Positions 1-64,000 of a stretch of DNA of 64,000 nt are shown one piece after another; the first letter of the stretch is position 1; each line of letters begins with the position of its first letter. Made by a program: the position numbers and the translations under genes. This DNA is from Chloroflexota bacterium. Lineage in GTDB: Bacteria; Chloroflexota; UBA6077; FW602-bin22; CADDYW01. A model generated the notes under the pieces. That model was not told where the DNA came from. It did no database searches and worked only from the letters and a program-made list of their open reading frames with translations. The stretch is taken from contig JAJPKB010000642.1 of the NCBI GenBank assembly GCA_021323915.1, positions 381 to 64,380 on the forward strand, read 5' to 3'.

Positions 1-6
1 CCCTCC

Positions 7-450
7 ATGAGGGGGCAAAGGGAGATAGACACGAACATGGTTCCAACCCCACGGCAAATGCGGTACGTGGCCGTTCTCATGCTCGGCGTGATTCTGCTTG
101 GAGGATTGAGCACCTCCCAATCAGCGGCGAGCTCAGCGGTCGCGACGACGTCTAACGTTTCAATCCAAAACTTCTTTTTCAGTCCTCAAACCTTGACCAT
201 CGCCGTCGGAACAACGGTGACCTGGACGAATGACACCGACAAAACGACGCCGACTAATCACACCGTCACCGCAGATGACTCCTCATTCGATTCCAAAACG
301 CTGACTCCGGGCCATAGCTTCTCTTTCACGTTCAACTCCCCTGGTACCTACAATTACCACTGTAATATCCATCCATTTATGCACGGCTCAATTGTCGTCC
401 AGGCCACGCCGATCGAGCAAATCTTTCTGCCATTCATCGCAAAGAATTGA
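7..450 (+). CDS. Cupredoxin (plastocyanin/amicyanin-like) blue copper protein with N-terminal membrane anchor or signal
   Basis: 147-aa ORF. It has a hydrophobic N-terminal segment (VAVLMLGVILLGG). The C-terminal type-1 Cu ligand pattern is YHCNIHPFMHG (Cys-x2-His-x4-Met), with an upstream His in TNHTV. Confidence 0.8.
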   Translation: MRGQREIDTNMVPTPRQMRYVAVLMLGVILLGGLSTSQSAASSAVATTSNVSIQNFFFSPQTLTIAVGTTVTWTNDTDKTTPTNHTVTADDSSFDSKTLTPGHSFSFTFNSPGTYNYHCNIHPFMHGSIVVQATPIEQIFLPFIAKN

Positions 451-1414
451 GCCGAGCGAGAAGCTGTCTTCGCGCCTCGGCGGGCAGAGTCGGCTCTCGC
501 TCGAGTTCACGGATGAGGTCCGCCCGAGTAATCACAGCGAGCTCGCCTGCCCAGACCCGGTGGGCAACCCGCTGCACGGCCTGTATCCATGGCTCGAAGG
601 CGAGCGCACGGGCCAGTGCCTCGAACCGCGGCCAGTCAGCAGCCAAGTCCGGATCCAGAATCGAGACACTGCAGCGGCCGTGCGCCGCTCGGAAGCCGGC
701 TTCCCAATCGATATCCGGGATAAAAATCCGATTCGGCGCGGCCAGGTCGACATGGGCGACCCGCGGCTGGATATCTTTGAGAATGTAGAGAACGGCGACG
801 GTTTGAACGATTTGTCGGGTTGCCGAGCTTGGCGAGGCGATTGCCCCGGGATTCACCAAAAGCACGTCATCCTGGAGGCACGTCATCGGCACGTGGGTGT
901 GGCCGGAGACGACGACGGATGCCCCGACCCGTCGCCCAGCCGCGGCCAGGCGAGCCAACTTTGGCGCCCAGACGTCATCCTGCCGCCGGGCACGTTCCTC
1001 GTCCGGATCCGGGCTATGGCCGTGATGGAGCAAAATCCGCTGTCCAGCCACGGCAATCAATTGCTGGACTGGTAGCTCACGCTGGGATTCCGGGGAATCG
1101 TCGTTGCCGTGGACGGCGATGACCGGAGCAATGCGACCGAGCTGATCGAACACCGACAGCTCGCCGACGTCGCCCGCGTGCAGGACGAGGTCGACGCCGC
1201 GCAAAACCTCGAACACCGCGGTTGGTAGCTCTCGCAAGCGCCGGGAAAAGTGCGTATCGGAGATCAAGCCGAGGCGGGCGACAATCTGGCCAGGGTCAAT
1301 GCCGGGCGGGAGATAGAGATCTTCAAACAAGGCTTTTCTCCAGGCCGGTCCCGGACGATCTGAAGCTCGGCGGACAGACCGTGACTGTTCGAGTGTCATC
1401 ACCAGCAAACCCAA
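434..1414 (-). CDS. Metallophosphoesterase (calcineurin-like, YfcE/MJ0936 type) with extra C-terminal helical region
   Basis: Ordered motifs ISDTHF, HAGD, VHGNDD and GHTH. A roughly 130-aa C-terminal extension has no recognisable motif. Confidence 0.8.
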   Translation of the reverse strand: MGLLVMTLEQSRSVRRASDRPGPAWRKALFEDLYLPPGIDPGQIVARLGLISDTHFSRRLRELPTAVFEVLRGVDLVLHAGDVGELSVFDQLGRIAPVIAVHGNDDSPESQRELPVQQLIAVAGQRILLHHGHSPDPDEERARRQDDVWAPKLARLAAAGRRVGASVVVSGHTHVPMTCLQDDVLLVNPGAIASPSSATRQIVQTVAVLYILKDIQPRVAHVDLAAPNRIFIPDIDWEAGFRAAHGRCSVSILDPDLAADWPRFEALARALAFEPWIQAVQRVAHRVWAGELAVITRADLIRELEREPTLPAEARRQLLARLNSLR

Positions 1415-1453
1415 GGGAGCCGGGTTAGAACGGCGGACGGTGGAGTAAGCGTA

Positions 1454-2380
1454 TCATCGCACCTGTCGCTTGAGGCGAGGATCCAGGAAGTCACGCAGTG
1501 CATCGCCGAAGAGATTCACCGCCATGACCGTCAGAGTAATAGCGATGCCGGGAAAGAGGACCAGCCACCAGGAGGGTCGGAAGGCAGCGGCAAGCACGCC
1601 CCCAAGCATATTACCCCAGCTTGGCGCCGGCGGCGGGACGCCAACTCCGAGAAAGCTCAGACCGGCCTCGGCGAAGACAGCCGAGCCGAGGTTGAGCGTT
1701 AGCACCACGAGAAATGGCGCGATGCATTGCGGGGCAACGTGCCGTAGCATGATTTGCCACCGCGTCGCGCCGACACAGCGGGCTGCCTCGACGTAGGCGA
1801 ACGCCCGGGTCGAGATAGCCGCCGAGCGAACGATCCGGGTGCAGCCGGGAACCTGGGTCACCGAGATAGCGATGATGACCGGCAGAATGCCCGCGTTCAG
1901 ACCGATCAAGAGCAGCATCGCCAGGATGAGCGTGGGAAAGGACAAGAGCACCTCGATGATCCGCTGACTGATAAGATCGAACCAGCCGCCGACGTAGCCG
2001 CTCGTCACACCCCAGAGGAACGCGATCGCGCCGCCAATCAGTGTCGAGGTAACGCTGACTAACATCGTGATGCGCGCACCAAAGATGATCCGGCTCAGGA
2101 CATCCCGTCCGAGGTCGTCGGTGCCAAGCACGTGCTGAATCGTTGGGGGATGGCGAGTAACCGCGTAATCCCCGGCCAATGGATCGTAGGGCGCGATGAA
2201 TGGCGCAAAGATGGCAACCAGGAAGACGACGATCAGAAACAGCGCGCCGAGCGTGCCAATCGGCGACAACCGAGCGAAGCGAGCGACGCTATCGAAAGCG
2301 CGACCAATCCCTCTACGCTCGGCGGGCGTTTTGATCGTCAGGAGATCGTCAACTGGGAGAACACGTTGAGCAGATCGCAT
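1454..2380 (-). CDS. Peptide/nickel ABC transporter permease (DppC/OppC-like)
   Basis: Multi-TM protein with the EAA-type loop YVEAARCVGATRWQIMLRHVAPQ. Its start overlaps the stop of the upstream permease by 1 nt. Confidence 0.85.
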   Translation of the reverse strand: MRSAQRVLPVDDLLTIKTPAERRGIGRAFDSVARFARLSPIGTLGALFLIVVFLVAIFAPFIAPYDPLAGDYAVTRHPPTIQHVLGTDDLGRDVLSRIIFGARITMLVSVTSTLIGGAIAFLWGVTSGYVGGWFDLISQRIIEVLLSFPTLILAMLLLIGLNAGILPVIIAISVTQVPGCTRIVRSAAISTRAFAYVEAARCVGATRWQIMLRHVAPQCIAPFLVVLTLNLGSAVFAEAGLSFLGVGVPPPAPSWGNMLGGVLAAAFRPSWWLVLFPGIAITLTVMAVNLFGDALRDFLDPRLKRQVR

Positions 2381-3342
2381 CAGCCCTCATACCGGATCCG
2401 CGGATCGAACCAGCCGTAACTTAGATCGACGAGCAGATTCATGATGGTCACGATGAGGCCGTAGAGCAAGACCATATTCTGGACAAGCATCCAATCGCGC
2501 TGGTTGAGGCCCTGGACGAGCAAGGTCCCCAGGCCAGGAACACCAAAGGCGGTCTCCGTCGCCACCGTCCCCCCGAGGAGTCCCGCGAAGGCGAGGCCGG
2601 AAAAGGTGACGACCGGCAGCATCGCATTTTTCAGCACGTGCCGCGCGAGGATCCACCGCTCACCCAGGCCTTTCGCCCGGGCGGTGCGGACGTAATCATC
2701 CTGCAAGACTTCGAGAACCGTCGCCCGGGTCAGCCGGGCGGTCGCCGCGGCGAGTCCGATGCCGAGCGCGACACCGGGGCCGACCACGATCTCGAGATTC
2801 TTGGCCGGGTCGATCCAAAGGTAGGAAATTGTCAGCGGGGGGCGCCAGTTGAAGTACAGCACGCCGACGAGCACGATGATCAGACCAATCCAAAAGCCCG
2901 GAATGGCGATAAAAACGGTGATCCCGCCCCGGACGAGCAAGTCGAGCCAGGTATCGCGATGGGTGGCGCTGAGGATACCGACCGGAATCCCGGCGAGCCA
3001 GGAGATGACAAGCGCGATCAACGCGATCTCGGCGGTAATTGGACCGCGACGCAAAATCAGATCGCTGATGTGATCGCGCGTCCAAAAGGACTCGCCCAGG
3101 TTGCCATGGGCAACGTCGGCCATCCACTGGATGTATTGGACAAGGTAAGGCTTGTCCAAGCCGAGGCTAGCGCGTGCCGCCGTGATCTGCTCAGGACTGA
3201 GCACGTAGTTCCCCGACGTTTCGCTCGAGATAACTGCGATCGGGTCACCCGGTAACACGCGCATCGCGAGAAAGATAAGCACCGTGATCCCCAAGATGGT
3301 GGGAATCGCGGCCAGGATCCGCCGAGCCAGATAGCTGTGCAC
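2380..3342 (-). CDS. Peptide/nickel ABC transporter permease (DppB/OppB-like)
   Basis: Typical N-terminus MHSYLARRILAAIPT and loop VRTARAKGLGERWILARHVLKNAMLPV. Six predicted TM segments. Confidence 0.85.
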   Translation of the reverse strand: MHSYLARRILAAIPTILGITVLIFLAMRVLPGDPIAVISSETSGNYVLSPEQITAARASLGLDKPYLVQYIQWMADVAHGNLGESFWTRDHISDLILRRGPITAEIALIALVISWLAGIPVGILSATHRDTWLDLLVRGGITVFIAIPGFWIGLIIVLVGVLYFNWRPPLTISYLWIDPAKNLEIVVGPGVALGIGLAAATARLTRATVLEVLQDDYVRTARAKGLGERWILARHVLKNAMLPVVTFSGLAFAGLLGGTVATETAFGVPGLGTLLVQGLNQRDWMLVQNMVLLYGLIVTIMNLLVDLSYGWFDPRIRYEG

Positions 3343-3353
3343 GATATCTCTAC

Positions 3354-5171
3354 CTACTTATCGAGCCACGCCGTCTCGACCCGACCCCACTCGGTCATGA
3401 TGCGCTTGTCCATCGCCAGGCCCTTCACGTATTGCTGCCACATCGGCAGGTGGAACGTATAGCCAATGAGGAGCCAGGGTGGGTCCTGATCGAGGATATC
3501 CTGCATCTGGTCTAGGTACTCACGACGCTTGGCGTGGTCGAGCTCGGCGTCGCTCTTCGCCAGCAGGTCATCGAACTTCGGATTCGAGTAGCCGCCGTAG
3601 TTCTGCGAGGCGCCGGTTTTGAAGTACAGGTTAGCGATCGGCGAGAAGTCCGGGATCGATCCGCCGGGCGTGTCGAGGACCATGCCGAACTTACCGGACC
3701 GCTCCTGCTCGCCGAGCAACGAGCGCTCCTGGACGCGAATCTTTGCCTCGATGCCCAGGTTGCGCTTGAGCTGGTCCTGGACTGCCGGCGCCATGATCTG
3801 CGCGTGCGGCGCGACCGACGCCGAGAGAAAGTCGAGCCCGCTGATCCCATCCTTGTAGCCCGCGTCCGCCAAAAGCTTTTTCGCTTGCGCGATGTCGGCG
3901 GATTTGTCTGGCCGGTAACCGGGCAGCGTCGCGATCTTGTCCGGCGGCGTCGCGTACTCGTCGCCGTGGGGCACCCAGCGGGTCAGGTCGATCCACTCCT
4001 GGGTAATGTAAGCCTGGATCAGATCCTGACGGCTGATGGCGAGCGAGATCGCCTGGCGCACCCGCGGGTCATCGAGCGGCTTCTGCTTGCAGTTGAAGAT
4101 CACCGCGTAGGCACCGAAGTTCGGCAGCTTGTTCGCGAGCACGTTGTGCTTCGCACTCTCCTGCCAGGTCTCGCGCGAGGCGTTCCAGGTCATGTCAGAC
4201 TGATCGGTCAGGACCGCCGTGCCGCGGTCGGACCAGGCCGGGACGTGGAGCAGCTCGAGCTGGTCGAGGTAAGGCAGATCTTTATCCCAGTAGTCGGGAT
4301 TACGGACGAAGGTCCACTTCTCAGCCTGCCTGTAGTCCTGGTATTTGAAGGCCCCGGTTCCGGGGGCGATCACTTTGCGCAGATCGTTGTTGTACTTGTC
4401 GAGCCAGGCCTTCGGGTAGATCACCAGATCCGGCAGCGCGAGAACCTCCATGAAGAACGCCTGCGCCTTCTTCAGCATGAATGTGACGGTCATGTCGTCG
4501 GACTTCTCGACGCTGGCGACCTGGTCGAAGAGTGTATGCAGCGGGATCGCGATCCCGCTGGGCGGCTTGACGATCCGGGTGAACGTCGCGACGACGTCGT
4601 CGGCCGAAAACGGCGTGCCATCGTGAAACTTGACGCCCGACCGGAGGTGGAACGTATAAGTGAGACCATCCGGCGAGACGTCCCAGCTCTGGGCCAGGTC
4701 CGGAATGATCGTCCGCAAGCCGTCGACCAGATTACGCCGAACGAGGCCGTTGTACATCTGACAAAGTACCGCCGTGGTCGCGCCCTGGTGGATGTCGTAG
4801 TGCGGCGTGGTCACGCCGAAGCAGTTACGCAGAGTGCCACCACGCTTGGGGGTGCCATCGGTCGGGCGCATGAGGCCAGCTTCTGCGCCCTGAGCGACCT
4901 GGGCCTTCGCGGGCACGATTGTCGGGACGGCGGCCGGCGCCGTGGCCGGGGCCGCCGTTGGAGCGGCCGAAGCAGTTGGAGCAGTTGCAGCGCTCGGGGC
5001 AGGCGCCGCGGTCGGCTGCGCCTGGGTCTGAGGCTTAACCGTCGGCGAAGGCGTAACCGTCTGTTGCTGACACGCGACGAGGATAGGAACGAGCGCACCG
5101 GTGGCCGCTAACCTACCAAAGGTCCTGAATAGACCACGTCGGCTAACCCGTTGACCTCCTTTGGACAACAT
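3354..5171 (-). CDS. ABC transporter substrate-binding protein, family 5 (peptide/oligosaccharide)
   Basis: Twin-arginine/lipoprotein leader SRRGLFRTFGRLAATGALVPILVAC followed by a Pro/Ala/Thr linker. The roughly 500-aa body is family-5-like (DLAQSWDVSPDGLTYTFHLR). The start was chosen at the ATG at 5171, preceded by GAGAGG; the ORF extends to 5189. Confidence 0.85.
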   Translation of the reverse strand: MLSKGGQRVSRRGLFRTFGRLAATGALVPILVACQQQTVTPSPTVKPQTQAQPTAAPAPSAATAPTASAAPTAAPATAPAAVPTIVPAKAQVAQGAEAGLMRPTDGTPKRGGTLRNCFGVTTPHYDIHQGATTAVLCQMYNGLVRRNLVDGLRTIIPDLAQSWDVSPDGLTYTFHLRSGVKFHDGTPFSADDVVATFTRIVKPPSGIAIPLHTLFDQVASVEKSDDMTVTFMLKKAQAFFMEVLALPDLVIYPKAWLDKYNNDLRKVIAPGTGAFKYQDYRQAEKWTFVRNPDYWDKDLPYLDQLELLHVPAWSDRGTAVLTDQSDMTWNASRETWQESAKHNVLANKLPNFGAYAVIFNCKQKPLDDPRVRQAISLAISRQDLIQAYITQEWIDLTRWVPHGDEYATPPDKIATLPGYRPDKSADIAQAKKLLADAGYKDGISGLDFLSASVAPHAQIMAPAVQDQLKRNLGIEAKIRVQERSLLGEQERSGKFGMVLDTPGGSIPDFSPIANLYFKTGASQNYGGYSNPKFDDLLAKSDAELDHAKRREYLDQMQDILDQDPPWLLIGYTFHLPMWQQYVKGLAMDKRIMTEWGRVETAWLDK

Positions 5172-5325
5172 CGCTGCACCTCTCAGCATTAATTATGTGC
5201 GACCGAGTGTACCTTACTGTCCCCAGCCCGTCAATAAGACCAGGAGCGCCGGTTCGAAACCGGGGCCAATCCGGCCCCGGCCGTCCACGACGCGACCGCC
5301 TAGTGGAACAAGCGTCGATTCCTTT

Positions 5326-6006
5326 TCATCTGGGAGCGGCGCTCGGGCGTCGGCTACTCTCTCCCGCGACGAAGGCGACGTCATTCCAGGCGGCGCCCAG
5401 CTCGCTGATCGCACGGAAGATAGGATAGAGGTCGGCCCAAAGGGCGTCGGTCAGCTCACGCGCCGCTTCCTGGTCCCCTTCGGCCACCGCGCGCTTGAGA
5501 GCAAGGGCGTTCTGCTCCTGACTCGCCGTCGTCTGCTGGACGATCTGATTGAGCGCTCGCGCCGCCGCGAGCTGGCGATCGATCAGCTCAGCGATCGTCC
5601 CCTCCGGATCCGGGATACCGTCCTGCTTGGGGGCCTTCCAGGTGCCGTAGCGCGGGCGCTGCTTCTGGCCGCCCTCAGCCGGGTCGGCCGTCCAATGAGT
5701 ATGGGTTGGCTCGATGTGAGGGGTCACCGAGAGGTACATCGTCATCGGCACGTCGCCGACCACCCGCACCTGATGCAGCTCATCCCGGCGCGCAAAGCAG
5801 GCCTGGCCCGGTCCCAGCACCGCCCGCTCGCCGGCGATCTCGAACTCGCACTGGCCTTCGAGAACCAGGAACATCTCCTGACCCAGATCGTGGCTGTGCC
5901 GCGCCGCCACCTGGCCGGGCTCCATACGCAGGAAGCGTCCCCGGATCTCCGGTGTGACCACGAAATTGCGAACGTCGGTGCGATAGTCAAAAACCTCCAG
6001 AGGCAT
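5326..6006 (-). CDS. Cupin-domain protein with C-terminal helical extension
   Basis: Cupin motif ARHSHDLGQEMFLVLEGQCEFEIAG. Start taken at the ATG at 6006 (AAAGGA upstream). Confidence 0.7.
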   Translation of the reverse strand: MPLEVFDYRTDVRNFVVTPEIRGRFLRMEPGQVAARHSHDLGQEMFLVLEGQCEFEIAGERAVLGPGQACFARRDELHQVRVVGDVPMTMYLSVTPHIEPTHTHWTADPAEGGQKQRPRYGTWKAPKQDGIPDPEGTIAELIDRQLAAARALNQIVQQTTASQEQNALALKRAVAEGDQEAARELTDALWADLYPIFRAISELGAAWNDVAFVAGESSRRPSAAPR

Positions 6007-6115
6007 TTTCGTATCCTTTCTCAATATTCCCGTTCTACGTCAACGAGGTCGTGCGTGGTAAGATTATCACAACTGACAAATTTGGAGAACATGGCAATGA
6101 AAGGAGATCTGCCAC

Positions 6116-6364
6116 GTGACCGATATTCGATCAAAGATCACGGGCGGAGGACGGGTGGTGATCCCTGCTGAATATCGCCGCGCGCTGGGACTTCACGACG
6201 GCGACGAGGTCGTTCTCCGCTTGATCGACGGCGAAGTGCGGATCATCAGCGTGCGCGAAGCCATTCGTCGCGCTCAGGAGATCGTTCGTCAGTATGTGCC
6301 GCGCGGGCGCTCGCTCGCCGATGAGCTGATCGCCGAGCGGCGTCAGGAAGCCCGCCGTGAGTAA
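6116..6364 (+). CDS. vapB: AbrB/SpoVT-family antitoxin (VapB-like)
   Basis: 82 aa containing [23 protein letters not shown] (looped-hinge-helix signature). AAAGGAG RBS. Overlaps the downstream PIN gene by 8 nt. Confidence 0.8.
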
Positions 6365-6743
6365 TCCCGTTCTGGACGCGTCGGCAATCCTGGCATTGCT
6401 CAATCAAGAGGCAGGTGCGGAGATGGTCGCGACCTTCGTTGCCGAGGGCGCCGCTGTTAGCGCGGTGAATCTTGCCGAAGTCGTCGCCAAGCTCGGGGAA
6501 GCCGGACTTCCTGAAGAGGCGATCGAGACGGCGCTCGCTTCGCTTGGGTTGGAGATCGTCGACTTCGATGTCGACCTCGCCTATCGGGCGGCTCGCCTTC
6601 GCCCGACCACGCAACACCTGGGGCTGTCTCTGGGTGATCGAGCTTGTCTTGCCCTCGCTCAGGCGCGAAAGCAACCCGTGGTCACGGCCGATCGTTCATG
6701 GGCCACCGTCCCAATCGGTGTGCCAATTCAGCCTATCCGCTGA
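6357..6743 (+). CDS. vapC: PIN-domain ribonuclease toxin (VapC-like)
   Basis: 128 aa. N-terminal [11 protein letters not shown] supplies the first acidic residue, and C-terminal VVTADRSW is present. Translationally coupled to the AbrB-type antitoxin. Confidence 0.8.
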
Positions 6744-7425
6744 CGTCCTCTGGCACGCTCTCCCAGGGCTCGATCTTGAGGCTATCCTCCGGTCCGAGGA
6801 CATGGCGGAGGACTTGGTCGAGAATGTCCTTGCGCTTGGCTGGTGAGGCCGCGCCATAAAAGGCGCTGGCGAGGGTGGCCAGAGCGGGATCCCACTTCTC
6901 CAGATCCGCGAGCAAACGCTTCGCTTTGACGCACCAGCGGCGAGCGAGCCGGTAGCGCAGGACGATCGCCTGGTCCAGCACTCGCCAGAGGGCCGGGTCC
7001 GCCCGCGCTGGATCGGTCGCGAGCACGTCCAAGGCGTCTTCGTAGCGATCGATCAGGCCATAGCGGGCGGCGACGAAGTCGATGCCTTCGAGAGGACGTG
7101 GTCCCTGATCGTAAGCTTGCCGAGCCTTGGCCTGGAGCGATTGAGCCAGCGCGCCATCACGGCTGAAGATGAGCTGGCCGTAGCCGACCATGTGCATGGC
7201 CTGGTAGTTCTCCTCGCGAAACTGGCGTCGACTCTCGTTCTCGGGATTGAGGAAGATCTCGACCAGGACGCCCGACGACGTCACCACCTGACGCCGCTGG
7301 CGAAAGCGGGAGTTGACGATCACGTAGAGATCGACGTCACTCGTCGGGCCAGCCTGGCCACGGAGGAACGAGCCAGCGAGGAAGATTACAAGCGTGGCCG
7401 GCTCGGTTTCCAGTGATGGAAGCAC
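6733..7425 (-). CDS. Nucleotidyltransferase-domain protein (KNTase-like architecture)
   Basis: Pol-beta-type NTase motif GSFLRGQAGPTSDVDLYVIV followed by a roughly 130-aa helical C-terminal domain. GTG start. Confidence 0.7.
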   Translation of the reverse strand: MLPSLETEPATLVIFLAGSFLRGQAGPTSDVDLYVIVNSRFRQRRQVVTSSGVLVEIFLNPENESRRQFREENYQAMHMVGYGQLIFSRDGALAQSLQAKARQAYDQGPRPLEGIDFVAARYGLIDRYEDALDVLATDPARADPALWRVLDQAIVLRYRLARRWCVKAKRLLADLEKWDPALATLASAFYGAASPAKRKDILDQVLRHVLGPEDSLKIEPWESVPEDVSG

Positions 7426-7632
7426 TTCTTCGAGTGCCTGAGAAAAACTTTAAGGACGCTCTACTGGTTCACCGGTCGCAGCAACTCGGCGGTCTACTGG
7501 GTCGCGGTGTCGAACTTCACCAGCGAGCCCGTGGTCTACGGCATTGTCCTGACCGGGGCGAATTTCCCGTCGGGCCTGCCGGCCATCGGAGGATCGTAGA
7601 GTGGGAAGCCGGGCTCCCTCACCCCCTGCCGC

Positions 7633-9471
7633 TCACCGCACCCATAGCATCCCCGCGCGAAACTGGCCAAGCTTTCGCCCGGCGAGCTCGACCGCGATGG
7701 GAATCACCCGAAGGCCGGGCTCGGCCTCGGCGGGCACGGGAATTCGGAAGGACAGCGCTCGCTCGGTACGCCGGGGAATGACCGCGCGGACGACCGGTCG
7801 CGTTTCCCAACCGTGCGGCACAATGGGCTGGCCGCTCGCGAGGCGTGGCGCGCTCGCGTGGTTCGTGACCACAACGTCAAGCGACACGACCGCGCCGGGC
7901 CGTGCGTCCTGCTCGAACGGCTCGGCGCGGAGCCAATGCTCGTCGAGGCCGAAGTTCGGATCCTCCCAGGGCAGGAGGGTGGCGAAGATCGCTTCGCGCT
8001 CGGCGAGGTTGCGTTGCATGAAGCGAATCTCGTCGGCGGTGAAGGCGAAGGCGACCGGGACGTGGCAGTTGAACAGGAGGTTCGGCTGGAGATCCTCGAC
8101 CAGGGCCAGGCAAGCGTCGAAGCCGCGACCGGCGCCGAGAAAGTTGCGATTGCCGGCGCAGTAGTCGTCGATTCCGGCCATCGTAAAGGAGTCGCCGATG
8201 AAGAAGAGCCGCTGGCCGTGGCCTTCGACCAGCAACGCGCCATGGTAGTAGGTCTGACCGGGGAAGTGGTAGGCGGTGAGCCGGAACTCGTGCCAGCGCC
8301 AACTGGTGCCGTGGGTTGTCACCTGATCGATTCGCGCGACAGCGGGGGAGATGCAGGGTAACCGGTAGGCGCGTGGCCGGCGAACGATCGCCGCGACCTG
8401 GGCGTCGGCATAGGTCGGGCAGGGGAATTCCCGTTGGAGCTCCTCGACGAAGTCGACGTGATCGTCGTGATAATGGCTGATCCAGAAGGCGTCGACCTGG
8501 CGAATCTCCCCGCTCGCCTGCCAGTGGCGAAGCTCGTCGAGCACCTTGTGGCTGCCGCAGTCCATCAGCAGCGCCGCGCCGTCGTCGGCGACGATGATCC
8601 AGCTCGTCCCGACGTGGCGGACAAAGTCTGGGATCGCCATTCCCGGTCGAATCGGCATCGCCTCCGGCTGACCGACATAGTCGGCGAACATCTCTGGAAA
8701 GTAGTAGCGTAGCGCGGAGATGCCAGCATAGTTGGCGTAGGCGCGATCGAGGTTCGCGACAAGCGCGTCGATGGCCGAGACCGGATCGGTCATCATGACC
8801 CCGTGCGACGGGATCAGTGCCTGCGCCCCGGCCTCGCGCAGCTTCCGGAGGCTCTGGGCCAGCGCCGTCCGAGCGCCGAGGAAGCCGTGGTAATCGCGAA
8901 TCGTTCGCTCGCCAAATGTGCCACCCCGCTGCAAGCTATACACGTCCCAGAGCTGGCCCGGTCCGTAGATCGCATCTCCGACGAAAGCAAAGCGCTGGCC
9001 CGCGCGCTCGACGAGGTAGGACACGCTGCCGGGCGTGTGACCGGGGGTAGCGAGGACCCGGACGGTCCAGGGGCCAAAAGCGAAAGTCGTGTTCTCGGCG
9101 CCGGTCGCGTCGACCGGGATCGACTCGGCCAGGAGGAGGTCGCTGGGCTGGAAGTTGTACAGGTGCCAGCGAAAGGCCGGATCCTGCCAGAATCGCTCGA
9201 CCTGGGCGAAATAGTCACGCTCACCGGTGGGCACGATGGCGCGGACCAACGGACTGCCCGGCAATTGCCCAAAGCCCGACGCCTGGTCGCGGTGGTAATG
9301 GGTGAAAAGAACCGCCTCGACCTGGCGAATGCCCAGGGCGCTCAGCGCGGGCAACACGTCGCCGTCGCCGCAATCGATCAGCCAGGCACGCTCGCCCTGG
9401 CGCAGAATCCCGACGTTGATCGCGCCCGGATAGACGAAAAGATCCGGGGCGAGGGTAATAAGGTCGTTCAT
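7633..9471 (-). CDS. Double metallo-beta-lactamase-fold hydrolase
   Basis: 612 aa with two MBL modules (HYHRDQ near the N-terminus and HYHDDH in the middle). Its start overlaps the stop of the upstream NTase gene (ATGA). Confidence 0.75.
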   Translation of the reverse strand: MNDLITLAPDLFVYPGAINVGILRQGERAWLIDCGDGDVLPALSALGIRQVEAVLFTHYHRDQASGFGQLPGSPLVRAIVPTGERDYFAQVERFWQDPAFRWHLYNFQPSDLLLAESIPVDATGAENTTFAFGPWTVRVLATPGHTPGSVSYLVERAGQRFAFVGDAIYGPGQLWDVYSLQRGGTFGERTIRDYHGFLGARTALAQSLRKLREAGAQALIPSHGVMMTDPVSAIDALVANLDRAYANYAGISALRYYFPEMFADYVGQPEAMPIRPGMAIPDFVRHVGTSWIIVADDGAALLMDCGSHKVLDELRHWQASGEIRQVDAFWISHYHDDHVDFVEELQREFPCPTYADAQVAAIVRRPRAYRLPCISPAVARIDQVTTHGTSWRWHEFRLTAYHFPGQTYYHGALLVEGHGQRLFFIGDSFTMAGIDDYCAGNRNFLGAGRGFDACLALVEDLQPNLLFNCHVPVAFAFTADEIRFMQRNLAEREAIFATLLPWEDPNFGLDEHWLRAEPFEQDARPGAVVSLDVVVTNHASAPRLASGQPIVPHGWETRPVVRAVIPRRTERALSFRIPVPAEAEPGLRVIPIAVELAGRKLGQFRAGMLWVR

Positions 9472-10238
9472 CCAACAATCTCATCGACAACTGCATTGAC
9501 GAAGCGGACAGTCTCCGCGAAGGTCGCCTCGTGATCCACGTCAGCTTTGTACCAATCTTCGCGCCAGGCTCGGAGGGCCTCACGAATCAGCGGCGCCCAG
9601 GTGGGCATCTCCTTTTCCGCCCATAACGCTGCCTGTCGCTTCGAGCCATATTCGCCGGTTTTGAAGGTATAGAGCGCCCGGCACAAAGTGAGGATGGCGT
9701 AGACCTGAGCGTTGCGGTGGCGGCATTCGCTGACCCAGTCGCGCCAGGCGAACGCGCTCGCTTCAACCGCTTGCACCAGCTCGGCTTTCGAAATCGGAGC
9801 GATGAACCGCCCTGGCGAAGGGCCAAAAAGGGCAACGCCCTTTTCGCGGACGACGTACCAATTGATCAGCCAATCCTTCCCGGCCTCTTTGGTGTGAAAA
9901 GGCTCGCCCGGGCTGGTCACGGCGATCGTGCTGGTCCGCGTCCGAAAGGTTCGAAGCGCCTCGGCTGTCAGATAGATGACTTCGATTCGGTTGTCCCACC
10001 TCGGCTCTTCGTGCGCGATTGCCTGATGCATCGCCCTCAAGCGATCAAGCTCATTCGGCTCGAGAGCAATGGCGGTCACCGCGACCAGATCGAGATCGCT
10101 GACCGCCTCGTCGAAATCGCCGGTCACCAGTGAGCCAGTCACGTAGAGTCCGACCAGCTTGTCACCGAGGATCCCCTGAATCCGCGCCTGGAGCAGCATC
10201 AGCATGCGCCGAACGTCGGCCGATGGTGTGGTCAGCAC
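9468..10238 (-). CDS. Nucleotidyltransferase (ANT(3'')/AadA-like with DUF4111-like C-terminal domain)
   Basis: Motif GSLVTGDFDEAVSDLDLVAV. Start placed at the GTG at 10238 because AGGAGGAGG lies 8 nt upstream; the listed ORF extension to 10433 overlaps the ASCH gene. Confidence 0.7.
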   Translation of the reverse strand: MLTTPSADVRRMLMLLQARIQGILGDKLVGLYVTGSLVTGDFDEAVSDLDLVAVTAIALEPNELDRLRAMHQAIAHEEPRWDNRIEVIYLTAEALRTFRTRTSTIAVTSPGEPFHTKEAGKDWLINWYVVREKGVALFGPSPGRFIAPISKAELVQAVEASAFAWRDWVSECRHRNAQVYAILTLCRALYTFKTGEYGSKRQAALWAEKEMPTWAPLIREALRAWREDWYKADVDHEATFAETVRFVNAVVDEIVG

Positions 10239-10705
10239 GGCGAGAGCCTCCTCCTGGCGACAAATGAAGGTGATTGTCCGGTCGAAATCAGTAGCGCGCC
10301 CGGTACTTTGAACAGCCCGAGCTGACCTCGGAAAGGGGTCGGCTCCAACCGCTGGGGATCTCTGAAGAACCAGCCGATCAAACCTGGCCGGAAGTCGCGG
10401 TAGTTCAGATGCGCGGGCGCGAGGCTTTGCCACGTGTCACGTGTGAAGGTGACACAATCGACCAATTCCACGGATCCCAGCAACGCGCCGGTCGCCAGGG
10501 AGTCAGGACGAATCCCAAAGTGGACGCAGGCATCCCAGTCGATCGACCGCGAAGCGTGCAGCAGCAACGGACCTCTATACCGGCTGCGCCAAGTTCGAAC
10601 CTCGATCGTCTTCTGCCCGTTCAGGATCAGTTCGAGCCAGGGTTGACGCAGACTCAAGCAGGTCATGATGTCAGATGAGGAATGAGCGCCCTCCGCGCTT
10701 TCCAT
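10232..10705 (-). CDS. ASCH-domain protein
   Basis: LSLRQPWLELILNGQKTIEVRTW is a typical ASCH N-terminal strand. Start is uncertain: 10705 (with GAGG upstream) or 10666. Confidence 0.7.
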   Translation of the reverse strand: MESAEGAHSSSDIMTCLSLRQPWLELILNGQKTIEVRTWRSRYRGPLLLHASRSIDWDACVHFGIRPDSLATGALLGSVELVDCVTFTRDTWQSLAPAHLNYRDFRPGLIGWFFRDPQRLEPTPFRGQLGLFKVPGALLISTGQSPSFVARRRLSPC

Positions 10706-10806
10706 TTGCGCCTCGATGGGCGATCCGCAGATCCTCGGACTCATCGATATTCGGGGCGATCGATGCCCCCTTGCGCCAGCGGCCAGATTAACAGCTTACG
10801 GGCTCC

Positions 10807-11058
10807 CTATCGCGTGCGGAGCACACCCTCGATTGAGATGTCTTCGTCGAGATCTTCCCAATGAATGCCGATGCCGTTGCCGATCAGTCGCCAGTTACCT
10901 CGCTGCTCTGATGTAGCGTCGCGAAGTGACGGGAACCAAGCGAGCGGAGTTCCAATCTCGCGCCCATCGGCAAGGCAAATGTAGAGCATGGCGTCATCGA
11001 ACCAAACCGAGACGGCGTTTGCTGCGATGACGGGTCCAGGCGCGTTCGAAATACTCAC
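10807..11058 (-). CDS. DUF2442-family small protein
   Basis: 83 aa. WFDDAMLYICLADGREIGTPLAWFPSLRDATSEQRGNWRLIGNGIGIHWEDLDEDISIEGVL matches the DUF2442 pattern. GTG start with AGAGGA RBS. Confidence 0.7.
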   Translation of the reverse strand: MSISNAPGPVIAANAVSVWFDDAMLYICLADGREIGTPLAWFPSLRDATSEQRGNWRLIGNGIGIHWEDLDEDISIEGVLRTR

Positions 11059-11133
11059 GACATCCTCTCAAGTCACGCGCGCGGTGCTCGTTCACCAGAT
11101 CCCCAAGCTCTCGGAGCTCGACTTTATTGTAGC

Positions 11134-12255
11134 CTACTGGTCCGCCACCGAGCCGTCCTCGTGGAGCGGCGTGGTCAGCTCGCGGCGGGCGAAGGGGACG
11201 CGCTCGATGACGTCGAAGTTGAGCTTGATCCCCAGGCCGGGTGTCTCGGGGATCCGGAGGTAGCCGTTTTCGAGCTTCAGGGGCTCAACGACGAGGTCGC
11301 GCTTGGGCGGGGTGTCCTCACCGGTGTACTCCTGGAGTGCGAAGTTCGGGATGCAGGCGTCGAGCTGCACGCAGGCGGCGGTCGAGATGGGCGAGAGCGG
11401 GTTGTGCGGGATGACGCCGACGTAGTACGCCTCGGCCAGGGCCGCGACTTTCTTGCAGTGCGAGATTCCCCCGCAGACGCAGACGTCTGGGCGAACGAAG
11501 CGGCAGCCACCCGCCTCGAGAAGCTCGCGGAACTGGACGAGGTTGGTGAAGCGCTCGCCGGTGGCGATCGGAATCTCGATCGCTTTCTGGACTTCGGCCA
11601 TCGATTGGACCGAGTCCGGCAGGATCGGGTCTTCGAGGAAGAAGGGGCGGAACTGGGCGAGCTCGCGACTCAGGCCGATCGCCTCCATCGGCGACATTCG
11701 CCGGTGAATCTCCACGCAGAGGTCGACGTCCGGCCCGACCGCTTCGCGGACTGCGCCGACCCGGGTGACCGCCTCGCGCAGCAAGCCACCGTAGCGCATC
11801 GTCGGGAAATCCTCGCGGAACGGGGTGAAGCGCACCGCGGTGAAGCCACGCTCGACCACCCGCTGGGCGTCGGCGGCGAGCGCCTCGACCGAGGAGCCGT
11901 GGACGTGAATGTAGCAGCGGACCTTGTTTCGGACCTTGCCGCCGAGCAGGTCGTAGATCGGAGCGCCGTAATGCTGGCCGGCAATGTCCCAGAGGGCGAT
12001 GTCGACCGCGCCGAGCGCGCCGCCGACGGCCGAGCCCATGAAGTGGGAGTTGCGGTAGAGGTACTGCCAGTGGTGCTCGATCTGGAGGGGATTCTTGCCG
12101 AGGAGATAGGACTTCCAGACGTCGACGATCCGCTCCGACGCTTCCGGATAGCCCCAGATCCCGGACTCGCCCACGCCGACGATCCCGGTGTCGGTCGTGA
12201 TCCGGACGAAATGCCACCGCCCGGCCAGCAGGTTCTCGATCTTGTCGATTTTCAC
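11134..12255 (-). CDS. Enolase-superfamily acid-sugar dehydratase (galactonate/mannonate dehydratase-like)
   Basis: MKIDKIENLLAGRWHFVRITTDTGIVGVGESG and ALWDIAG resemble the DgoD/ManD subgroup. It lies next to a sugar ABC operon. Confidence 0.85.
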   Translation of the reverse strand: MKIDKIENLLAGRWHFVRITTDTGIVGVGESGIWGYPEASERIVDVWKSYLLGKNPLQIEHHWQYLYRNSHFMGSAVGGALGAVDIALWDIAGQHYGAPIYDLLGGKVRNKVRCYIHVHGSSVEALAADAQRVVERGFTAVRFTPFREDFPTMRYGGLLREAVTRVGAVREAVGPDVDLCVEIHRRMSPMEAIGLSRELAQFRPFFLEDPILPDSVQSMAEVQKAIEIPIATGERFTNLVQFRELLEAGGCRFVRPDVCVCGGISHCKKVAALAEAYYVGVIPHNPLSPISTAACVQLDACIPNFALQEYTGEDTPPKRDLVVEPLKLENGYLRIPETPGLGIKLNFDVIERVPFARRELTTPLHEDGSVADQ

Positions 12256-12266
12256 GCGATTCCTCC

Positions 12267-13145
12267 TTATCGACCGGTAATCCCGGTGAGCGCGATGCCA
12301 CGGACGAAATAGCGCTGGAGCAGCAGGAAGACGATCAGGATCGGGATGATGTTCAGGACCGAGCCGGCCATCATGTAATTGAACTGGGTCGCGTATTCAT
12401 CCTGGAAGTAGCTCAGGCCAACGGTCAGGGTGCGGAAGTTATCGCTGTTGGTGACGATCAGTGGCCAGAGGAAGCTGTTCCACTGGGCGGTGAAGGAGAA
12501 GATCGCCAGCGTTGCCAGGGCCGGCCCGGAGAGCGGCAGGATGATGTGCCGATAGATGCCCAGGTAACCACAGCCATCGATCCGGGCGGCGTGCTCGAGC
12601 TCGACCGGAATCGTTAGGAAGAACTGGCGCAGGAGGAACGTCCCAAAGGCGGTGAACGCCGCCGGGATGATCAGCGCGGTGTAGGTGTTGACCCAGCCGA
12701 AAAGGCTTACCAGGAGGAAATTCGGAATGATCGTGACCTGACCCGGCACCATCAGCGTGCCGAGGTAGAGCAGAAAGAGGCGATCGCGGCCGGGGAACTG
12801 CAGGCGCGCGAAGCTGTAAGCGGCGAGTGAGCTGGTGAGCACCTCGAGCGTCGTCACGGTGATCGAGACGACCGTCGTATTCACCAGATAGCGTCCGAAC
12901 GGCAGCAAGACCAGGACTTTGAGATAGTTCCTCCATTCGACGTCCGGGGGGATCCAGGCGGGCGGAAAGGCCAGGACGTCGCTATCCGCCTTGACCGAGC
13001 TCGAGATCATCCAGAGAAACGGGACGATCATCACCAGCGTGCCAATCCCGAGCGCGAGGTAGGCAAGAACGTGCAAGAGAAGCTGGGAACGCCTCGCCCG
13101 GGGCGTCGCGACCACGCGCACCGACTGCGCCACGGACTTATCCAT
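12267..13145 (-). CDS. Carbohydrate ABC transporter permease (MalG-like)
   Basis: Six TM segments and EAA loop ELEHAARIDGCGYLGIYRHIILPL. Confidence 0.85.
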   Translation of the reverse strand: MDKSVAQSVRVVATPRARRSQLLLHVLAYLALGIGTLVMIVPFLWMISSSVKADSDVLAFPPAWIPPDVEWRNYLKVLVLLPFGRYLVNTTVVSITVTTLEVLTSSLAAYSFARLQFPGRDRLFLLYLGTLMVPGQVTIIPNFLLVSLFGWVNTYTALIIPAAFTAFGTFLLRQFFLTIPVELEHAARIDGCGYLGIYRHIILPLSGPALATLAIFSFTAQWNSFLWPLIVTNSDNFRTLTVGLSYFQDEYATQFNYMMAGSVLNIIPILIVFLLLQRYFVRGIALTGITGR

Positions 13146-13151
13146 CGGGCC

Positions 13152-14078
13152 TCACTCGTACTGCACCCAGTTCTTCTGGCCCCGCCACTGGATCAGAGTA
13201 ATCGCCATGATGATCAGGAAGAGCACCCAGGCGACGGCGGCGGCGTAGCCCATCTGGAAGAACTGGAAAGCCTGGTTGTAGATGTACATGACGACGGTGT
13301 TCGTCGCATCACCCGGACCGCCTCGGGTCAGAATGAAGGCGAGGTCGAACACCTGGAAGGAGTTGATAATCGAGATCACCAGGATGAAAAAGGTCGTCGG
13401 GGTGAGCAACGGAACGGTAATGAACCAGAACTTGCTCCAGCGATTCGCCCCGTCGATCGCCGCGGCTTCGTAAAGCGTCGTCGGGATGCCTTGCAGGCCG
13501 GCCAGGTAGATGATCATGTCGTAGCCAAGGTGCTTCCAGATCGCCATGATAATAACGGCCGGCATCGCCCAGCCGGTGCTCGTGAGCCAGGGGACCGCGT
13601 GGATTCCGAGGAAGGAGAGACCGTAGTTGATCAGCCCGTAATCGGTGTTGTACAGCCACTGCCACATCACCGCGACCGCCACCGACGACGAGATCACCGG
13701 AATGAAGAACAAGGCGCGGAAAAAGGCGATCCCCCGGATGTTGGCGTTCATCGCCAGGGCGAGGAGAAGGCTGAGGATAACGCCAGCCGGCACCGTGCCG
13801 ACGACGTAGTAGGTCGTGTTGCGCAGGACCGTCCAGAAGGTCGGGTCGGCGAAGAGCATCTGCCGGTAGTTCTGGAGGCCGACGAAGGTTGGTGCGCGGA
13901 TCAGGTCCCAGTGGAGGGTCGAGATCGCCAGCGTCGCCAGCACCGGGAGCGACGAGAAGATCAGAAAGCCGACGATATTCGGCAAAAGGAACAGATAACC
14001 GGCGACCGTCTCACGCCGCCGCAAGGTCTGGCGGCGGCCGGAGGTCGCGATCGGCCGAGTGTTCTCCCTGACGCTCAC
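13152..14078 (-). CDS. Carbohydrate ABC transporter permease (MalF/UgpA-like)
   Basis: EAA loop YEAAAIDGANRWSKFWFITVPLL. Start set at the GTG at 14078 (AAGGAGG 6 nt upstream); the ORF extension to 14201 looks non-coding. Confidence 0.85.
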   Translation of the reverse strand: MSVRENTRPIATSGRRQTLRRRETVAGYLFLLPNIVGFLIFSSLPVLATLAISTLHWDLIRAPTFVGLQNYRQMLFADPTFWTVLRNTTYYVVGTVPAGVILSLLLALAMNANIRGIAFFRALFFIPVISSSVAVAVMWQWLYNTDYGLINYGLSFLGIHAVPWLTSTGWAMPAVIIMAIWKHLGYDMIIYLAGLQGIPTTLYEAAAIDGANRWSKFWFITVPLLTPTTFFILVISIINSFQVFDLAFILTRGGPGDATNTVVMYIYNQAFQFFQMGYAAAVAWVLFLIIMAITLIQWRGQKNWVQYE

Positions 14079-14268
14079 GTGCTGCCTCCTTGGTAGGGGC
14101 AGGCCCCCGTGCCTGCCCTCTCCATCATTCCGCGAACCGTGCACGCTCCGAAGGAGCCACCCTGTCCCTGCCCGACCACCCCGCCTCCCCAGGGCGGCCA
14201 CGGGGGGCCGCCCCTACGGACGGACGTCCGCTGCTATATACCCACGCTACGTCCGCTCGGGATATTCC

Positions 14269-15705
14269 CTACAGCGGCTGCTTCAAAATCTCGTTAATCT
14301 GGCTGGTCATCGTGTCGGTGATTTCTTTGACGCTCTTTTCGCCGGTGTAGGCGAGTTTCAATAGCTTGTCGAAGGCGTCGTTGACCTGGCCGGTCTGGGC
14401 GGGTGCGTGGTAGGCCCGGGTGCGCTCCAATCCGTTGATGTAGGTATTGAGGTCTTCCCAGGGCAGGAGGTTCTGTTTCATCGCATCGCTCTGGGCGTAG
14501 GAGCGGCGCGCGGTGAAGCTGCGCCGACTGACCAGGACGATCTTCTGCCCATCGTCGGAGGTCCACATCTTCGCGAAGTTCCAGGCGTTGTCCCGGTTCG
14601 GCGCCTCCTGGAGGATGCTTGCCGCCAGGTCGTCGCCGCGCGTCGTGTTCGCCTTGGGACCATCCGGCGAGACGACCATCGCCACCTCGAACTTCGACTT
14701 AGCGAGGTTGGGCAGCTCATAGCGTCCGGCCATCATAATTCCCACCCGGCCGGCGGCGAACAGATCCGTACCGGATTGGATGTCGAGCGGGCTTGGCGAG
14801 ATCTTGCGGCTGACGACGTTATCGACCAGCCACTGGATCGCCCCGACGTCGGCGGGCTGATTGAAGTAGGACTGAGTGACATTCGCGTCCCAGAGGTCGC
14901 CGCCGTTCTGCCAGATGTACATGTCGACGGCGTAGACATCGACGATCTGGCCAAAGCCGAACTGCTTGGTTGGTCCGCTTCCTTTGGTCAGCTTGGTCGC
15001 GACGGAAAGGAGCGAGTCCCAGTTCCAGCCGCCCTGCTTGACCGTCTCGGAGAGCATCGGCAGGCCGGCCGCCTTGAACATGTCGACGTTGTAATAGTGG
15101 CAGTTCGAGCTGGACGAGTTCGGCAGGCCATAGAGCTTACCCTGCCGGCCGTAGGTCTCGATTGCGCTCGGCCAGAAGTCCTTCTGATCGATCTTGTCAG
15201 CGGCCATCAGCGGGGTGATGTCGAGAACCACGCCACGGTCGATAAAGGGCGGCGCGGTGCGCTGGCGATTCCAGAACAGGTCGGGCAGATCATGCGCCGC
15301 CAGCATCGCCAGCAGCTTGCGAACGATCTCGGCGTCGTTGGGAACGCGGATCTTCTCGACCTGGACGTTGGGATAGAGCTTATTGTAAAGCGCGACCAGA
15401 TCGAGGTGGACCTGCTCGTCGACGCCGGGCGTCGCGTTGTAAAGGTAACGGAGCTTGTTGGTCGCGCCCTGCGACGCGGGCTTCGCGGCCGGCGCGGCTT
15501 GACTCGTCGCCACCGGACTTGCCGCCGGGGCGGCCTGGCTCGCCGCGGTTGGATTGCTCGCCGGGGCAGTTGGCGCGCTCGCCGCGGTCGGCGCCGTGGC
15601 GGGAGGTGCCTGGCTACTACAGGCGGCAACGAGCGGGGCGGCGGCAAGCGCGCCAATGCCACCCAGGTACCGGAGAAGTGTCCGACGACCAATTCGTGGA
15701 TCCAT
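14269..15705 (-). CDS. Extracellular solute-binding protein, family 1 (sugar ABC)
   Basis: Tat/lipoprotein leader MDPRIGRRTLLRYLGGIGALAAAPLVAACSS, then an Ala/Pro-rich linker and an SBP_bac_1-like body. The upstream part of the 568-aa ORF was discarded. Confidence 0.85.
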   Translation of the reverse strand: MDPRIGRRTLLRYLGGIGALAAAPLVAACSSQAPPATAPTAASAPTAPASNPTAASQAAPAASPVATSQAAPAAKPASQGATNKLRYLYNATPGVDEQVHLDLVALYNKLYPNVQVEKIRVPNDAEIVRKLLAMLAAHDLPDLFWNRQRTAPPFIDRGVVLDITPLMAADKIDQKDFWPSAIETYGRQGKLYGLPNSSSSNCHYYNVDMFKAAGLPMLSETVKQGGWNWDSLLSVATKLTKGSGPTKQFGFGQIVDVYAVDMYIWQNGGDLWDANVTQSYFNQPADVGAIQWLVDNVVSRKISPSPLDIQSGTDLFAAGRVGIMMAGRYELPNLAKSKFEVAMVVSPDGPKANTTRGDDLAASILQEAPNRDNAWNFAKMWTSDDGQKIVLVSRRSFTARRSYAQSDAMKQNLLPWEDLNTYINGLERTRAYHAPAQTGQVNDAFDKLLKLAYTGEKSVKEITDTMTSQINEILKQPL

Positions 15706-16163
15706 GTTCACTGCCCTCATTCCAATAATGCCACTTGGCAAGCGGGGGAGCAGGTACACGACGCCGATTGGACGCGTCACGTGCAGACGCGGCCCCCACG
15801 CTCGCCAATCGGGACGCACATGGCTGTGGACGCGCGACACCCAAACGGGCCAGACAGCCTGGTGACTGCCCGAGCCCGGCCCATGACGCCAGTCGCACGT
15901 CGTGGACAATGAGAGGTTACTTACGAAGAGATAGACCAGCGACTGACGAGAATATGCTAGCCGGGACGTTAGCACTTGTCAACAATCCGAGGCCGTTTGC
16001 GCCGGATCGAGGAAGCCGTGGGGGCACGCTTCCACGACATGCCAGGCGCTACCGAATCCGAGAGCATAGCGTAAATCAACTGGCTGGGCCAAAGCTCGGC
16101 AAGGAGTTTGCATCGTCTGTTAAGATAGCTCTCATCACGCTCAAGACAGCAAGGATTACCAGG

Positions 16164-17093
16164 ATGCTTCGTCCCCACGGCTCTCTGACACGTCGTCGAT
16201 TACTCCTGTCCACAGCCGGAGTCTTCGCGTTGACCAGCGGACTCGCGACTCCGACCTTCGCAGCACCCCAGGCCGCGACTCGCGCAGCTCCGGCTGCCAC
16301 TCCTTCTGCTGAGCCGGCTGAATCACTCGGCTCGATTCTCACTCCGTACCGCCTGGTCACCTATTACGGCAACCCTTACACGGCGGCGATGGGGATCCTC
16401 GGGGCGCTGAGCAAGTCGCAGCTCGTCGCCGCGCTCCAGAATCGGGCGAAGCAGTACGCCCAAATTGGCAACAAGCCGGCCCGCCCAACGATTCATATGG
16501 TCGTCACCACCGCCCAGGGAAGTCCGGGTGGCGATGGGCTTTACCGGGCGCGCATGCCCGCTTCGTTGATCCAAGAGTATGTCGACCTGGCCGCCGCCAA
16601 CAATATGCTCTTCATTGCCGACGTTCAGGTCGGCTTGAGCACGGTGCAAGACGAGGTCAGCGCGATCCGTTCGTTTCTCCAGCAGCCCCACGTCCACCTG
16701 GCATTGGACCCGGAGTTCGACATGTGGGGTAACCAGGTGCCGGGCGTCGAGCTTGGCCACATGACCGCGGCCGAGATCAACTGGGCGCTCGGCTTCATGG
16801 GACAGATCGCTCGCTCAACCGGCCAGCGGAAGATTCTGATCGTCCATCAGTTCGCGGCAAGCATGCTCCCGGACAAGGCGAATATCGAGAGCGATCCAAA
16901 CGTCGACTTAGCGATCGTCATGGATGGCTGGGGTGGACAATCGATCAAGATCAGCCATTACACCATGTACGTCGCGAATTCGGCGATTCCCTACGGGGGG
17001 ATCAAGCTTTTCTTCGACTGGGACACCAACCTGATGACCCCGTCCGAAGTCCTGGCGCTCAAGCCATCGCCGGACATTGTGATTTACCAGTGA
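16164..17093 (+). CDS. Secreted protein of unknown function (Tat signal)
   Basis: MLRPHGSLTRRRLLLSTAGVFALTSGLATPTFAAP leader. The ATG at 16164 has AAGGA upstream. No family was recognised from the sequence. Confidence 0.6.
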   Translation: MLRPHGSLTRRRLLLSTAGVFALTSGLATPTFAAPQAATRAAPAATPSAEPAESLGSILTPYRLVTYYGNPYTAAMGILGALSKSQLVAALQNRAKQYAQIGNKPARPTIHMVVTTAQGSPGGDGLYRARMPASLIQEYVDLAAANNMLFIADVQVGLSTVQDEVSAIRSFLQQPHVHLALDPEFDMWGNQVPGVELGHMTAAEINWALGFMGQIARSTGQRKILIVHQFAASMLPDKANIESDPNVDLAIVMDGWGGQSIKISHYTMYVANSAIPYGGIKLFFDWDTNLMTPSEVLALKPSPDIVIYQ

Positions 17094-17095
17094 CT

Positions 17096-18565
17096 CTAAA
17101 ACTTCGGCGCGTTCTTCAGGTTATCAAGGTGTTTTTTGACTAATGGATCGGTCGCTTCCTTGAGCTTGGGGGCCAGATCCTTAGCGCTGATCTTGTTGAG
17201 CCAGAGTAGGTCGAGCTGCTTGTTCACCGCGTCGACCCATTCGTTCCAGGTCGTCGCCTTGGGAAACGGCACGATGTACTTCGGACCGTCGGTAACGACT
17301 TTCTTCGAGGCCGGCGGCAGCTTCGGATCCAGCCAAACGTCACTCTGGACCGTGGATAGGCGCGCCGGGGCGAAGCCCTGGGCAGCGAGCAGGAGCGACG
17401 TTTGCTTGCTCTCCATCGCCGAGAAGAGCTTCCAGGTCGCGTCCGGCTGTTTGGTCAAGCGATAGATCATCCAGCCACTGCCGCCACCGAAGACGCGCCG
17501 GTCGCCTTGCAGCGATGGCCCACGTGGCATGGCGATCACGTTCCAGGTAAACGCCTTGATCTGGCGGTAGGTCGTCGTGCCGGTCGCGGTCGACGAGATC
17601 GTCATCCCGGCTTTGCCCGTGAGAAAGGCCTGGGAAGGGTTCAGCTCGGTTTGCTGGTCTTTGGTCTCGGCCGCCTGGTCTTTGAACATGAGATCCTGGA
17701 GGAACTGAAACGCTTCGATCGCCTCGGGCTTGTCGACCATCGAGTCGGTGGTGTCAGCATTCCAGAGCCAGCCACCGTTGGCCAATGGCCAGGTCATCCA
17801 GTCAAGTACGTTGACGAAGCCAAACTGGCTGATCTTGCCGCCTTGCTTCTGAGTGAGGGAGATGGCCGTTTTCCGGAAGTCGTCGAACGTCCAGCCCTCG
17901 GGGCTCCAGTCAGCGAGCGGCAGGGCGAGGCTCGCCTTTTTCCAGAGATCCCCATTATAGAAGACCATGCGGTTGCCAACGTCGGACGACAGGCCAAGCT
18001 GTTTGCCGTTCCACTGGTACTGGCTAAAGGCCACCGGATAGAAATCGTCCTTGTCGAACTTATCGCGGGCCATATAATCGTCGAGGGGGAGCATGAAGCC
18101 ACGATAGGCGTACTGGGCGAAGTCGGTACCGGCCAGGCGATACATGTCGGGCGGATCGCCGCCCGCGGCCATCGTTTCGAGCTTTGCGTTGTAGTTCTGA
18201 GTAACGTTTGACCAGTTGACGTGGATGTTCGGGTTCGCCTGCTGGAAGGCTTGAACCGCCTTCTCCACCGCTTGAGCCGGCGCGAGGTCGTGATTGCCCA
18301 TGAAGGTGATCGTGACCGGCTGGCCAGAAGCCGCGGCGGTGGGCACCGCCGTTGGGTTGACCGAAAGGGCAGTGGGCTGGGCCGCGGCAGTGGTCGGATT
18401 GGCGACGCTGGCCGGTGCCGCGGTCGGCTGGGACGGTGCACCACTCGCCGCGGGGGCGGTTACTGGCGCCTGCGCGCTACTACACGCGGCGATCGTCGGC
18501 ACGACCATCAGGACTGTTCCCAGCGAAAGCAGCAGGTGCCGTCGGGAAGCTCGGGCTGACACCAT
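17096..18565 (-). CDS. Extracellular solute-binding protein, family 1 (orphan, no adjacent permeases)
   Basis: Leader MVSARASRRHLLLSLGTVLMVVPTIAACSS. GGAGAGGA RBS before the ATG at 18565. Confidence 0.85.
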   Translation of the reverse strand: MVSARASRRHLLLSLGTVLMVVPTIAACSSAQAPVTAPAASGAPSQPTAAPASVANPTTAAAQPTALSVNPTAVPTAAASGQPVTITFMGNHDLAPAQAVEKAVQAFQQANPNIHVNWSNVTQNYNAKLETMAAGGDPPDMYRLAGTDFAQYAYRGFMLPLDDYMARDKFDKDDFYPVAFSQYQWNGKQLGLSSDVGNRMVFYNGDLWKKASLALPLADWSPEGWTFDDFRKTAISLTQKQGGKISQFGFVNVLDWMTWPLANGGWLWNADTTDSMVDKPEAIEAFQFLQDLMFKDQAAETKDQQTELNPSQAFLTGKAGMTISSTATGTTTYRQIKAFTWNVIAMPRGPSLQGDRRVFGGGSGWMIYRLTKQPDATWKLFSAMESKQTSLLLAAQGFAPARLSTVQSDVWLDPKLPPASKKVVTDGPKYIVPFPKATTWNEWVDAVNKQLDLLWLNKISAKDLAPKLKEATDPLVKKHLDNLKNAPKF

Positions 18566-18817
18566 GAGATCCTCTCCGGCTGCCGGTGCTTGTTCAAACG
18601 ACCCTTTTTCCCAATCTCTTTTTCTTTCCAATCCCCCGGTCCGGATTCCGGTCAACAGCAGGGGATATCGCCGGCAGCTTATGGCATTATATCGCCTCGG
18701 ATAGGAGCTGACTATACTGCCTCCGACAACGACGGACGGCCGGCGCACCGTCTTGACTTTGCTGGCACGGAACGTCAATGATAACGGTCGTCAGATCAGG
18801 AGAAAGGATGGGATACG

Positions 18818-20299
18818 ATGGCGCGAATCAAGGTTGATCTGGACCGTACGCTTGGCGAGGTCGACCGGCGCATCTTCGGGGGATTCATCGAGCACCTGGG
18901 GCGTTGCATTTACGGCGGGATCTACGAAGAGGGCTCACCACTCAGCGACGAGCGTGGTTTTCGCCGCGACGTCTTGGAAGCCCTCAAGCCCTTGCGCATG
19001 CCGGTGCTGCGCTGGCCGGGCGGCAACTTTGTCAGCAATTACCATTGGCAGGACGGCATCGGCCCGAAGGAGAAACGACCGCGTCGGATCGAGCTCGCCT
19101 GGCATTCCGAGGAGTCGAACCGCTTTGGCACCGACGAGTACATTCAGTACTGTCGGACGCTGGGCGTCGAGCCCTACATCTGCGTGAACATGGGCTCGGG
19201 CACCATGGACGAAGCCCAGGCCTGGGTCGAGTACTGCAATGGGACCGGCAATACCTACTGGGCCAATCTGCGCCGCGCGAACGGCCATTCCGAACCGTAC
19301 AACGTCAAGTACTGGGGTTTGGGCAACGAGATGTACGGCGCCTGGCAGATCGGCGCTTTATCCGCCGAGGATTACGTCAAGAAGGCGATCGAGTTCGCCA
19401 AGGTCATGAAGCTGACCGACCCGAGCATTCAGCTCGTGAGCTGTGGCCAGAACGGTTGGAATGATTGGGACCGGATCGTCCTCGAAGGGCTCGCGCGTTA
19501 CGTCGATTTTCACAGCATCCATCTTTACACGGGTAGTCCGGACTACTACCGCAACGTCTTCGAGCCCCACCTGGCCGACAAAGCGCTTCGGATCTGCCAG
19601 GCGTTGATCGAGCAGGTCCGCTACAACCAGCGCATCGCGCATCCGGTGTACGTTGCCTACGACGAGTGGAACGTCTGGTACCGCCAGCGCGGTCGCACCT
19701 CCGGCCTCGAAGAGCGCTACGACCTGTCCGACGCCCTTGCCGTCGCGACCTACCTCAACGTCTTCGTGCGTCATTGTCAGATCGTACGCATCGCAAACCT
19801 CGCTCAGATGGTGAACGTGATCGCGCCGATCTTCACCTCTCAAGAGGGGCTTTTTCTCCAGACGATCTACCACCCGCTGCGGCTCTACGCCGAGCACGTC
19901 CAGGAGATCGCGCTCGATGTCCACGTCGACTGCGAACGCTTCGAGCTGCCGCCGACCGACGACCCCACCCCGCGGGCTCAGCGGCTACAGGGCTTCGGTC
20001 CGTTCGATCTGCTCGACGTCTCGGCGACTCGCGACGCGGACGGCCAGACCCTGACCCTGGCGGTGGTCAACCGCGACCGGGCCCAGGCGATCCAAACGAC
20101 GGTCCAGCTCACCGACGCGCATGTGACCCATGGCATCGCCTACGTCGTCGACGGCCCGTCCCCCAACGCGGTGAACTCGTTCGAGCAACCGAAGCAGGTC
20201 GACGTTCATAGCCAATCCCTCGAGGTCAGCGGCTCGAGCGTCGTGCACACGTTCCCTGCTCACTCGGTGACGGTGCTGCGGCTGGAGCTCGGAGCTTGA
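18818..20299 (+). CDS. abfA: Alpha-L-arabinofuranosidase, glycoside hydrolase family 51
   Basis: FGGFIEHLGRCIYGGIY, WPGGNFVSNYHW and YWGLGNEMYG (GNE acid/base Glu) are GH51 hallmarks. 493 aa. Confidence 0.9.
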   Translation: MARIKVDLDRTLGEVDRRIFGGFIEHLGRCIYGGIYEEGSPLSDERGFRRDVLEALKPLRMPVLRWPGGNFVSNYHWQDGIGPKEKRPRRIELAWHSEESNRFGTDEYIQYCRTLGVEPYICVNMGSGTMDEAQAWVEYCNGTGNTYWANLRRANGHSEPYNVKYWGLGNEMYGAWQIGALSAEDYVKKAIEFAKVMKLTDPSIQLVSCGQNGWNDWDRIVLEGLARYVDFHSIHLYTGSPDYYRNVFEPHLADKALRICQALIEQVRYNQRIAHPVYVAYDEWNVWYRQRGRTSGLEERYDLSDALAVATYLNVFVRHCQIVRIANLAQMVNVIAPIFTSQEGLFLQTIYHPLRLYAEHVQEIALDVHVDCERFELPPTDDPTPRAQRLQGFGPFDLLDVSATRDADGQTLTLAVVNRDRAQAIQTTVQLTDAHVTHGIAYVVDGPSPNAVNSFEQPKQVDVHSQSLEVSGSSVVHTFPAHSVTVLRLELGA

Positions 20300-20316
20300 T
20301 GCCCAAGCTCATAGGA

Positions 20317-20364
20317 CAATCGGGGCATCCTCGATCGCCCGATTGGGATCTGGTCCCAATCGGG
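20317..20364 (+). promoter_or_regulatory. Three copies of the 8-bp motif CAATCGGG/CCCGATTG upstream of the copy A promoter (candidate operator array)
   Basis: CAATCGGG at 20317, its complement CCCGATTG at 20338, and CAATCGGG at 20357, with about 20-bp spacing. The same arrangement is conserved at 23314, 23335 and 23354. Confidence 0.35.
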
Positions 20365-20408
20365 TGCTCTTCTTATGCTACTCCTATGCAATGCATCACG
20401 CAGAGCCC

Positions 20409-20437
20409 TTGCAGGCTCGCTATGCCTGTTGTACACT
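20409..20437 (+). promoter_or_regulatory. Sigma-70-like promoter (TTGCAG-17 nt-TACACT) of the truncated paralog
   Basis: Hexamers read directly. The position and spacing are conserved at 23406..23434. Confidence 0.5.
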
Positions 20438-20515
20438 GAACTCGCTTTTTAAGATGGCAACCCTTCATTAGCTTGATCCTAAGCAACTGATCGAAGGATT
20501 AAGAGGCCATGTCTC

Positions 20516-20946
20516 GTGGCTAAGGTGGTAGATAGGAGTATGATTTGGACCTTCCGCGGCGGACCCGGGCGGCTAGGGCTGCTTTATCTGGTCGCGGTGA
20601 CGGTGCTCGTCGTTGCTGCATCAACGTTTTCCGTAACGGGCGCCCAGGCACAATCTAGCGCGAACACGCCAACACCGATACCGACGCCCAGCGCACGATC
20701 GGGCGCCGGCAATATCCGTGTCGCCTCTTGCGGCTTTGAGTCCTATACCATCTACCATCGCGGCATAGCGATCATCGCCATCTTCCAACTCTTTGGTCGA
20801 AGCGGAGACCGCCGATGCGAACCCGATCCGGGATTACGATGGCTGCGCTCGTGACCCCAATGCTGGTGTCCGCCCGTATCGGGCCAATAACCGCGGCTCA
20901 GCCCGCAAGACAATCCCCAGTTTACCTGCCAGCGATCTTCAACCGT
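20516..20946 (+). pseudogene. Internally deleted, frameshifted paralog of the BNR/Asp-box protein at 23586..25196
   Basis: The N-terminal ~76 aa align with the 545-aa paralog. In another frame, ARQSPVYLPAIFNR (ending ~20946) mirrors the paralog's C-terminus ARLQPRVYVPFVVR. The whole propeller is missing. Confidence 0.55.
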
Positions 20947-21235
20947 ACCCAGCCGGGCGCGGCTGCCAAATGGCGGGATTATTTCAAACGGCGCAGTCCG
21001 GTGGCAGCTATGTGGCCGAGCTGATTATCACCGAGCTGGTGCGCCGGTTCAAGGGACAGGTGCGTGTCCTGGCGCTGAGCGCGGCGCTCCGGCTGGTCGA
21101 GGACAAGGCGCAGGGGGCGACGGTGCTGGAGGTCGAGGCTGAGCGCCAGAAGCCGATGATGTAGGAGCACGAGGCGGAGTTCGGCGCGCCGAACAACAAG
21201 CTGAACGCCATCGGCGACGTGCTCGGGAGGTGAGG

Positions 21236-21505
21236 ATGGTAGACGGGGATGGGGCGCGAGACGACGTCCAGATCAAGATTCCGCGGGGGTGCGTGCCTCC
21301 TCTGGTCCTGGCGATCCTGGTCGGGGTGTGCATCATCAACCTCGTCATCCTGCTGCTCTACCACGCGCTGTACTACCCTTATGTGCCGGTCATAGGTCAG
21401 GACATCGTCGAGAAGGTCCTAGGACTGACCTTTGACGTCTCGGCCTTGCTCGCCTATCTGGCCGCGATGGGATGGATCGCGGGCTGGGGCAGGTCGAGAA
21501 AGTAG
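21236..21505 (+). CDS. Small membrane protein (2-3 TM), unknown function
   Basis: GGGAGGTGAGG RBS. Hydrophobic segments PPLVLAILVGVCIINLVILLLY and SALLAYLAAMGWIAGW. Confidence 0.5.
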   Translation: MVDGDGARDDVQIKIPRGCVPPLVLAILVGVCIINLVILLLYHALYYPYVPVIGQDIVEKVLGLTFDVSALLAYLAAMGWIAGWGRSRK

Positions 21506-21514
21506 GGAGGTACC

Positions 21515-21634
21515 ATGCTGGACTTCGAGCGGGAGCGCCGGGAGCGTGAGGCCGAGGACGCCCGGTCGCACAGGCGGGTTGCCGGCTTCCTGTTCCGCGT
21601 GTGGCTTGCTATTGTAGTCCTGTCATTCATCTAG
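21515..21634 (+). CDS. 39-aa tail-anchored membrane peptide (not in the ORF track)
   Basis: AGGGAGG lies 5 nt before the ATG at 21515. Hand translation gives MLDFERERRE REAEDARSHR RVAGFLFRVW LAIVVLSFI, with the stop at 21632-21634. It begins 9 nt after the preceding small gene. Confidence 0.4.
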   Translation: MLDFERERREREAEDARSHRRVAGFLFRVWLAIVVLSFI

Positions 21635-21898
21635 CGGCACGCCGTATCAGCCACGTAGTTCACACCGGTCGCGCGTATCATCGCGATCCCGCTGGGTGCG
21701 ATCTTCGCGGTGTCATTCTGGCTGTCCATGATTCTCTGGATTATGAGCGAGGCGGGGTGCTCCACGCGGCCCGAACATGAATCGACGTTCGGCTGGCGTG
21801 TCTGCTGCGTCCATGGCCGGCTCGACCCGACCCGGGTGCGTCTGCTGCGCGATGAATCCTGCGATGAGCCGTAATTGCTCAGGAGGAGATCAAGCATC

Positions 21899-22711
21899 AT
21901 GAGTGAACGCTTCCCCAACCCCCTGGCCATCGATCCATTGCAGACTGCGCTGACTGCGGAAACGATCGCCACCCCAACTGGTCTCTTTGTTTGTGCTGCG
22001 AGCGACCAGGCGGCGGACGTTGAAGAGCAGATGCGCCAAACCCAACTCGATGTCCTGCCCGTAGACGATCGTGTGAGCGCGTTTTGGGTTCACCCGCGCG
22101 CCTACCCTCATTGTACCCGGTCAGTGCCGTTTTTGCAGCCGATCGGCGCCGAGGATCTGGTCGCCGCTGACACACCGATCCTTAGCCTGCTGCATCTGAT
22201 GGTTCAACGGGAGCGAGGCTTCTACTTCGTCCTTAGAGAAGCGGATGTTGGCGGTATCGTAACTTACGCAGATTTCAACAAGCTCCTCGTACGAGCAGCA
22301 GTGTTTACCTGCGTCAGCCAGGTCGAGGAGGCACTCATTCAAATGCTGGAGGCAGCACTGGCGGGAGGGGACGCTTGGCGTGACTGGCTTGGGCCCAAAG
22401 ATGTAAGTGTGATTGAGAAGTTCTGGCGGCCGGCGCGAGCAAGCGGCGTTGACCTCCACCCGATTCGCTATGCATCCCTAACCCAGCTCATACGGCTCTG
22501 CGCAGCCTCGCCGACGGTGGCGCCCCGGCTGGTGGAAACGGTTGGTTCAAACTGGGCTGCCGATATGGAGCACTTGCGGGACTATGCGCGGAACCCCGTA
22601 GCGCACGCCGGAAAGTTACTTGTGAGGTCGCTGGCTGATTTGGCCTATCTGGACAAGGCCTGCCGATTTGCAGCGGAGTTTGAGCGTCGCCGACCTTTAT
22701 GTAACGGATGA
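21899..22711 (+). CDS. CBS-pair protein fused to a helical domain with an HEPN-like RNxxAH motif
   Basis: AGGAGGAG RBS 10 nt before the ATG at 21899. Two CBS-like units are present (..AADVEEQMRQTQLDVLPVDD.. and ..LSLLHLMVQRERGFYFVLREADVGGIVTYADFNK). The C-terminal helical region contains YARNPVAHAG (R-x4-H). Confidence 0.6.
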   Translation: MSERFPNPLAIDPLQTALTAETIATPTGLFVCAASDQAADVEEQMRQTQLDVLPVDDRVSAFWVHPRAYPHCTRSVPFLQPIGAEDLVAADTPILSLLHLMVQRERGFYFVLREADVGGIVTYADFNKLLVRAAVFTCVSQVEEALIQMLEAALAGGDAWRDWLGPKDVSVIEKFWRPARASGVDLHPIRYASLTQLIRLCAASPTVAPRLVETVGSNWAADMEHLRDYARNPVAHAGKLLVRSLADLAYLDKACRFAAEFERRRPLCNG

Positions 22712-23062
22712 GCCAGTCCGCGGACCGGGCTGGCTCGGATGATTGTGGCGGCTGGCGCCTGCCTCACGCGCCCAGCCTCCAAGACTGTCTGCTTGTGGTC
22801 GAGGCGACGGCGGGATTTCAAAGGTCGTCGGCCCGATCCACGTTGCGCTCGCCTCCTCACGAAGCCTCTCCAGCATCGCACGGTCGAAGCGGATGGTCAA
22901 TCTCTGGGACAAGTTCTTGGCGAAACGAGCCTTGACCGGCTTGAACTCTTCCTCGAAGTCCGTCGTATCGGGGGTGTCCCAGAATGCGGCCCCTTCTTCG
23001 ACGATCTAGAAGATCTCGTCTAAATCGATCTTCCCAAGACGAACGATGAATAAAAGAGTCAT
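22697..23062 (-). pseudogene. BrnA/CopG-like antitoxin remnant with an in-frame TAG
   Basis: ORFs 23006..23242 and 22697..22912 share one frame. Read through the TAG (complement of 23006-23008), the sequence is ..KIDLDEIF*IVEEGAAFWDTPDTTDFEEEFKPVKARFAKNLSQRLTIRFDRAMLERLREEA, the BrnA pattern (FWdthdstDy...vtiRl....le.lk..A). The C-terminus is aberrant and there is no toxin partner. Confidence 0.45.
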
Positions 23063-23307
23063 GGTTATGGTGCTGGCCAGCGCGTGGGCGCCGACGAAGC
23101 GGAGGGGTGGGACAACTGCCCGACTCACCAACGACCGGAAAGCACGTGGAGGAGTCGACGCTGAAGTCGCGGCCTCGCGGTGAGCGGCCATGCGCTGGTC
23201 AAGGTCAGCAACTTCCGAGTTATCACCCCTGATCGTTTTCACCGGGCCGTTCTCCTGAATCAGCGGATTCCCTTCCTAGATTATGCCTACCAGTGGCTAT
23301 CAGAAAA

Positions 23308-23817
23308 ATAGGACAATCGGGGTATGCCCGGTAGCCCGATTGGGATATGGTCCCCATCGGGCACTTCTTTTATGCTACTCCTATTCAATAGACTGCACAA
23401 AGCTCTTGCAAGGTTGCTATGTCTGTTATAAAGTGAGTCCGCTTCGCACCATGGCTGGTTGTACGGATTGCTAGAGATCTCATCTACTCGGTGATTCCTA
23501 CTGCCAGGGGCCTCGCCACGAAGCGCCTGGCGGTCTGGGCGAGCGTGCATTTTCCGTCATGATCATCAATCAGAGGGCACGTTTCATGGCTAAGGTGATA
23601 AATACGCGCATGGTTCGGACCTTCCACGCTGGACCCCGGTGGCCGTGGCTGATCTCTCTCGTCATCGCAACGCTGCTCGCGGTTGGCGTATCCGCGTTTT
23701 CCGCGACAGGTACCCAGGCACAGTCAAGTCCGAGCGCGTTGACGCCGACGCCGACGCCCGGCGCGCGGCCGGGCGTCGGCAGTATCCGTGTTGCCTCCTG
23801 CGGCTATCAGTCCTACC
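23308..23817 (+). repeat. Copy B of the duplicated promoter plus 5' CDS segment
   Basis: See copy A. The leader between the -10 and the start codon is about 70 nt longer here. Confidence 0.75.
23406..23434 (+). promoter_or_regulatory. Sigma-70-like promoter (TTGCAA-17 nt-TAAAGT) of the BNR-repeat protein gene
   Basis: Hexamers read directly and conserved with copy A. The CAATCGGG motif triplet lies upstream at 23314..23361. Confidence 0.5.
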
Positions 23818-25196
23818 TCAACGTTTCTCCGACGACAGTGGCGGCGGGCGGCAGTGTGACTGCCTCGGGGAGTTGCTTCGATGCCAATGATACCCTCACG
23901 TTCTGGTTGGACACTCTGTATGGCACCCAGCTAGCTACTCAGCCCGCCTCGCCGCCGACCGATTCGAGCGGCTCGTTCAACAACGTCAGCGTTTCGATCC
24001 CGGCCGACACCACGGTCGGCTCGCACACGATCTTCGCGATCGATAGCTTCGGCGATACCGCGACAGCATCGCTGACCGTAACCGCGCCTCCCCCCTCGGC
24101 GACCCCGACCGCTACCAACACCCCGACGCCAACGTCTACTCCCGGGTCGGGCTCGGTGACCTGGACGTCGCTCACGACGGGAGTTCCATCCACCGTGTCG
24201 CTCTACGGGGTAGCTTTCAATGGGAGCGGGACGGTGATCGCCGTTGGCCAGGGCAGTGAGATCGTGCGCAGTACGAACGATGGCATGACCTGGCAAACGA
24301 TCAACGCGAGCAACCAGGGATCCTTCGATTTGTATAGCGTTGCTTTCGCCGACGCGAGCCACGCCTGGGCCGGAGGGCAGGCGGGAACACTCTATTCCTC
24401 GTCGAACGGGGGAATCAATTGGGTTCCGGTCCCGGTCACCGACTCCTCGGGCAAGACGCGCTACCCGATCATCCACGGTATCGCCTTTACCAGTTCCTCT
24501 GTAGGCTACCTGGCGGGTGGCGAGCTTCTCGATCAGATGCTCGAAACCGGGGAGATCTTCCGGACGACTGACGGCGGCATGACCTGGAACTTACTGAGCA
24601 ACGTTCCGGCCGACGAGCAATGGAACTCGATCACCTTCAATCAGGCCGGCGTCGGACTGGCGGTCGCCACGAATGGCGACATCATCCGGACAACCGACGG
24701 CAGCAATTGGACCAAAGTGTTTTCCCAGAGCTACCCTTTGATCCAGCTCAACGACGTCGCCTTTACGACCGATGGCTCGACCGCGGTCGCCGTGGGGGAT
24801 AACGCGGTCATTTTGCGCTCGACCGACGCGGGACAGAGCTGGACCCAAGTGTCGCCGCCGAGCAACCTGTCCAATTTGGTCTACCTGAAGGGGATTACTT
24901 TCAGCAGCAGCACCAAGGGTTCAGCAGTTGGCGGGACCAATTGCACCGGGTGCGTCGGGCAGACGGCGATCAGCACGAGCGATGGCGGAGCAACCTGGAG
25001 CATCACCTATCAGAACGGCGCGACGGTGCAAGCCGCGGTCTCTCGCACCGCTTCGGGTACTGCAGGGGGGTATTTCTGGCGGATCGGCTGCGACACGGCG
25101 GTGTGTATCGCGGCGGGTGATGCGGGGACAGCGATCTCCACCGGCACCGTCGCTCGCCTCCAGCCCCGGGTGTACGTTCCCTTTGTGGTCCGCTGA
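23586..25196 (+). CDS. Secreted or anchored BNR/Asp-box beta-propeller protein (Ycf48/sialidase-like repeats)
   Basis: Signal-anchor WLISLVIATLLAVGVSAFSA. Six S/T-x-D-x-G-x-(T/S)-W repeats are present (STNDGMTWQ, SSNGGINWV, TTDGGMTWN, TTDGSNWTK, STDAGQSWT, TSDGGATWS). Start chosen at MAKV (23586) by homology with copy A. Confidence 0.75.
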   Translation: MAKVINTRMVRTFHAGPRWPWLISLVIATLLAVGVSAFSATGTQAQSSPSALTPTPTPGARPGVGSIRVASCGYQSYLNVSPTTVAAGGSVTASGSCFDANDTLTFWLDTLYGTQLATQPASPPTDSSGSFNNVSVSIPADTTVGSHTIFAIDSFGDTATASLTVTAPPPSATPTATNTPTPTSTPGSGSVTWTSLTTGVPSTVSLYGVAFNGSGTVIAVGQGSEIVRSTNDGMTWQTINASNQGSFDLYSVAFADASHAWAGGQAGTLYSSSNGGINWVPVPVTDSSGKTRYPIIHGIAFTSSSVGYLAGGELLDQMLETGEIFRTTDGGMTWNLLSNVPADEQWNSITFNQAGVGLAVATNGDIIRTTDGSNWTKVFSQSYPLIQLNDVAFTTDGSTAVAVGDNAVILRSTDAGQSWTQVSPPSNLSNLVYLKGITFSSSTKGSAVGGTNCTGCVGQTAISTSDGGATWSITYQNGATVQAAVSRTASGTAGGYFWRIGCDTAVCIAAGDAGTAISTGTVARLQPRVYVPFVVR

Positions 25197-25395
25197 GCCC
25201 AAACGGGGGAAGTCAGAGATGGGGGGAGCTGCTGCCGTGGTAAGCTGACCGCGTTGGACCTCGTCGCCGAATCGTGCCCGAGAGGGAGATTGCGATAGGC
25301 CAATAGGAGAGGTGTCCTAGCGCAAAACGGCGAGAAGAGGACAAGTGGGCTATTGTGCTAGCAGGCTAGCAGATATAACCTAGGTCCAGATAGAA

Positions 25396-25851
25396 GTGGT
25401 GGTGATGATGGAGAAAGTTCTTCTCGTTGATGATGATTCCTGGATCCGGCAGCTCGTGGCAACGACCCTCAATGATGGGCAATGGGCGATCAGCGAATCA
25501 GCGGCCGGGCTTCCCGCTTTGGACTTCATCCATCGAGAGCATCCGCGATTGGTTATCCTGGATCTCGGTCTCCCGGACATTTCCGGGCTCGAAGTCTGTC
25601 GACAGGTCAAGGGTGATCCCAGACTCCGTGACACGATGGTCATCATCCTGACCGCCAACACCGACACGCGAGAGCTAGCGGCATGCCAGGCGGTCGGTGC
25701 CGATGCAATTCTGAACAAGCCGTTTTCTCCCCTTCGCTTGCTCACGCTAGTCGAGTCGGTAACACTCCCTTCCTCCCTTGACGATGACTCGCGGTACCAG
25801 CCGCTGCTGGCCGAGGCAGATCTGCTGACGGGAATCAGTCCGAGGCAATGA
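25396..25851 (+). CDS. Stand-alone response-regulator receiver domain (CheY-like)
   Basis: LLVDDD, VILDLGLPDISG (phospho-acceptor Asp), ILTA and NKPF motifs. No output domain. Confidence 0.85.
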   Translation: MVVMMEKVLLVDDDSWIRQLVATTLNDGQWAISESAAGLPALDFIHREHPRLVILDLGLPDISGLEVCRQVKGDPRLRDTMVIILTANTDTRELAACQAVGADAILNKPFSPLRLLTLVESVTLPSSLDDDSRYQPLLAEADLLTGISPRQ

Positions 25852-25881
25852 TCCGGTCTCCAGCCCCCTGACAACCGCGGT

Positions 25882-25928
25882 CACGTCTCCCCCGGACATC
25901 GCCGAGCGGCGTGCCCGGGGGAGACGTG
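25882..25928 (+). terminator. 14-bp perfect-stem hairpin downstream of the receiver gene
   Basis: CACGTCTCCCCCGG (25882-25895) pairs with CCGGGGGAGACGTG (25915-25928) around a 19-nt loop. There is no strong T-tract. Confidence 0.45.
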
Positions 25929-25962
25929 CTTCGTCATCGTCGTCTCCGGTCGTAGTCCCTGA

Positions 25963-25991
25963 TTGACCTACCTTGCCCCAAGTGCTATGCT
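25963..25991 (+). promoter_or_regulatory. Sigma-70-like promoter TTGACC-17 nt-TATGCT for the sugar ABC operon
   Basis: Hexamers read directly, about 130 nt upstream of the ATG at 26125. Confidence 0.5.
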
Positions 25992-26124
25992 CGCCCCACG
26001 AGGATGCTATCGTTCGTTTACGGTTAAGGTAGTTCGTTGGATCGCTCCCCCGCTCGGGGCGGGAGAGGGAGGAGTAAGGACTCGTCCCCGCCCGGACGGG
26101 ACATGATCTGTGGAGGACGGAGAA

Positions 26125-27846
26125 ATGTCAGAGAAGCGCCCAGGGTCAGATCGCTCGCATCGCGTCGTTCGTCGCACGTTCCTGGGGACCGCGGCGGTGG
26201 CGACCGGCGTCGTCGCCGCCACCGCGTTGCTCGAGGCGTGCTCCAGCGGCTCGCCGGCCGCCAATAGCAGCGCACCGGCCACGACCAGTGCTGCTCCCTC
26301 CGTCGCGGCCAGCAGCGCCAGCCCGGCCGCGGTGAGCCAGGCTACGACCGCACCCGCCGCCTCACCGGTCTACACCCCGATTCCGACGGTCACAGCGCCA
26401 CTCAAGCACGAAGGGACGATCCTCGCCAACATCGAGGACGATTACAGCCACGCCAGCGGCATGGCGGCCGTCGCCCAAGAGTACATGAAGCTCTATCCCA
26501 AGGTCGAGATCAAGATCGACCCCAAGCCGATCGACGGCTACATCGACTGGGCCCGCGCCCAGGTCGTCGGCGGAACCAAGGCATCCTACCTGCGGGACTG
26601 CACCTGCCCGGACCTCGTTGCCGCCGGGAAGTTCGTCGATCTCACTCCTTATCTCAAGGCAGTCAACCCGTACACGAACAAAGTCTGGCAGACGATGTTT
26701 CAGGAAGGCACGATCATTCCGGACTCTAACACCGGACAGGTCGTCCAGTTCAATATGTTTCGGGTCTACGTGCTCTGGTTCTACAACCGCCAGCTCTGGG
26801 ACCAGGTAGGCTTGAAGGATCCCCCGAAGACCTGGACCGAGTTCATCAAGGTGCTTCAGACCTTCCAGGATGCCAAGATTCTGCCAACGCCGATGGCTGG
26901 CGACTACGATGGCTGGGCCCGGATGGGCATCTCTTGGCTCGATCGGATTACTGCCGACGCCTACATGCGCGATTCGATCAACATCATTCGCGCTCAGCCG
27001 GGCGATTGGGATTACGACCCGAAGATCGACGCCACCTGGAAGTACGATCCGAAAGACCCCTACAACGACGCCTTTGGCAAGGTGACCCGGAATCCCGTTC
27101 GGATGATCCAGGCGTTCCGCGATGGCAAGCTCAGCGTCGACAACCCCGGCTACCGCGACTGGTGGCGGCACCTGAAGCAGTTCCTGAAGTACATCCAACC
27201 GGGCTTCCTCGGGGTGAATCGCGATACCGCGCGCCAGCTTTTCCTGACTGGCAAAGCCGGCATCTGGATGGATGCGACCTGGTTCTTCTCCCAGTTCGAA
27301 CACTTCATGGGCGATCCGGCCAACGGCCTCAAGCGCTTCGACTACGGCACCTTCAACCTGGTCGACATCGACGACTCCAAGCTCGTCCAGGCCCCGACCC
27401 GAACCATCGACAACCCGGCCGGCTACTGGGTGATTCCGAAGAAAAATCAGGCCCAGAACGATCTGGAAGTCGACTTTCTGATGTTCATGACTGAGCCGAA
27501 GATGGCGGGTCTGCTGGTCAACACGACGCTGACCGATCCCAAGTATGATCTGGTCGGGCCGCCGACCTTGAAAGACGTGGCTTTGCCGAAAGTCTGGGAG
27601 GATCGCTTCGCGGTCATCGGTGGCCGGGGCCAGGGCGAAGGCGGCGCGCCGGGGATTCACGGGATCGATCCGCAAAGTCAGCGTGAATGGGTCGCCCTCG
27701 CCCAGCAATACGCGACCGACAAGCTGTCGGAAGACGACTTCTTCAAGAAGTTCGAAGCGTCGATCATGCAGGCGGTGCCCCGGGTCGCCAAGACCCAGGG
27801 TTTCGATCTGGACCATCCGGAAAAAAAGCCCAACCCGCCCAAGTAA
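26125..27846 (+). CDS. Extracellular solute-binding protein, family 1 (sugar ABC)
   Basis: GGAGGA RBS. Tat/lipoprotein leader RRTFLGTAAVATGVVAATALLEACSS followed by a Ser/Ala-rich linker. Confidence 0.85.
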   Translation: MSEKRPGSDRSHRVVRRTFLGTAAVATGVVAATALLEACSSGSPAANSSAPATTSAAPSVAASSASPAAVSQATTAPAASPVYTPIPTVTAPLKHEGTILANIEDDYSHASGMAAVAQEYMKLYPKVEIKIDPKPIDGYIDWARAQVVGGTKASYLRDCTCPDLVAAGKFVDLTPYLKAVNPYTNKVWQTMFQEGTIIPDSNTGQVVQFNMFRVYVLWFYNRQLWDQVGLKDPPKTWTEFIKVLQTFQDAKILPTPMAGDYDGWARMGISWLDRITADAYMRDSINIIRAQPGDWDYDPKIDATWKYDPKDPYNDAFGKVTRNPVRMIQAFRDGKLSVDNPGYRDWWRHLKQFLKYIQPGFLGVNRDTARQLFLTGKAGIWMDATWFFSQFEHFMGDPANGLKRFDYGTFNLVDIDDSKLVQAPTRTIDNPAGYWVIPKKNQAQNDLEVDFLMFMTEPKMAGLLVNTTLTDPKYDLVGPPTLKDVALPKVWEDRFAVIGGRGQGEGGAPGIHGIDPQSQREWVALAQQYATDKLSEDDFFKKFEASIMQAVPRVAKTQGFDLDHPEKKPNPPK

Positions 27847-27858
27847 AAGTGGTCTGCC

Positions 27859-28797
27859 ATGGCTAGTGACGTTCGTCCTATTCCTCGTTCGCGCCAACGC
27901 TCGCTCTGGGGGGAGATCTGGGCCGGGCGGGTCTCCTACCTGTTTATCTTGCCGGCCTTGCTGAGCGTCCTCATCTTTATGGTCGAGCCAACGTTCTCGG
28001 GATTCTATTACGCGTTCACCGACTGGAACCCGGGCTTTCAAGAGGTTCACTTTGTCGGACTGGATAACTTTGCCGCCCTTTTCCAGGATGCGACCCTGGG
28101 CACCGGCGTGCGCAACGTCCTCGAGATTGTCGTGGCGACGGTCTTGAAAAACCTGACCGTGCCACTGCTCGTCGCCGAGCTGATCTTCCACCTGCGCTCG
28201 CCCCGCCTGCAGTACTGGCTACGTACCCTCTTCGTCGTGCCGATGGTCATGCCAGCGATCGCCGTCATCCTCCTCTGGATCCAGATCTATGATCCCAACA
28301 TCGGCTTGCTCAATCAGCTTCTGGGCGGCATCGGCCTGCAATCCTGGCAGCACGCCTGGCTCGGCGATCCGCTCACCGCGCTGCCCGCGATCATCTTCGT
28401 CGGCTTCCCCTGGGTCCACGTGCTGCCGTTCCTGATCTTGTTGGGTGGCTTGATGTCGATCCCTCAGGAGCTCTACGACGCGGCGACCGTCGATGGCGCA
28501 CGTGCCTCGGCGCGATTCCTCTTGATCGACCTGCCACTGCTTCTCGGTCAGATCAAGCTGCTCGTCGTCTTGAGCGTGATCGAAGGATTCCAGGGGTTCT
28601 ACAACATTCTCGTGATGACCGGTGGGGGACCGTTTACCTCGACGATCGTCCCGGCGCTCGAAATGTACTTTGCCGCCTTCCAGGATTCGAAGTACGGCTA
28701 CGCCTGCGCCATCGCCTTCGCGCTCTTCCTGGTGATTCTGCTGATCACAATCGTCAATATGACCTATCTCAAATCGGGCGTTGAGTATGAAGCCTGA
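27859..28797 (+). CDS. Carbohydrate ABC transporter permease
   Basis: EAA loop YDAATVDGARASARFLLIDLPLL and six TM segments. Confidence 0.85.
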   Translation: MASDVRPIPRSRQRSLWGEIWAGRVSYLFILPALLSVLIFMVEPTFSGFYYAFTDWNPGFQEVHFVGLDNFAALFQDATLGTGVRNVLEIVVATVLKNLTVPLLVAELIFHLRSPRLQYWLRTLFVVPMVMPAIAVILLWIQIYDPNIGLLNQLLGGIGLQSWQHAWLGDPLTALPAIIFVGFPWVHVLPFLILLGGLMSIPQELYDAATVDGARASARFLLIDLPLLLGQIKLLVVLSVIEGFQGFYNILVMTGGGPFTSTIVPALEMYFAAFQDSKYGYACAIAFALFLVILLITIVNMTYLKSGVEYEA

Positions 28798-28820
28798 GAG
28801 CGAGGGGAGGGAGGGTATCC

Positions 28821-29651
28821 ATGAAGCGGCAAAAAGGTGCCGTCGGCCAGATCGTCCTATTAGCCCTGGTTCTCCTGATCCTTTTTCTGGTCTTCCTCCC
28901 CATCTTCTACCTGGTGATCTTCTCATTCAAGAACAATGCCCAGATCTACGCGAACTTCTGGGCATTACCGGACCCCTGGATCCTCCGCAACTATGCCCTT
29001 GGCTGGGGGGCGATTCAGAAGTCCTTGCTCAATAGCATCTCACTTTCGCTCGCCTCGACGGTGCTGCTCGTGCTGTTTGCCGGCATGGCCGGCTATGCTT
29101 TCGCGCGGCACCGTTTCCCCGCCAAGGAGCCGCTCTACTACTCTTTCCTCGCTTTGATGATGATTCCCACCGTGCTCACTCTGATTCCGCGCTACCTGCT
29201 GGTCAAGTCGCTGGGCCTGGTTGATACCCCCTGGGTGCTGATTCTCCCCTGGATGGCGGGGAACATGGCCTTTGGCATTCTCCTCTGCCGCGGTTTCTTC
29301 GCGACGCTCTCGGAAGAGCTCTTCGAGGCGGGAAGAATCGATGGCGCAACGGAGATCCAGCTCTTCGGCTATCTCGCCATTCCGCTTTCGCTACCGATCC
29401 TGGTGACGCTCGGCATCGTCCACGCGTTCCAGTCCTACAACGACTACATCTGGCCGCTGATCACGATCAACTCGAACGACCTGCAGGTCGTTACCGTCGC
29501 CCTGACGACCTTCAATTCCGGCTACGGGATCATCGACTACGGGCCGCGCTTCGCCGGCTACCTGCTCTCGGCGATCCCTTTACTGATCATGTTCTTATTC
29601 GGGATGCGGTACTTCATTCGCGGGCTCACCGCGGGCGCGTTGAAGGCGTAG
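28821..29651 (+). CDS. Carbohydrate ABC transporter permease
   Basis: EAA loop FEAGRIDGATEIQLFGYLAIPLS. GGAGGG RBS. Confidence 0.85.
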   Translation: MKRQKGAVGQIVLLALVLLILFLVFLPIFYLVIFSFKNNAQIYANFWALPDPWILRNYALGWGAIQKSLLNSISLSLASTVLLVLFAGMAGYAFARHRFPAKEPLYYSFLALMMIPTVLTLIPRYLLVKSLGLVDTPWVLILPWMAGNMAFGILLCRGFFATLSEELFEAGRIDGATEIQLFGYLAIPLSLPILVTLGIVHAFQSYNDYIWPLITINSNDLQVVTVALTTFNSGYGIIDYGPRFAGYLLSAIPLLIMFLFGMRYFIRGLTAGALKA

Positions 29652-29744
29652 ACAAGAAGCCCCGGAAAGGATCGGGCGCCCCGGCCGCTCGGCCGTCCCT
29701 CGTCCCCTGGCGCCTTTTCCCTGCTCATGCTGTGGAGTCCTGAT

Positions 29745-29758
29745 AGAACATATGTACT
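29745..29758 (+). promoter_or_regulatory. Cheo/LexA-box-like palindrome AGAACATATGTACT in front of the phage-derived block
   Basis: GAAC-N4-GTAC matches 7 of 8 core positions of GAAC-N4-GTTC and 11 of 14 positions of CGAACATATGTTCG. It overlaps a TACTAT -10-like hexamer and lies 34 nt upstream of the ATG at 29792. Confidence 0.4.
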
Positions 29759-29791
29759 ATTTCCCATGGGATGCACCAGAGCGAGGCAGGG

Positions 29792-30142
29792 ATGGAAAAA
29801 CGCAGGCGGAAGGGTAAGCTGGCTGATGACCGGAATGACCGTGCCTCGTCGAATCGGAGGACCCTACGGCGGCTGTACGAGGATCTCTTCAGTGCGGACG
29901 AGCGGGCGGCGCTGGCGGACGCGGTGGCGAGCAGCGACCTCGAGCAGGAGGTCGCGCTGCTGCGCGTGCTAATTCGACGGGGCGTCGCCGAAGGGGTGGA
30001 TCTGGAGACGCTGAGCCGTTCGCTCGGTCGTCTCGCCCAGATGCTGCGAGTCCAGCGGGTGATTCAAGGCCAGGCAGCGAAGAGTCTTGACGAAGCGCTG
30101 GGCCGGGTGCTGGAAGAGATTGGGAATGAAATGGGGATCTAG
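29792..30142 (+). CDS. Hypothetical protein, first gene of the phage block (positional candidate for the small terminase subunit)
   Basis: Basic N-terminus MEKRRRKGKLADD followed by a helical body. Function is inferred from position upstream of TerL only. Confidence 0.45.
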   Translation: MEKRRRKGKLADDRNDRASSNRRTLRRLYEDLFSADERAALADAVASSDLEQEVALLRVLIRRGVAEGVDLETLSRSLGRLAQMLRVQRVIQGQAAKSLDEALGRVLEEIGNEMGI

Positions 30143-30201
30143 GAATCAGCGAGCGAGGACAGAGTCGGGGGATCCCCCGATCCTGATCCCAGGGAGGGGC
30201 C

Positions 30202-30444
30202 ATGGCCGAGGCGAGGCGGCGATCGGCGGTAGCAAGGTCGATTGCAAAGATTGGCCGGGCGGTGAGCCAGGGACGGGAGGCAGCCGAGACCCGAGAAGCG
30301 CCATCATCGTTCGAGCAGGTGACCCGACGCGGGTTGGAGGATCTGACGCGTCAGGTCGAGCGGCTGGAGCTGAAGATCAATGGCGTTTTCCTGGCCATGC
30401 TCGGAGCGCTGCTGGCCGAGCTGTACCGGACGATTGGACACTGA
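30202..30444 (+). CDS. Hypothetical small protein with C-terminal hydrophobic helix
   Basis: 80 aa with a coiled segment LEDLTRQVERLELKING followed by VFLAMLGALLAELY. It ends 3 nt before the TerL ORF. Confidence 0.45.
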   Translation: MAEARRRSAVARSIAKIGRAVSQGREAAETREAPSSFEQVTRRGLEDLTRQVERLELKINGVFLAMLGALLAELYRTIGH

Positions 30445-30447
30445 TAA

Positions 30448-32007
30448 GTGGAGAGTGACCAGTTGTCAGTCCCGGCGATCGGGAAGAGGAGCGAGTGCCA
30501 AGGCAAACGCCAGGCGTGCCAGGGAACGTCACTTCGATACGCGATGACTCGGCTAGGAATGTGGTCAGCGAAGGTGCTGGGTCGTCCGCTGCGGCCCTAC
30601 CAGCTCGAGCCGGCCGGGGCGATTCTGCGGTCGATCGGGGAGGGGCGGGGCGAGATGATCACGGTGATGATGAGCCGGCAGGCCGGCAAGAACGAATTGT
30701 CGGCGCACCTCGAGTCGTTCTTGCTGGCCCGCTACCAGGGCCGAGCGGAGACGCTCGTCAAGGCGGCACCGACCTTCAAGCCACAAATCGTCAACTCGCT
30801 GATGCGGCTGGGCACGCTGCTCGATAATCCGCTGACGGCGAAGCGGTGGGCGAGTGAGCGCGGCTACATCGTTCGGGTGGGTCGAGCGCGGGCGCTGTTC
30901 TTCTCGGCCGAGCCGGGCGCGCAGGTAGTCGGAGCAACTGCTTCGCTGTTGCTGGAGGTCGACGAGGCGCAAGACGTCGGGATCGCCAAGCACGATAAGG
31001 ACTTCGCGCCGATGGCGAGCGCGACCAACGCGACTCGGGTCTACTACGGGACGGCCTGGGACGAGACGACGCTCCTGCAGCGCCAGATCGAGGCGAATCT
31101 GGCCGCCGAGAAGCGCGATGGAATCCGCCGGCACTTCGCCTATCCGTGGGACCGGGTCGCCGAGTTCAACCCGGCCTACGGTGCCTACGTCCAGGCGGAG
31201 CGCGATCGGCTCGGCGCGGATCATCCCCTCTTTCGCACCCAGTACGAGCTCAAAGTGATCTCGGGCGAAACGGGGTTCTTCACGCCGGCCCACCGTGCCC
31301 AGCTCGTCGGGCACCACCCGCGGCGCGCGCTGCCGGTCGACGATGGGTGCTACGTGGCGGCAATCGACGTCGCCGGCGGCGCGGAAGACCAGACCGAGGC
31401 CGTCGCGGAAGGCGTGCGCGAGCGGCGCCAGGACTCGACGGTGATCCTGCTGGGCCGACTGGACTGGCGCGACGTCGGCGAGGTTGGCCGGGAGCCGGTC
31501 ATCTACGTCGAGCAGGCTTACTGGTGGACCGGGGTGGACTTGCGGACCCAGTACGCGCAGATCGTGGATCTTCTGCGCAACGTCTGGCGGGCCCAGCGGG
31601 TGGCCGTGGATGCGACCGGGCTGGGGCGGGCGCTGGCCGATTTCCTCGTCGGTGCGTTTCCCGAGGACGTCGTCGAGCCGGTCGTATTCTCGGCGGCGAG
31701 CAAGTCGCAACTGGGCTATGACCTGCTCGCGGCGATCGCGGGGGGCCGGGTGAAATGGTATGCCCACGGTGACGACGACGCCGAGGGGCGGGAGTTCTGG
31801 CACGAGGTGGCCGAATGTCGATACACCGTCCTCCCCAGCCGGCTGATGCGCTGGGCGGTGCCCGAGGGGCGGGGGCACGATGATTTCTTGAGCGCGCTGG
31901 CGCTCTTGCCGGTGGCAGCGGCGAACTGTCCAGCGCCAGCGGCAGCGATGGTCATTCCCGGCGTGGATCCCTACGAGCGGGAGCGCCGGTTCGGAGGATT
32001 TGGGTGA
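30448..32007 (+). CDS. terL: Phage terminase large subunit
   Basis: Walker A-like MSRQAGKNE, Walker B LLLEVDEAQ, and a C-terminal nuclease-like region with acidic residues (AAIDVAGG..). The true start may be at M33 (30544). Confidence 0.85.
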   Translation: MESDQLSVPAIGKRSECQGKRQACQGTSLRYAMTRLGMWSAKVLGRPLRPYQLEPAGAILRSIGEGRGEMITVMMSRQAGKNELSAHLESFLLARYQGRAETLVKAAPTFKPQIVNSLMRLGTLLDNPLTAKRWASERGYIVRVGRARALFFSAEPGAQVVGATASLLLEVDEAQDVGIAKHDKDFAPMASATNATRVYYGTAWDETTLLQRQIEANLAAEKRDGIRRHFAYPWDRVAEFNPAYGAYVQAERDRLGADHPLFRTQYELKVISGETGFFTPAHRAQLVGHHPRRALPVDDGCYVAAIDVAGGAEDQTEAVAEGVRERRQDSTVILLGRLDWRDVGEVGREPVIYVEQAYWWTGVDLRTQYAQIVDLLRNVWRAQRVAVDATGLGRALADFLVGAFPEDVVEPVVFSAASKSQLGYDLLAAIAGGRVKWYAHGDDDAEGREFWHEVAECRYTVLPSRLMRWAVPEGRGHDDFLSALALLPVAAANCPAPAAAMVIPGVDPYERERRFGGFG

Positions 32008-33523
32008 GATGAATCCGGCACGGCGCTTTCTTGGCTGGCTCTCGGGGCCTGGGCCGTTCGTCGCTTCTCCAGTCCCAGGGGCCAGCTCTCCTTCGCCGGC
32101 CTCCGCCGGCCCTGACGAAGGAAGGGTCGTCGAGGCGCCGAACTCGACGACCTACGCGACCAGCTCGCTGACCGACGAGGATCGAGGCTGGCGGTCACTG
32201 ATTTCCGGTGGGATGCGCGAACTGACCTGGGCGCAGATCATCGAGAATCTGAACAACACGACCGAGGCCTTCCGGACGAATCCGCTGGCCTTTCGGCTCA
32301 TCCAGCTCCAGGTCGACCACGTCTTGGGCGACGGCATGGCGCTGCGCTCGTTCGACCCCCGGGTCCAGGCGGAGCTCGATCTGTGGTGGCACCACCCGCT
32401 GAATAACATGGCGGTCCGTCAGTTCCAGCTTCTGACGGCGCTCTCGATGGACGGGGAGATCTTCGTCACCATGCATACCAACCCGTTCGATGGAACGAGC
32501 TACGTGCGCCTCGTTCCCGCGGCGCTCGTCGACCGGATCGAGACGAATCCGGACGATCTGGAAGACGAGCTCCGCTTCCACCAAACAGCCCAGCCAATGA
32601 CGCCGGATACCCTGATGCGGATGCCGAGCGCCCTCCAGGCGGAGGGGCGCTGGTGGGACAAGAGCGAGATGCTTCACTTCGCGGTCAACCGGCCAGCCGG
32701 GGTGGTGCGCGGTCAGTCCGATTTGGCGGCCCTGTTACCCTGGCTGCGGCGCTATCGGGATTGGCTAACCGATCGGGTGCGGGTCAACAAGTACAAAACG
32801 GCCTACCTGTGGCACGTGACCCTCAAGGGTGCCGATCGGCGGGCCTTGACCCAGCGACAGGCGGAGCTGGCCGAGCCGCCCTCGCCGGGCTCGGTCATCG
32901 TCTCGAACGAGAACGAGACCTGGGAAGCCGTGCAGCCGAAGATCGACGCGCAGACGGTGGCCGACGATGGTCTGGCCTTGCGACTGATGATCGCGGCGGG
33001 CGCCGGCGTTCCGCTCTACTGGCTGGCCGAGGCCGAGCACACGGCGCGGGGGACCGCGGCCGAGATGAGCGAGCCGAGTTACCGACACTTCCGGCAGCGG
33101 CAGATTTATTTCGGCTGGGCGATCCGGACGCTGGCGGTGGAGGCACTGCATCGGCGGGGGCTGGTGGATGTCCAGCTTTCCGACGTCGTCGCGGATTTTC
33201 CCGAGCTGGACACGAGCGCGAGCCTGGAGACGGCGCAGGCGGCGGCGCAGCTCGCGCAGTCGCTCGCCCTGGCCGAAGAACACGGCTGGCTGACGAGCGA
33301 CGAAGCCGGCGCGATCTATCGGCACTACGTGGGCGAGAACGCGAGCCTGCCCCAGACGGGTGAGCGGGCGACGCCGCTCCCTGGCGGCAAGGCCGAGGAG
33401 CGGCGGAAGGCACGGCCGGCCAGGCCGGTGCTGGATCCGAATTCCCCGGCGGCGCAGGAGCCGATTCCGCCGCCTTTCGCGGGTGGCGGGCTGATCAAGC
33501 CCGAGCCAATTATCAACATTTAG
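32000..33523 (+). CDS. Putative phage portal protein
   Basis: 507 aa, directly after and overlapping TerL. Size and position are typical for a portal. No family could be assigned by eye. Confidence 0.6.
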   Translation: MGEMNPARRFLGWLSGPGPFVASPVPGASSPSPASAGPDEGRVVEAPNSTTYATSSLTDEDRGWRSLISGGMRELTWAQIIENLNNTTEAFRTNPLAFRLIQLQVDHVLGDGMALRSFDPRVQAELDLWWHHPLNNMAVRQFQLLTALSMDGEIFVTMHTNPFDGTSYVRLVPAALVDRIETNPDDLEDELRFHQTAQPMTPDTLMRMPSALQAEGRWWDKSEMLHFAVNRPAGVVRGQSDLAALLPWLRRYRDWLTDRVRVNKYKTAYLWHVTLKGADRRALTQRQAELAEPPSPGSVIVSNENETWEAVQPKIDAQTVADDGLALRLMIAAGAGVPLYWLAEAEHTARGTAAEMSEPSYRHFRQRQIYFGWAIRTLAVEALHRRGLVDVQLSDVVADFPELDTSASLETAQAAAQLAQSLALAEEHGWLTSDEAGAIYRHYVGENASLPQTGERATPLPGGKAEERRKARPARPVLDPNSPAAQEPIPPPFAGGGLIKPEPIINI

Positions 33524-33532
33524 GAGGTTTTT

Positions 33533-34024
33533 TTGTCACGAGCAGAGGTTGATCTTCGTCGCGGGATCCGCGACCAAAGCGGCCGTTTTCCCATGCTCGG
33601 CGAGCGGCCGGGTTATGCGCAGCCGGACGTGGTCGATCCGACGGGCTACTCTCTCCACGATCTCGGCCGGGCGGCCGATGGGGAGATTAGTGACGCGGCT
33701 GGGCCGCCGCTTGGCCAGCGGGACGGTCGCTTGTCGCTAGCGACCTACGGGGACGACACGGTGCATCCGGTGCCGGGCGGAGTGCTCGGGGAGGCCGGGG
33801 CCTGCGGGACGCCGGAGGGGCTCGGGATCGCGATGCTGCCCGAAGCTCTGACCGAGCAGCACGCGATCCGGGCGGGCCTGGCCGGAATCAGGAGCGAAGA
33901 TTCGGCCTGGTCACACGAGCAGCCTCAGCCGGATCCGCCGGAGTACACCGGTCGCGAGCCGCGGGGCGCGGAGAAGAGCGATACGGAGGTGTACCGGGAC
34001 TTGTACAGTGATGGCAATGATTAG
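33533..34024 (+). CDS. Hypothetical phage-block protein
   Basis: TTG start preceded by TAGGAGG. 163 aa, acidic, with no recognisable motif. Confidence 0.45.
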   Translation: MSRAEVDLRRGIRDQSGRFPMLGERPGYAQPDVVDPTGYSLHDLGRAADGEISDAAGPPLGQRDGRLSLATYGDDTVHPVPGGVLGEAGACGTPEGLGIAMLPEALTEQHAIRAGLAGIRSEDSAWSHEQPQPDPPEYTGREPRGAEKSDTEVYRDLYSDGND

Positions 34025-34039
34025 GGATTTGGAGGAGAG

Positions 34040-36442
34040 ATGGCGATTCTGAGCGAGGCGGAGCGGCACCGGCTGGTGGACTCCGACTTCGCGATTCCGG
34101 GCAAGCGCAAGCTGCCGATTCACGACGAGGAGCACGCCCGGCTGGCGTGGGACATGCTCGACCGGACGGAAGGACTTTCGCCCTTCGAGCGGGAAGAGGG
34201 CCGGGAGCGAATCATTCGGGCGTTGCACCGGCACGGGGTGAAGCTGAGCGTTCGCCAAGAGCGGTACCCAGAGGGGACCCGCGAGCGCGACGGCGTTTCC
34301 GTCGGGGATCGCTCGATGGGCGAGGCCGCGACGCGGGAGGCGGTCGTCGAGGAAACAACGTCGGTCTTGGAGGAGGTGGCCGAGGCCACGCTCGCCGACG
34401 AGACCGGGCACGTGATCGAGGTAACGATCGTCCGGCCAGGAGTCTCGGCGAACGGGTACAACTATCGGGAATCGGTGTTGCGGGACGCGGCCCCACTCTG
34501 GAATGGCGCACCGGCGTTCCTGGATCATCCCACGGCGCTGGATTTGACGCGGGCAGGATCTCGGAGCCTCCGGGATCTGGTGGGCGTCTACGAGGGCGCG
34601 CGTTACGAGGAGGGACGAGGCATTCGGGCACGGCTGCGCTTGCTGCCGAACGATCACGGTGTGTTCGAGACGATTCGAGAGGCAGTGAATGCAAAGACCT
34701 CCGGGCGGCCGGCGCCACCGATCGGGGTCTCGGCGGACTGGCGGCTGCTGAAGTCGCCAGCGAAGCCGGGGCCGGACGGCCGGCCGCGCTATGACGTCCA
34801 TGCGATTGTCGCGGTCAACTCGGGCGACCTGGTGATCCGTCCGAGCGCGGGCGGGACCTTTGATCGTATCCTGGAGGGCAGCCGGCCGGAGCCGGTGGAC
34901 TATTCGGTGTTGGTTGTGGAGGGACCTTTGAGCGATTCCGTCGCGGCGTCGGCTCGGCCGGGCGCCAGGCAAAATAGCGCTTCAACCGTGACTGGTGAGG
35001 GCTCAACCGCCGCGGGCACGACGTCGCCGGCGGCCTTGACGGGCGTTTTGGAGGCCTGGAGCGCACAGGCCTTCGCGAATAACCCGGCAATCGCGGCGGC
35101 GATCGAGGCAGCGACGAAGCCGCTGCGGGTGGAGCTCTGTCAAGCAGTGCTCGATGCCAAACTGCAGGCGGCGAGCCTACCGGCGCCGGCGGCCGAGCAG
35201 ATCCGGGGGCAGTTCGCCGGGCGGATCTTCGAGGCAGGCGAGCTCGACGCGAGCATCGCGGCGATGCGCTCTCTGCTCGGCTCGGTGTTCGGCCAGCAGA
35301 GCATACGGGGGGTCGGGACGGTGGTGCTGGATCCGACGCGGCCGATGGTGACGCCGCTGGAGAAGATCCAGGCGGCGTTTGATCGGCTGTTCGGACTGGA
35401 GGTACCGGCACACCTGAGCGGGGTGCCGCGGCTGAGTGGAATTCGCGAGGCGTATATCCTGATCACCGGGGACAAGTACTTCGACGGGAAGTACCACTGG
35501 GAAGAGTCAGTGGTGCGCGAGGCGAACGAGACGACGACCGCGGTGATGAGCAACGTCGTACTCAACAGCATGACCAAGCGATTGGTGAAAGACTACCAGG
35601 CACAGCCGAAGTGGTGGGAGCCGTTCTGCATCAAGGTGCCGGTGACCGACATGAAGCAGCAGAATCGGATCCGGCTGGCGGACTTCGGGACGCTGGCGAA
35701 CGTGGCGGAAGCCTCGGCGTACATGAACGTGGCCTGGGCCGATGCGCGGGAGAACTACACCCCGAGCAAGTATGGCAATCTGGTCGCGGTGACACTGGAG
35801 ATGTTTCTGAACGACGACCTGCACGCGGTGCAGCGGATTCCGACGAAGCTGGCGCACGCGGCGGTAGTGACCTTGAACGAGAACGTAGCGAACCTGTTCA
35901 CCCAGTCGGCGGGGACGGGGCCGGTGATGAGCGACGGCTTCCACGTGTTCGACGCGGCCAACCACCAGGGGAACACGAGCGCGGCGACGCCGGGAATGGA
36001 TCTGTCGAGCGCGGCGCTGCAGACGGCGATGACGACGCTGGAGAAGATGACCAACACGGCGGGCAAGCGGATCGGGGTGAAAGGGCGCTACCTGCTGATC
36101 CCGCCGGACCTGCGCTGGACGGCGCAGGTGATTACCCAGAGCCAGTTCGTCGCGGGCTCGGCGAACAACGACATCAACCCGTTGGCCGGGCAGATCATTC
36201 CGATCATCGTGCCGCAGTTGACGACGGCCTACCAGTGGTACCTGCTGGCGGATCCGGCCCAGATCGAGAGCATCGAGATCGGCTTCCTGAATGGGCGCGA
36301 GGAGCCAGAGCTTCTGGTGCAGGATAACCCGACGGCGGGGAACGTCTTCACCAACGACGAGATCAGCTACAAAATTCGCCACATTTATGGCATGGGGTGG
36401 CTTGACTACCGTGGCGCGTTCGCGGCGCTGCCGACGAGCTAG
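34040..36442 (+). CDS. Putative prohead protease/scaffold-major capsid fusion protein (HK97-fold C-terminal part)
   Basis: 800 aa with GGAGGAGAG RBS. The N-terminal part carries FAIPGKRKLPIHDEEHARLAW. A middle segment reads VTIVRPGVSANGYNYRESVLRDAAPLWNGAPAFLDHP and is followed by an Ala-rich linker. The C-terminal ~350 aa sit in the major-capsid position after the portal. Confidence 0.6.
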   Translation: MAILSEAERHRLVDSDFAIPGKRKLPIHDEEHARLAWDMLDRTEGLSPFEREEGRERIIRALHRHGVKLSVRQERYPEGTRERDGVSVGDRSMGEAATREAVVEETTSVLEEVAEATLADETGHVIEVTIVRPGVSANGYNYRESVLRDAAPLWNGAPAFLDHPTALDLTRAGSRSLRDLVGVYEGARYEEGRGIRARLRLLPNDHGVFETIREAVNAKTSGRPAPPIGVSADWRLLKSPAKPGPDGRPRYDVHAIVAVNSGDLVIRPSAGGTFDRILEGSRPEPVDYSVLVVEGPLSDSVAASARPGARQNSASTVTGEGSTAAGTTSPAALTGVLEAWSAQAFANNPAIAAAIEAATKPLRVELCQAVLDAKLQAASLPAPAAEQIRGQFAGRIFEAGELDASIAAMRSLLGSVFGQQSIRGVGTVVLDPTRPMVTPLEKIQAAFDRLFGLEVPAHLSGVPRLSGIREAYILITGDKYFDGKYHWEESVVREANETTTAVMSNVVLNSMTKRLVKDYQAQPKWWEPFCIKVPVTDMKQQNRIRLADFGTLANVAEASAYMNVAWADARENYTPSKYGNLVAVTLEMFLNDDLHAVQRIPTKLAHAAVVTLNENVANLFTQSAGTGPVMSDGFHVFDAANHQGNTSAATPGMDLSSAALQTAMTTLEKMTNTAGKRIGVKGRYLLIPPDLRWTAQVITQSQFVAGSANNDINPLAGQIIPIIVPQLTTAYQWYLLADPAQIESIEIGFLNGREEPELLVQDNPTAGNVFTNDEISYKIRHIYGMGWLDYRGAFAALPTS

Positions 36443-36475
36443 AGCTTGCCCTGAACTCGGTGAAGGAATGAAGCT

Positions 36476-36544
36476 CACTGCGGAGGCGCAGAGAACGCAG
36501 GGACACCGGGGTTCCCGTGGTTCCCTCTCTGCGCCTCCGCAGTG
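36476..36544 (+). terminator. 19-bp perfect inverted repeat immediately after the capsid gene (attenuator/terminator candidate)
   Basis: CACTGCGGAGGCGCAGAGA (36476-36494) pairs with TCTCTGCGCCTCCGCAGTG (36526-36544) around a 31-nt loop. Confidence 0.5.
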
Positions 36545-36566
36545 TGGTTCTCGTGAGGGGTAAGGG

Positions 36567-37226
36567 ATGGGCATCACCCTCCTGGCGGCGATGACGACGA
36601 ACGTCCGGATGGACCTGAAAGACCTGGACAGTACGAACTACCTCTGGCAGGACAGCGAATTGGCGCGCCACATTCAGCACGCGGTGGACGACTACCAGCG
36701 GATCTATCCGCTGACCAACGACGTGACGATCACGGTGGTCACGGCGGCGAACGGGTCGACGCGGCGGCAGGTAGTGGGGAGCCCTTTGCCCACGGGCTAC
36801 CTCTGGACGGAGCGGGTGGAGTACCCGATCGACAACGATCCGCCGGCCTATCTGGTGTTTCGGGAGGAGCTGCTCGACCAGGGGACGCTCTATCTGCCGA
36901 CCGGGGAGCCGCCGGCGGCGGGTGACCAGATGAAGATCTGGTACGCCCAGACGCACACCTTGAGTAATACGACGTCGACGATCCTGACCGAGCACGAGGA
37001 GATGATCGCTCTGGGCGGGGTGGCCTACGCGGCGCAGGCGGCGGCGCGCTACGCGCAGCACCGACTGAACGCGAGCTACTGGACGCCGAAGGGGATCTCG
37101 GATTTCGCGGTCGAAAAGATCGCCGAGTACAAAGCGGCGCTGGAGGTGCTGCGGTCGAGCTACGGGACGCCCGGGGTGCCGCAGCCGCAGTGGGGGCAGG
37201 TCGATCGTGACTGGTACAAACTTTAA
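36567..37226 (+). CDS. Hypothetical structural protein (positional candidate for head-tail adaptor)
   Basis: 219 aa directly after the capsid gene. The N-terminus ..VRMDLKDLDSTNYLWQDSELARHIQHAVDDYQRIYP resembles gp6-type connector N-termini. Weak evidence. Confidence 0.4.
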   Translation: MGITLLAAMTTNVRMDLKDLDSTNYLWQDSELARHIQHAVDDYQRIYPLTNDVTITVVTAANGSTRRQVVGSPLPTGYLWTERVEYPIDNDPPAYLVFREELLDQGTLYLPTGEPPAAGDQMKIWYAQTHTLSNTTSTILTEHEEMIALGGVAYAAQAAARYAQHRLNASYWTPKGISDFAVEKIAEYKAALEVLRSSYGTPGVPQPQWGQVDRDWYKL

Positions 37227-37244
37227 GCATCGCGGGGAGGTGGG

Positions 37245-39344
37245 GTGCAGAGCCTGAGTGCGACGCTGAAGGCGGCGCAGCAGCGCTTCGACGTCGACGC
37301 CCGGGTGTCGGTGCTGGTTTCCGATCTGCCTCCCGAGACGCCGCGGGTGGCAGGACTGACGAGCTTGTACAGCGGGAGCGAGCCGGACGCATCGTTTGAT
37401 GCGTGCTATCTGACGAGCGGGCAGATCGGGCGGGCCTACGCGGACGGAGCAGGGAACGTCTACGCCCAGGTAGTGACACCGCCGGGGAGCCCGGCGGCGT
37501 GGTCGACCTGGTACCGGCTGGATGCGACGGCCTATAGCTACGCCGGGGCCGGGGGACCGGTGGCGGTGTGGGCAAGTGGGTCGCAGCTCGTCGTGTACTG
37601 GCTGGCGGCGGACGGGCACACGATCCGGTGGGCGAGCTACCTCAGTGGAAGCTGGTCGGGGATGCTGACAGCAGTGGACGCCGGGGCGGGGTGGCTGGTG
37701 AGTGGGCTGGCGGCGGATAGCTTGGATCCGACCCAGCGGTTCTTCTACGTAGTAAGCGGGGGGCAGGTTTTCGAGACGCACTGGACCGGGACGGGCTGGT
37801 CGACGCCGGCCGGGGACGGGCAGAGCTACACGCTGCCGGAGATCGGCGCGGGGTATCTGGCGTCAGCCAATGGCTACTCGCTGGTGATCACCTACGGGAA
37901 CCCGACGACGTTGAAGCGGCGGAGCTGGACGGTGAGCAGCGGCTGGGCGTCGACCTCCACCGATCAGGTGCTGCTCCAAGCGGGAGTGGGGTCGGGATAT
38001 AGCTACGCCTCTCCTCGGATCGGTGAGGTCACGAGCACAGTGCCACGGACGGTAATCACCTGGGCGGAGACGGCGCCGGCGCCGCTGGGGACGGTGAGCC
38101 AGATCTGCTTCACCCCCAATCACGGCTGGGTGACCAACGTGGTGCCCTGGCGGTACGCCGCGACGCATGGCGTCCGGGTGTTCCGCGATACGAGCCAGTC
38201 GACTCAATACTGGTGGGTGATCACCAGTAACCAGGTCTACCGGTGTCAAGCGGACTCGGCCTCGGCAAGCGCGGGCCAGCGGATCCGGTTCACCCAGGAC
38301 GAGGTCGTCTCGCTCAAGATCGACGTCCCGCGGGAAAACCATCCCGCGGCGATCGCGATCACGGTGTTGAACCCGGAGGGCGTACTGGCGACGGCTGGTC
38401 AGGCCGGGGCGTACCTGGGGCTGCGCCAGTGGTCCCAGGTGGCGATCACGCTCGGTTATCACACGGCGAGCGGGAACGGCAACGCGGCCTACGGCTTGAA
38501 CGCCGGCGACGAGGGGGTCGTCCAGCTTCCGTGCTGGATCGAGCAGGTCGTCTTTCACGACGACATCGCGAGTGGGATGCCCCTGGTGACGCTGCATTGC
38601 GTCGACGCTTGGGGCATCCTGGAGCGCGTGCGGGTGCGAAGCTCGGTCACCTACACCGGGCTCACGGCGGCGCAGCTCCTGGCGCTGATCTGGTGGCAGG
38701 TAGCGGGGACGCCGGCCTCGGGGCTGGCCCAGCTCAGCGGGCTGACGGTGAGTCCATTCACGTTAAACGCCGGAGAGACCTACGCCCGAGCGGCCCGACG
38801 GCTCGGTGAGATCTGCGGGGTGTGCCTTCGGTTCAAGACGTCGCAGACGTCGGCCGATGGCACCGGCTGGGACTCGGTGATCGCCGAGGCGGTGCCGTGG
38901 GCGAGCGGGGGCTCGGTGTACAGCTACGGGCCGAACGCCGGCCAGCAGCCAATCGTCCAGAGCTTGGTGGCGCCCTACGTCGAGCCCTCGGCGACGTCGG
39001 TGGAGCTGAGCGGAGCGAGCACGGTGTCGCGGTGGCGGGACTGGACGTCGCTCTGGCTGCTCTGGCGGGAGCTGACCGAGCGGCTGGTGGATAAGACCTT
39101 GGCCAACCAAGCGGCGACCGACGCCGCGGCGGGGTACGTGGGGAGCTGGCTGAGCCCGGAGCAGCGGGGCGGCGAGCTGGAGGCGCTGGTCAACGTGGGG
39201 TTGGAAGTCGGCGACCAGGTGGACATCACGATTCCGACGGCGCCGATCTCGGCCCAGGTCTATACGGTGGCGGGCTACCTAACGAGCTGGGATCGCGCGC
39301 GGGGCGTGATCGTACAGACACTCCGGCTAGAGGGATCGAATTAG
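37245..39344 (+). CDS. Large structural protein with Trp-rich repeats (candidate tail or receptor-binding protein)
   Basis: 699 aa; GTG start with GGGGAGGTGGG upstream. Recurrent W-containing units are present (AWSTWYRL, IRWASYLSGSWSG, FETHWTGTGWSTP, RRSWTVSSGWAST). Confidence 0.45.
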   Translation: MQSLSATLKAAQQRFDVDARVSVLVSDLPPETPRVAGLTSLYSGSEPDASFDACYLTSGQIGRAYADGAGNVYAQVVTPPGSPAAWSTWYRLDATAYSYAGAGGPVAVWASGSQLVVYWLAADGHTIRWASYLSGSWSGMLTAVDAGAGWLVSGLAADSLDPTQRFFYVVSGGQVFETHWTGTGWSTPAGDGQSYTLPEIGAGYLASANGYSLVITYGNPTTLKRRSWTVSSGWASTSTDQVLLQAGVGSGYSYASPRIGEVTSTVPRTVITWAETAPAPLGTVSQICFTPNHGWVTNVVPWRYAATHGVRVFRDTSQSTQYWWVITSNQVYRCQADSASASAGQRIRFTQDEVVSLKIDVPRENHPAAIAITVLNPEGVLATAGQAGAYLGLRQWSQVAITLGYHTASGNGNAAYGLNAGDEGVVQLPCWIEQVVFHDDIASGMPLVTLHCVDAWGILERVRVRSSVTYTGLTAAQLLALIWWQVAGTPASGLAQLSGLTVSPFTLNAGETYARAARRLGEICGVCLRFKTSQTSADGTGWDSVIAEAVPWASGGSVYSYGPNAGQQPIVQSLVAPYVEPSATSVELSGASTVSRWRDWTSLWLLWRELTERLVDKTLANQAATDAAAGYVGSWLSPEQRGGELEALVNVGLEVGDQVDITIPTAPISAQVYTVAGYLTSWDRARGVIVQTLRLEGSN

Positions 39345-39427
39345 TGCGGAGTGATGAGTAATGAGCGGGGTAAGGAGGAGTGGGCTCATTGGGAGCGGTC
39401 TGAGCGGAGCCGCCACGGCGGGGGCTG

Positions 39428-39808
39428 ATGATCGGAGGGATCTTGTTTGAGCTGAGCAAGGCGAAGTCGTCGAGGCATCATACGACGACGCACAGGCCAG
39501 CGAGCCAAACGACGGCGCCGAGGACGAGCAAGCCGAAGAGCTCGACCAGCAAGCCCCACAAGGGGACGCACGCGACGAGCCACGTAACCGAGCCGGCGAT
39601 CAATCGGGCTCACGCGACGATTCAGGGATTCGACAGCGGGAGCTATACCGCGACGATCAGCCTGGCGCGGTCGCCGGATACGACGATCGCGAATGTGCCG
39701 GTCAGTCGAGCGATTAGCGCGAGCCTACTGACGGTGGGAGCGACCGCGGCGGTGATGTTCTTCGACAGCCACGATTCGGCAGACGCGATGATCGTGGGGG
39801 TGCATTGA
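39428..39808 (+). CDS. Hypothetical protein, basic low-complexity N-terminus plus small beta-rich C-terminal domain
   Basis: 126 aa. The C-terminal part ATIQGFDSGSYTATISLARSPDTTIANVPVSRAIS..VGATAAVMFFDSHDSADAMIVGV resembles small OB-fold plug or baseplate-V-like proteins. Weak evidence. Confidence 0.35.
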   Translation: MIGGILFELSKAKSSRHHTTTHRPASQTTAPRTSKPKSSTSKPHKGTHATSHVTEPAINRAHATIQGFDSGSYTATISLARSPDTTIANVPVSRAISASLLTVGATAAVMFFDSHDSADAMIVGVH

Positions 39809-39863
39809 CGGGAGTGTATTGACGAGGGGGACTCGGTTCTCAGATCTGAACACGGGAGGGTTT

Positions 39864-40214
39864 ATGGGGAGTTTGAACGTTTCGGATCTGGTGGGGCTGG
39901 CCGGAGCGCCGTTGGTGCTGGCACTCGTCCAGCTCGTGCGCGCGACCTGGCCGGAGCTGCCGACGCACTACGTGCCGGCGCTGACGCTGGCGATCGCCAT
40001 TGGGTTGAACCTGGCCTTGTCGACAGTGACCGGGGCGAGCCTGCAGTCGGTGGTGCTGGTAGGGATGCTGACCGGGCTGACAGCAAGCGGGCTGTATAGT
40101 CACGCCAGGGCGGGACAGAACGCAGCATCGACGAAGGCGTTGCCATCGCGGGCGAGCGCGGAGCCAAGCCTGGAGGTCGCCACGGGGGCGCAAGAGCGGA
40201 GGGAGCCGAGGTGA
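39864..40214 (+). CDS. Holin-like three-TM membrane protein
   Basis: MGSLNVSDLVGLAGAPLVLALVQLV.., ..VPALTLAIAIGLNLALS.. and ..VVLVGMLTGLTASGLY, followed by a charged tail. It lies in the lysis region of the block; the ORF extends to 39819. Confidence 0.5.
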   Translation: MGSLNVSDLVGLAGAPLVLALVQLVRATWPELPTHYVPALTLAIAIGLNLALSTVTGASLQSVVLVGMLTGLTASGLYSHARAGQNAASTKALPSRASAEPSLEVATGAQERREPR

Positions 40215-40621
40215 GTAACTATGATAGCCAGGGGAACCTGATGGTGGTCAATGCCAAGCAGACCTACGGAGCGGCCGGGGGGGACACGGCGGGGGCGACC
40301 CTGGAGCAGCAGGTACCGACGACCTGGGCGATTGATTCGGGGGCACACGCGGGACCCGGGGTGACGATCACCCGGGGCGCAGTGGCGGGGAAGTCGCACT
40401 ACGTCTGTGGGATCGCGATCAGCTATTCGGGGGGAAATTCGGGAGACTGGTATGTGCAGGCGGGCGGCGTGGGGTCGCTGATCGGCCAGTATGGAGCACT
40501 GTTCAATCAGGCGTTCCCGAATCCGATCCAGATCGGGCAGGGCCAGTCGGTGAGTCTGGTGCTGGAGAACGGGAACGCAAGCTATAACTATCGGCTGAGC
40601 ATGTGGGGCTACACGGCGTAG
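40211..40621 (+). CDS. Hypothetical Gly-rich beta protein
   Basis: 136 aa. The GTG start overlaps the holin-like stop. No motif was recognised. Confidence 0.45.
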   Translation: MSNYDSQGNLMVVNAKQTYGAAGGDTAGATLEQQVPTTWAIDSGAHAGPGVTITRGAVAGKSHYVCGIAISYSGGNSGDWYVQAGGVGSLIGQYGALFNQAFPNPIQIGQGQSVSLVLENGNASYNYRLSMWGYTA

Positions 40622-40635
40622 GCGAGGAGGACATT

Positions 40636-40959
40636 TTGCCAGCGAAGAAGAAAGTGGGCACGGTGGCGGCGCTGATGGCGGAGGAAGCGGACCTTCGGGC
40701 GCCGAAGAAAGGGGGAAAAATGGCGAACCTGGGGTTCACGCAGACGGATCTGGCCAACGCGCTCAAGTCAAAGCTCGCGAGCGGGGTGAAGGTGGCGATG
40801 TATAACCAGGGTGACGGGGGATTGGCGGTGACGCTCGAGCTGGTGGGGACAGCGTTCCAGGTGGTGAGCCTGGGGCCAGAGGTGCTGCCAGATGGGATCG
40901 CGATGGGAGACGCGGCGATGCTGGTGCTGGGAGTAGCGCGGCCGGAGGTGCGTGCGTGA
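40636..40959 (+). CDS. Hypothetical protein
   Basis: TTG start at 40636 with AGGAGG 5 nt upstream. 107 aa. Overlaps the SLT gene start. Confidence 0.4.
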   Translation: MPAKKKVGTVAALMAEEADLRAPKKGGKMANLGFTQTDLANALKSKLASGVKVAMYNQGDGGLAVTLELVGTAFQVVSLGPEVLPDGIAMGDAAMLVLGVARPEVRA

Positions 40960-41555
40960 GTCAGGAGCAGGTACGACGGTTCGCCGGGCTGATCCAGTCC
41001 TACGCGAGGAAATACCGGCATCGAGCGAGCCTTGTCGCGGGGCTGATCGATTGCGAGAGTGGAGGAGATCCGCAGGCGACGTCGCCGGATAACGGGCCGG
41101 GGCTGGGGCACGCGCTCGGGCTGATGCAGGTGCTGCAGGGACATTTCGGGAGCAATCAAAACGGCTACGATCCGGCGACGAATCTGGAGGTAGGCTGTCG
41201 GATCCTGCGGGAGAAGATAGACGCTTTTGGTGGCAGAGTCGACTCGGGCCTGGCAGCGTACTTCGGGGCGATCGATGCAAACGGGAATCCGACCGATGGA
41301 ACGGACGTGACCGGCACGTCGGGGAAGAAGTACGTCGCGGAGGTCCTGGACGCCGCGCAGACATACGCGGATCTCGACGCGCCGGCGAGAGTGGATCCGG
41401 ATTTCGTCCAGTACGCGCCGCAGACCGGGACCTGGCGGGAGGCGGCCGTCAACCTGAAGGGGATCGCCGATCGAGCGCTGGCGAGCGGGCGGGAGCTCGT
41501 GGCGATCGCCCGGAAAGCGTTGGCGGAGGCGGAGGAGAGCTGGGGCAGCCAGTAA
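40956..41555 (+). CDS. Lytic transglycosylase (SLT domain), endolysin or virion-associated muramidase
   Basis: SLT signature ESGGDPQATSPDNGPGLGHALGLMQV with the catalytic Glu in CESGG. 199 aa. Confidence 0.8.
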   Translation: MSQEQVRRFAGLIQSYARKYRHRASLVAGLIDCESGGDPQATSPDNGPGLGHALGLMQVLQGHFGSNQNGYDPATNLEVGCRILREKIDAFGGRVDSGLAAYFGAIDANGNPTDGTDVTGTSGKKYVAEVLDAAQTYADLDAPARVDPDFVQYAPQTGTWREAAVNLKGIADRALASGRELVAIARKALAEAEESWGSQ

Positions 41556-41657
41556 GGAAGTACCATGGCGGAGTAACTCGTGTTCCTCTGCACTTTATGC
41601 TTCGCCTCGGCTATAGTAGGCTATAGTCATCGAAACGCATCTGCCAGGAGAAGAAGG

Positions 41658-42764
41658 ATGGCGAGCCAGGCGAAAGGGCAGACTTTGCTCTACGTGGGGA
41701 CTTTTACCGGCGCCCCACCGCATACCTATGGCAAGGCGGAAGGAATCTACCTCTACGAGGTGGATTTCGCGGCCGGGAGGCTGAGGCACCGACAGACGAT
41801 GCCGGACGTTCCCAATCCTTCCTTCATCACCCTCGCGCCGGACGGGACGCACCTCTATTCGGTGAACGCGAACGCCGAGATCGACGGCCACCCGGGCGGG
41901 GCACTGAGCGCGTTCGCGATCGACCCGAACGATGGGACGCTGACGTTCCTGAATCGAGAGTCAGTGCAGAGCGCTGGCCCTTGCCATGTGAGCGTCGACC
42001 GCACCGGCCATTGGGCCCTTTCTACCTCCTACGCTGGTGGAAGTGCCGCGGTGCTGCCGATCCAGGCCGACGGTCGCCTCGGGTCGGCAACGGACGTCAT
42101 TTATTATACCGGCACCGGCCCGCATCCGGTCTCGCAACAGGGGCCGCATGCCCACTCGGTCAACCTCGACCCGGCCAATCGCTACGCCCTGATCTGCAAC
42201 CAGGGGCTGGACCGTGTCTTCATTTACCTGTTCGACGCCGAGCGCGGCAAGCTCGTGCCGAATCCGGCCCAGCCCTTTGCCGAGACCGATCCGGCGACTG
42301 GACCACGCCACCTGGCCTTCCACCCCAACGGCCGGTACGTCTACGTGATCAACGAGCAGGGCGGCTCGATCACTGTCTTTTCCTATAACCCGGAGCTTGG
42401 CACCCTGCTGACGATCCAGACGATCTCGACGCTGCCGGCCGGCTTCACCGGCCAGAACGCCTGTGCCGACGTCCATGTTCACCCCTCCGGGCGTTTCGTC
42501 TACGGCTCGAATCGCGGCCACGACAGCCTGGCGATCTTCGCGGTGGACGAAGCGCTCGGCCGTCTGACCCCGCTCGGCCACCAATCGACGCTTGGCCAGA
42601 CGCCACGGAACTTTACGATCGATCCAACCGGCGCGCACCTGCTCGTCGCGAACCAGGATAGCGACTCGATTATCCTGTTCACGGTCGATCAGCAGACGGG
42701 GCAGCTGGAGTCCCGGGGACAGGTCGCGCAAGTGCCAACGCCGTCGTGTCTGCTCCTGGCGTAA
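41658..42764 (+). CDS. 7-bladed beta-propeller lactonase (6-phosphogluconolactonase, YbhE/Pgl type)
   Basis: Repeats GPRHLAFHPNGRYVYVINE, HVHPSGRFVYGSNRG and TPRNFTIDPTGAHLLVANQDS. AGGAGAAGAAGG RBS before the ATG at 41658. Confidence 0.8.
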   Translation: MASQAKGQTLLYVGTFTGAPPHTYGKAEGIYLYEVDFAAGRLRHRQTMPDVPNPSFITLAPDGTHLYSVNANAEIDGHPGGALSAFAIDPNDGTLTFLNRESVQSAGPCHVSVDRTGHWALSTSYAGGSAAVLPIQADGRLGSATDVIYYTGTGPHPVSQQGPHAHSVNLDPANRYALICNQGLDRVFIYLFDAERGKLVPNPAQPFAETDPATGPRHLAFHPNGRYVYVINEQGGSITVFSYNPELGTLLTIQTISTLPAGFTGQNACADVHVHPSGRFVYGSNRGHDSLAIFAVDEALGRLTPLGHQSTLGQTPRNFTIDPTGAHLLVANQDSDSIILFTVDQQTGQLESRGQVAQVPTPSCLLLA

Positions 42765-42800
42765 GGAGAGAAGGAATTCCAGTTATCGTCGGAGGTAACC

Positions 42801-44111
42801 GTGGCGACGAACCTGACTGCCGTCAGTGGCGCCGAGCAGCAGCGGGAGCTGCTGGCGATCGCGGGCCGCGTGCTCGCTGGTGGAGGGCTAGGACTTTTCA
42901 CCTTGCCCGACGAGGTGAACCTCGTCGTCGCCGAGGGGAAGGGCAGCCACGTCACCGACGTGGCCGGCCGCGACTACATCGACTACCACCTGGGCTCTGG
43001 GCCGGACCTTCTGGGTCATGCCCATCCGGCGATCACCGCGGCCGTTGCCGCCCAGCTCGGCAAGGGCACGACCTTTTATTTCCTCAATGAGCCGGCGATT
43101 CGCCTTGCCGAGCGTCTCGTCGAGGCCGTTCCCTGCGCCGAGACCCTCCACTTCACCGGCTCGGGCACCGAGGCCACTTTCTTCGCTCTGCGCGTTGCCC
43201 GCGCTCATACCAAGCGCTCGAAGATCCTGAAGTTCGAGGGCGGTTGGCACGGTATGCACGACTATGCCCTCTGGGGAACCGTGCCCAGCGAGGCCAGTGA
43301 TTATCCGCGCGCCCGGCCCGATTCGGCCGGGATTCCCGAGGTGATCGGCGGTGAGGTCCTGGTCGCGCCGTTCAACGACCCGGAGCGCGCGGTCGAGCTG
43401 ATCAATCAGCACGCCCACGAGCTAGCGGCGGTCATCGTCGAGCCCCTCCAGCGCGTGCTGACTCCGCGCCCGGGCTTCCTCGAAGCGGTGCGCGAAGCGA
43501 CCCGCCGCCACGGCGTCGTTCTGATCTTCGACGAGATCGTGACCGGCTTCCGGATCGCCTGGGGTGGGGCCCAGGAGCGCTACGGCGTCGTCCCCGACCT
43601 GGCGACCTACGGCAAGGCGATGGCCGGGGGTTTTCCGATGGCCTGCCTCGTCGGCCGCGCCGAGATCATGGCCGCCCTGGATGGCCGCCGCCTGCCACGG
43701 ACCGAATTGGTCTGGGCGAGTGGCACGCTCAACGGCAATCCGATCAGCGCGACGGCTGGCTTGGCCGCGCTTGACGTCCTCTCTCAACCCGGAACCTACG
43801 AGCACTTGCACCGGATCGGCGGCCGCCTGCGCGCGGGCATCGTCGAGGCCGGGCGTCGGCGCGGCTTCCCGACCCAGGCGCTGGGCGAAGACGCCGTGTT
43901 TGGCATCCGCTTCCTCGAGAACGACGACGTCAAGAGCTGGCTGGATCTGCAAGCCCACGATCGCGCCCTCGGCCTGCGCTGGGGCATCGAGTGTCTCAAG
44001 CGCGGCCTCCTGGTCAATCCCAACGAGAAGTTCTACGTCTCACTCGCCCACACCGACGCCGACGTCGATCGGACTTTGGAGATTTGCGATGCCGCCTTCG
44101 CGGTCCTTTAG
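42801..44111 (+). CDS. Class-III PLP-dependent aminotransferase (GSA aminomutase-like)
   Basis: GSGTEATFFALRVARA, FDEIVTGFR and TYGKAMAGGFP (PLP Lys). GTG start with GGAGG. Confidence 0.85.
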   Translation: MATNLTAVSGAEQQRELLAIAGRVLAGGGLGLFTLPDEVNLVVAEGKGSHVTDVAGRDYIDYHLGSGPDLLGHAHPAITAAVAAQLGKGTTFYFLNEPAIRLAERLVEAVPCAETLHFTGSGTEATFFALRVARAHTKRSKILKFEGGWHGMHDYALWGTVPSEASDYPRARPDSAGIPEVIGGEVLVAPFNDPERAVELINQHAHELAAVIVEPLQRVLTPRPGFLEAVREATRRHGVVLIFDEIVTGFRIAWGGAQERYGVVPDLATYGKAMAGGFPMACLVGRAEIMAALDGRRLPRTELVWASGTLNGNPISATAGLAALDVLSQPGTYEHLHRIGGRLRAGIVEAGRRRGFPTQALGEDAVFGIRFLENDDVKSWLDLQAHDRALGLRWGIECLKRGLLVNPNEKFYVSLAHTDADVDRTLEICDAAFAVL

Positions 44112-44139
44112 TCGTGTATCCACCCCAAAAGCCGCGAAT

Positions 44140-44180
44140 GGTCATGCTGAGCCCTTCGCTCCGCTCCGCTCAGCATGACC
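44140..44180 (+). repeat. 13-bp perfect-stem palindrome (REP-like/terminator) GGTCATGCTGAGC...GCTCAGCATGACC
   Basis: Arms at 44140-44152 and 44168-44180 with a 15-nt loop, 29 nt after the aminotransferase stop. Confidence 0.5.
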
Positions 44181-44243
44181 GGTGATACGGACTTGGTGGA
44201 TGCACTATTTAGGGATGAGAAAATTAGGGATGAGGAAAAACGA

Positions 44244-45062
44244 ATGAAGTATCGCTACGAAGAGATGACCTGGCCCGAGATTCGCGAGGCAGTGACCCTC
44301 GATCCGGTCGTCGTTTTGCCGGTGGGGACCACCGAGCAGCACGGCTACCACCTCCCGCTGATGGTCGACTACCTCTGCGCGGACGAGGTCGCGCGCGCCG
44401 CGGTCGAGCAAGCCGCGCCCTACGCGCTCTTGATGCACCCGGTCCCCTATTCCTTCAACGAGCACCACCTCGACTACCCTGGCACGATCGCCGTCGACGC
44501 GCACACGATCATCGACTACGTCGTCTGCATCGGTCGCTCGCTGGCGCACCACGGCTTCCGCCACATCCTCCTGCTGAACGGCCATGGCTCGAACGTCCCG
44601 TTTCTCGACATCGCGGCGCGCCTGATCACCAACCAGACGCCGGCGATCTGCGCGATGACGTCGTGGTGGTCGATGCTGACGAAAGAGGATTTAAGCTGGC
44701 GAGAGTCGCGCTTTCCGGGCGGCATGGCCCACGCCTGCGAGCTCGAGACGTCCATGCTGCTTCACCTGCGCAGTGACCTCGTCGACATGACCAAGGCGGT
44801 CGACGAGGTTGACGGGGTCCAGACCAGCGAGAGCATCTACTGGGATCTGAACGACAGCGGTCCGGTGACCTTCCAGGAGTTCTTCTCGCGGAACACGTTG
44901 TCCGGCGTCCAGGGCCAGCCGACGCTGGCCACCGCCGAGAAAGGAGCCCGGGCGCTCGAAGTGGCGGCAAGCCGCCTCGCGAAATTTCTGGCGGAGTTTC
45001 GCCAGCGCGAGATCCGCCCCCGCCGCGACCTCCACGATGCCGAGAAGTACCCGACGCCGTGA
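44244..45062 (+). CDS. Creatininase-family amidohydrolase
   Basis: PVGTTEQHGYHLPL and LLNGHGSN motifs. GAGGAAAAACGA before the ATG at 44244. Confidence 0.85.
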   Translation: MKYRYEEMTWPEIREAVTLDPVVVLPVGTTEQHGYHLPLMVDYLCADEVARAAVEQAAPYALLMHPVPYSFNEHHLDYPGTIAVDAHTIIDYVVCIGRSLAHHGFRHILLLNGHGSNVPFLDIAARLITNQTPAICAMTSWWSMLTKEDLSWRESRFPGGMAHACELETSMLLHLRSDLVDMTKAVDEVDGVQTSESIYWDLNDSGPVTFQEFFSRNTLSGVQGQPTLATAEKGARALEVAASRLAKFLAEFRQREIRPRRDLHDAEKYPTP

Positions 45063-45078
45063 AGGACCGTCGCCTCAG

Positions 45079-45165
45079 CCCCTCTCCATCTGACGATAGA
45101 GAGGGGTGCCGGCCACCCCTCTCTCCCCTTTTCAGCCTCGGCTTGAGAGGGGTAGGGGGTGAGGC
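45079..45165. repeat. REP-like cluster of CCCCTCTC/GAGAGGGG palindromes
   Basis: CCCCTCTC (45079-45086) pairs with GAGAGGGG (45099-45106). A second unit runs CCCCTCTCTCCCC (45116-45128) ... GAGAGGGGTAGGGGGTGAGG. Confidence 0.5.
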
Positions 45166-45256
45166 AACGCTCGGCCTGCGCGCCCAAGACCGTCGCTGAT
45201 CATTTTGCTGGCCGGAAACCTGATATACTCTCAGTGAACCTGAGGGGAAGTGACCT

Positions 45257-45552
45257 ATGGCAAAAGAGATAGCTCGCTTCAACGATCGTATCATTGAGGA
45301 TCCCCGAATTATGTTCGGGAAGCCCGTGGTGTGGTAAAGGGGACACGCATCCCCGTGGACCTAGTGCTTGAGGAGCTAGCCTACAACCCTGACCTGAATG
45401 AGCTCTTCGCTGCCCATCCCGCCCTCACCATCGAGGACGTCCAAGCCTGCTTTGCCTATGCAAACGAGCTGACCACTCCTACGCCTGCCCGTGATATCGC
45501 TTCAGACCAGTCCTCACAGAACTCGCTTTGGCCGCTAAACAGTGCTATCTAA
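45257..45552 (+). pseudogene. DUF433-family gene split by a frameshift
   Basis: MAKEIARFNDRIIEDPRIMFGKPVVW* (45257-45337) and (V)KGTRIPVDLVLEELAYNPDLNELFAAHPALTIEDVQACFAYANE (45331-45552) together give the DUF433 signature ..GKPv.kGTRipv. The two pieces are in different frames and overlap at GTGGTGTGGTAAAGG. Confidence 0.6.
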
Positions 45553-53558: not shown

Positions 53559-54416
53559 GTGGACTTTTTCCGTGAGCGTCTTGAAACCCAATCGCCTCTC
53601 TCGTGCTTCGCTCACCGCGGTCGAGCTGTTTTCGCTGGCCTCACCACGGCACTACTGCTCTTTGGCGCCAGTACCGCCCCCGCCTGGGCTGATACCGGCA
53701 CCTACCGCGTCGCGCCGGGTGATACCCTTGGCCAGATCGCTCAGCGTTTCGGCTTCTCCCTCGGCGACCTGATCGCCGCTAATCAGATCACGAATCCGAA
53801 TTTCATCCAAGCTGGCCAGCTCCTCCAACTGCCAACCATGGGTCCAGCCCCGACGCCGGCCCCTCCGGTCAGCCGGAGAACGAACATTCTCCAAGCGCCC
53901 TACTACAGCCAGTTCGACGGCAGCGTCTACGAAGAATCCAACTGTGGCCCGACCGCCCTGGCCATGGCGCTGGGCGCCCTGGGGGTCTCGTCCGATCAGA
54001 TCACCCTCCGTCACCTTGCCGACCGGCAAATGGGGATCGACGATCCGAACGACGGCACCACCTGGGAATCGCTGGCCTACGCCGCCAACGCGATGGGGGT
54101 GAAGACCGCGGCCTACAAAAGAGGGAAACAGTACCTTGTCTGGTCGTTCGACGATCTTGCCCGCCAGTTCAACGCTGGCCACCCGGTGCTACTCCTCGTG
54201 CGCTACCGCACCCTGCCCGGCCACGAGCAAAGCGACTACTGGGGCGATCACTACATCGTCGGCCTCGGCTTCGACACCGACGGCAACCTGATCTACCACG
54301 ACCCCGCCACCCGCGACGGCAGCGGCGCCTACCGGACGATCTCCCGTGCTCGACTCCTCTCCGCCTGGACCAACACCGCCATCGGCTACGTCCGCACTGC
54401 CATGGCGCTGGGCTAA
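53559..54416 (+). CDS. Secreted LysM-domain protein with C39-like (Peptidase_C39_2) cysteine peptidase domain
   Basis: GTG start with GAAGGGAGGAGAAG RBS. Signal AVFAGLTTALLLFGASTAPAWA. LysM domain YRVAPGDTLGQIAQRFGFSLGDLIAANQI..GQLLQLP. C39-like APYYSQFDGSVYEESNCGPTALAMALG with a downstream DHYIVGLGFD His. Confidence 0.8.
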   Translation: MDFFRERLETQSPLSCFAHRGRAVFAGLTTALLLFGASTAPAWADTGTYRVAPGDTLGQIAQRFGFSLGDLIAANQITNPNFIQAGQLLQLPTMGPAPTPAPPVSRRTNILQAPYYSQFDGSVYEESNCGPTALAMALGALGVSSDQITLRHLADRQMGIDDPNDGTTWESLAYAANAMGVKTAAYKRGKQYLVWSFDDLARQFNAGHPVLLLVRYRTLPGHEQSDYWGDHYIVGLGFDTDGNLIYHDPATRDGSGAYRTISRARLLSAWTNTAIGYVRTAMALG

Positions 54417-54562
54417 ATTGGCCTGTTGCTCCCCACGGCAAGGACAAAGCACTGTTGACTCTCGCCAGTCCGGGTGCTATTGTGTGCCCGCGTGTATCTG
54501 TATATAGGTTGGCGTGTACAGCTAGCCGGTAAAGCGAACAAAATCATCAGGAGGTTCACCCG

Positions 54563-55561
54563 GTGGCTTTCAAGGTCGTGACAACCGGATTTTTCGGCCG
54601 ACCGGTCGATAACCGGTATGAGAACGAAGGGCTCCAGAAAATCGGCACCTCGGTCCAGGTCGTCGAAGCGAGCAACGAAGACGAGTACATTGCCCAGGTC
54701 AAGGACGCCGACGCCATTCTTGCCGGACGTTTCGCGGTGAATGAGCGGGTGATCAACGCGCTCGAAAAGTGCAAGGTCATCGCAACTGCTGGCGTCGGCG
54801 TCGACCGGATCGACGTCGACGCGGCGACCGCCCGAAACATCGTCGTGGTGAACGTGCCGGATGTCTTCATCGAGGAAGTCTCGGTCCACGCGATGATGCT
54901 CATCCTCTGCTGCGCCAAAAAGACGATTCCCCTCGACCGCGCCGTCCGCGAGAATCGCTGGCGCGATAGCCGCAAGTACATGTCACCGATGCCGCGCGTC
55001 GTCGGCGATACACTCGGCCTAGTCGCCTTCGGCAACATTCCGCGCCTGGTCGCCAAGAAGGCGAAGGGCTTCGACATGAAGGTCATCGCCTGGGATCCGT
55101 TCGTTGCCGATGAGGTTTTCCAGCAGCACGGCGTCGAGCGAGTCGCCAATCTGATCGACGTCTTTCGACGCAGTGACTTCGTTTCGGCCCACCTGCCGCT
55201 AAACGCGAAAACCAGGGGCCTGCTCAATTACGAGTACTTCAGCGCGATGAAGCCAACCGCCTACTTCATCAACACCGGCCGCGGCCCGACCCACGTCGAA
55301 GCCGACCTGATCCGTGCCCTGCAGGAAAAGAAGCTGGCCGGCGCTGGGCTCGACGTCATGGAGGTCGAACCCACCCCGCCAGACAGCCCACTGCACACGA
55401 TGGATAACGTCGTGCTGACGCCACACAGCGCCTCGGTCTCCGACTGGTCCGACGTCGAGCGTCGCCGCCGGGTCGGCAACGAAATCGCCGCCGTCCTCCA
55501 AGGCCGCATGCCGCTGAACGTCGTCAACCGCGAAGTGCTCGAAAAGGTCAAGCTGTCGTAG
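54563..55561 (+). CDS. D-isomer-specific 2-hydroxyacid dehydrogenase (CtBP/PGDH-like)
   Basis: GLVAFGNIPRLVA (NAD fold), NTGRGP, LDVMEVEP and TPHSAS motifs. GTG start with AGGAGG. Confidence 0.85.
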   Translation: MAFKVVTTGFFGRPVDNRYENEGLQKIGTSVQVVEASNEDEYIAQVKDADAILAGRFAVNERVINALEKCKVIATAGVGVDRIDVDAATARNIVVVNVPDVFIEEVSVHAMMLILCCAKKTIPLDRAVRENRWRDSRKYMSPMPRVVGDTLGLVAFGNIPRLVAKKAKGFDMKVIAWDPFVADEVFQQHGVERVANLIDVFRRSDFVSAHLPLNAKTRGLLNYEYFSAMKPTAYFINTGRGPTHVEADLIRALQEKKLAGAGLDVMEVEPTPPDSPLHTMDNVVLTPHSASVSDWSDVERRRRVGNEIAAVLQGRMPLNVVNREVLEKVKLS

Positions 55562-55624
55562 GAGTCAGGAGTCGAGGGGACGGGGACGGTTCCCCGACTC
55601 CCAACAAAATAACCGGGGGTTGCC

Positions 55625-57301
55625 ATGCAAGGCACGGACGCAGTTGCTCGGATCTTGAAGCTCGAAGGGGTGGAGTACCTCTTCTCCTATCCGAATAACC
55701 CCCTGATCGACGCCGCCGCCCAGGTCGGTATCCGACCGATCATCTGCCGGGGCGAGAAGACGTTGATCAACGTGGCTGACGGTTACACCCGGGCGACTAA
55801 CGCTCAGCGGCCAACGGTCGTCGTCGTCCAGGCCGGTCCGGGCATCGAGAACGCCTTCGGCGCGCTCGCTCAGGCTTTCTCCGATTCGATCCCGATCCTG
55901 ATCATTCCGGGCGGACCCGACCAGCGCCGCCTCGGCGAGCCGCCAGAGTTCGACCCGCTGCCGGTCTACCGCAACGTCACCAAATGGGCCGGTCGGATCA
56001 ACTTCACCGATCGCATCCCAGAGCTGACCCGCCGGGCCTTTGCCCAGCTCCGCAACGGCAAGCCCGCACCGGTGTTGCTCGAGTTGCCACGCGACGTTGG
56101 CGCCGGTGAAGTCGACGAGTCCACCTTCCGTTACACGCCCACGCGCACCTATCGCTCGGCAGGCGATCCGGCCGACGTTGCCGAGGCGGCGCGCCTCCTC
56201 CTGGAAGCCAAGCGACCGGTCCTCCACGCCGGTCACGGCGTGCTCTGGGCCCGGGCCTGGGATGAGCTCCGTGAGCTCGCCGAGCTGGTCCAGGCGCCGG
56301 TCGTGACGACCATGGCTGCCAAGAGCGCTTTCCCGGAGAATCACCCGCTCGCTCTCGGCACCGCCGCCAACACCATCTCCCGGCCCGCGGCCCAGTTCCT
56401 AGTCAAGGCCGACCTGGTCTTCGGCATTGGCTGCAGCTTCAGCAAGGGTGGCTTCTCGGCAGCGATCCCCGCCGGCAAGCGGATGGTCCAGATCACTCTT
56501 GACGCCCGTGACGTCGACAAGGACTACCCGATCGATCACGCGGTGATCGGTGACGCCAAGCTCATCCTGCGCCAGCTCATCGACGAGATCAAGCGGCAGG
56601 TAGGCACGGCGCGCAATGTCGACGGCGTCGCTTCCGAGATTCGCGAGGTCCGGGAAGCCTCGCTCCGCCAGTGGCTGCCCCGGCTGACCTCCAACGAGAC
56701 GCCGCTCAACCCCTACCGGGTGATCTGGGATCTCATGCGAACGGTCGACCGACAGAATACGATTGTCACTCACGATTCCGGCAACCCGCGCGACCAGATG
56801 CTGACCACCTTCGAAGCGCTCACCCCGCGCGGCTACCTTGGCTGGGGCAAGTCGACCCAGCTCGGGACCGGCTACGGCATCGCCCTGGGCGCCAAACTCG
56901 CCTTCCCGGACAAGCTGGTCGTCAACGTCATGGGCGATCTCGCCTTCGGGACGATCGGCATGGAGGTCGAGACGGCGGTGCGTGAGCGCATCCCGATCTT
57001 GACCGTCATCTTGAACAACTCGTGCATGGGCGGCTACGGCCACCACATGCCCACCGCCAGCGAGCGCTACCACGCCAATCGCCTCTCCGGTGACTACGCC
57101 ACCGTGGCGAAGGGCCTTGGCGCCCACGCTGAACGGATCGAGCAGCCGGGCGACGTCGTCGCGGCCATCCAGCGTGGCATCGCCGCCACGCGCGACGGCC
57201 GCCCCACCGTGCTCGAGATGATCACCAAAGAGGAGCCCATCTATCCCACCACCCGCAACGTGATCCAAGAAGTCGCGCAAGCGGTGCTGGCGAAGGCATA
57301 G
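55625..57301 (+). CDS. Thiamine-diphosphate-dependent enzyme (acetolactate synthase/sulfoacetaldehyde acetyltransferase-like)
   Basis: N-terminal GTDAVARILKLEGVEYLFSYP and ThDP-binding motif GDLAFGTIGMEVETAV..ILNN. Confidence 0.85.
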   Translation: MQGTDAVARILKLEGVEYLFSYPNNPLIDAAAQVGIRPIICRGEKTLINVADGYTRATNAQRPTVVVVQAGPGIENAFGALAQAFSDSIPILIIPGGPDQRRLGEPPEFDPLPVYRNVTKWAGRINFTDRIPELTRRAFAQLRNGKPAPVLLELPRDVGAGEVDESTFRYTPTRTYRSAGDPADVAEAARLLLEAKRPVLHAGHGVLWARAWDELRELAELVQAPVVTTMAAKSAFPENHPLALGTAANTISRPAAQFLVKADLVFGIGCSFSKGGFSAAIPAGKRMVQITLDARDVDKDYPIDHAVIGDAKLILRQLIDEIKRQVGTARNVDGVASEIREVREASLRQWLPRLTSNETPLNPYRVIWDLMRTVDRQNTIVTHDSGNPRDQMLTTFEALTPRGYLGWGKSTQLGTGYGIALGAKLAFPDKLVVNVMGDLAFGTIGMEVETAVRERIPILTVILNNSCMGGYGHHMPTASERYHANRLSGDYATVAKGLGAHAERIEQPGDVVAAIQRGIAATRDGRPTVLEMITKEEPIYPTTRNVIQEVAQAVLAKA

Positions 57302-57306
57302 AGATT

Positions 57307-58314
57307 ATGACAACTACCATGACCAAACGCGAGCGCGTCCTCGCCGCCGTCGCCGGGGCCGAGGTCGATCGCGTTCCGATCAGCTTCTGGGTCCACAACT
57401 TTGCCCGCGAGAACACTGCCCAGGATCTGGCCGACGAAACCGCGCACTTCGTCCGCACCTACGACTGGGATTTCGTGAAAGTCCAGTCGCGCGCCAGCTA
57501 CTTTACCGAGGGTTGGGGCAATCACTACCAATTCTCGAGTGAGCCGACCGTTGGGCCAAAGCTCGTCGCCCACGGCTGTGCGACGGTAGCTGACCTCGCT
57601 CGCCTGGCGCCCCTCTCAGTCGATCACCCGATCTTCGTCGAGCAGCAGCAAGCGCTTCGCCTGACCCGCCAGGCGCTCGGACCGGACGTCCCGATCATCT
57701 GGACGATCTTCTGTCCGCTCACCATCGCCGCCGCCTTGCTGCCCGGCGGCCCTCCCGCGATCCAGGCAGCGCTGCGCTCCGACCCGTCGGCACTGCTGAC
57801 CGGGCTGGACGTCATCACGACGACCTACGCCGCGCTCGGCCAACGCTACCTCGAGCTCGGTGCCGACGGCATTTTCTACGCGAGCAAGTGGGTCGGCCCG
57901 CGCATGCTCAGCCGCGACGAACATGAGCGTTTCGCCCGGCCCTTCGACCGTCGGATTCTCGAGACGGTCCGCAGTGCGCCGTTCAACGTCCTTCACCTCT
58001 GTGGCGAGGAGATCTACTTCCGCGACTTCGAAGACTATCCTGCCGCCGCGGTAAACTGGGCCCTTGGCGAGGGCAATCCCTCCGTCGCCCAAGCGCGAGA
58101 GATGACCGACAAAGCCCTCCTCGTCGGCGTCAGCCCCAAGCCCGAATTCGCTCAGCTCACGCCCGCGCAGGTCGCCAACCAGGTTATCGCCGCCCTTACC
58201 GCCACTGGCGGCCGCCACTGCCTGATTGGCCCCGGCTGTTCGGTCAACCCCGGCTCACCCCCGGCGAACTACCTCGCCGCCCGCGATACCGTACGGGGCG
58301 CTTGGCGGAAATGA
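57307..58314 (+). CDS. Uroporphyrinogen decarboxylase (URO-D) family protein
   Basis: KRERVLAAVAGAEVDRVPISFW is a typical URO-D/MtaA-family N-terminus. 335 aa. It starts 5 nt after the ThDP enzyme gene. Confidence 0.75.
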   Translation: MTTTMTKRERVLAAVAGAEVDRVPISFWVHNFARENTAQDLADETAHFVRTYDWDFVKVQSRASYFTEGWGNHYQFSSEPTVGPKLVAHGCATVADLARLAPLSVDHPIFVEQQQALRLTRQALGPDVPIIWTIFCPLTIAAALLPGGPPAIQAALRSDPSALLTGLDVITTTYAALGQRYLELGADGIFYASKWVGPRMLSRDEHERFARPFDRRILETVRSAPFNVLHLCGEEIYFRDFEDYPAAAVNWALGEGNPSVAQAREMTDKALLVGVSPKPEFAQLTPAQVANQVIAALTATGGRHCLIGPGCSVNPGSPPANYLAARDTVRGAWRK

Positions 58315-58510
58315 GTGTGCTCGGCTCTTTCCTTTTCCCGCATCAGGGCGATGTCTGCTCCTAGTCTTCAGGCTAGAGAGCAGGCATAGCCCAAACGGGA
58401 CAGGACCTTTGTTTATCTCCTCACTGATCCAAAGTTGACGATATTGTTTTATGATGAACTCAACGTCGGACGCGGACATGGTCATGGGGGCCAGTGTGGA
58501 GAAATAGGCG

Positions 58511-58837
58511 ATGGACGCCAACGTTTGTCAATACTGTGGTCAGCAATCGATCGCTGACGAAGTCTACTGCACGAAGTGCGGGCGACGCCTGGGCCCCGAG
58601 CCCCCCAGCTCGCTCGATGTGCTGCGACCGCGTGCTTCGGTGCGTGTCCTCGTTGTCACTGGAATCGACTTCGTACGCCGCCTCGTCGGCCTCGTCTTCT
58701 TCCTGGGCATGATCTGGCTCTGGTACCGCGTGGTCACCCTAATGAACTGGGACGTCGTCAGCCTGGTCGAGGGCAATCCCTACGGTGTCGGTCTGCTCCT
58801 CCTGCTCACCGCGATCGCCTACTGGCTTAGTCGTTAG
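58511..58837 (+). CDS. Zinc-ribbon membrane protein
   Basis: CQYCGQQ..YCTKCG zinc ribbon followed by two TM helices. GGAGAAATAGGCG RBS. Confidence 0.6.
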   Translation: MDANVCQYCGQQSIADEVYCTKCGRRLGPEPPSSLDVLRPRASVRVLVVTGIDFVRRLVGLVFFLGMIWLWYRVVTLMNWDVVSLVEGNPYGVGLLLLLTAIAYWLSR

Positions 58838-59091
58838 CTGAACGCGGCCGCGCTAGCCATCGACAGAAGTCCTGATCGGGGGCTTCGCAAAAGTACTAGG
58901 CAGTTTTGACCCAATGTACTATTGAGGCATGATCGTGAGCGCCCTATCCTAAGATCAGGTTAAACAAGTTGGTCATCGCTCCACAATGAGCGACTTCCGA
59001 TGAGGCTGGATACTAACAATCGCTTTTACGTCGGGTAGGAATTTGGTGGTCGCCTGGCGACGCCAAAAGCTCGTTCGAGAGAGGGAAAATC

Positions 59092-59298
59092 ATGTATCTT
59101 CCGATCTGGATCGCGATTCCCGCGTTGTTTACGCTTTTTTCGACCGTGCTCACCACGATGATCGCGGTCACCCTCTGTGTCACCAGATCGGACGAGTCCG
59201 GCGCCGGCAACCGCCAAGGCGCTATCGCGGCTTCGCGGGCGATCCAAGAAGCCCAAGAGATCGTTGCTCGCGTCTGGCAGCCAGCTAAAAGTCCCTAG
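59092..59298 (+). CDS. Small membrane protein, unknown function
   Basis: 68 aa with GAGGGA RBS. N-terminal TM YLPIWIAIPALFTLFSTVLTTMIAVTL. Confidence 0.4.
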   Translation: MYLPIWIAIPALFTLFSTVLTTMIAVTLCVTRSDESGAGNRQGAIAASRAIQEAQEIVARVWQPAKSP

Positions 59299-59520
59299 CC
59301 CCTAACCCCCGATCCCTCGTGAGCCAGACCTTCACCGGCTCAGGGGGAACGGTCCTCCTCAGGCAAAACAAAGGCCGGACGCCAACCCTGTCAGCCTCCG
59401 CCCTTTCAAAGAGGGGTTCGCTCAATTAGTTCTCTCCCCGGTGACATAGAGGTCAGTATCTTCACGGATTGTTCAGCAAAGGCAGTCGGTGTTCACCGGT
59501 CGTTCACGGGAAAGGCGTGA

Positions 59521-59529
59521 TGATATAAT
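59521..59529 (+). promoter_or_regulatory. Orphan extended -10 element TGATATAAT preceded by TTCAC(C)GG direct repeats
   Basis: TATAAT at 59524-59529 with TG at 59521-59522. TTCACGG-type repeats start at 59461, 59492 and 59503, the last two 11 bp apart. No credible + strand CDS lies downstream. Confidence 0.35.
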
Positions 59530-59669
59530 CAGCCAAACGGAACACCGCTACCGACGGCGTCGTCGCTAGGAATGGTCAAAGGCGATCACGGTGTCCGGGT
59601 GGTCCCATCCTCCACCTTACCATTCCCCTTAACCGTGGCCGCCAGGGTTCCAGCCCCCCCGGCGGCCTT

Positions 59670-59682
59670 CCCCCCCCCCCCC
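59670..59682. repeat. C13 homopolymer tract, with a C7 tract at 59654-59660
   Basis: Counted directly. It lies in the 3' flank of the minus-strand I42 inhibitor gene. Confidence 0.9.
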
Positions 59683-59766
59683 ACGGTGGCTTCGCCGCGG
59701 GCCAGAGCGGATGGTCGCTGGGATGCCGCCGACGAATCGCAGAGCGCCGCGCTGGTCCCGGATGAT

Positions 59767-60279
59767 CTATGGCAAGCGCTGGAGATACCCTTGAACGCGA
59801 TCGCCAAGGGTCACCGAGCTAGCCGTCACCGTCAAAGTGAACTGCCAGATTCCCTTTTCTCCCCCTGTCCACGGCCGGCTATAGTCGAGCGATACCGTGC
59901 TCGTGCCAGGTTGGAGTACTTGAAATGTCCAGATCTCTTTGACCGATGCTCCCGGCAGATTGGTGCCCGACGCCTCGACCTGGTGATCGATCTGCTGGAG
60001 GATCCGCGCGTCCGCGATCTTCACCGGTCCCCATCGGTAACCGGTGCTTGGATTCGCGCAAAGGGTCAAAGTGATTGGAGTCCCCACCGGGACAGCGATC
60101 TTCCTGGCGATGCGCGAGGCCGCCAGTGACGCATCGAAAGCCCTGGCGAAGTCGTCGCAGGAAACCTCCACCGCGACTGGCTGCGGACCGGGCGCACCGC
60201 AACCGAGCATCAGCGTGGCAAAGTTGACATTGGCACTCAGCGCGAACGTGATTCGATTCATTTGTTGCTTCTTTCCCAT
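59767..60279 (-). CDS. Chagasin/ICP-family (I42) cysteine-peptidase inhibitor lipoprotein
   Basis: Lipobox ATLMLGCG and the NPSTGYRW motif, with a beta-rich ~110-aa inhibitor domain. Confidence 0.75.
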   Translation of the reverse strand: MGKKQQMNRITFALSANVNFATLMLGCGAPGPQPVAVEVSCDDFARAFDASLAASRIARKIAVPVGTPITLTLCANPSTGYRWGPVKIADARILQQIDHQVEASGTNLPGASVKEIWTFQVLQPGTSTVSLDYSRPWTGGEKGIWQFTLTVTASSVTLGDRVQGYLQRLP

Positions 60280-60432
60280 ACGTTTGCGGAGGATGGCCCG
60301 ACTGTCTCGGATCCACCTAACTAGTCTATCAGGTCAGACAGCGCATCTGCCTGGTCTGTTGGCACGACCTCTCAGAGCGCCCGATTACCGGGCCGCACCT
60401 GGGGTAGGGAACGGAGAGTTATCCGGTGAGTG

Positions 60433-60461
60433 TTGACATTCAGTTAGTCGAAGAGTACAAT
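60433..60461 (+). promoter_or_regulatory. Near-consensus sigma-70 promoter TTGACA-17 nt-TACAAT of the GntR-family gene
   Basis: Hexamers at 60433-60438 and 60456-60461. Confidence 0.6.
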
Positions 60462-60479
60462 GCACCCAGCTAGTCATAC

Positions 60480-60490
60480 TGGTCTGACCA
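60480..60490 (+). promoter_or_regulatory. GntR-type operator candidate TGGTCTGACCA
   Basis: GGTC-N-GACC palindrome about 20 nt downstream of the -10. Related half-sites AGGTCAGAC and TGGTCTG lie at about 60333-60360. Confidence 0.4.
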
Positions 60491-60504
60491 CTCGCTGGAT
60501 ACGC

Positions 60505-61293
60505 ATGTTGTCGATGATGGAATCAGTTCACCTCGCGGAGCCCAGACGCGGTCGTGCTGCTGAAGGATTAGTTGAGGACTTAGTCAGCTTGATCCTTGAA
60601 GAAGGACTGAAGCCAGGCGATAAGATGCCCTCGGAGCGTCAGCTCATGGCCCGTCTCAAAGTCGGCCGCTCGACGATTCGTGAAGCGATGAAGGCCTTGA
60701 GTTCGGTTGGAATCGTCGAAGTTGTCGTTGGCTCAGGAACGTTTGTCGCGGATGGGGCCACCGCGTTGCTGACACGACCATTGTCCTGGGGTCTCCTGAT
60801 GAGTGCCCAGAGCATCTACGAGGTTCTGGAGGCCCGACGCGTCGTCGAGGTCGCACTCGCGGAGCTCGCCGCGCAGCGCGGAACCGATCAGGAACTCGTC
60901 GAAATCGGCAACTGCCTCGCCTTAATGCAAGCCAATCTGGAGAACGTCGAAGTCTTCGCACGCTATGACGTCGAGTTTCATCGGGCAATTGCCCGAGCAG
61001 CCCACAATCAGGTTCTCTATCGCGTGATTGACACCCTTCGTCATGCATTCCACTCCTGGACTATCCAGGTCTATTCACGGGTTGAGGATAAGGACTGGCT
61101 GATTGCCGAGCACGAACCGATCTACCAAGCGATTCGGAGCCGGGACGCGGCGGCAGCGCGTGAGGCCATGCTCGTCCACTTGGAGCATGGCTTCGGCTGG
61201 TGGCGCGACTCGGTCCAGCACCCCAATCCAATCGGTGGTGAGGAGGGAGACGGAATTTCAGATAGTGTCCCCGGTACAGTCTTGCGAGGATAA
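60505..61293 (+). CDS. GntR/FadR-family transcriptional regulator
   Basis: Winged HTH MPSERQLMARLKVGRSTIREAMKALSSVGIVEV plus an FCD-type helical C-terminal domain. Start is uncertain (60505, 60514 or 60517). Confidence 0.85.
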   Translation: MLSMMESVHLAEPRRGRAAEGLVEDLVSLILEEGLKPGDKMPSERQLMARLKVGRSTIREAMKALSSVGIVEVVVGSGTFVADGATALLTRPLSWGLLMSAQSIYEVLEARRVVEVALAELAAQRGTDQELVEIGNCLALMQANLENVEVFARYDVEFHRAIARAAHNQVLYRVIDTLRHAFHSWTIQVYSRVEDKDWLIAEHEPIYQAIRSRDAAAAREAMLVHLEHGFGWWRDSVQHPNPIGGEEGDGISDSVPGTVLRG

Positions 61294-61400
61294 CGAGAGC
61301 CCGAACACCCGACGGGGACCGGGACTCGGGATGCGGCTGCGTCCGCGGAACGAAAGCCTCGCGTAAGCGCAAATATGTGAGTTCACTAGCGAGGGGAGAA

Positions 61401-62914
61401 ATGATGAGAGGAAAGGTGTCTTCGCGTCGGTGGTTCTTGGGAATGACGGCTTTGACGGCCGGTGCGCTCCTCGCCGCCTGTAGCCAGACCGCCGCGCCGA
61501 GCGCGCCGACCACGGCGCCCGCGTCCAGCGCAAGCTCAGCAACTTCGGCGGCGCCGCCGCAAGCGAGCGCGCCAAAGCCGACGCAGGCCAGCAGCCCCGC
61601 CGCCACCGCCGCGCCAACTCAGGTGAGCAGCAGTAGCGCCACCACTGCCTCCACGCCGGCGAGCGCTCAGCCTGCCGCCACGGTGGCCCCGAATACGACG
61701 GTGACCGGTACCTTCCGCTACGCCATCGACAACCAGACCGAGACTCGCCAGCCCGCGGTCGACCTATTTCTCAAGACCTATTATCCGAATGTGAAGGCGC
61801 AGTTCGAGGTGTCCCCCCAGGGATACTTCGAGAAGCTGCTCTCCCAGATTGCCGCCAAGACCCCGCCGGATCTCGCCTACATTCACGAATCGCAGTTCCT
61901 GAACTTCGCTTCTCAGGGCGCGTTGCAGGCACTGGATCCCTACATGGCCAAGCTACCGCTCATCGGCGGCAACGATAAGTATCCGCTCGATATCCTGAAG
62001 CCGAATAACTGGTACAAGGGTAAGTGGTACACGATGCCACTTGGGGTTGCCACCTACTTCGTTCGCTACAACAAGACGATGTTCCAGAAGGCGGAGTGGC
62101 GCTGCCGACTTCGAGCTGGACCTGGGATGACATGTACAAGGCAGCCGTTGCCCTCACCAACGCGGGGACCAACCCCAAGGTCTGGGGCTGGATCGGCTGG
62201 AATCCAAGCTGGGTCACGGCCGAGTGGCCACTCCTCAAGAGTAACGGCGGCATGTTCTTCAATCAAGATCTCACCCAGTGCATCCTGAACAACGAGGCAG
62301 GGGTCGCGACTCTCGACTACATGCGGAAGACCTGGGTCGACAAGCCACAGGTCTCGCCGACTCCGGCCGCCAAGAACCAGTTGCAGTCGGGCACCACCCA
62401 GCTCTTCGAAAGCGGTTTCGCGGCCATTGACGCTATTCTCTCGCCGAACGTCATTAGCTCGCTGAAACTGATCAACAACAAGTTCGAGATGGACATCGAA
62501 GTGTTCCCGACCGGCCCCAAGGGCTACTTCATCCGGGGCGGTGGGAGCGAGATGTCGATCCCGGTCGGCGCGAAGATGCCGGACATGGCTTGGGAGATGC
62601 TGCGCTTCCTGATCGGCGACGAGCAAGCTAACAAGCTTGTCGCGGACTGGATGGACGGCAACCCGCTGCTGCGCCTGGATTACATTCTCAAGTACAACGT
62701 CCCGGCCGGGCCGCTGCACGACAAGATGTCGACGATTATGACCGACTTCTTCAACCAGAATCACGGCACGACTGTCCAGTACTCGCGCCTCGGGACGTTT
62801 GGGGACATCTGCGCCAGCAACATGGATAAGCTTGCGGCCGGTCAGGTCACGGCGAAACAGTGCGCTGACGCGATCGTGGCTGATGCCAATAAGCAGCTAC
62901 AGCAGACTGGTTAA
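61401..62914 (+). pseudogene. Family-1 solute-binding protein gene interrupted by a -1 frameshift near 62091-62095
   Basis: Leader MMRGKVSSRRWFLGMTALTAGALLAACS. Frame A reads ..NKTMFQKAEWRCRL.. and terminates at 62288. Frame B continues ..GVALPTSSWTWDDMYKAAVALT.. to 62914. Restoring one G in GCGGAGTG (to GCGGGAGTG) joins them as ..FQKAGVALP.. Confidence 0.75.
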
Positions 62915-62997
62915 CTCAACCTGATGGGTGCGGGTGGGCGGCGCTGATTGGGCGTCGCCCACCCGCGCTTTCCGCGCAGGCTGTGAGGAGGGATACA

Positions 62998-63942
62998 ATG
63001 GGCCCCGCCGCCGTGAATGCCGGCCATCGCCAGATCGGTCTCGTCGATCGTCTGCGGCGGGCCGGTGGTTTGCGCCGCTCAGACTGGCTCTGGGGGTATC
63101 TTTTCATTTCGATCAACTTCCTGGGATTTGCAATCTTCAGCCTGGGGCCGATCATCGCATCTCTGGCCTTGTCGTTCATGGGGTGGCGCTTGCTCCAGCC
63201 ACCTCACTTCACCGGTCTGACTAACCTGAACCAGCTTGTCGACGACGGCATGTTCTTCCAAACGCTGCTCAACACGGCCTACTTCGTCGTCGGATACGTT
63301 CCGCTGGTCACGGTCCTCGCCTTTCTGCTCGCCGTCTTGCTCAACCGTCCCCTTCGGGGAATCGGCCTGCTCCGCGGCGTCTATTTCATGCCCTCGATTA
63401 CCTTGCTCGTGTCGGTTGCCATGGTTTGGCATTGGCTGCTGGACCCCCAGGCGGGCATGATCAACTTTATGCTGCACTCGGTCGGGCTGCCGAGTCCGGA
63501 ATGGCTGGCCGACGCGCACTGGGCCATGCCGACGATTATCGTCGTCGCGGTCTGGCAGGACGTGGGCTATTTCGCGGTCGTCTACCTGGCCGGTCTGCAG
63601 TCGGTGCCGGGTAATCTGTACGAAGCGGCGGAAATCGACGGGGCCAGCGCCTGGCAGAAGCTCACCCAGATCACCGTTCCGCTGATGGTGCCCACGACGT
63701 TTTTTGTTCTGGTGATTAGTCTCATCAGTGGCTGGCAGGTGTTTGCCCTCCCTTTCTTAATGACTCAAGGGGGACCGGCCAACTCCACCTACACGCTCTT
63801 GCTGTACATCTATAACCAGGCTTTCACGTCGCTTCACATGGGATATGCCTCGCTGATGGCTTGGGTGCTTTTTCTGATCATCTTCCTCGTCACCCTGGTG
63901 CAGTGGCGGTTTGCCAAGCGAGGGGAAAATGTCTTCAGTTAA
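62998..63942 (+). CDS. Carbohydrate ABC transporter permease
   Basis: GAGGAGG 6 nt before the ATG at 62998. EAA loop YEAAEIDGASAWQKLTQITVPLM. Confidence 0.85.
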   Translation: MGPAAVNAGHRQIGLVDRLRRAGGLRRSDWLWGYLFISINFLGFAIFSLGPIIASLALSFMGWRLLQPPHFTGLTNLNQLVDDGMFFQTLLNTAYFVVGYVPLVTVLAFLLAVLLNRPLRGIGLLRGVYFMPSITLLVSVAMVWHWLLDPQAGMINFMLHSVGLPSPEWLADAHWAMPTIIVVAVWQDVGYFAVVYLAGLQSVPGNLYEAAEIDGASAWQKLTQITVPLMVPTTFFVLVISLISGWQVFALPFLMTQGGPANSTYTLLLYIYNQAFTSLHMGYASLMAWVLFLIIFLVTLVQWRFAKRGENVFS

Positions 63943-63964
63943 CAGCAACGTCATCCCCGAGGGG

Positions 63965-64000
63965 ATGGTGCGCTCATCTTCGCGGCATCTCAAAGTAGCG
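63965..64000 (+). CDS. Start of a probable second permease gene (truncated by the window end)
   Basis: Only 12 codons are visible (MVRSSSRHLKVA) after GAGGGG. The call rests on the operon logic of the other loci. Confidence 0.3.
   Translation, partial: MVRSSSRHLKVA

Follow-up and report, generated by a model that had tools for sequence, protein, structure and literature searches.

Can phage head, tail and lysis genes that lie in a bacterial chromosome, bordered by host genes and unaccompanied by genes for integration or replication, be a particle-forming system kept by the host? The question is raised by a block of 11.8 kb at positions 29744-41555 of a 64,000-nucleotide stretch of chromosome from an uncultured member of the Chloroflexota; this whole stretch is termed the window. 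The original prediction was a GTA-like or domesticated podovirus-type particle. The best explanation is that the block is a member of a previously undescribed family of phage-derived operons, 12-15 kb long and widespread in Chloroflexota. On this view, genes for integration, replication and regulation were lost from these operons or were never part of them, and the operons appear to be wired directly to the host SOS response. The operon is a candidate new gene-transfer-agent-like element. The reading favored here, predicted from sequence and given a probability of about 55%, is that of a domesticated, SOS-induced, particle-producing element, GTA- or PBSX-like in action.

The block consists of 13 intact open reading frames that form one operon on the forward (+) strand. 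The overlapping or near-abutting junctions noted originally are present, with gaps between successive frames of 59, 3, -8, 9, 15, 124, 18, 83, 10, -4, -19 and -4 nt. The operon encodes a large terminase (TerL), a portal, a protease-scaffold-major-capsid fusion, an adaptor-like protein, a tail hub, a holin and an SLT lysin, and both of its flanks are host genes. Its composition had been described as host-like. This holds for GC3, which is 0.84 in the block and 0.80 in host genes and suggests long residence, but the overall GC (0.666 versus 0.626) and a strong positive GC skew in the block are not strictly host-like.

The large terminase (30448-32007), with ATPase and RNaseH-like nuclease, matches phrog_5909 and phrog_5713 and, weakly, Terminase_6C (E = 8e-4). 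Both motifs pointed out originally, Walker A (SRQAGKNE, residue 76) and Walker B (LLLEVDEAQ, residue 167), are found, together with the nuclease-type Asp motifs IDVAGG at 306, VDATG at 387 and HDDF at 477. Its best match in a cultured phage is the terminase of Bacillus phage vB_BboS-125 (33% identity). The 507-amino-acid portal candidate (32000-33523) is borne out by phrog_10963 (E = 1e-36); phrog_21 also matches, and there is 27% identity to the portal region of Microcystis phage Mae-JY22. Two small genes precede the terminase gene. The first, g01 (29771-30142, 123 amino acids), probably starts at ATG 29792 (116 amino acids), after a GAGG ribosome-binding site. It displays a basic N-terminus and a helical domain and is the first gene in every intact cluster, with 44-73% identity. 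This position agrees with the proposed small terminase, but no match was found in Pfam, PHROG, NCBIfam or PDB, and the candidate assignment is positional. The second, g02 (30202-30444), encodes an 80-amino-acid protein that matches no family in Pfam, PHROG and NCBIfam scans; its position and sequence are kept in the related clusters L003, L008, L010, L011 and L019 (38-56% identity).

Between the portal and capsid genes lies g05 (33533-34024), which encodes a variable acidic protein of 163 amino acids that has no family match and is weakly conserved (42-56% identity across ∼100 amino acids in L006 and L017). The 800-amino-acid protein that follows (34040-36442) had been read as a capsid fusion, and the profile matches agree: DUF6582 (E = 6e-9), a prohead protease, a scaffold and an HK97-fold major capsid protein are joined in one chain, with Phage_capsid_4 at E = 1e-34 and the Mu-like gpT family PF10124 at E = 5e-7 (29.9 bits, above cut-off). 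PHROG matches are phrog_29592 (E = 3e-86), phrog_4523, phrog_133 and phrog_15531. In an AF2 model (pLDDT 70.8), the C-terminal ∼300 amino acids match phage capsids and encapsulins by Foldseek. The gap between the capsid and adaptor genes contains inverted repeat I5 (36470-36550, + strand, 92% complementary), which is predicted to form a very stable RNA hairpin with a 25-bp stem (folding energy -72 kcal/mol, z = -6.3). The hairpin takes up the place that, in most relatives, is filled by a ∼140-amino-acid gene behind the capsid gene. This gene is missing from the window copy, and L021 likewise has no room for it between capsid and adaptor.

The lysis genes are at the distal end. The frame at 39819-40214, originally called a holin-like protein with three transmembrane segments, is a holin by phrog_1299 (E = 1.4e-12), and at least two transmembrane segments are seen, with hydrophobic stretches near residues 19-42 and 52-75. 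The last gene (40956-41555) encodes the SLT lysozyme that had been predicted, a lytic transglycosylase and endolysin (PF01464, E = 2e-14) that also matches PHROG endolysin and lytic tail protein families. Its CES motif with the catalytic Glu is present, and larger SLT proteins in L003 and L017 are homologous to it in their C-terminal part. Two small frames without family matches lie between the holin and lysin genes: g11 (40211-40621, 136 amino acids), whose only homolog is in L016, from the same organism, and g12 (40603-40959, 118 amino acids), which has no homolog in any related cluster compared. This distal part, with g11, g12 and their equivalents, differs from genome to genome.

What the block lacks bears directly on its nature. 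Integrase, repressor and replication genes were not found in the 13 frames or in the flanks of ±8 kb by Pfam, PHROG and NCBIfam scans, and no Pfam family of these kinds is among the families listed for the rest of the 64-kb window (25 of 29). There is no tRNA in the window and no Rfam match, and att-like repeats at the block borders do not exceed chance. The absences reported originally are thus confirmed. An intact temperate prophage was rejected, since there is no integrase or excisionase, immunity repressor, replication module or att direct repeat. As in a GTA locus, a structural cluster resides in the chromosome without integration, replication and lysogeny-control genes of its own.

Mobility borrowed from other elements might still account for such a gene set. 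The block would then be a mobilizable satellite-like element with its own capsid, hub and lysis genes that takes excision, replication and integration from a co-resident or infecting phage or from host recombinases, in a reverse analog of the capsid-forming PICIs (cf-PICIs). Insertion contexts differ between genomes, which suggests mobility; related integrase-bearing small phages could act in trans; and the overall GC exceeds that of neighboring genes by about 4%. However, GC3 is host-like, and no att repeats or target duplications are found at four fully flanked copies. L003 and L011 share a neighborhood with different intervening genes and no precise common att site. Integrase, primase, replication initiator and anti-repressor-type genes define satellites of the PICI, P4 and PLE types, and none is present here. 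The class of PICI, cf-PICI and P4-type satellites was rejected because no frame has a domain matching its traits (integrase, helper-derepressed master repressor, primase or replication module). That the block is such a satellite-like element is considered quite improbable.

The same compact, integrase-less cluster is found between unrelated host genes in at least eight other Chloroflexota contigs. Gene order and left boundary are repeated in unrelated host contexts in L003, L008, L010, L011, L013, L019, the P0010 contig and L068-L071, and the relatives include a distant Anaerolinea type whose capsid protein is 30% identical. Close and distant relatives alike have no integrase, repressor or replication genes in the block, with host genes directly at both sides; the original prediction had been at risk if relatives carried the block only inside complete, variably placed prophages, and this is not what is found. 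As the boundaries are the same each time, random decay of full prophages is an unlikely source. The dN/dS ratios are 0.19-0.30 for head genes, 0.47-0.55 for the hub, the fastest-evolving gene of the cluster, and 0.18 for a flanking host gene. These values indicate purifying rather than relaxed selection and, with the intact frames and catalytic motifs, agree with the maintained function that had been proposed. Synteny at the same chromosomal site, also expected originally, is seen in one genome pair: in L003 and L011 the cluster adjoins the same Opp operon, whose binding protein is 80% identical, with cluster proteins at 40-68%. In most genomes the sites differ.

Decay is nevertheless evident in the family and gives weight to an opposing view, in which the block is an inert relic: a once complete small temperate phage would have lost its lysogeny and replication module, and its structural half would remain, not effectively expressed and slowly decaying. 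Relatives commonly carry decayed or partial copies. In L010 the portal gene is split and the capsid gene contains a nonsense codon, the L006 copy is cut short on either side, L007 and L002 have lone or truncated capsid genes, and L017 has no terminase genes. The window copy itself is without one gene that most relatives carry, and chromosomal locations vary. A complete integrase-bearing phage relative also exists: L084 (IMG/VR UViG 3300009083_000133), an 18.85-kb, apparently circular, small temperate phage with a tyrosine integrase, whose TerL and capsid proteins are 40% and 30% identical to those of the window. An inert relic is considered unlikely, however, in view of the intactness of all 13 frames and their catalytic motifs, dN/dS values of 0.2-0.3 across deep divergence, and the same boundaries and gene set in at least eight independent contexts.

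The control region provides further evidence on this point. Position 29745, originally given as the start of the block, coincides with no frame start and falls instead in a candidate LexA/SOS-type operator, the Cheo-box-like palindrome TAGAACATATGTACTA (29744-29759), 32 nt ahead of the probable start of g01. It differs from the GAAC-N4-GTTC-type motif by one mismatch, in the right half, and is the only match with two or fewer mismatches in the 64-kb window. At all eight loci with upstream sequence (the window, L003, L008, with two copies, L010, L011, L013, L017 and L019), a TAGAAC-N4-GTTCTA-type box immediately precedes the first gene. Of the 12 box matches in 197 kb, eight fall in the last 200 nt ahead of the first cluster gene (P ∼ 9e-15). 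The box is kept even in the Anaerolinea-type cluster, with its capsid at 30% identity and g01 diverged past BLAST recognition. This conservation argues against the relic, since a relic would not keep its promoter-operator. Chloroflexota LexA is said, in work of Fernandez de Henestrosa et al. from 2002, to use the GAAC-N4-GTTC motif. The motif is an established LexA motif in Gram-positive-type bacteria (PMC3323433), and the window box is a palindrome of this type, with its one mismatch, at the predicted promoter. No SOS genes bearing the same box were found in the related DNA searched, and the window cluster has no regulator gene. The motif identity, position and conservation of the box make direct host SOS (LexA) control of the operon probable.

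Direct use of LexA is known from autonomous phages. In the Bacillus tectivirus GIL01 and in CTXphi, SOS boxes in the lytic promoter replace a CI-type repressor (PMC4551915). The likeness, here from a predicted box, is in host LexA as direct repressor; unlike the block, both are autonomous replicating phages with non-tailed virions, and GIL01 needs a small phage co-repressor, gp7. The GIL01 precedent and the very compact gene layout might suggest that the block is itself a minimal temperate phage of ∼12 kb, repressed by the LexA of the host and dependent on host enzymes for replication and integration. Yet there is no spare frame for a replication initiator, polymerase or recombinase, att or terminal repeats are absent, the flanks are ordinary genes and no recombination hot-spot, and the nearest complete relative depends on a further ∼7 kb of genes, integrase included. 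An autonomous phage of this kind is extremely improbable.

The tail genes are of interest for what the particle might do. The 219-amino-acid protein proposed as an adaptor (36567-37226) is always encoded between the capsid and hub genes in relatives, with 34-66% identity; this conserved order favors a head-tail adaptor-like protein, but the SU10_adaptor match (E = 0.0027) is below the Pfam cut-off. The 699-amino-acid protein (37245-39344) had been labeled a Trp-repeat protein. By its AF2 model (pLDDT 73.6) it is instead a tail hub, with an N-terminal lectin-like β-propeller and a C-terminal hub of the gp27/Mu gp44/VgrG/Tal type, and probably the receptor-binding protein. Foldseek matches are MuSo2 and Mu gp44, the 80alpha baseplate and CIS hubs at E ∼ 1e-11, as well as fungal and Photorhabdus propeller lectins; viral Tal and 43-kDa tail proteins match too. 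The hub protein family has 578 representatives, mostly full length. After the hub gene, g09 (39428-39808) encodes a 126-amino-acid protein with a low-complexity Ser/Thr/Lys/Pro-rich N-terminus and a conserved 80-amino-acid C-terminal domain. It is kept in this place in L003, L010 and L017 (51-74% identity), has no family match and, from its position, is possibly a spike or tip component. Tube, sheath and tape-measure genes were not found among the 13 frames by Pfam, PHROG and NCBIfam, which is in line with the podovirus-type short tail of the original prediction, and a short tail is what the gene content suggests for the candidate particle. Compared with podovirus tails of the T7, P22, phi29 and SU10 types, however, the sole large tail protein has not a nozzle or knob fold but a hub fold typical of long-tailed phages. 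The cluster yielded no candidate for a hexameric tube, a Dit or a nozzle-like protein, so the tail may be incomplete.

A lectin-bearing hub could also serve as a weapon. The element would then make a bacteriocin-like killer particle, as proposed for PBSX, whose hub harms non-kin cells and whose packaged DNA is incidental. SOS control with self-lysis is classic bacteriocin logic, the hub and receptor-binding protein evolves fastest (dN/dS about 0.5), and the distal genes (g11 and g12 equivalents) vary between genomes. Terminase and portal are under purifying selection, however, and are not needed for killing, and no contractile or pore-forming tail apparatus was identified. Killing as the main function is very unlikely.

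The favored reading, a domesticated particle-producing element, can be set beside known systems. RcGTA of Rhodobacter capsulatus and other Alphaproteobacteria is likewise a 12-15-kb chromosomal head-to-tail operon with terminase genes first and no integrase, replication genes or repressor of its own. Patchy decay over a host clade is a further likeness, and control by a host regulator and release by lysis, as known for RcGTA, are predicted for the block from its genes. There is no detectable sequence relationship, however, and membership of the alphaproteobacterial family was rejected because no RcGTA g1-g15 families were matched and no tube or tape-measure candidate is present; what the two have in common is limited to the generic folds of HK97 capsid and hub. 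The RcGTA tail is long and non-contractile and contains a tube and a tape measure, and the RcGTA lysis genes are outside the cluster, whereas the holin and lysin genes are inside it here. RcGTA is controlled via GafA, CtrA and quorum sensing, in contrast to the LexA-type operator implied here. The role of GafA in this control is among the matters described in PMC9638019.

The 18.8-kb phage L084 shares with the window the terminase, portal and capsid-fusion families and the small pre-terminase gene g02. It differs in about 7 kb of extra genes, including the integrase and a divergent early region, in a permuted gene order and in having no LexA-type box by the criteria applied. PBSX of Bacillus subtilis is SOS-inducible, non-excising and non-replicating, packages host DNA and lyses its producer. 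The block is predicted from its genes to be a similar phage-derived element; PBSX, on the other hand, is ∼28 kb, with a contractile tail, its own repressor (Xre) and a late sigma-like factor, and the block, which has no sequence relationship to it, is without genes for a sheath, a tube or a regulator. As a class, PBSX-like defective prophages and tailocins were rejected in the absence of sheath, tube, baseplate wedge and repressor genes. Mu is packaged by headful from the integrated copy plus adjacent host DNA and sets a precedent for packaging in situ. The block resembles Mu in its capsid domain, with the gpT match and with the Mu capsid among the structures that Foldseek returned, and in its hub domain, which has the Mu gp44 fold; unlike in Mu, there are no transposase or contractile tail genes, TerL and portal are not detectably Mu-like, and protease, scaffold and capsid are fused in one protein. 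The cf-PICIs are also small chromosomal islands with their own terminase, portal, protease and capsid genes. They also possess an integrase, regulators and a replication module, and their tails come from a helper; the block has no such integrase, regulator or replication genes and instead carries hub and lysis genes.

The GTA-like reading of the original prediction is supported in part. The recurrent integrase-less block, purifying selection and the LexA-type box favor it; the mostly differing sites, decayed relatives, integrase-bearing L084 and a tail that is not of a recognized podovirus type do not.

A mechanism can be proposed for the domesticated element. In the undamaged cell, host LexA bound to the box over the promoter would keep the operon silent. 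DNA damage would lead to RecA-stimulated LexA cleavage and to transcription of the whole operon. By the homology and fold of the gene products, proheads would be formed from the protease-scaffold-capsid fusion and the portal and filled by TerL, with g01 probably as its small subunit. With no excision and no replication, the only substrate would be the unreplicated chromosome, and packaging might be random or start at a pac site in the operon and run into neighboring host genes, as with in-situ Mu. The adaptor and a trimeric hub with its lectin propeller would close the head and bind a cell-surface glycan, and the holin and SLT lysin would lyse the producer and release the particles. The best explanation is a functionally GTA-like or PBSX-like altruistic particle, for which the pay-off may be gene transfer, DNA-repair templates for kin or the killing of competitors.

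Head capacity may exceed operon length, as hinted by the larger genome of the related L084. A gene transfer agent in the strict sense would carry essentially random host DNA in pieces shorter than its own gene cluster, and the 18.8-kb L084 genome, against 11.8 kb for the block, is an indirect hint that the pieces here would not be so small. Together with the lack of excision and replication, this would make headful packaging from an internal pac site possible. A further proposal, tentative and on balance doubtful, is that the family represents an independently evolved, phylum-wide Chloroflexota GTA-like system, the first with a structural operon switched on directly by LexA cleavage, which may, from such a site, preferentially export itself and its downstream neighborhood. 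The system would then be no random-fragment GTA but a machine dedicated to SOS-triggered "lateral transduction".

To our knowledge, few independent lineages of GTAs have been described, and none of them is from Chloroflexota. Loci of this kind are already filed in IMG/VR as viral contigs, yet they cannot be autonomous viruses, which calls for caution in viromics. The predicted system is unusually small, with a single-polypeptide protease-scaffold-capsid, an adaptor and a lectin-bearing hub, and could guide work on minimal packaging systems and on a genetic tool for Chloroflexota. Members of this phylum are hard to manipulate genetically and live in large numbers in soils, hot springs, sediments and wastewater. 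From a conserved 12-kb LexA-wired particle operon it would follow that DNA damage leads to lysis and release of DNA-filled particles and, if formed, these particles could mediate horizontal gene transfer in Chloroflexota communities.

The cluster consists of 13 co-directional open reading frames (window 29771-41555), whose successive junctions measure 59, 3, -8, 9, 15, 124, 18, 83, 10, -4, -19 and -4 nt. Five of the 13 are named by profile searches. The large terminase, TerL (30448-32007), matches PHROG terminase families and, weakly, Terminase_6C; the Walker A and B motifs quoted in the original prediction are present at residues 76 and 167, and nuclease-type Asp motifs are found at residues 306, 387 and 477. 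The portal (32000-33523) matches phrog_10963 (E = 1e-36). An 800-aa fusion (34040-36442) joins DUF6582, a prohead protease, a scaffold-like helical region and a capsid domain (Phage_capsid_4, E = 1e-34; phrog_29592, E = 3e-86; Mu gpT, E = 5e-7), and its AlphaFold model (pLDDT 70.8) displays a C-terminal HK97 fold, as do many phage capsids. The holin (39819-40214; phrog_1299, E = 1.4e-12) and the SLT transglycosylase (40956-41555; E = 2e-14) complete the named set. A 219-aa protein has an SU10-adaptor match below threshold. The first gene, g01, had been put forward as a candidate small terminase. Its position is suitable, but no family or PDB match was found, and as profile searches, PDB and NCBIfam reveal no relatives of known function, the name is a positional guess. 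PDB sequence searches with TerL, the portal, the capsid fusion and the hub and g01 profiles gave nothing useful, NCBIfam added no assignments, and exact look-up returned no record identical to the window capsid protein.

The 699-aa protein was at first labelled a Trp-repeat protein, a description that the predicted structure and Foldseek replace with a lectin-like propeller and a hub. The model, built from 14 homologues (pLDDT 73.6), has in its C-terminal half the gp27/Mu gp44/VgrG/Tal hub fold, with Foldseek matches at E ~ 1e-11 to MuSo2 and Mu gp44, the 80alpha baseplate and contractile-injection-system hubs; the N-terminal half is similar to six-bladed fucose-binding propeller lectins. Because of these two halves, the protein is, as modelled, a tail hub with its own glycan-binding domain. 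The hub family has 578 representatives at 50% clustering, 68 of them at E <= 1e-30, and most are full length. No tube, sheath, tape-measure, Dit or nozzle candidate is found among the cluster frames. A short tail, as originally proposed, is consistent with this gene content but does not correspond to a recognised podovirus architecture, and a hexameric intermediate tail part may be absent or unrecognised.

Host genes flank the cluster, as had been stated: a sugar ABC transporter upstream, and a lactonase, a class-III aminotransferase and a creatininase downstream. The listed GTG start of the lactonase frame (41580-42764) is 26 codons upstream of the start in all homologues (364-372 aa); the true start is probably the ATG at 41658, which would leave about 100 nt between cluster and host gene. 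The claim of host-like composition holds for GC3 (0.84 vs 0.80 in the host) but not for overall GC (0.666 vs 0.626 in host genes). In agreement with the original prediction, the families reported for the other genes of the window include no integrase or replication family. The 64-kb window has no tRNA and no Rfam match. A consensus promoter scan gave no sigma-70 match, and terminator-like sites occur at chance frequency. The cluster borders have no meaningful direct repeats, with only chance-level 8-9-mers at four fully flanked copies. A complete prophage, a PICI-type satellite, an RcGTA homologue, a tailocin and a Mu-type transposable phage were each rejected, as the defining gene set is absent. 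Four kb downstream of the cluster there is a 525-aa Mrr-family restriction endonuclease gene (45545-47122, minus strand; Mrr_cat, E = 3e-33) with markedly low GC (0.56; GC3 0.60 vs ~0.80 in its neighbours), which looks like a recently acquired defence gene.

A LexA/SOS-type palindrome, TAGAAC-N4-GTTCTA, is found at the left end of the cluster. It is present as TAGAACATATGTACTA at 29744-29759, immediately upstream of the first gene, and is the sole match in 64 kb with up to two mismatches allowed. Among related loci, L003 has a perfect box at the same position, L008 has two perfect boxes, the boxes of L010, L019 and L017 each differ from the palindrome at one position (the L017 box immediately precedes the portal gene), and L011 has a degenerate copy. 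A distant, Anaerolinea-type cluster has the box CAGAACTTTTGTTCTA, with no second site of this kind in 22 kb; 26 nt separate it from g01, and a TTGACA / CATAAT-like promoter is situated just upstream of it. Eight independent loci (197 kb) contain 12 boxes; 8 of these are within 200 nt of the first cluster gene, on its upstream side, an enrichment with a binomial P of ~ 9e-15. More distant IMG/VR relatives also often carry the box at the head of the structural genes, and it is kept where g01 has diverged beyond BLAST recognition.

This palindrome contains GAAC-N4-GTTC, which is reportedly the LexA motif of Dehalococcoides, a member of the Chloroflexota. No regulator gene is recognisable in the window cluster, and beside the other box copies at all analysed loci there are no canonical SOS genes, the neighbours being restriction-modification, RecT and host genes. 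Host LexA repressing the operon directly would be the simplest explanation for a motif that persists despite divergence of g01 in a cluster with no recognisable regulator; DNA damage would then induce the operon. In Gram-positive-type bacteria, GAAC-N4-GTTC serves as the operator for LexA (PMC3323433). The two boxes of L008 (5816-6615) lie on either side of a divergent ECF-type sigma factor gene. On L101, the Chloroflexota contig of a lactonase relative, a near-perfect box, TAGAACGTATGTTCTT (17246-17261), precedes the gene for a BNR/Sortilin-type repeat protein by ~65 nt; the similar BNR gene of the window (23559-25196) has no box in front.

Searching the protein collection gave 47 homologues of the capsid fusion, and all named ones are from Chloroflexota MAGs; a scan of genome contigs yielded just two, both short and belonging to a single soil MAG. 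Intact clusters (L003, L008, L011, L019, L013-L015 and contig P0010) have no integrase and are located between unrelated host genes. The L003 cluster, on a 172-kb contig, follows an Opp transporter and ArsC and is itself followed by a nitrilase-family gene, and L011 has the same Opp neighbourhood. The L008 cluster adjoins the ECF sigma gene, and those of P0010 and L019 are likewise integrase-less and intact. The Anaerolinea-type cluster (L013-L015; capsid 30% and TerL 41% identical) has Tad pilus genes on one side and a peptidase on the other and was seen on 24 or more contigs, and IMG/VR relatives L068-L071 start right after a restriction-modification gene. A helper-dependent mobilisable element, second in likelihood among the rivals, would also occupy such varied sites; it is considered improbable, and the borders display no meaningful repeats. 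In the hot-spring cluster L003, a PAPS-reductase-like gene (14217-14969; phrog_424, E = 3e-29), not found in the window, lies between adaptor and hub. L008 has a 68-aa GerE/LuxR-type regulator inside the operon (13993-14678 region), and an Amidase_2 lysin replaces SLT.

Other copies are in decay. In L010 (GCA_042408975.1) the portal is split by a 3.4-kb insertion with two tyrosine-recombinase genes (3468-8522) and the capsid frame is cut short by a stop 17 codons from its end (11520-11571); this is either a dead copy or one with an intervening element. In L006/L022 (5828-14257), TerL is without its first ~200 residues, and the capsid gene stops at residue 587. It is abutted there by genes for a large serine recombinase and an S24 repressor and by early phage genes, as if another prophage had inserted into the capsid gene. 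L017 (2902-17781) is without g01, g02 and terminase; a 521-aa GDSL-lipase-like protein precedes its 435-aa SLT protein. Lone or 5'-truncated capsid genes are present in L007 and L002. L007 has an intact 722-aa protease-capsid fusion gene alone among host metabolic genes (10001-12169) and a 61-aa capsid fragment within a toxin-antitoxin-rich stretch (17579-17761), with neither terminase nor portal near them. Such copies are what an inert relic would resemble; for the window cluster this is the likeliest rival, yet unlikely, given the signs of selection described below.

One distant relative, contig L084 (IMG/VR UViG 3300009083_000133; 18.85 kb), resembles a whole phage: it encodes a tyrosine integrase, has ~7 kb of genes beyond those of the cluster, and is apparently circular because the portal gene is split across the contig ends. 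It may represent a temperate tailed phage of very small size that shares the head module of the cluster. That the window cluster is itself an autonomous mini-phage ranks last among the rivals and is very improbable, the window cluster being without such an integrase. The closest cultured phages are remote (capsid 29%, Microcystis phage Mae-JY22; TerL 33%, a Bacillus phage; portal 27%), and Mae-JY22 has a tape-measure-like gene and is hence uninformative on the window tail.

Nei-Gojobori comparisons of the window with relatives gave dN/dS below 1, as originally anticipated. The capsid, terminase, portal and adaptor genes are at 0.19-0.30, the lysin is at 0.33 and the hub at 0.47-0.55. The flanking host transporter gene gave 0.18 (L003 vs L011). 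These two loci have the upstream Opp operon in common, with a binding protein 80% identical and cluster proteins 40-68% identical, a pattern compatible with vertical inheritance in which the phage-derived genes have evolved faster. The expected same-site synteny is thus seen in this pair, but elsewhere neighbourhoods differ. A metagenome scan with the lactonase gave only short contigs, and L101, its nearest long-contig relative (74% identical), has no shared flanking genes and no cluster. Most relatives have a ~140-aa gene after the capsid gene, which the window copy lacks. In its place, between the capsid and adaptor genes, is an exceptionally stable hairpin (36470-36550; 25-bp stem, -72 kcal/mol, z = -6.3) that could be a transcript-stabilising element, an attenuating element or a deletion scar; L021 too has no room for this gene between capsid and adaptor.

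That the gene set recurs with an unchanged left boundary (operator, g01, g02, terminase and onwards) across many unrelated contexts, that selection is purifying, that GC3 is host-like and that an operator of host type is conserved all speak for a unit maintained under host control and against a chance remnant of a prophage; a domesticated, SOS-induced particle operon is given a probability of roughly 0.55. DNA damage would relieve repression by host LexA and induce the operon. With no means of excision or replication, the chromosome would be the sole terminase substrate, and particles would carry host DNA, either random or from a pac site in the operon. Mu is a precedent for such packaging in situ. 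Holin and SLT would then lyse the producer cell. A killer particle, third among the rivals, is a slim prospect. GTAs and PBSX share the operating logic of the proposed SOS-induced operon. The window cluster is not assigned to the GTA class, whose membership is set by function: random host DNA, insufficient capacity and transfer. Head capacity may exceed the cluster length, as the related phage genome is 18.8 kb.

In the literature searched, no GTA, particle of a defective phage or prophage-like operon wired to LexA is described for Chloroflexota. For a Chloroflexus MAG, a hot-spring study (PMC8597652) lists an 'incomplete prophage' of 13.1 kb that includes terminase, portal, head and capsid and gives no interpretation of it, and comparable loci are on record only as 'incomplete prophages' or IMG/VR viral contigs. 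What is new here is the lineage, the minimal architecture and the putative direct SOS wiring of a probable domesticated, GTA-like phage element.
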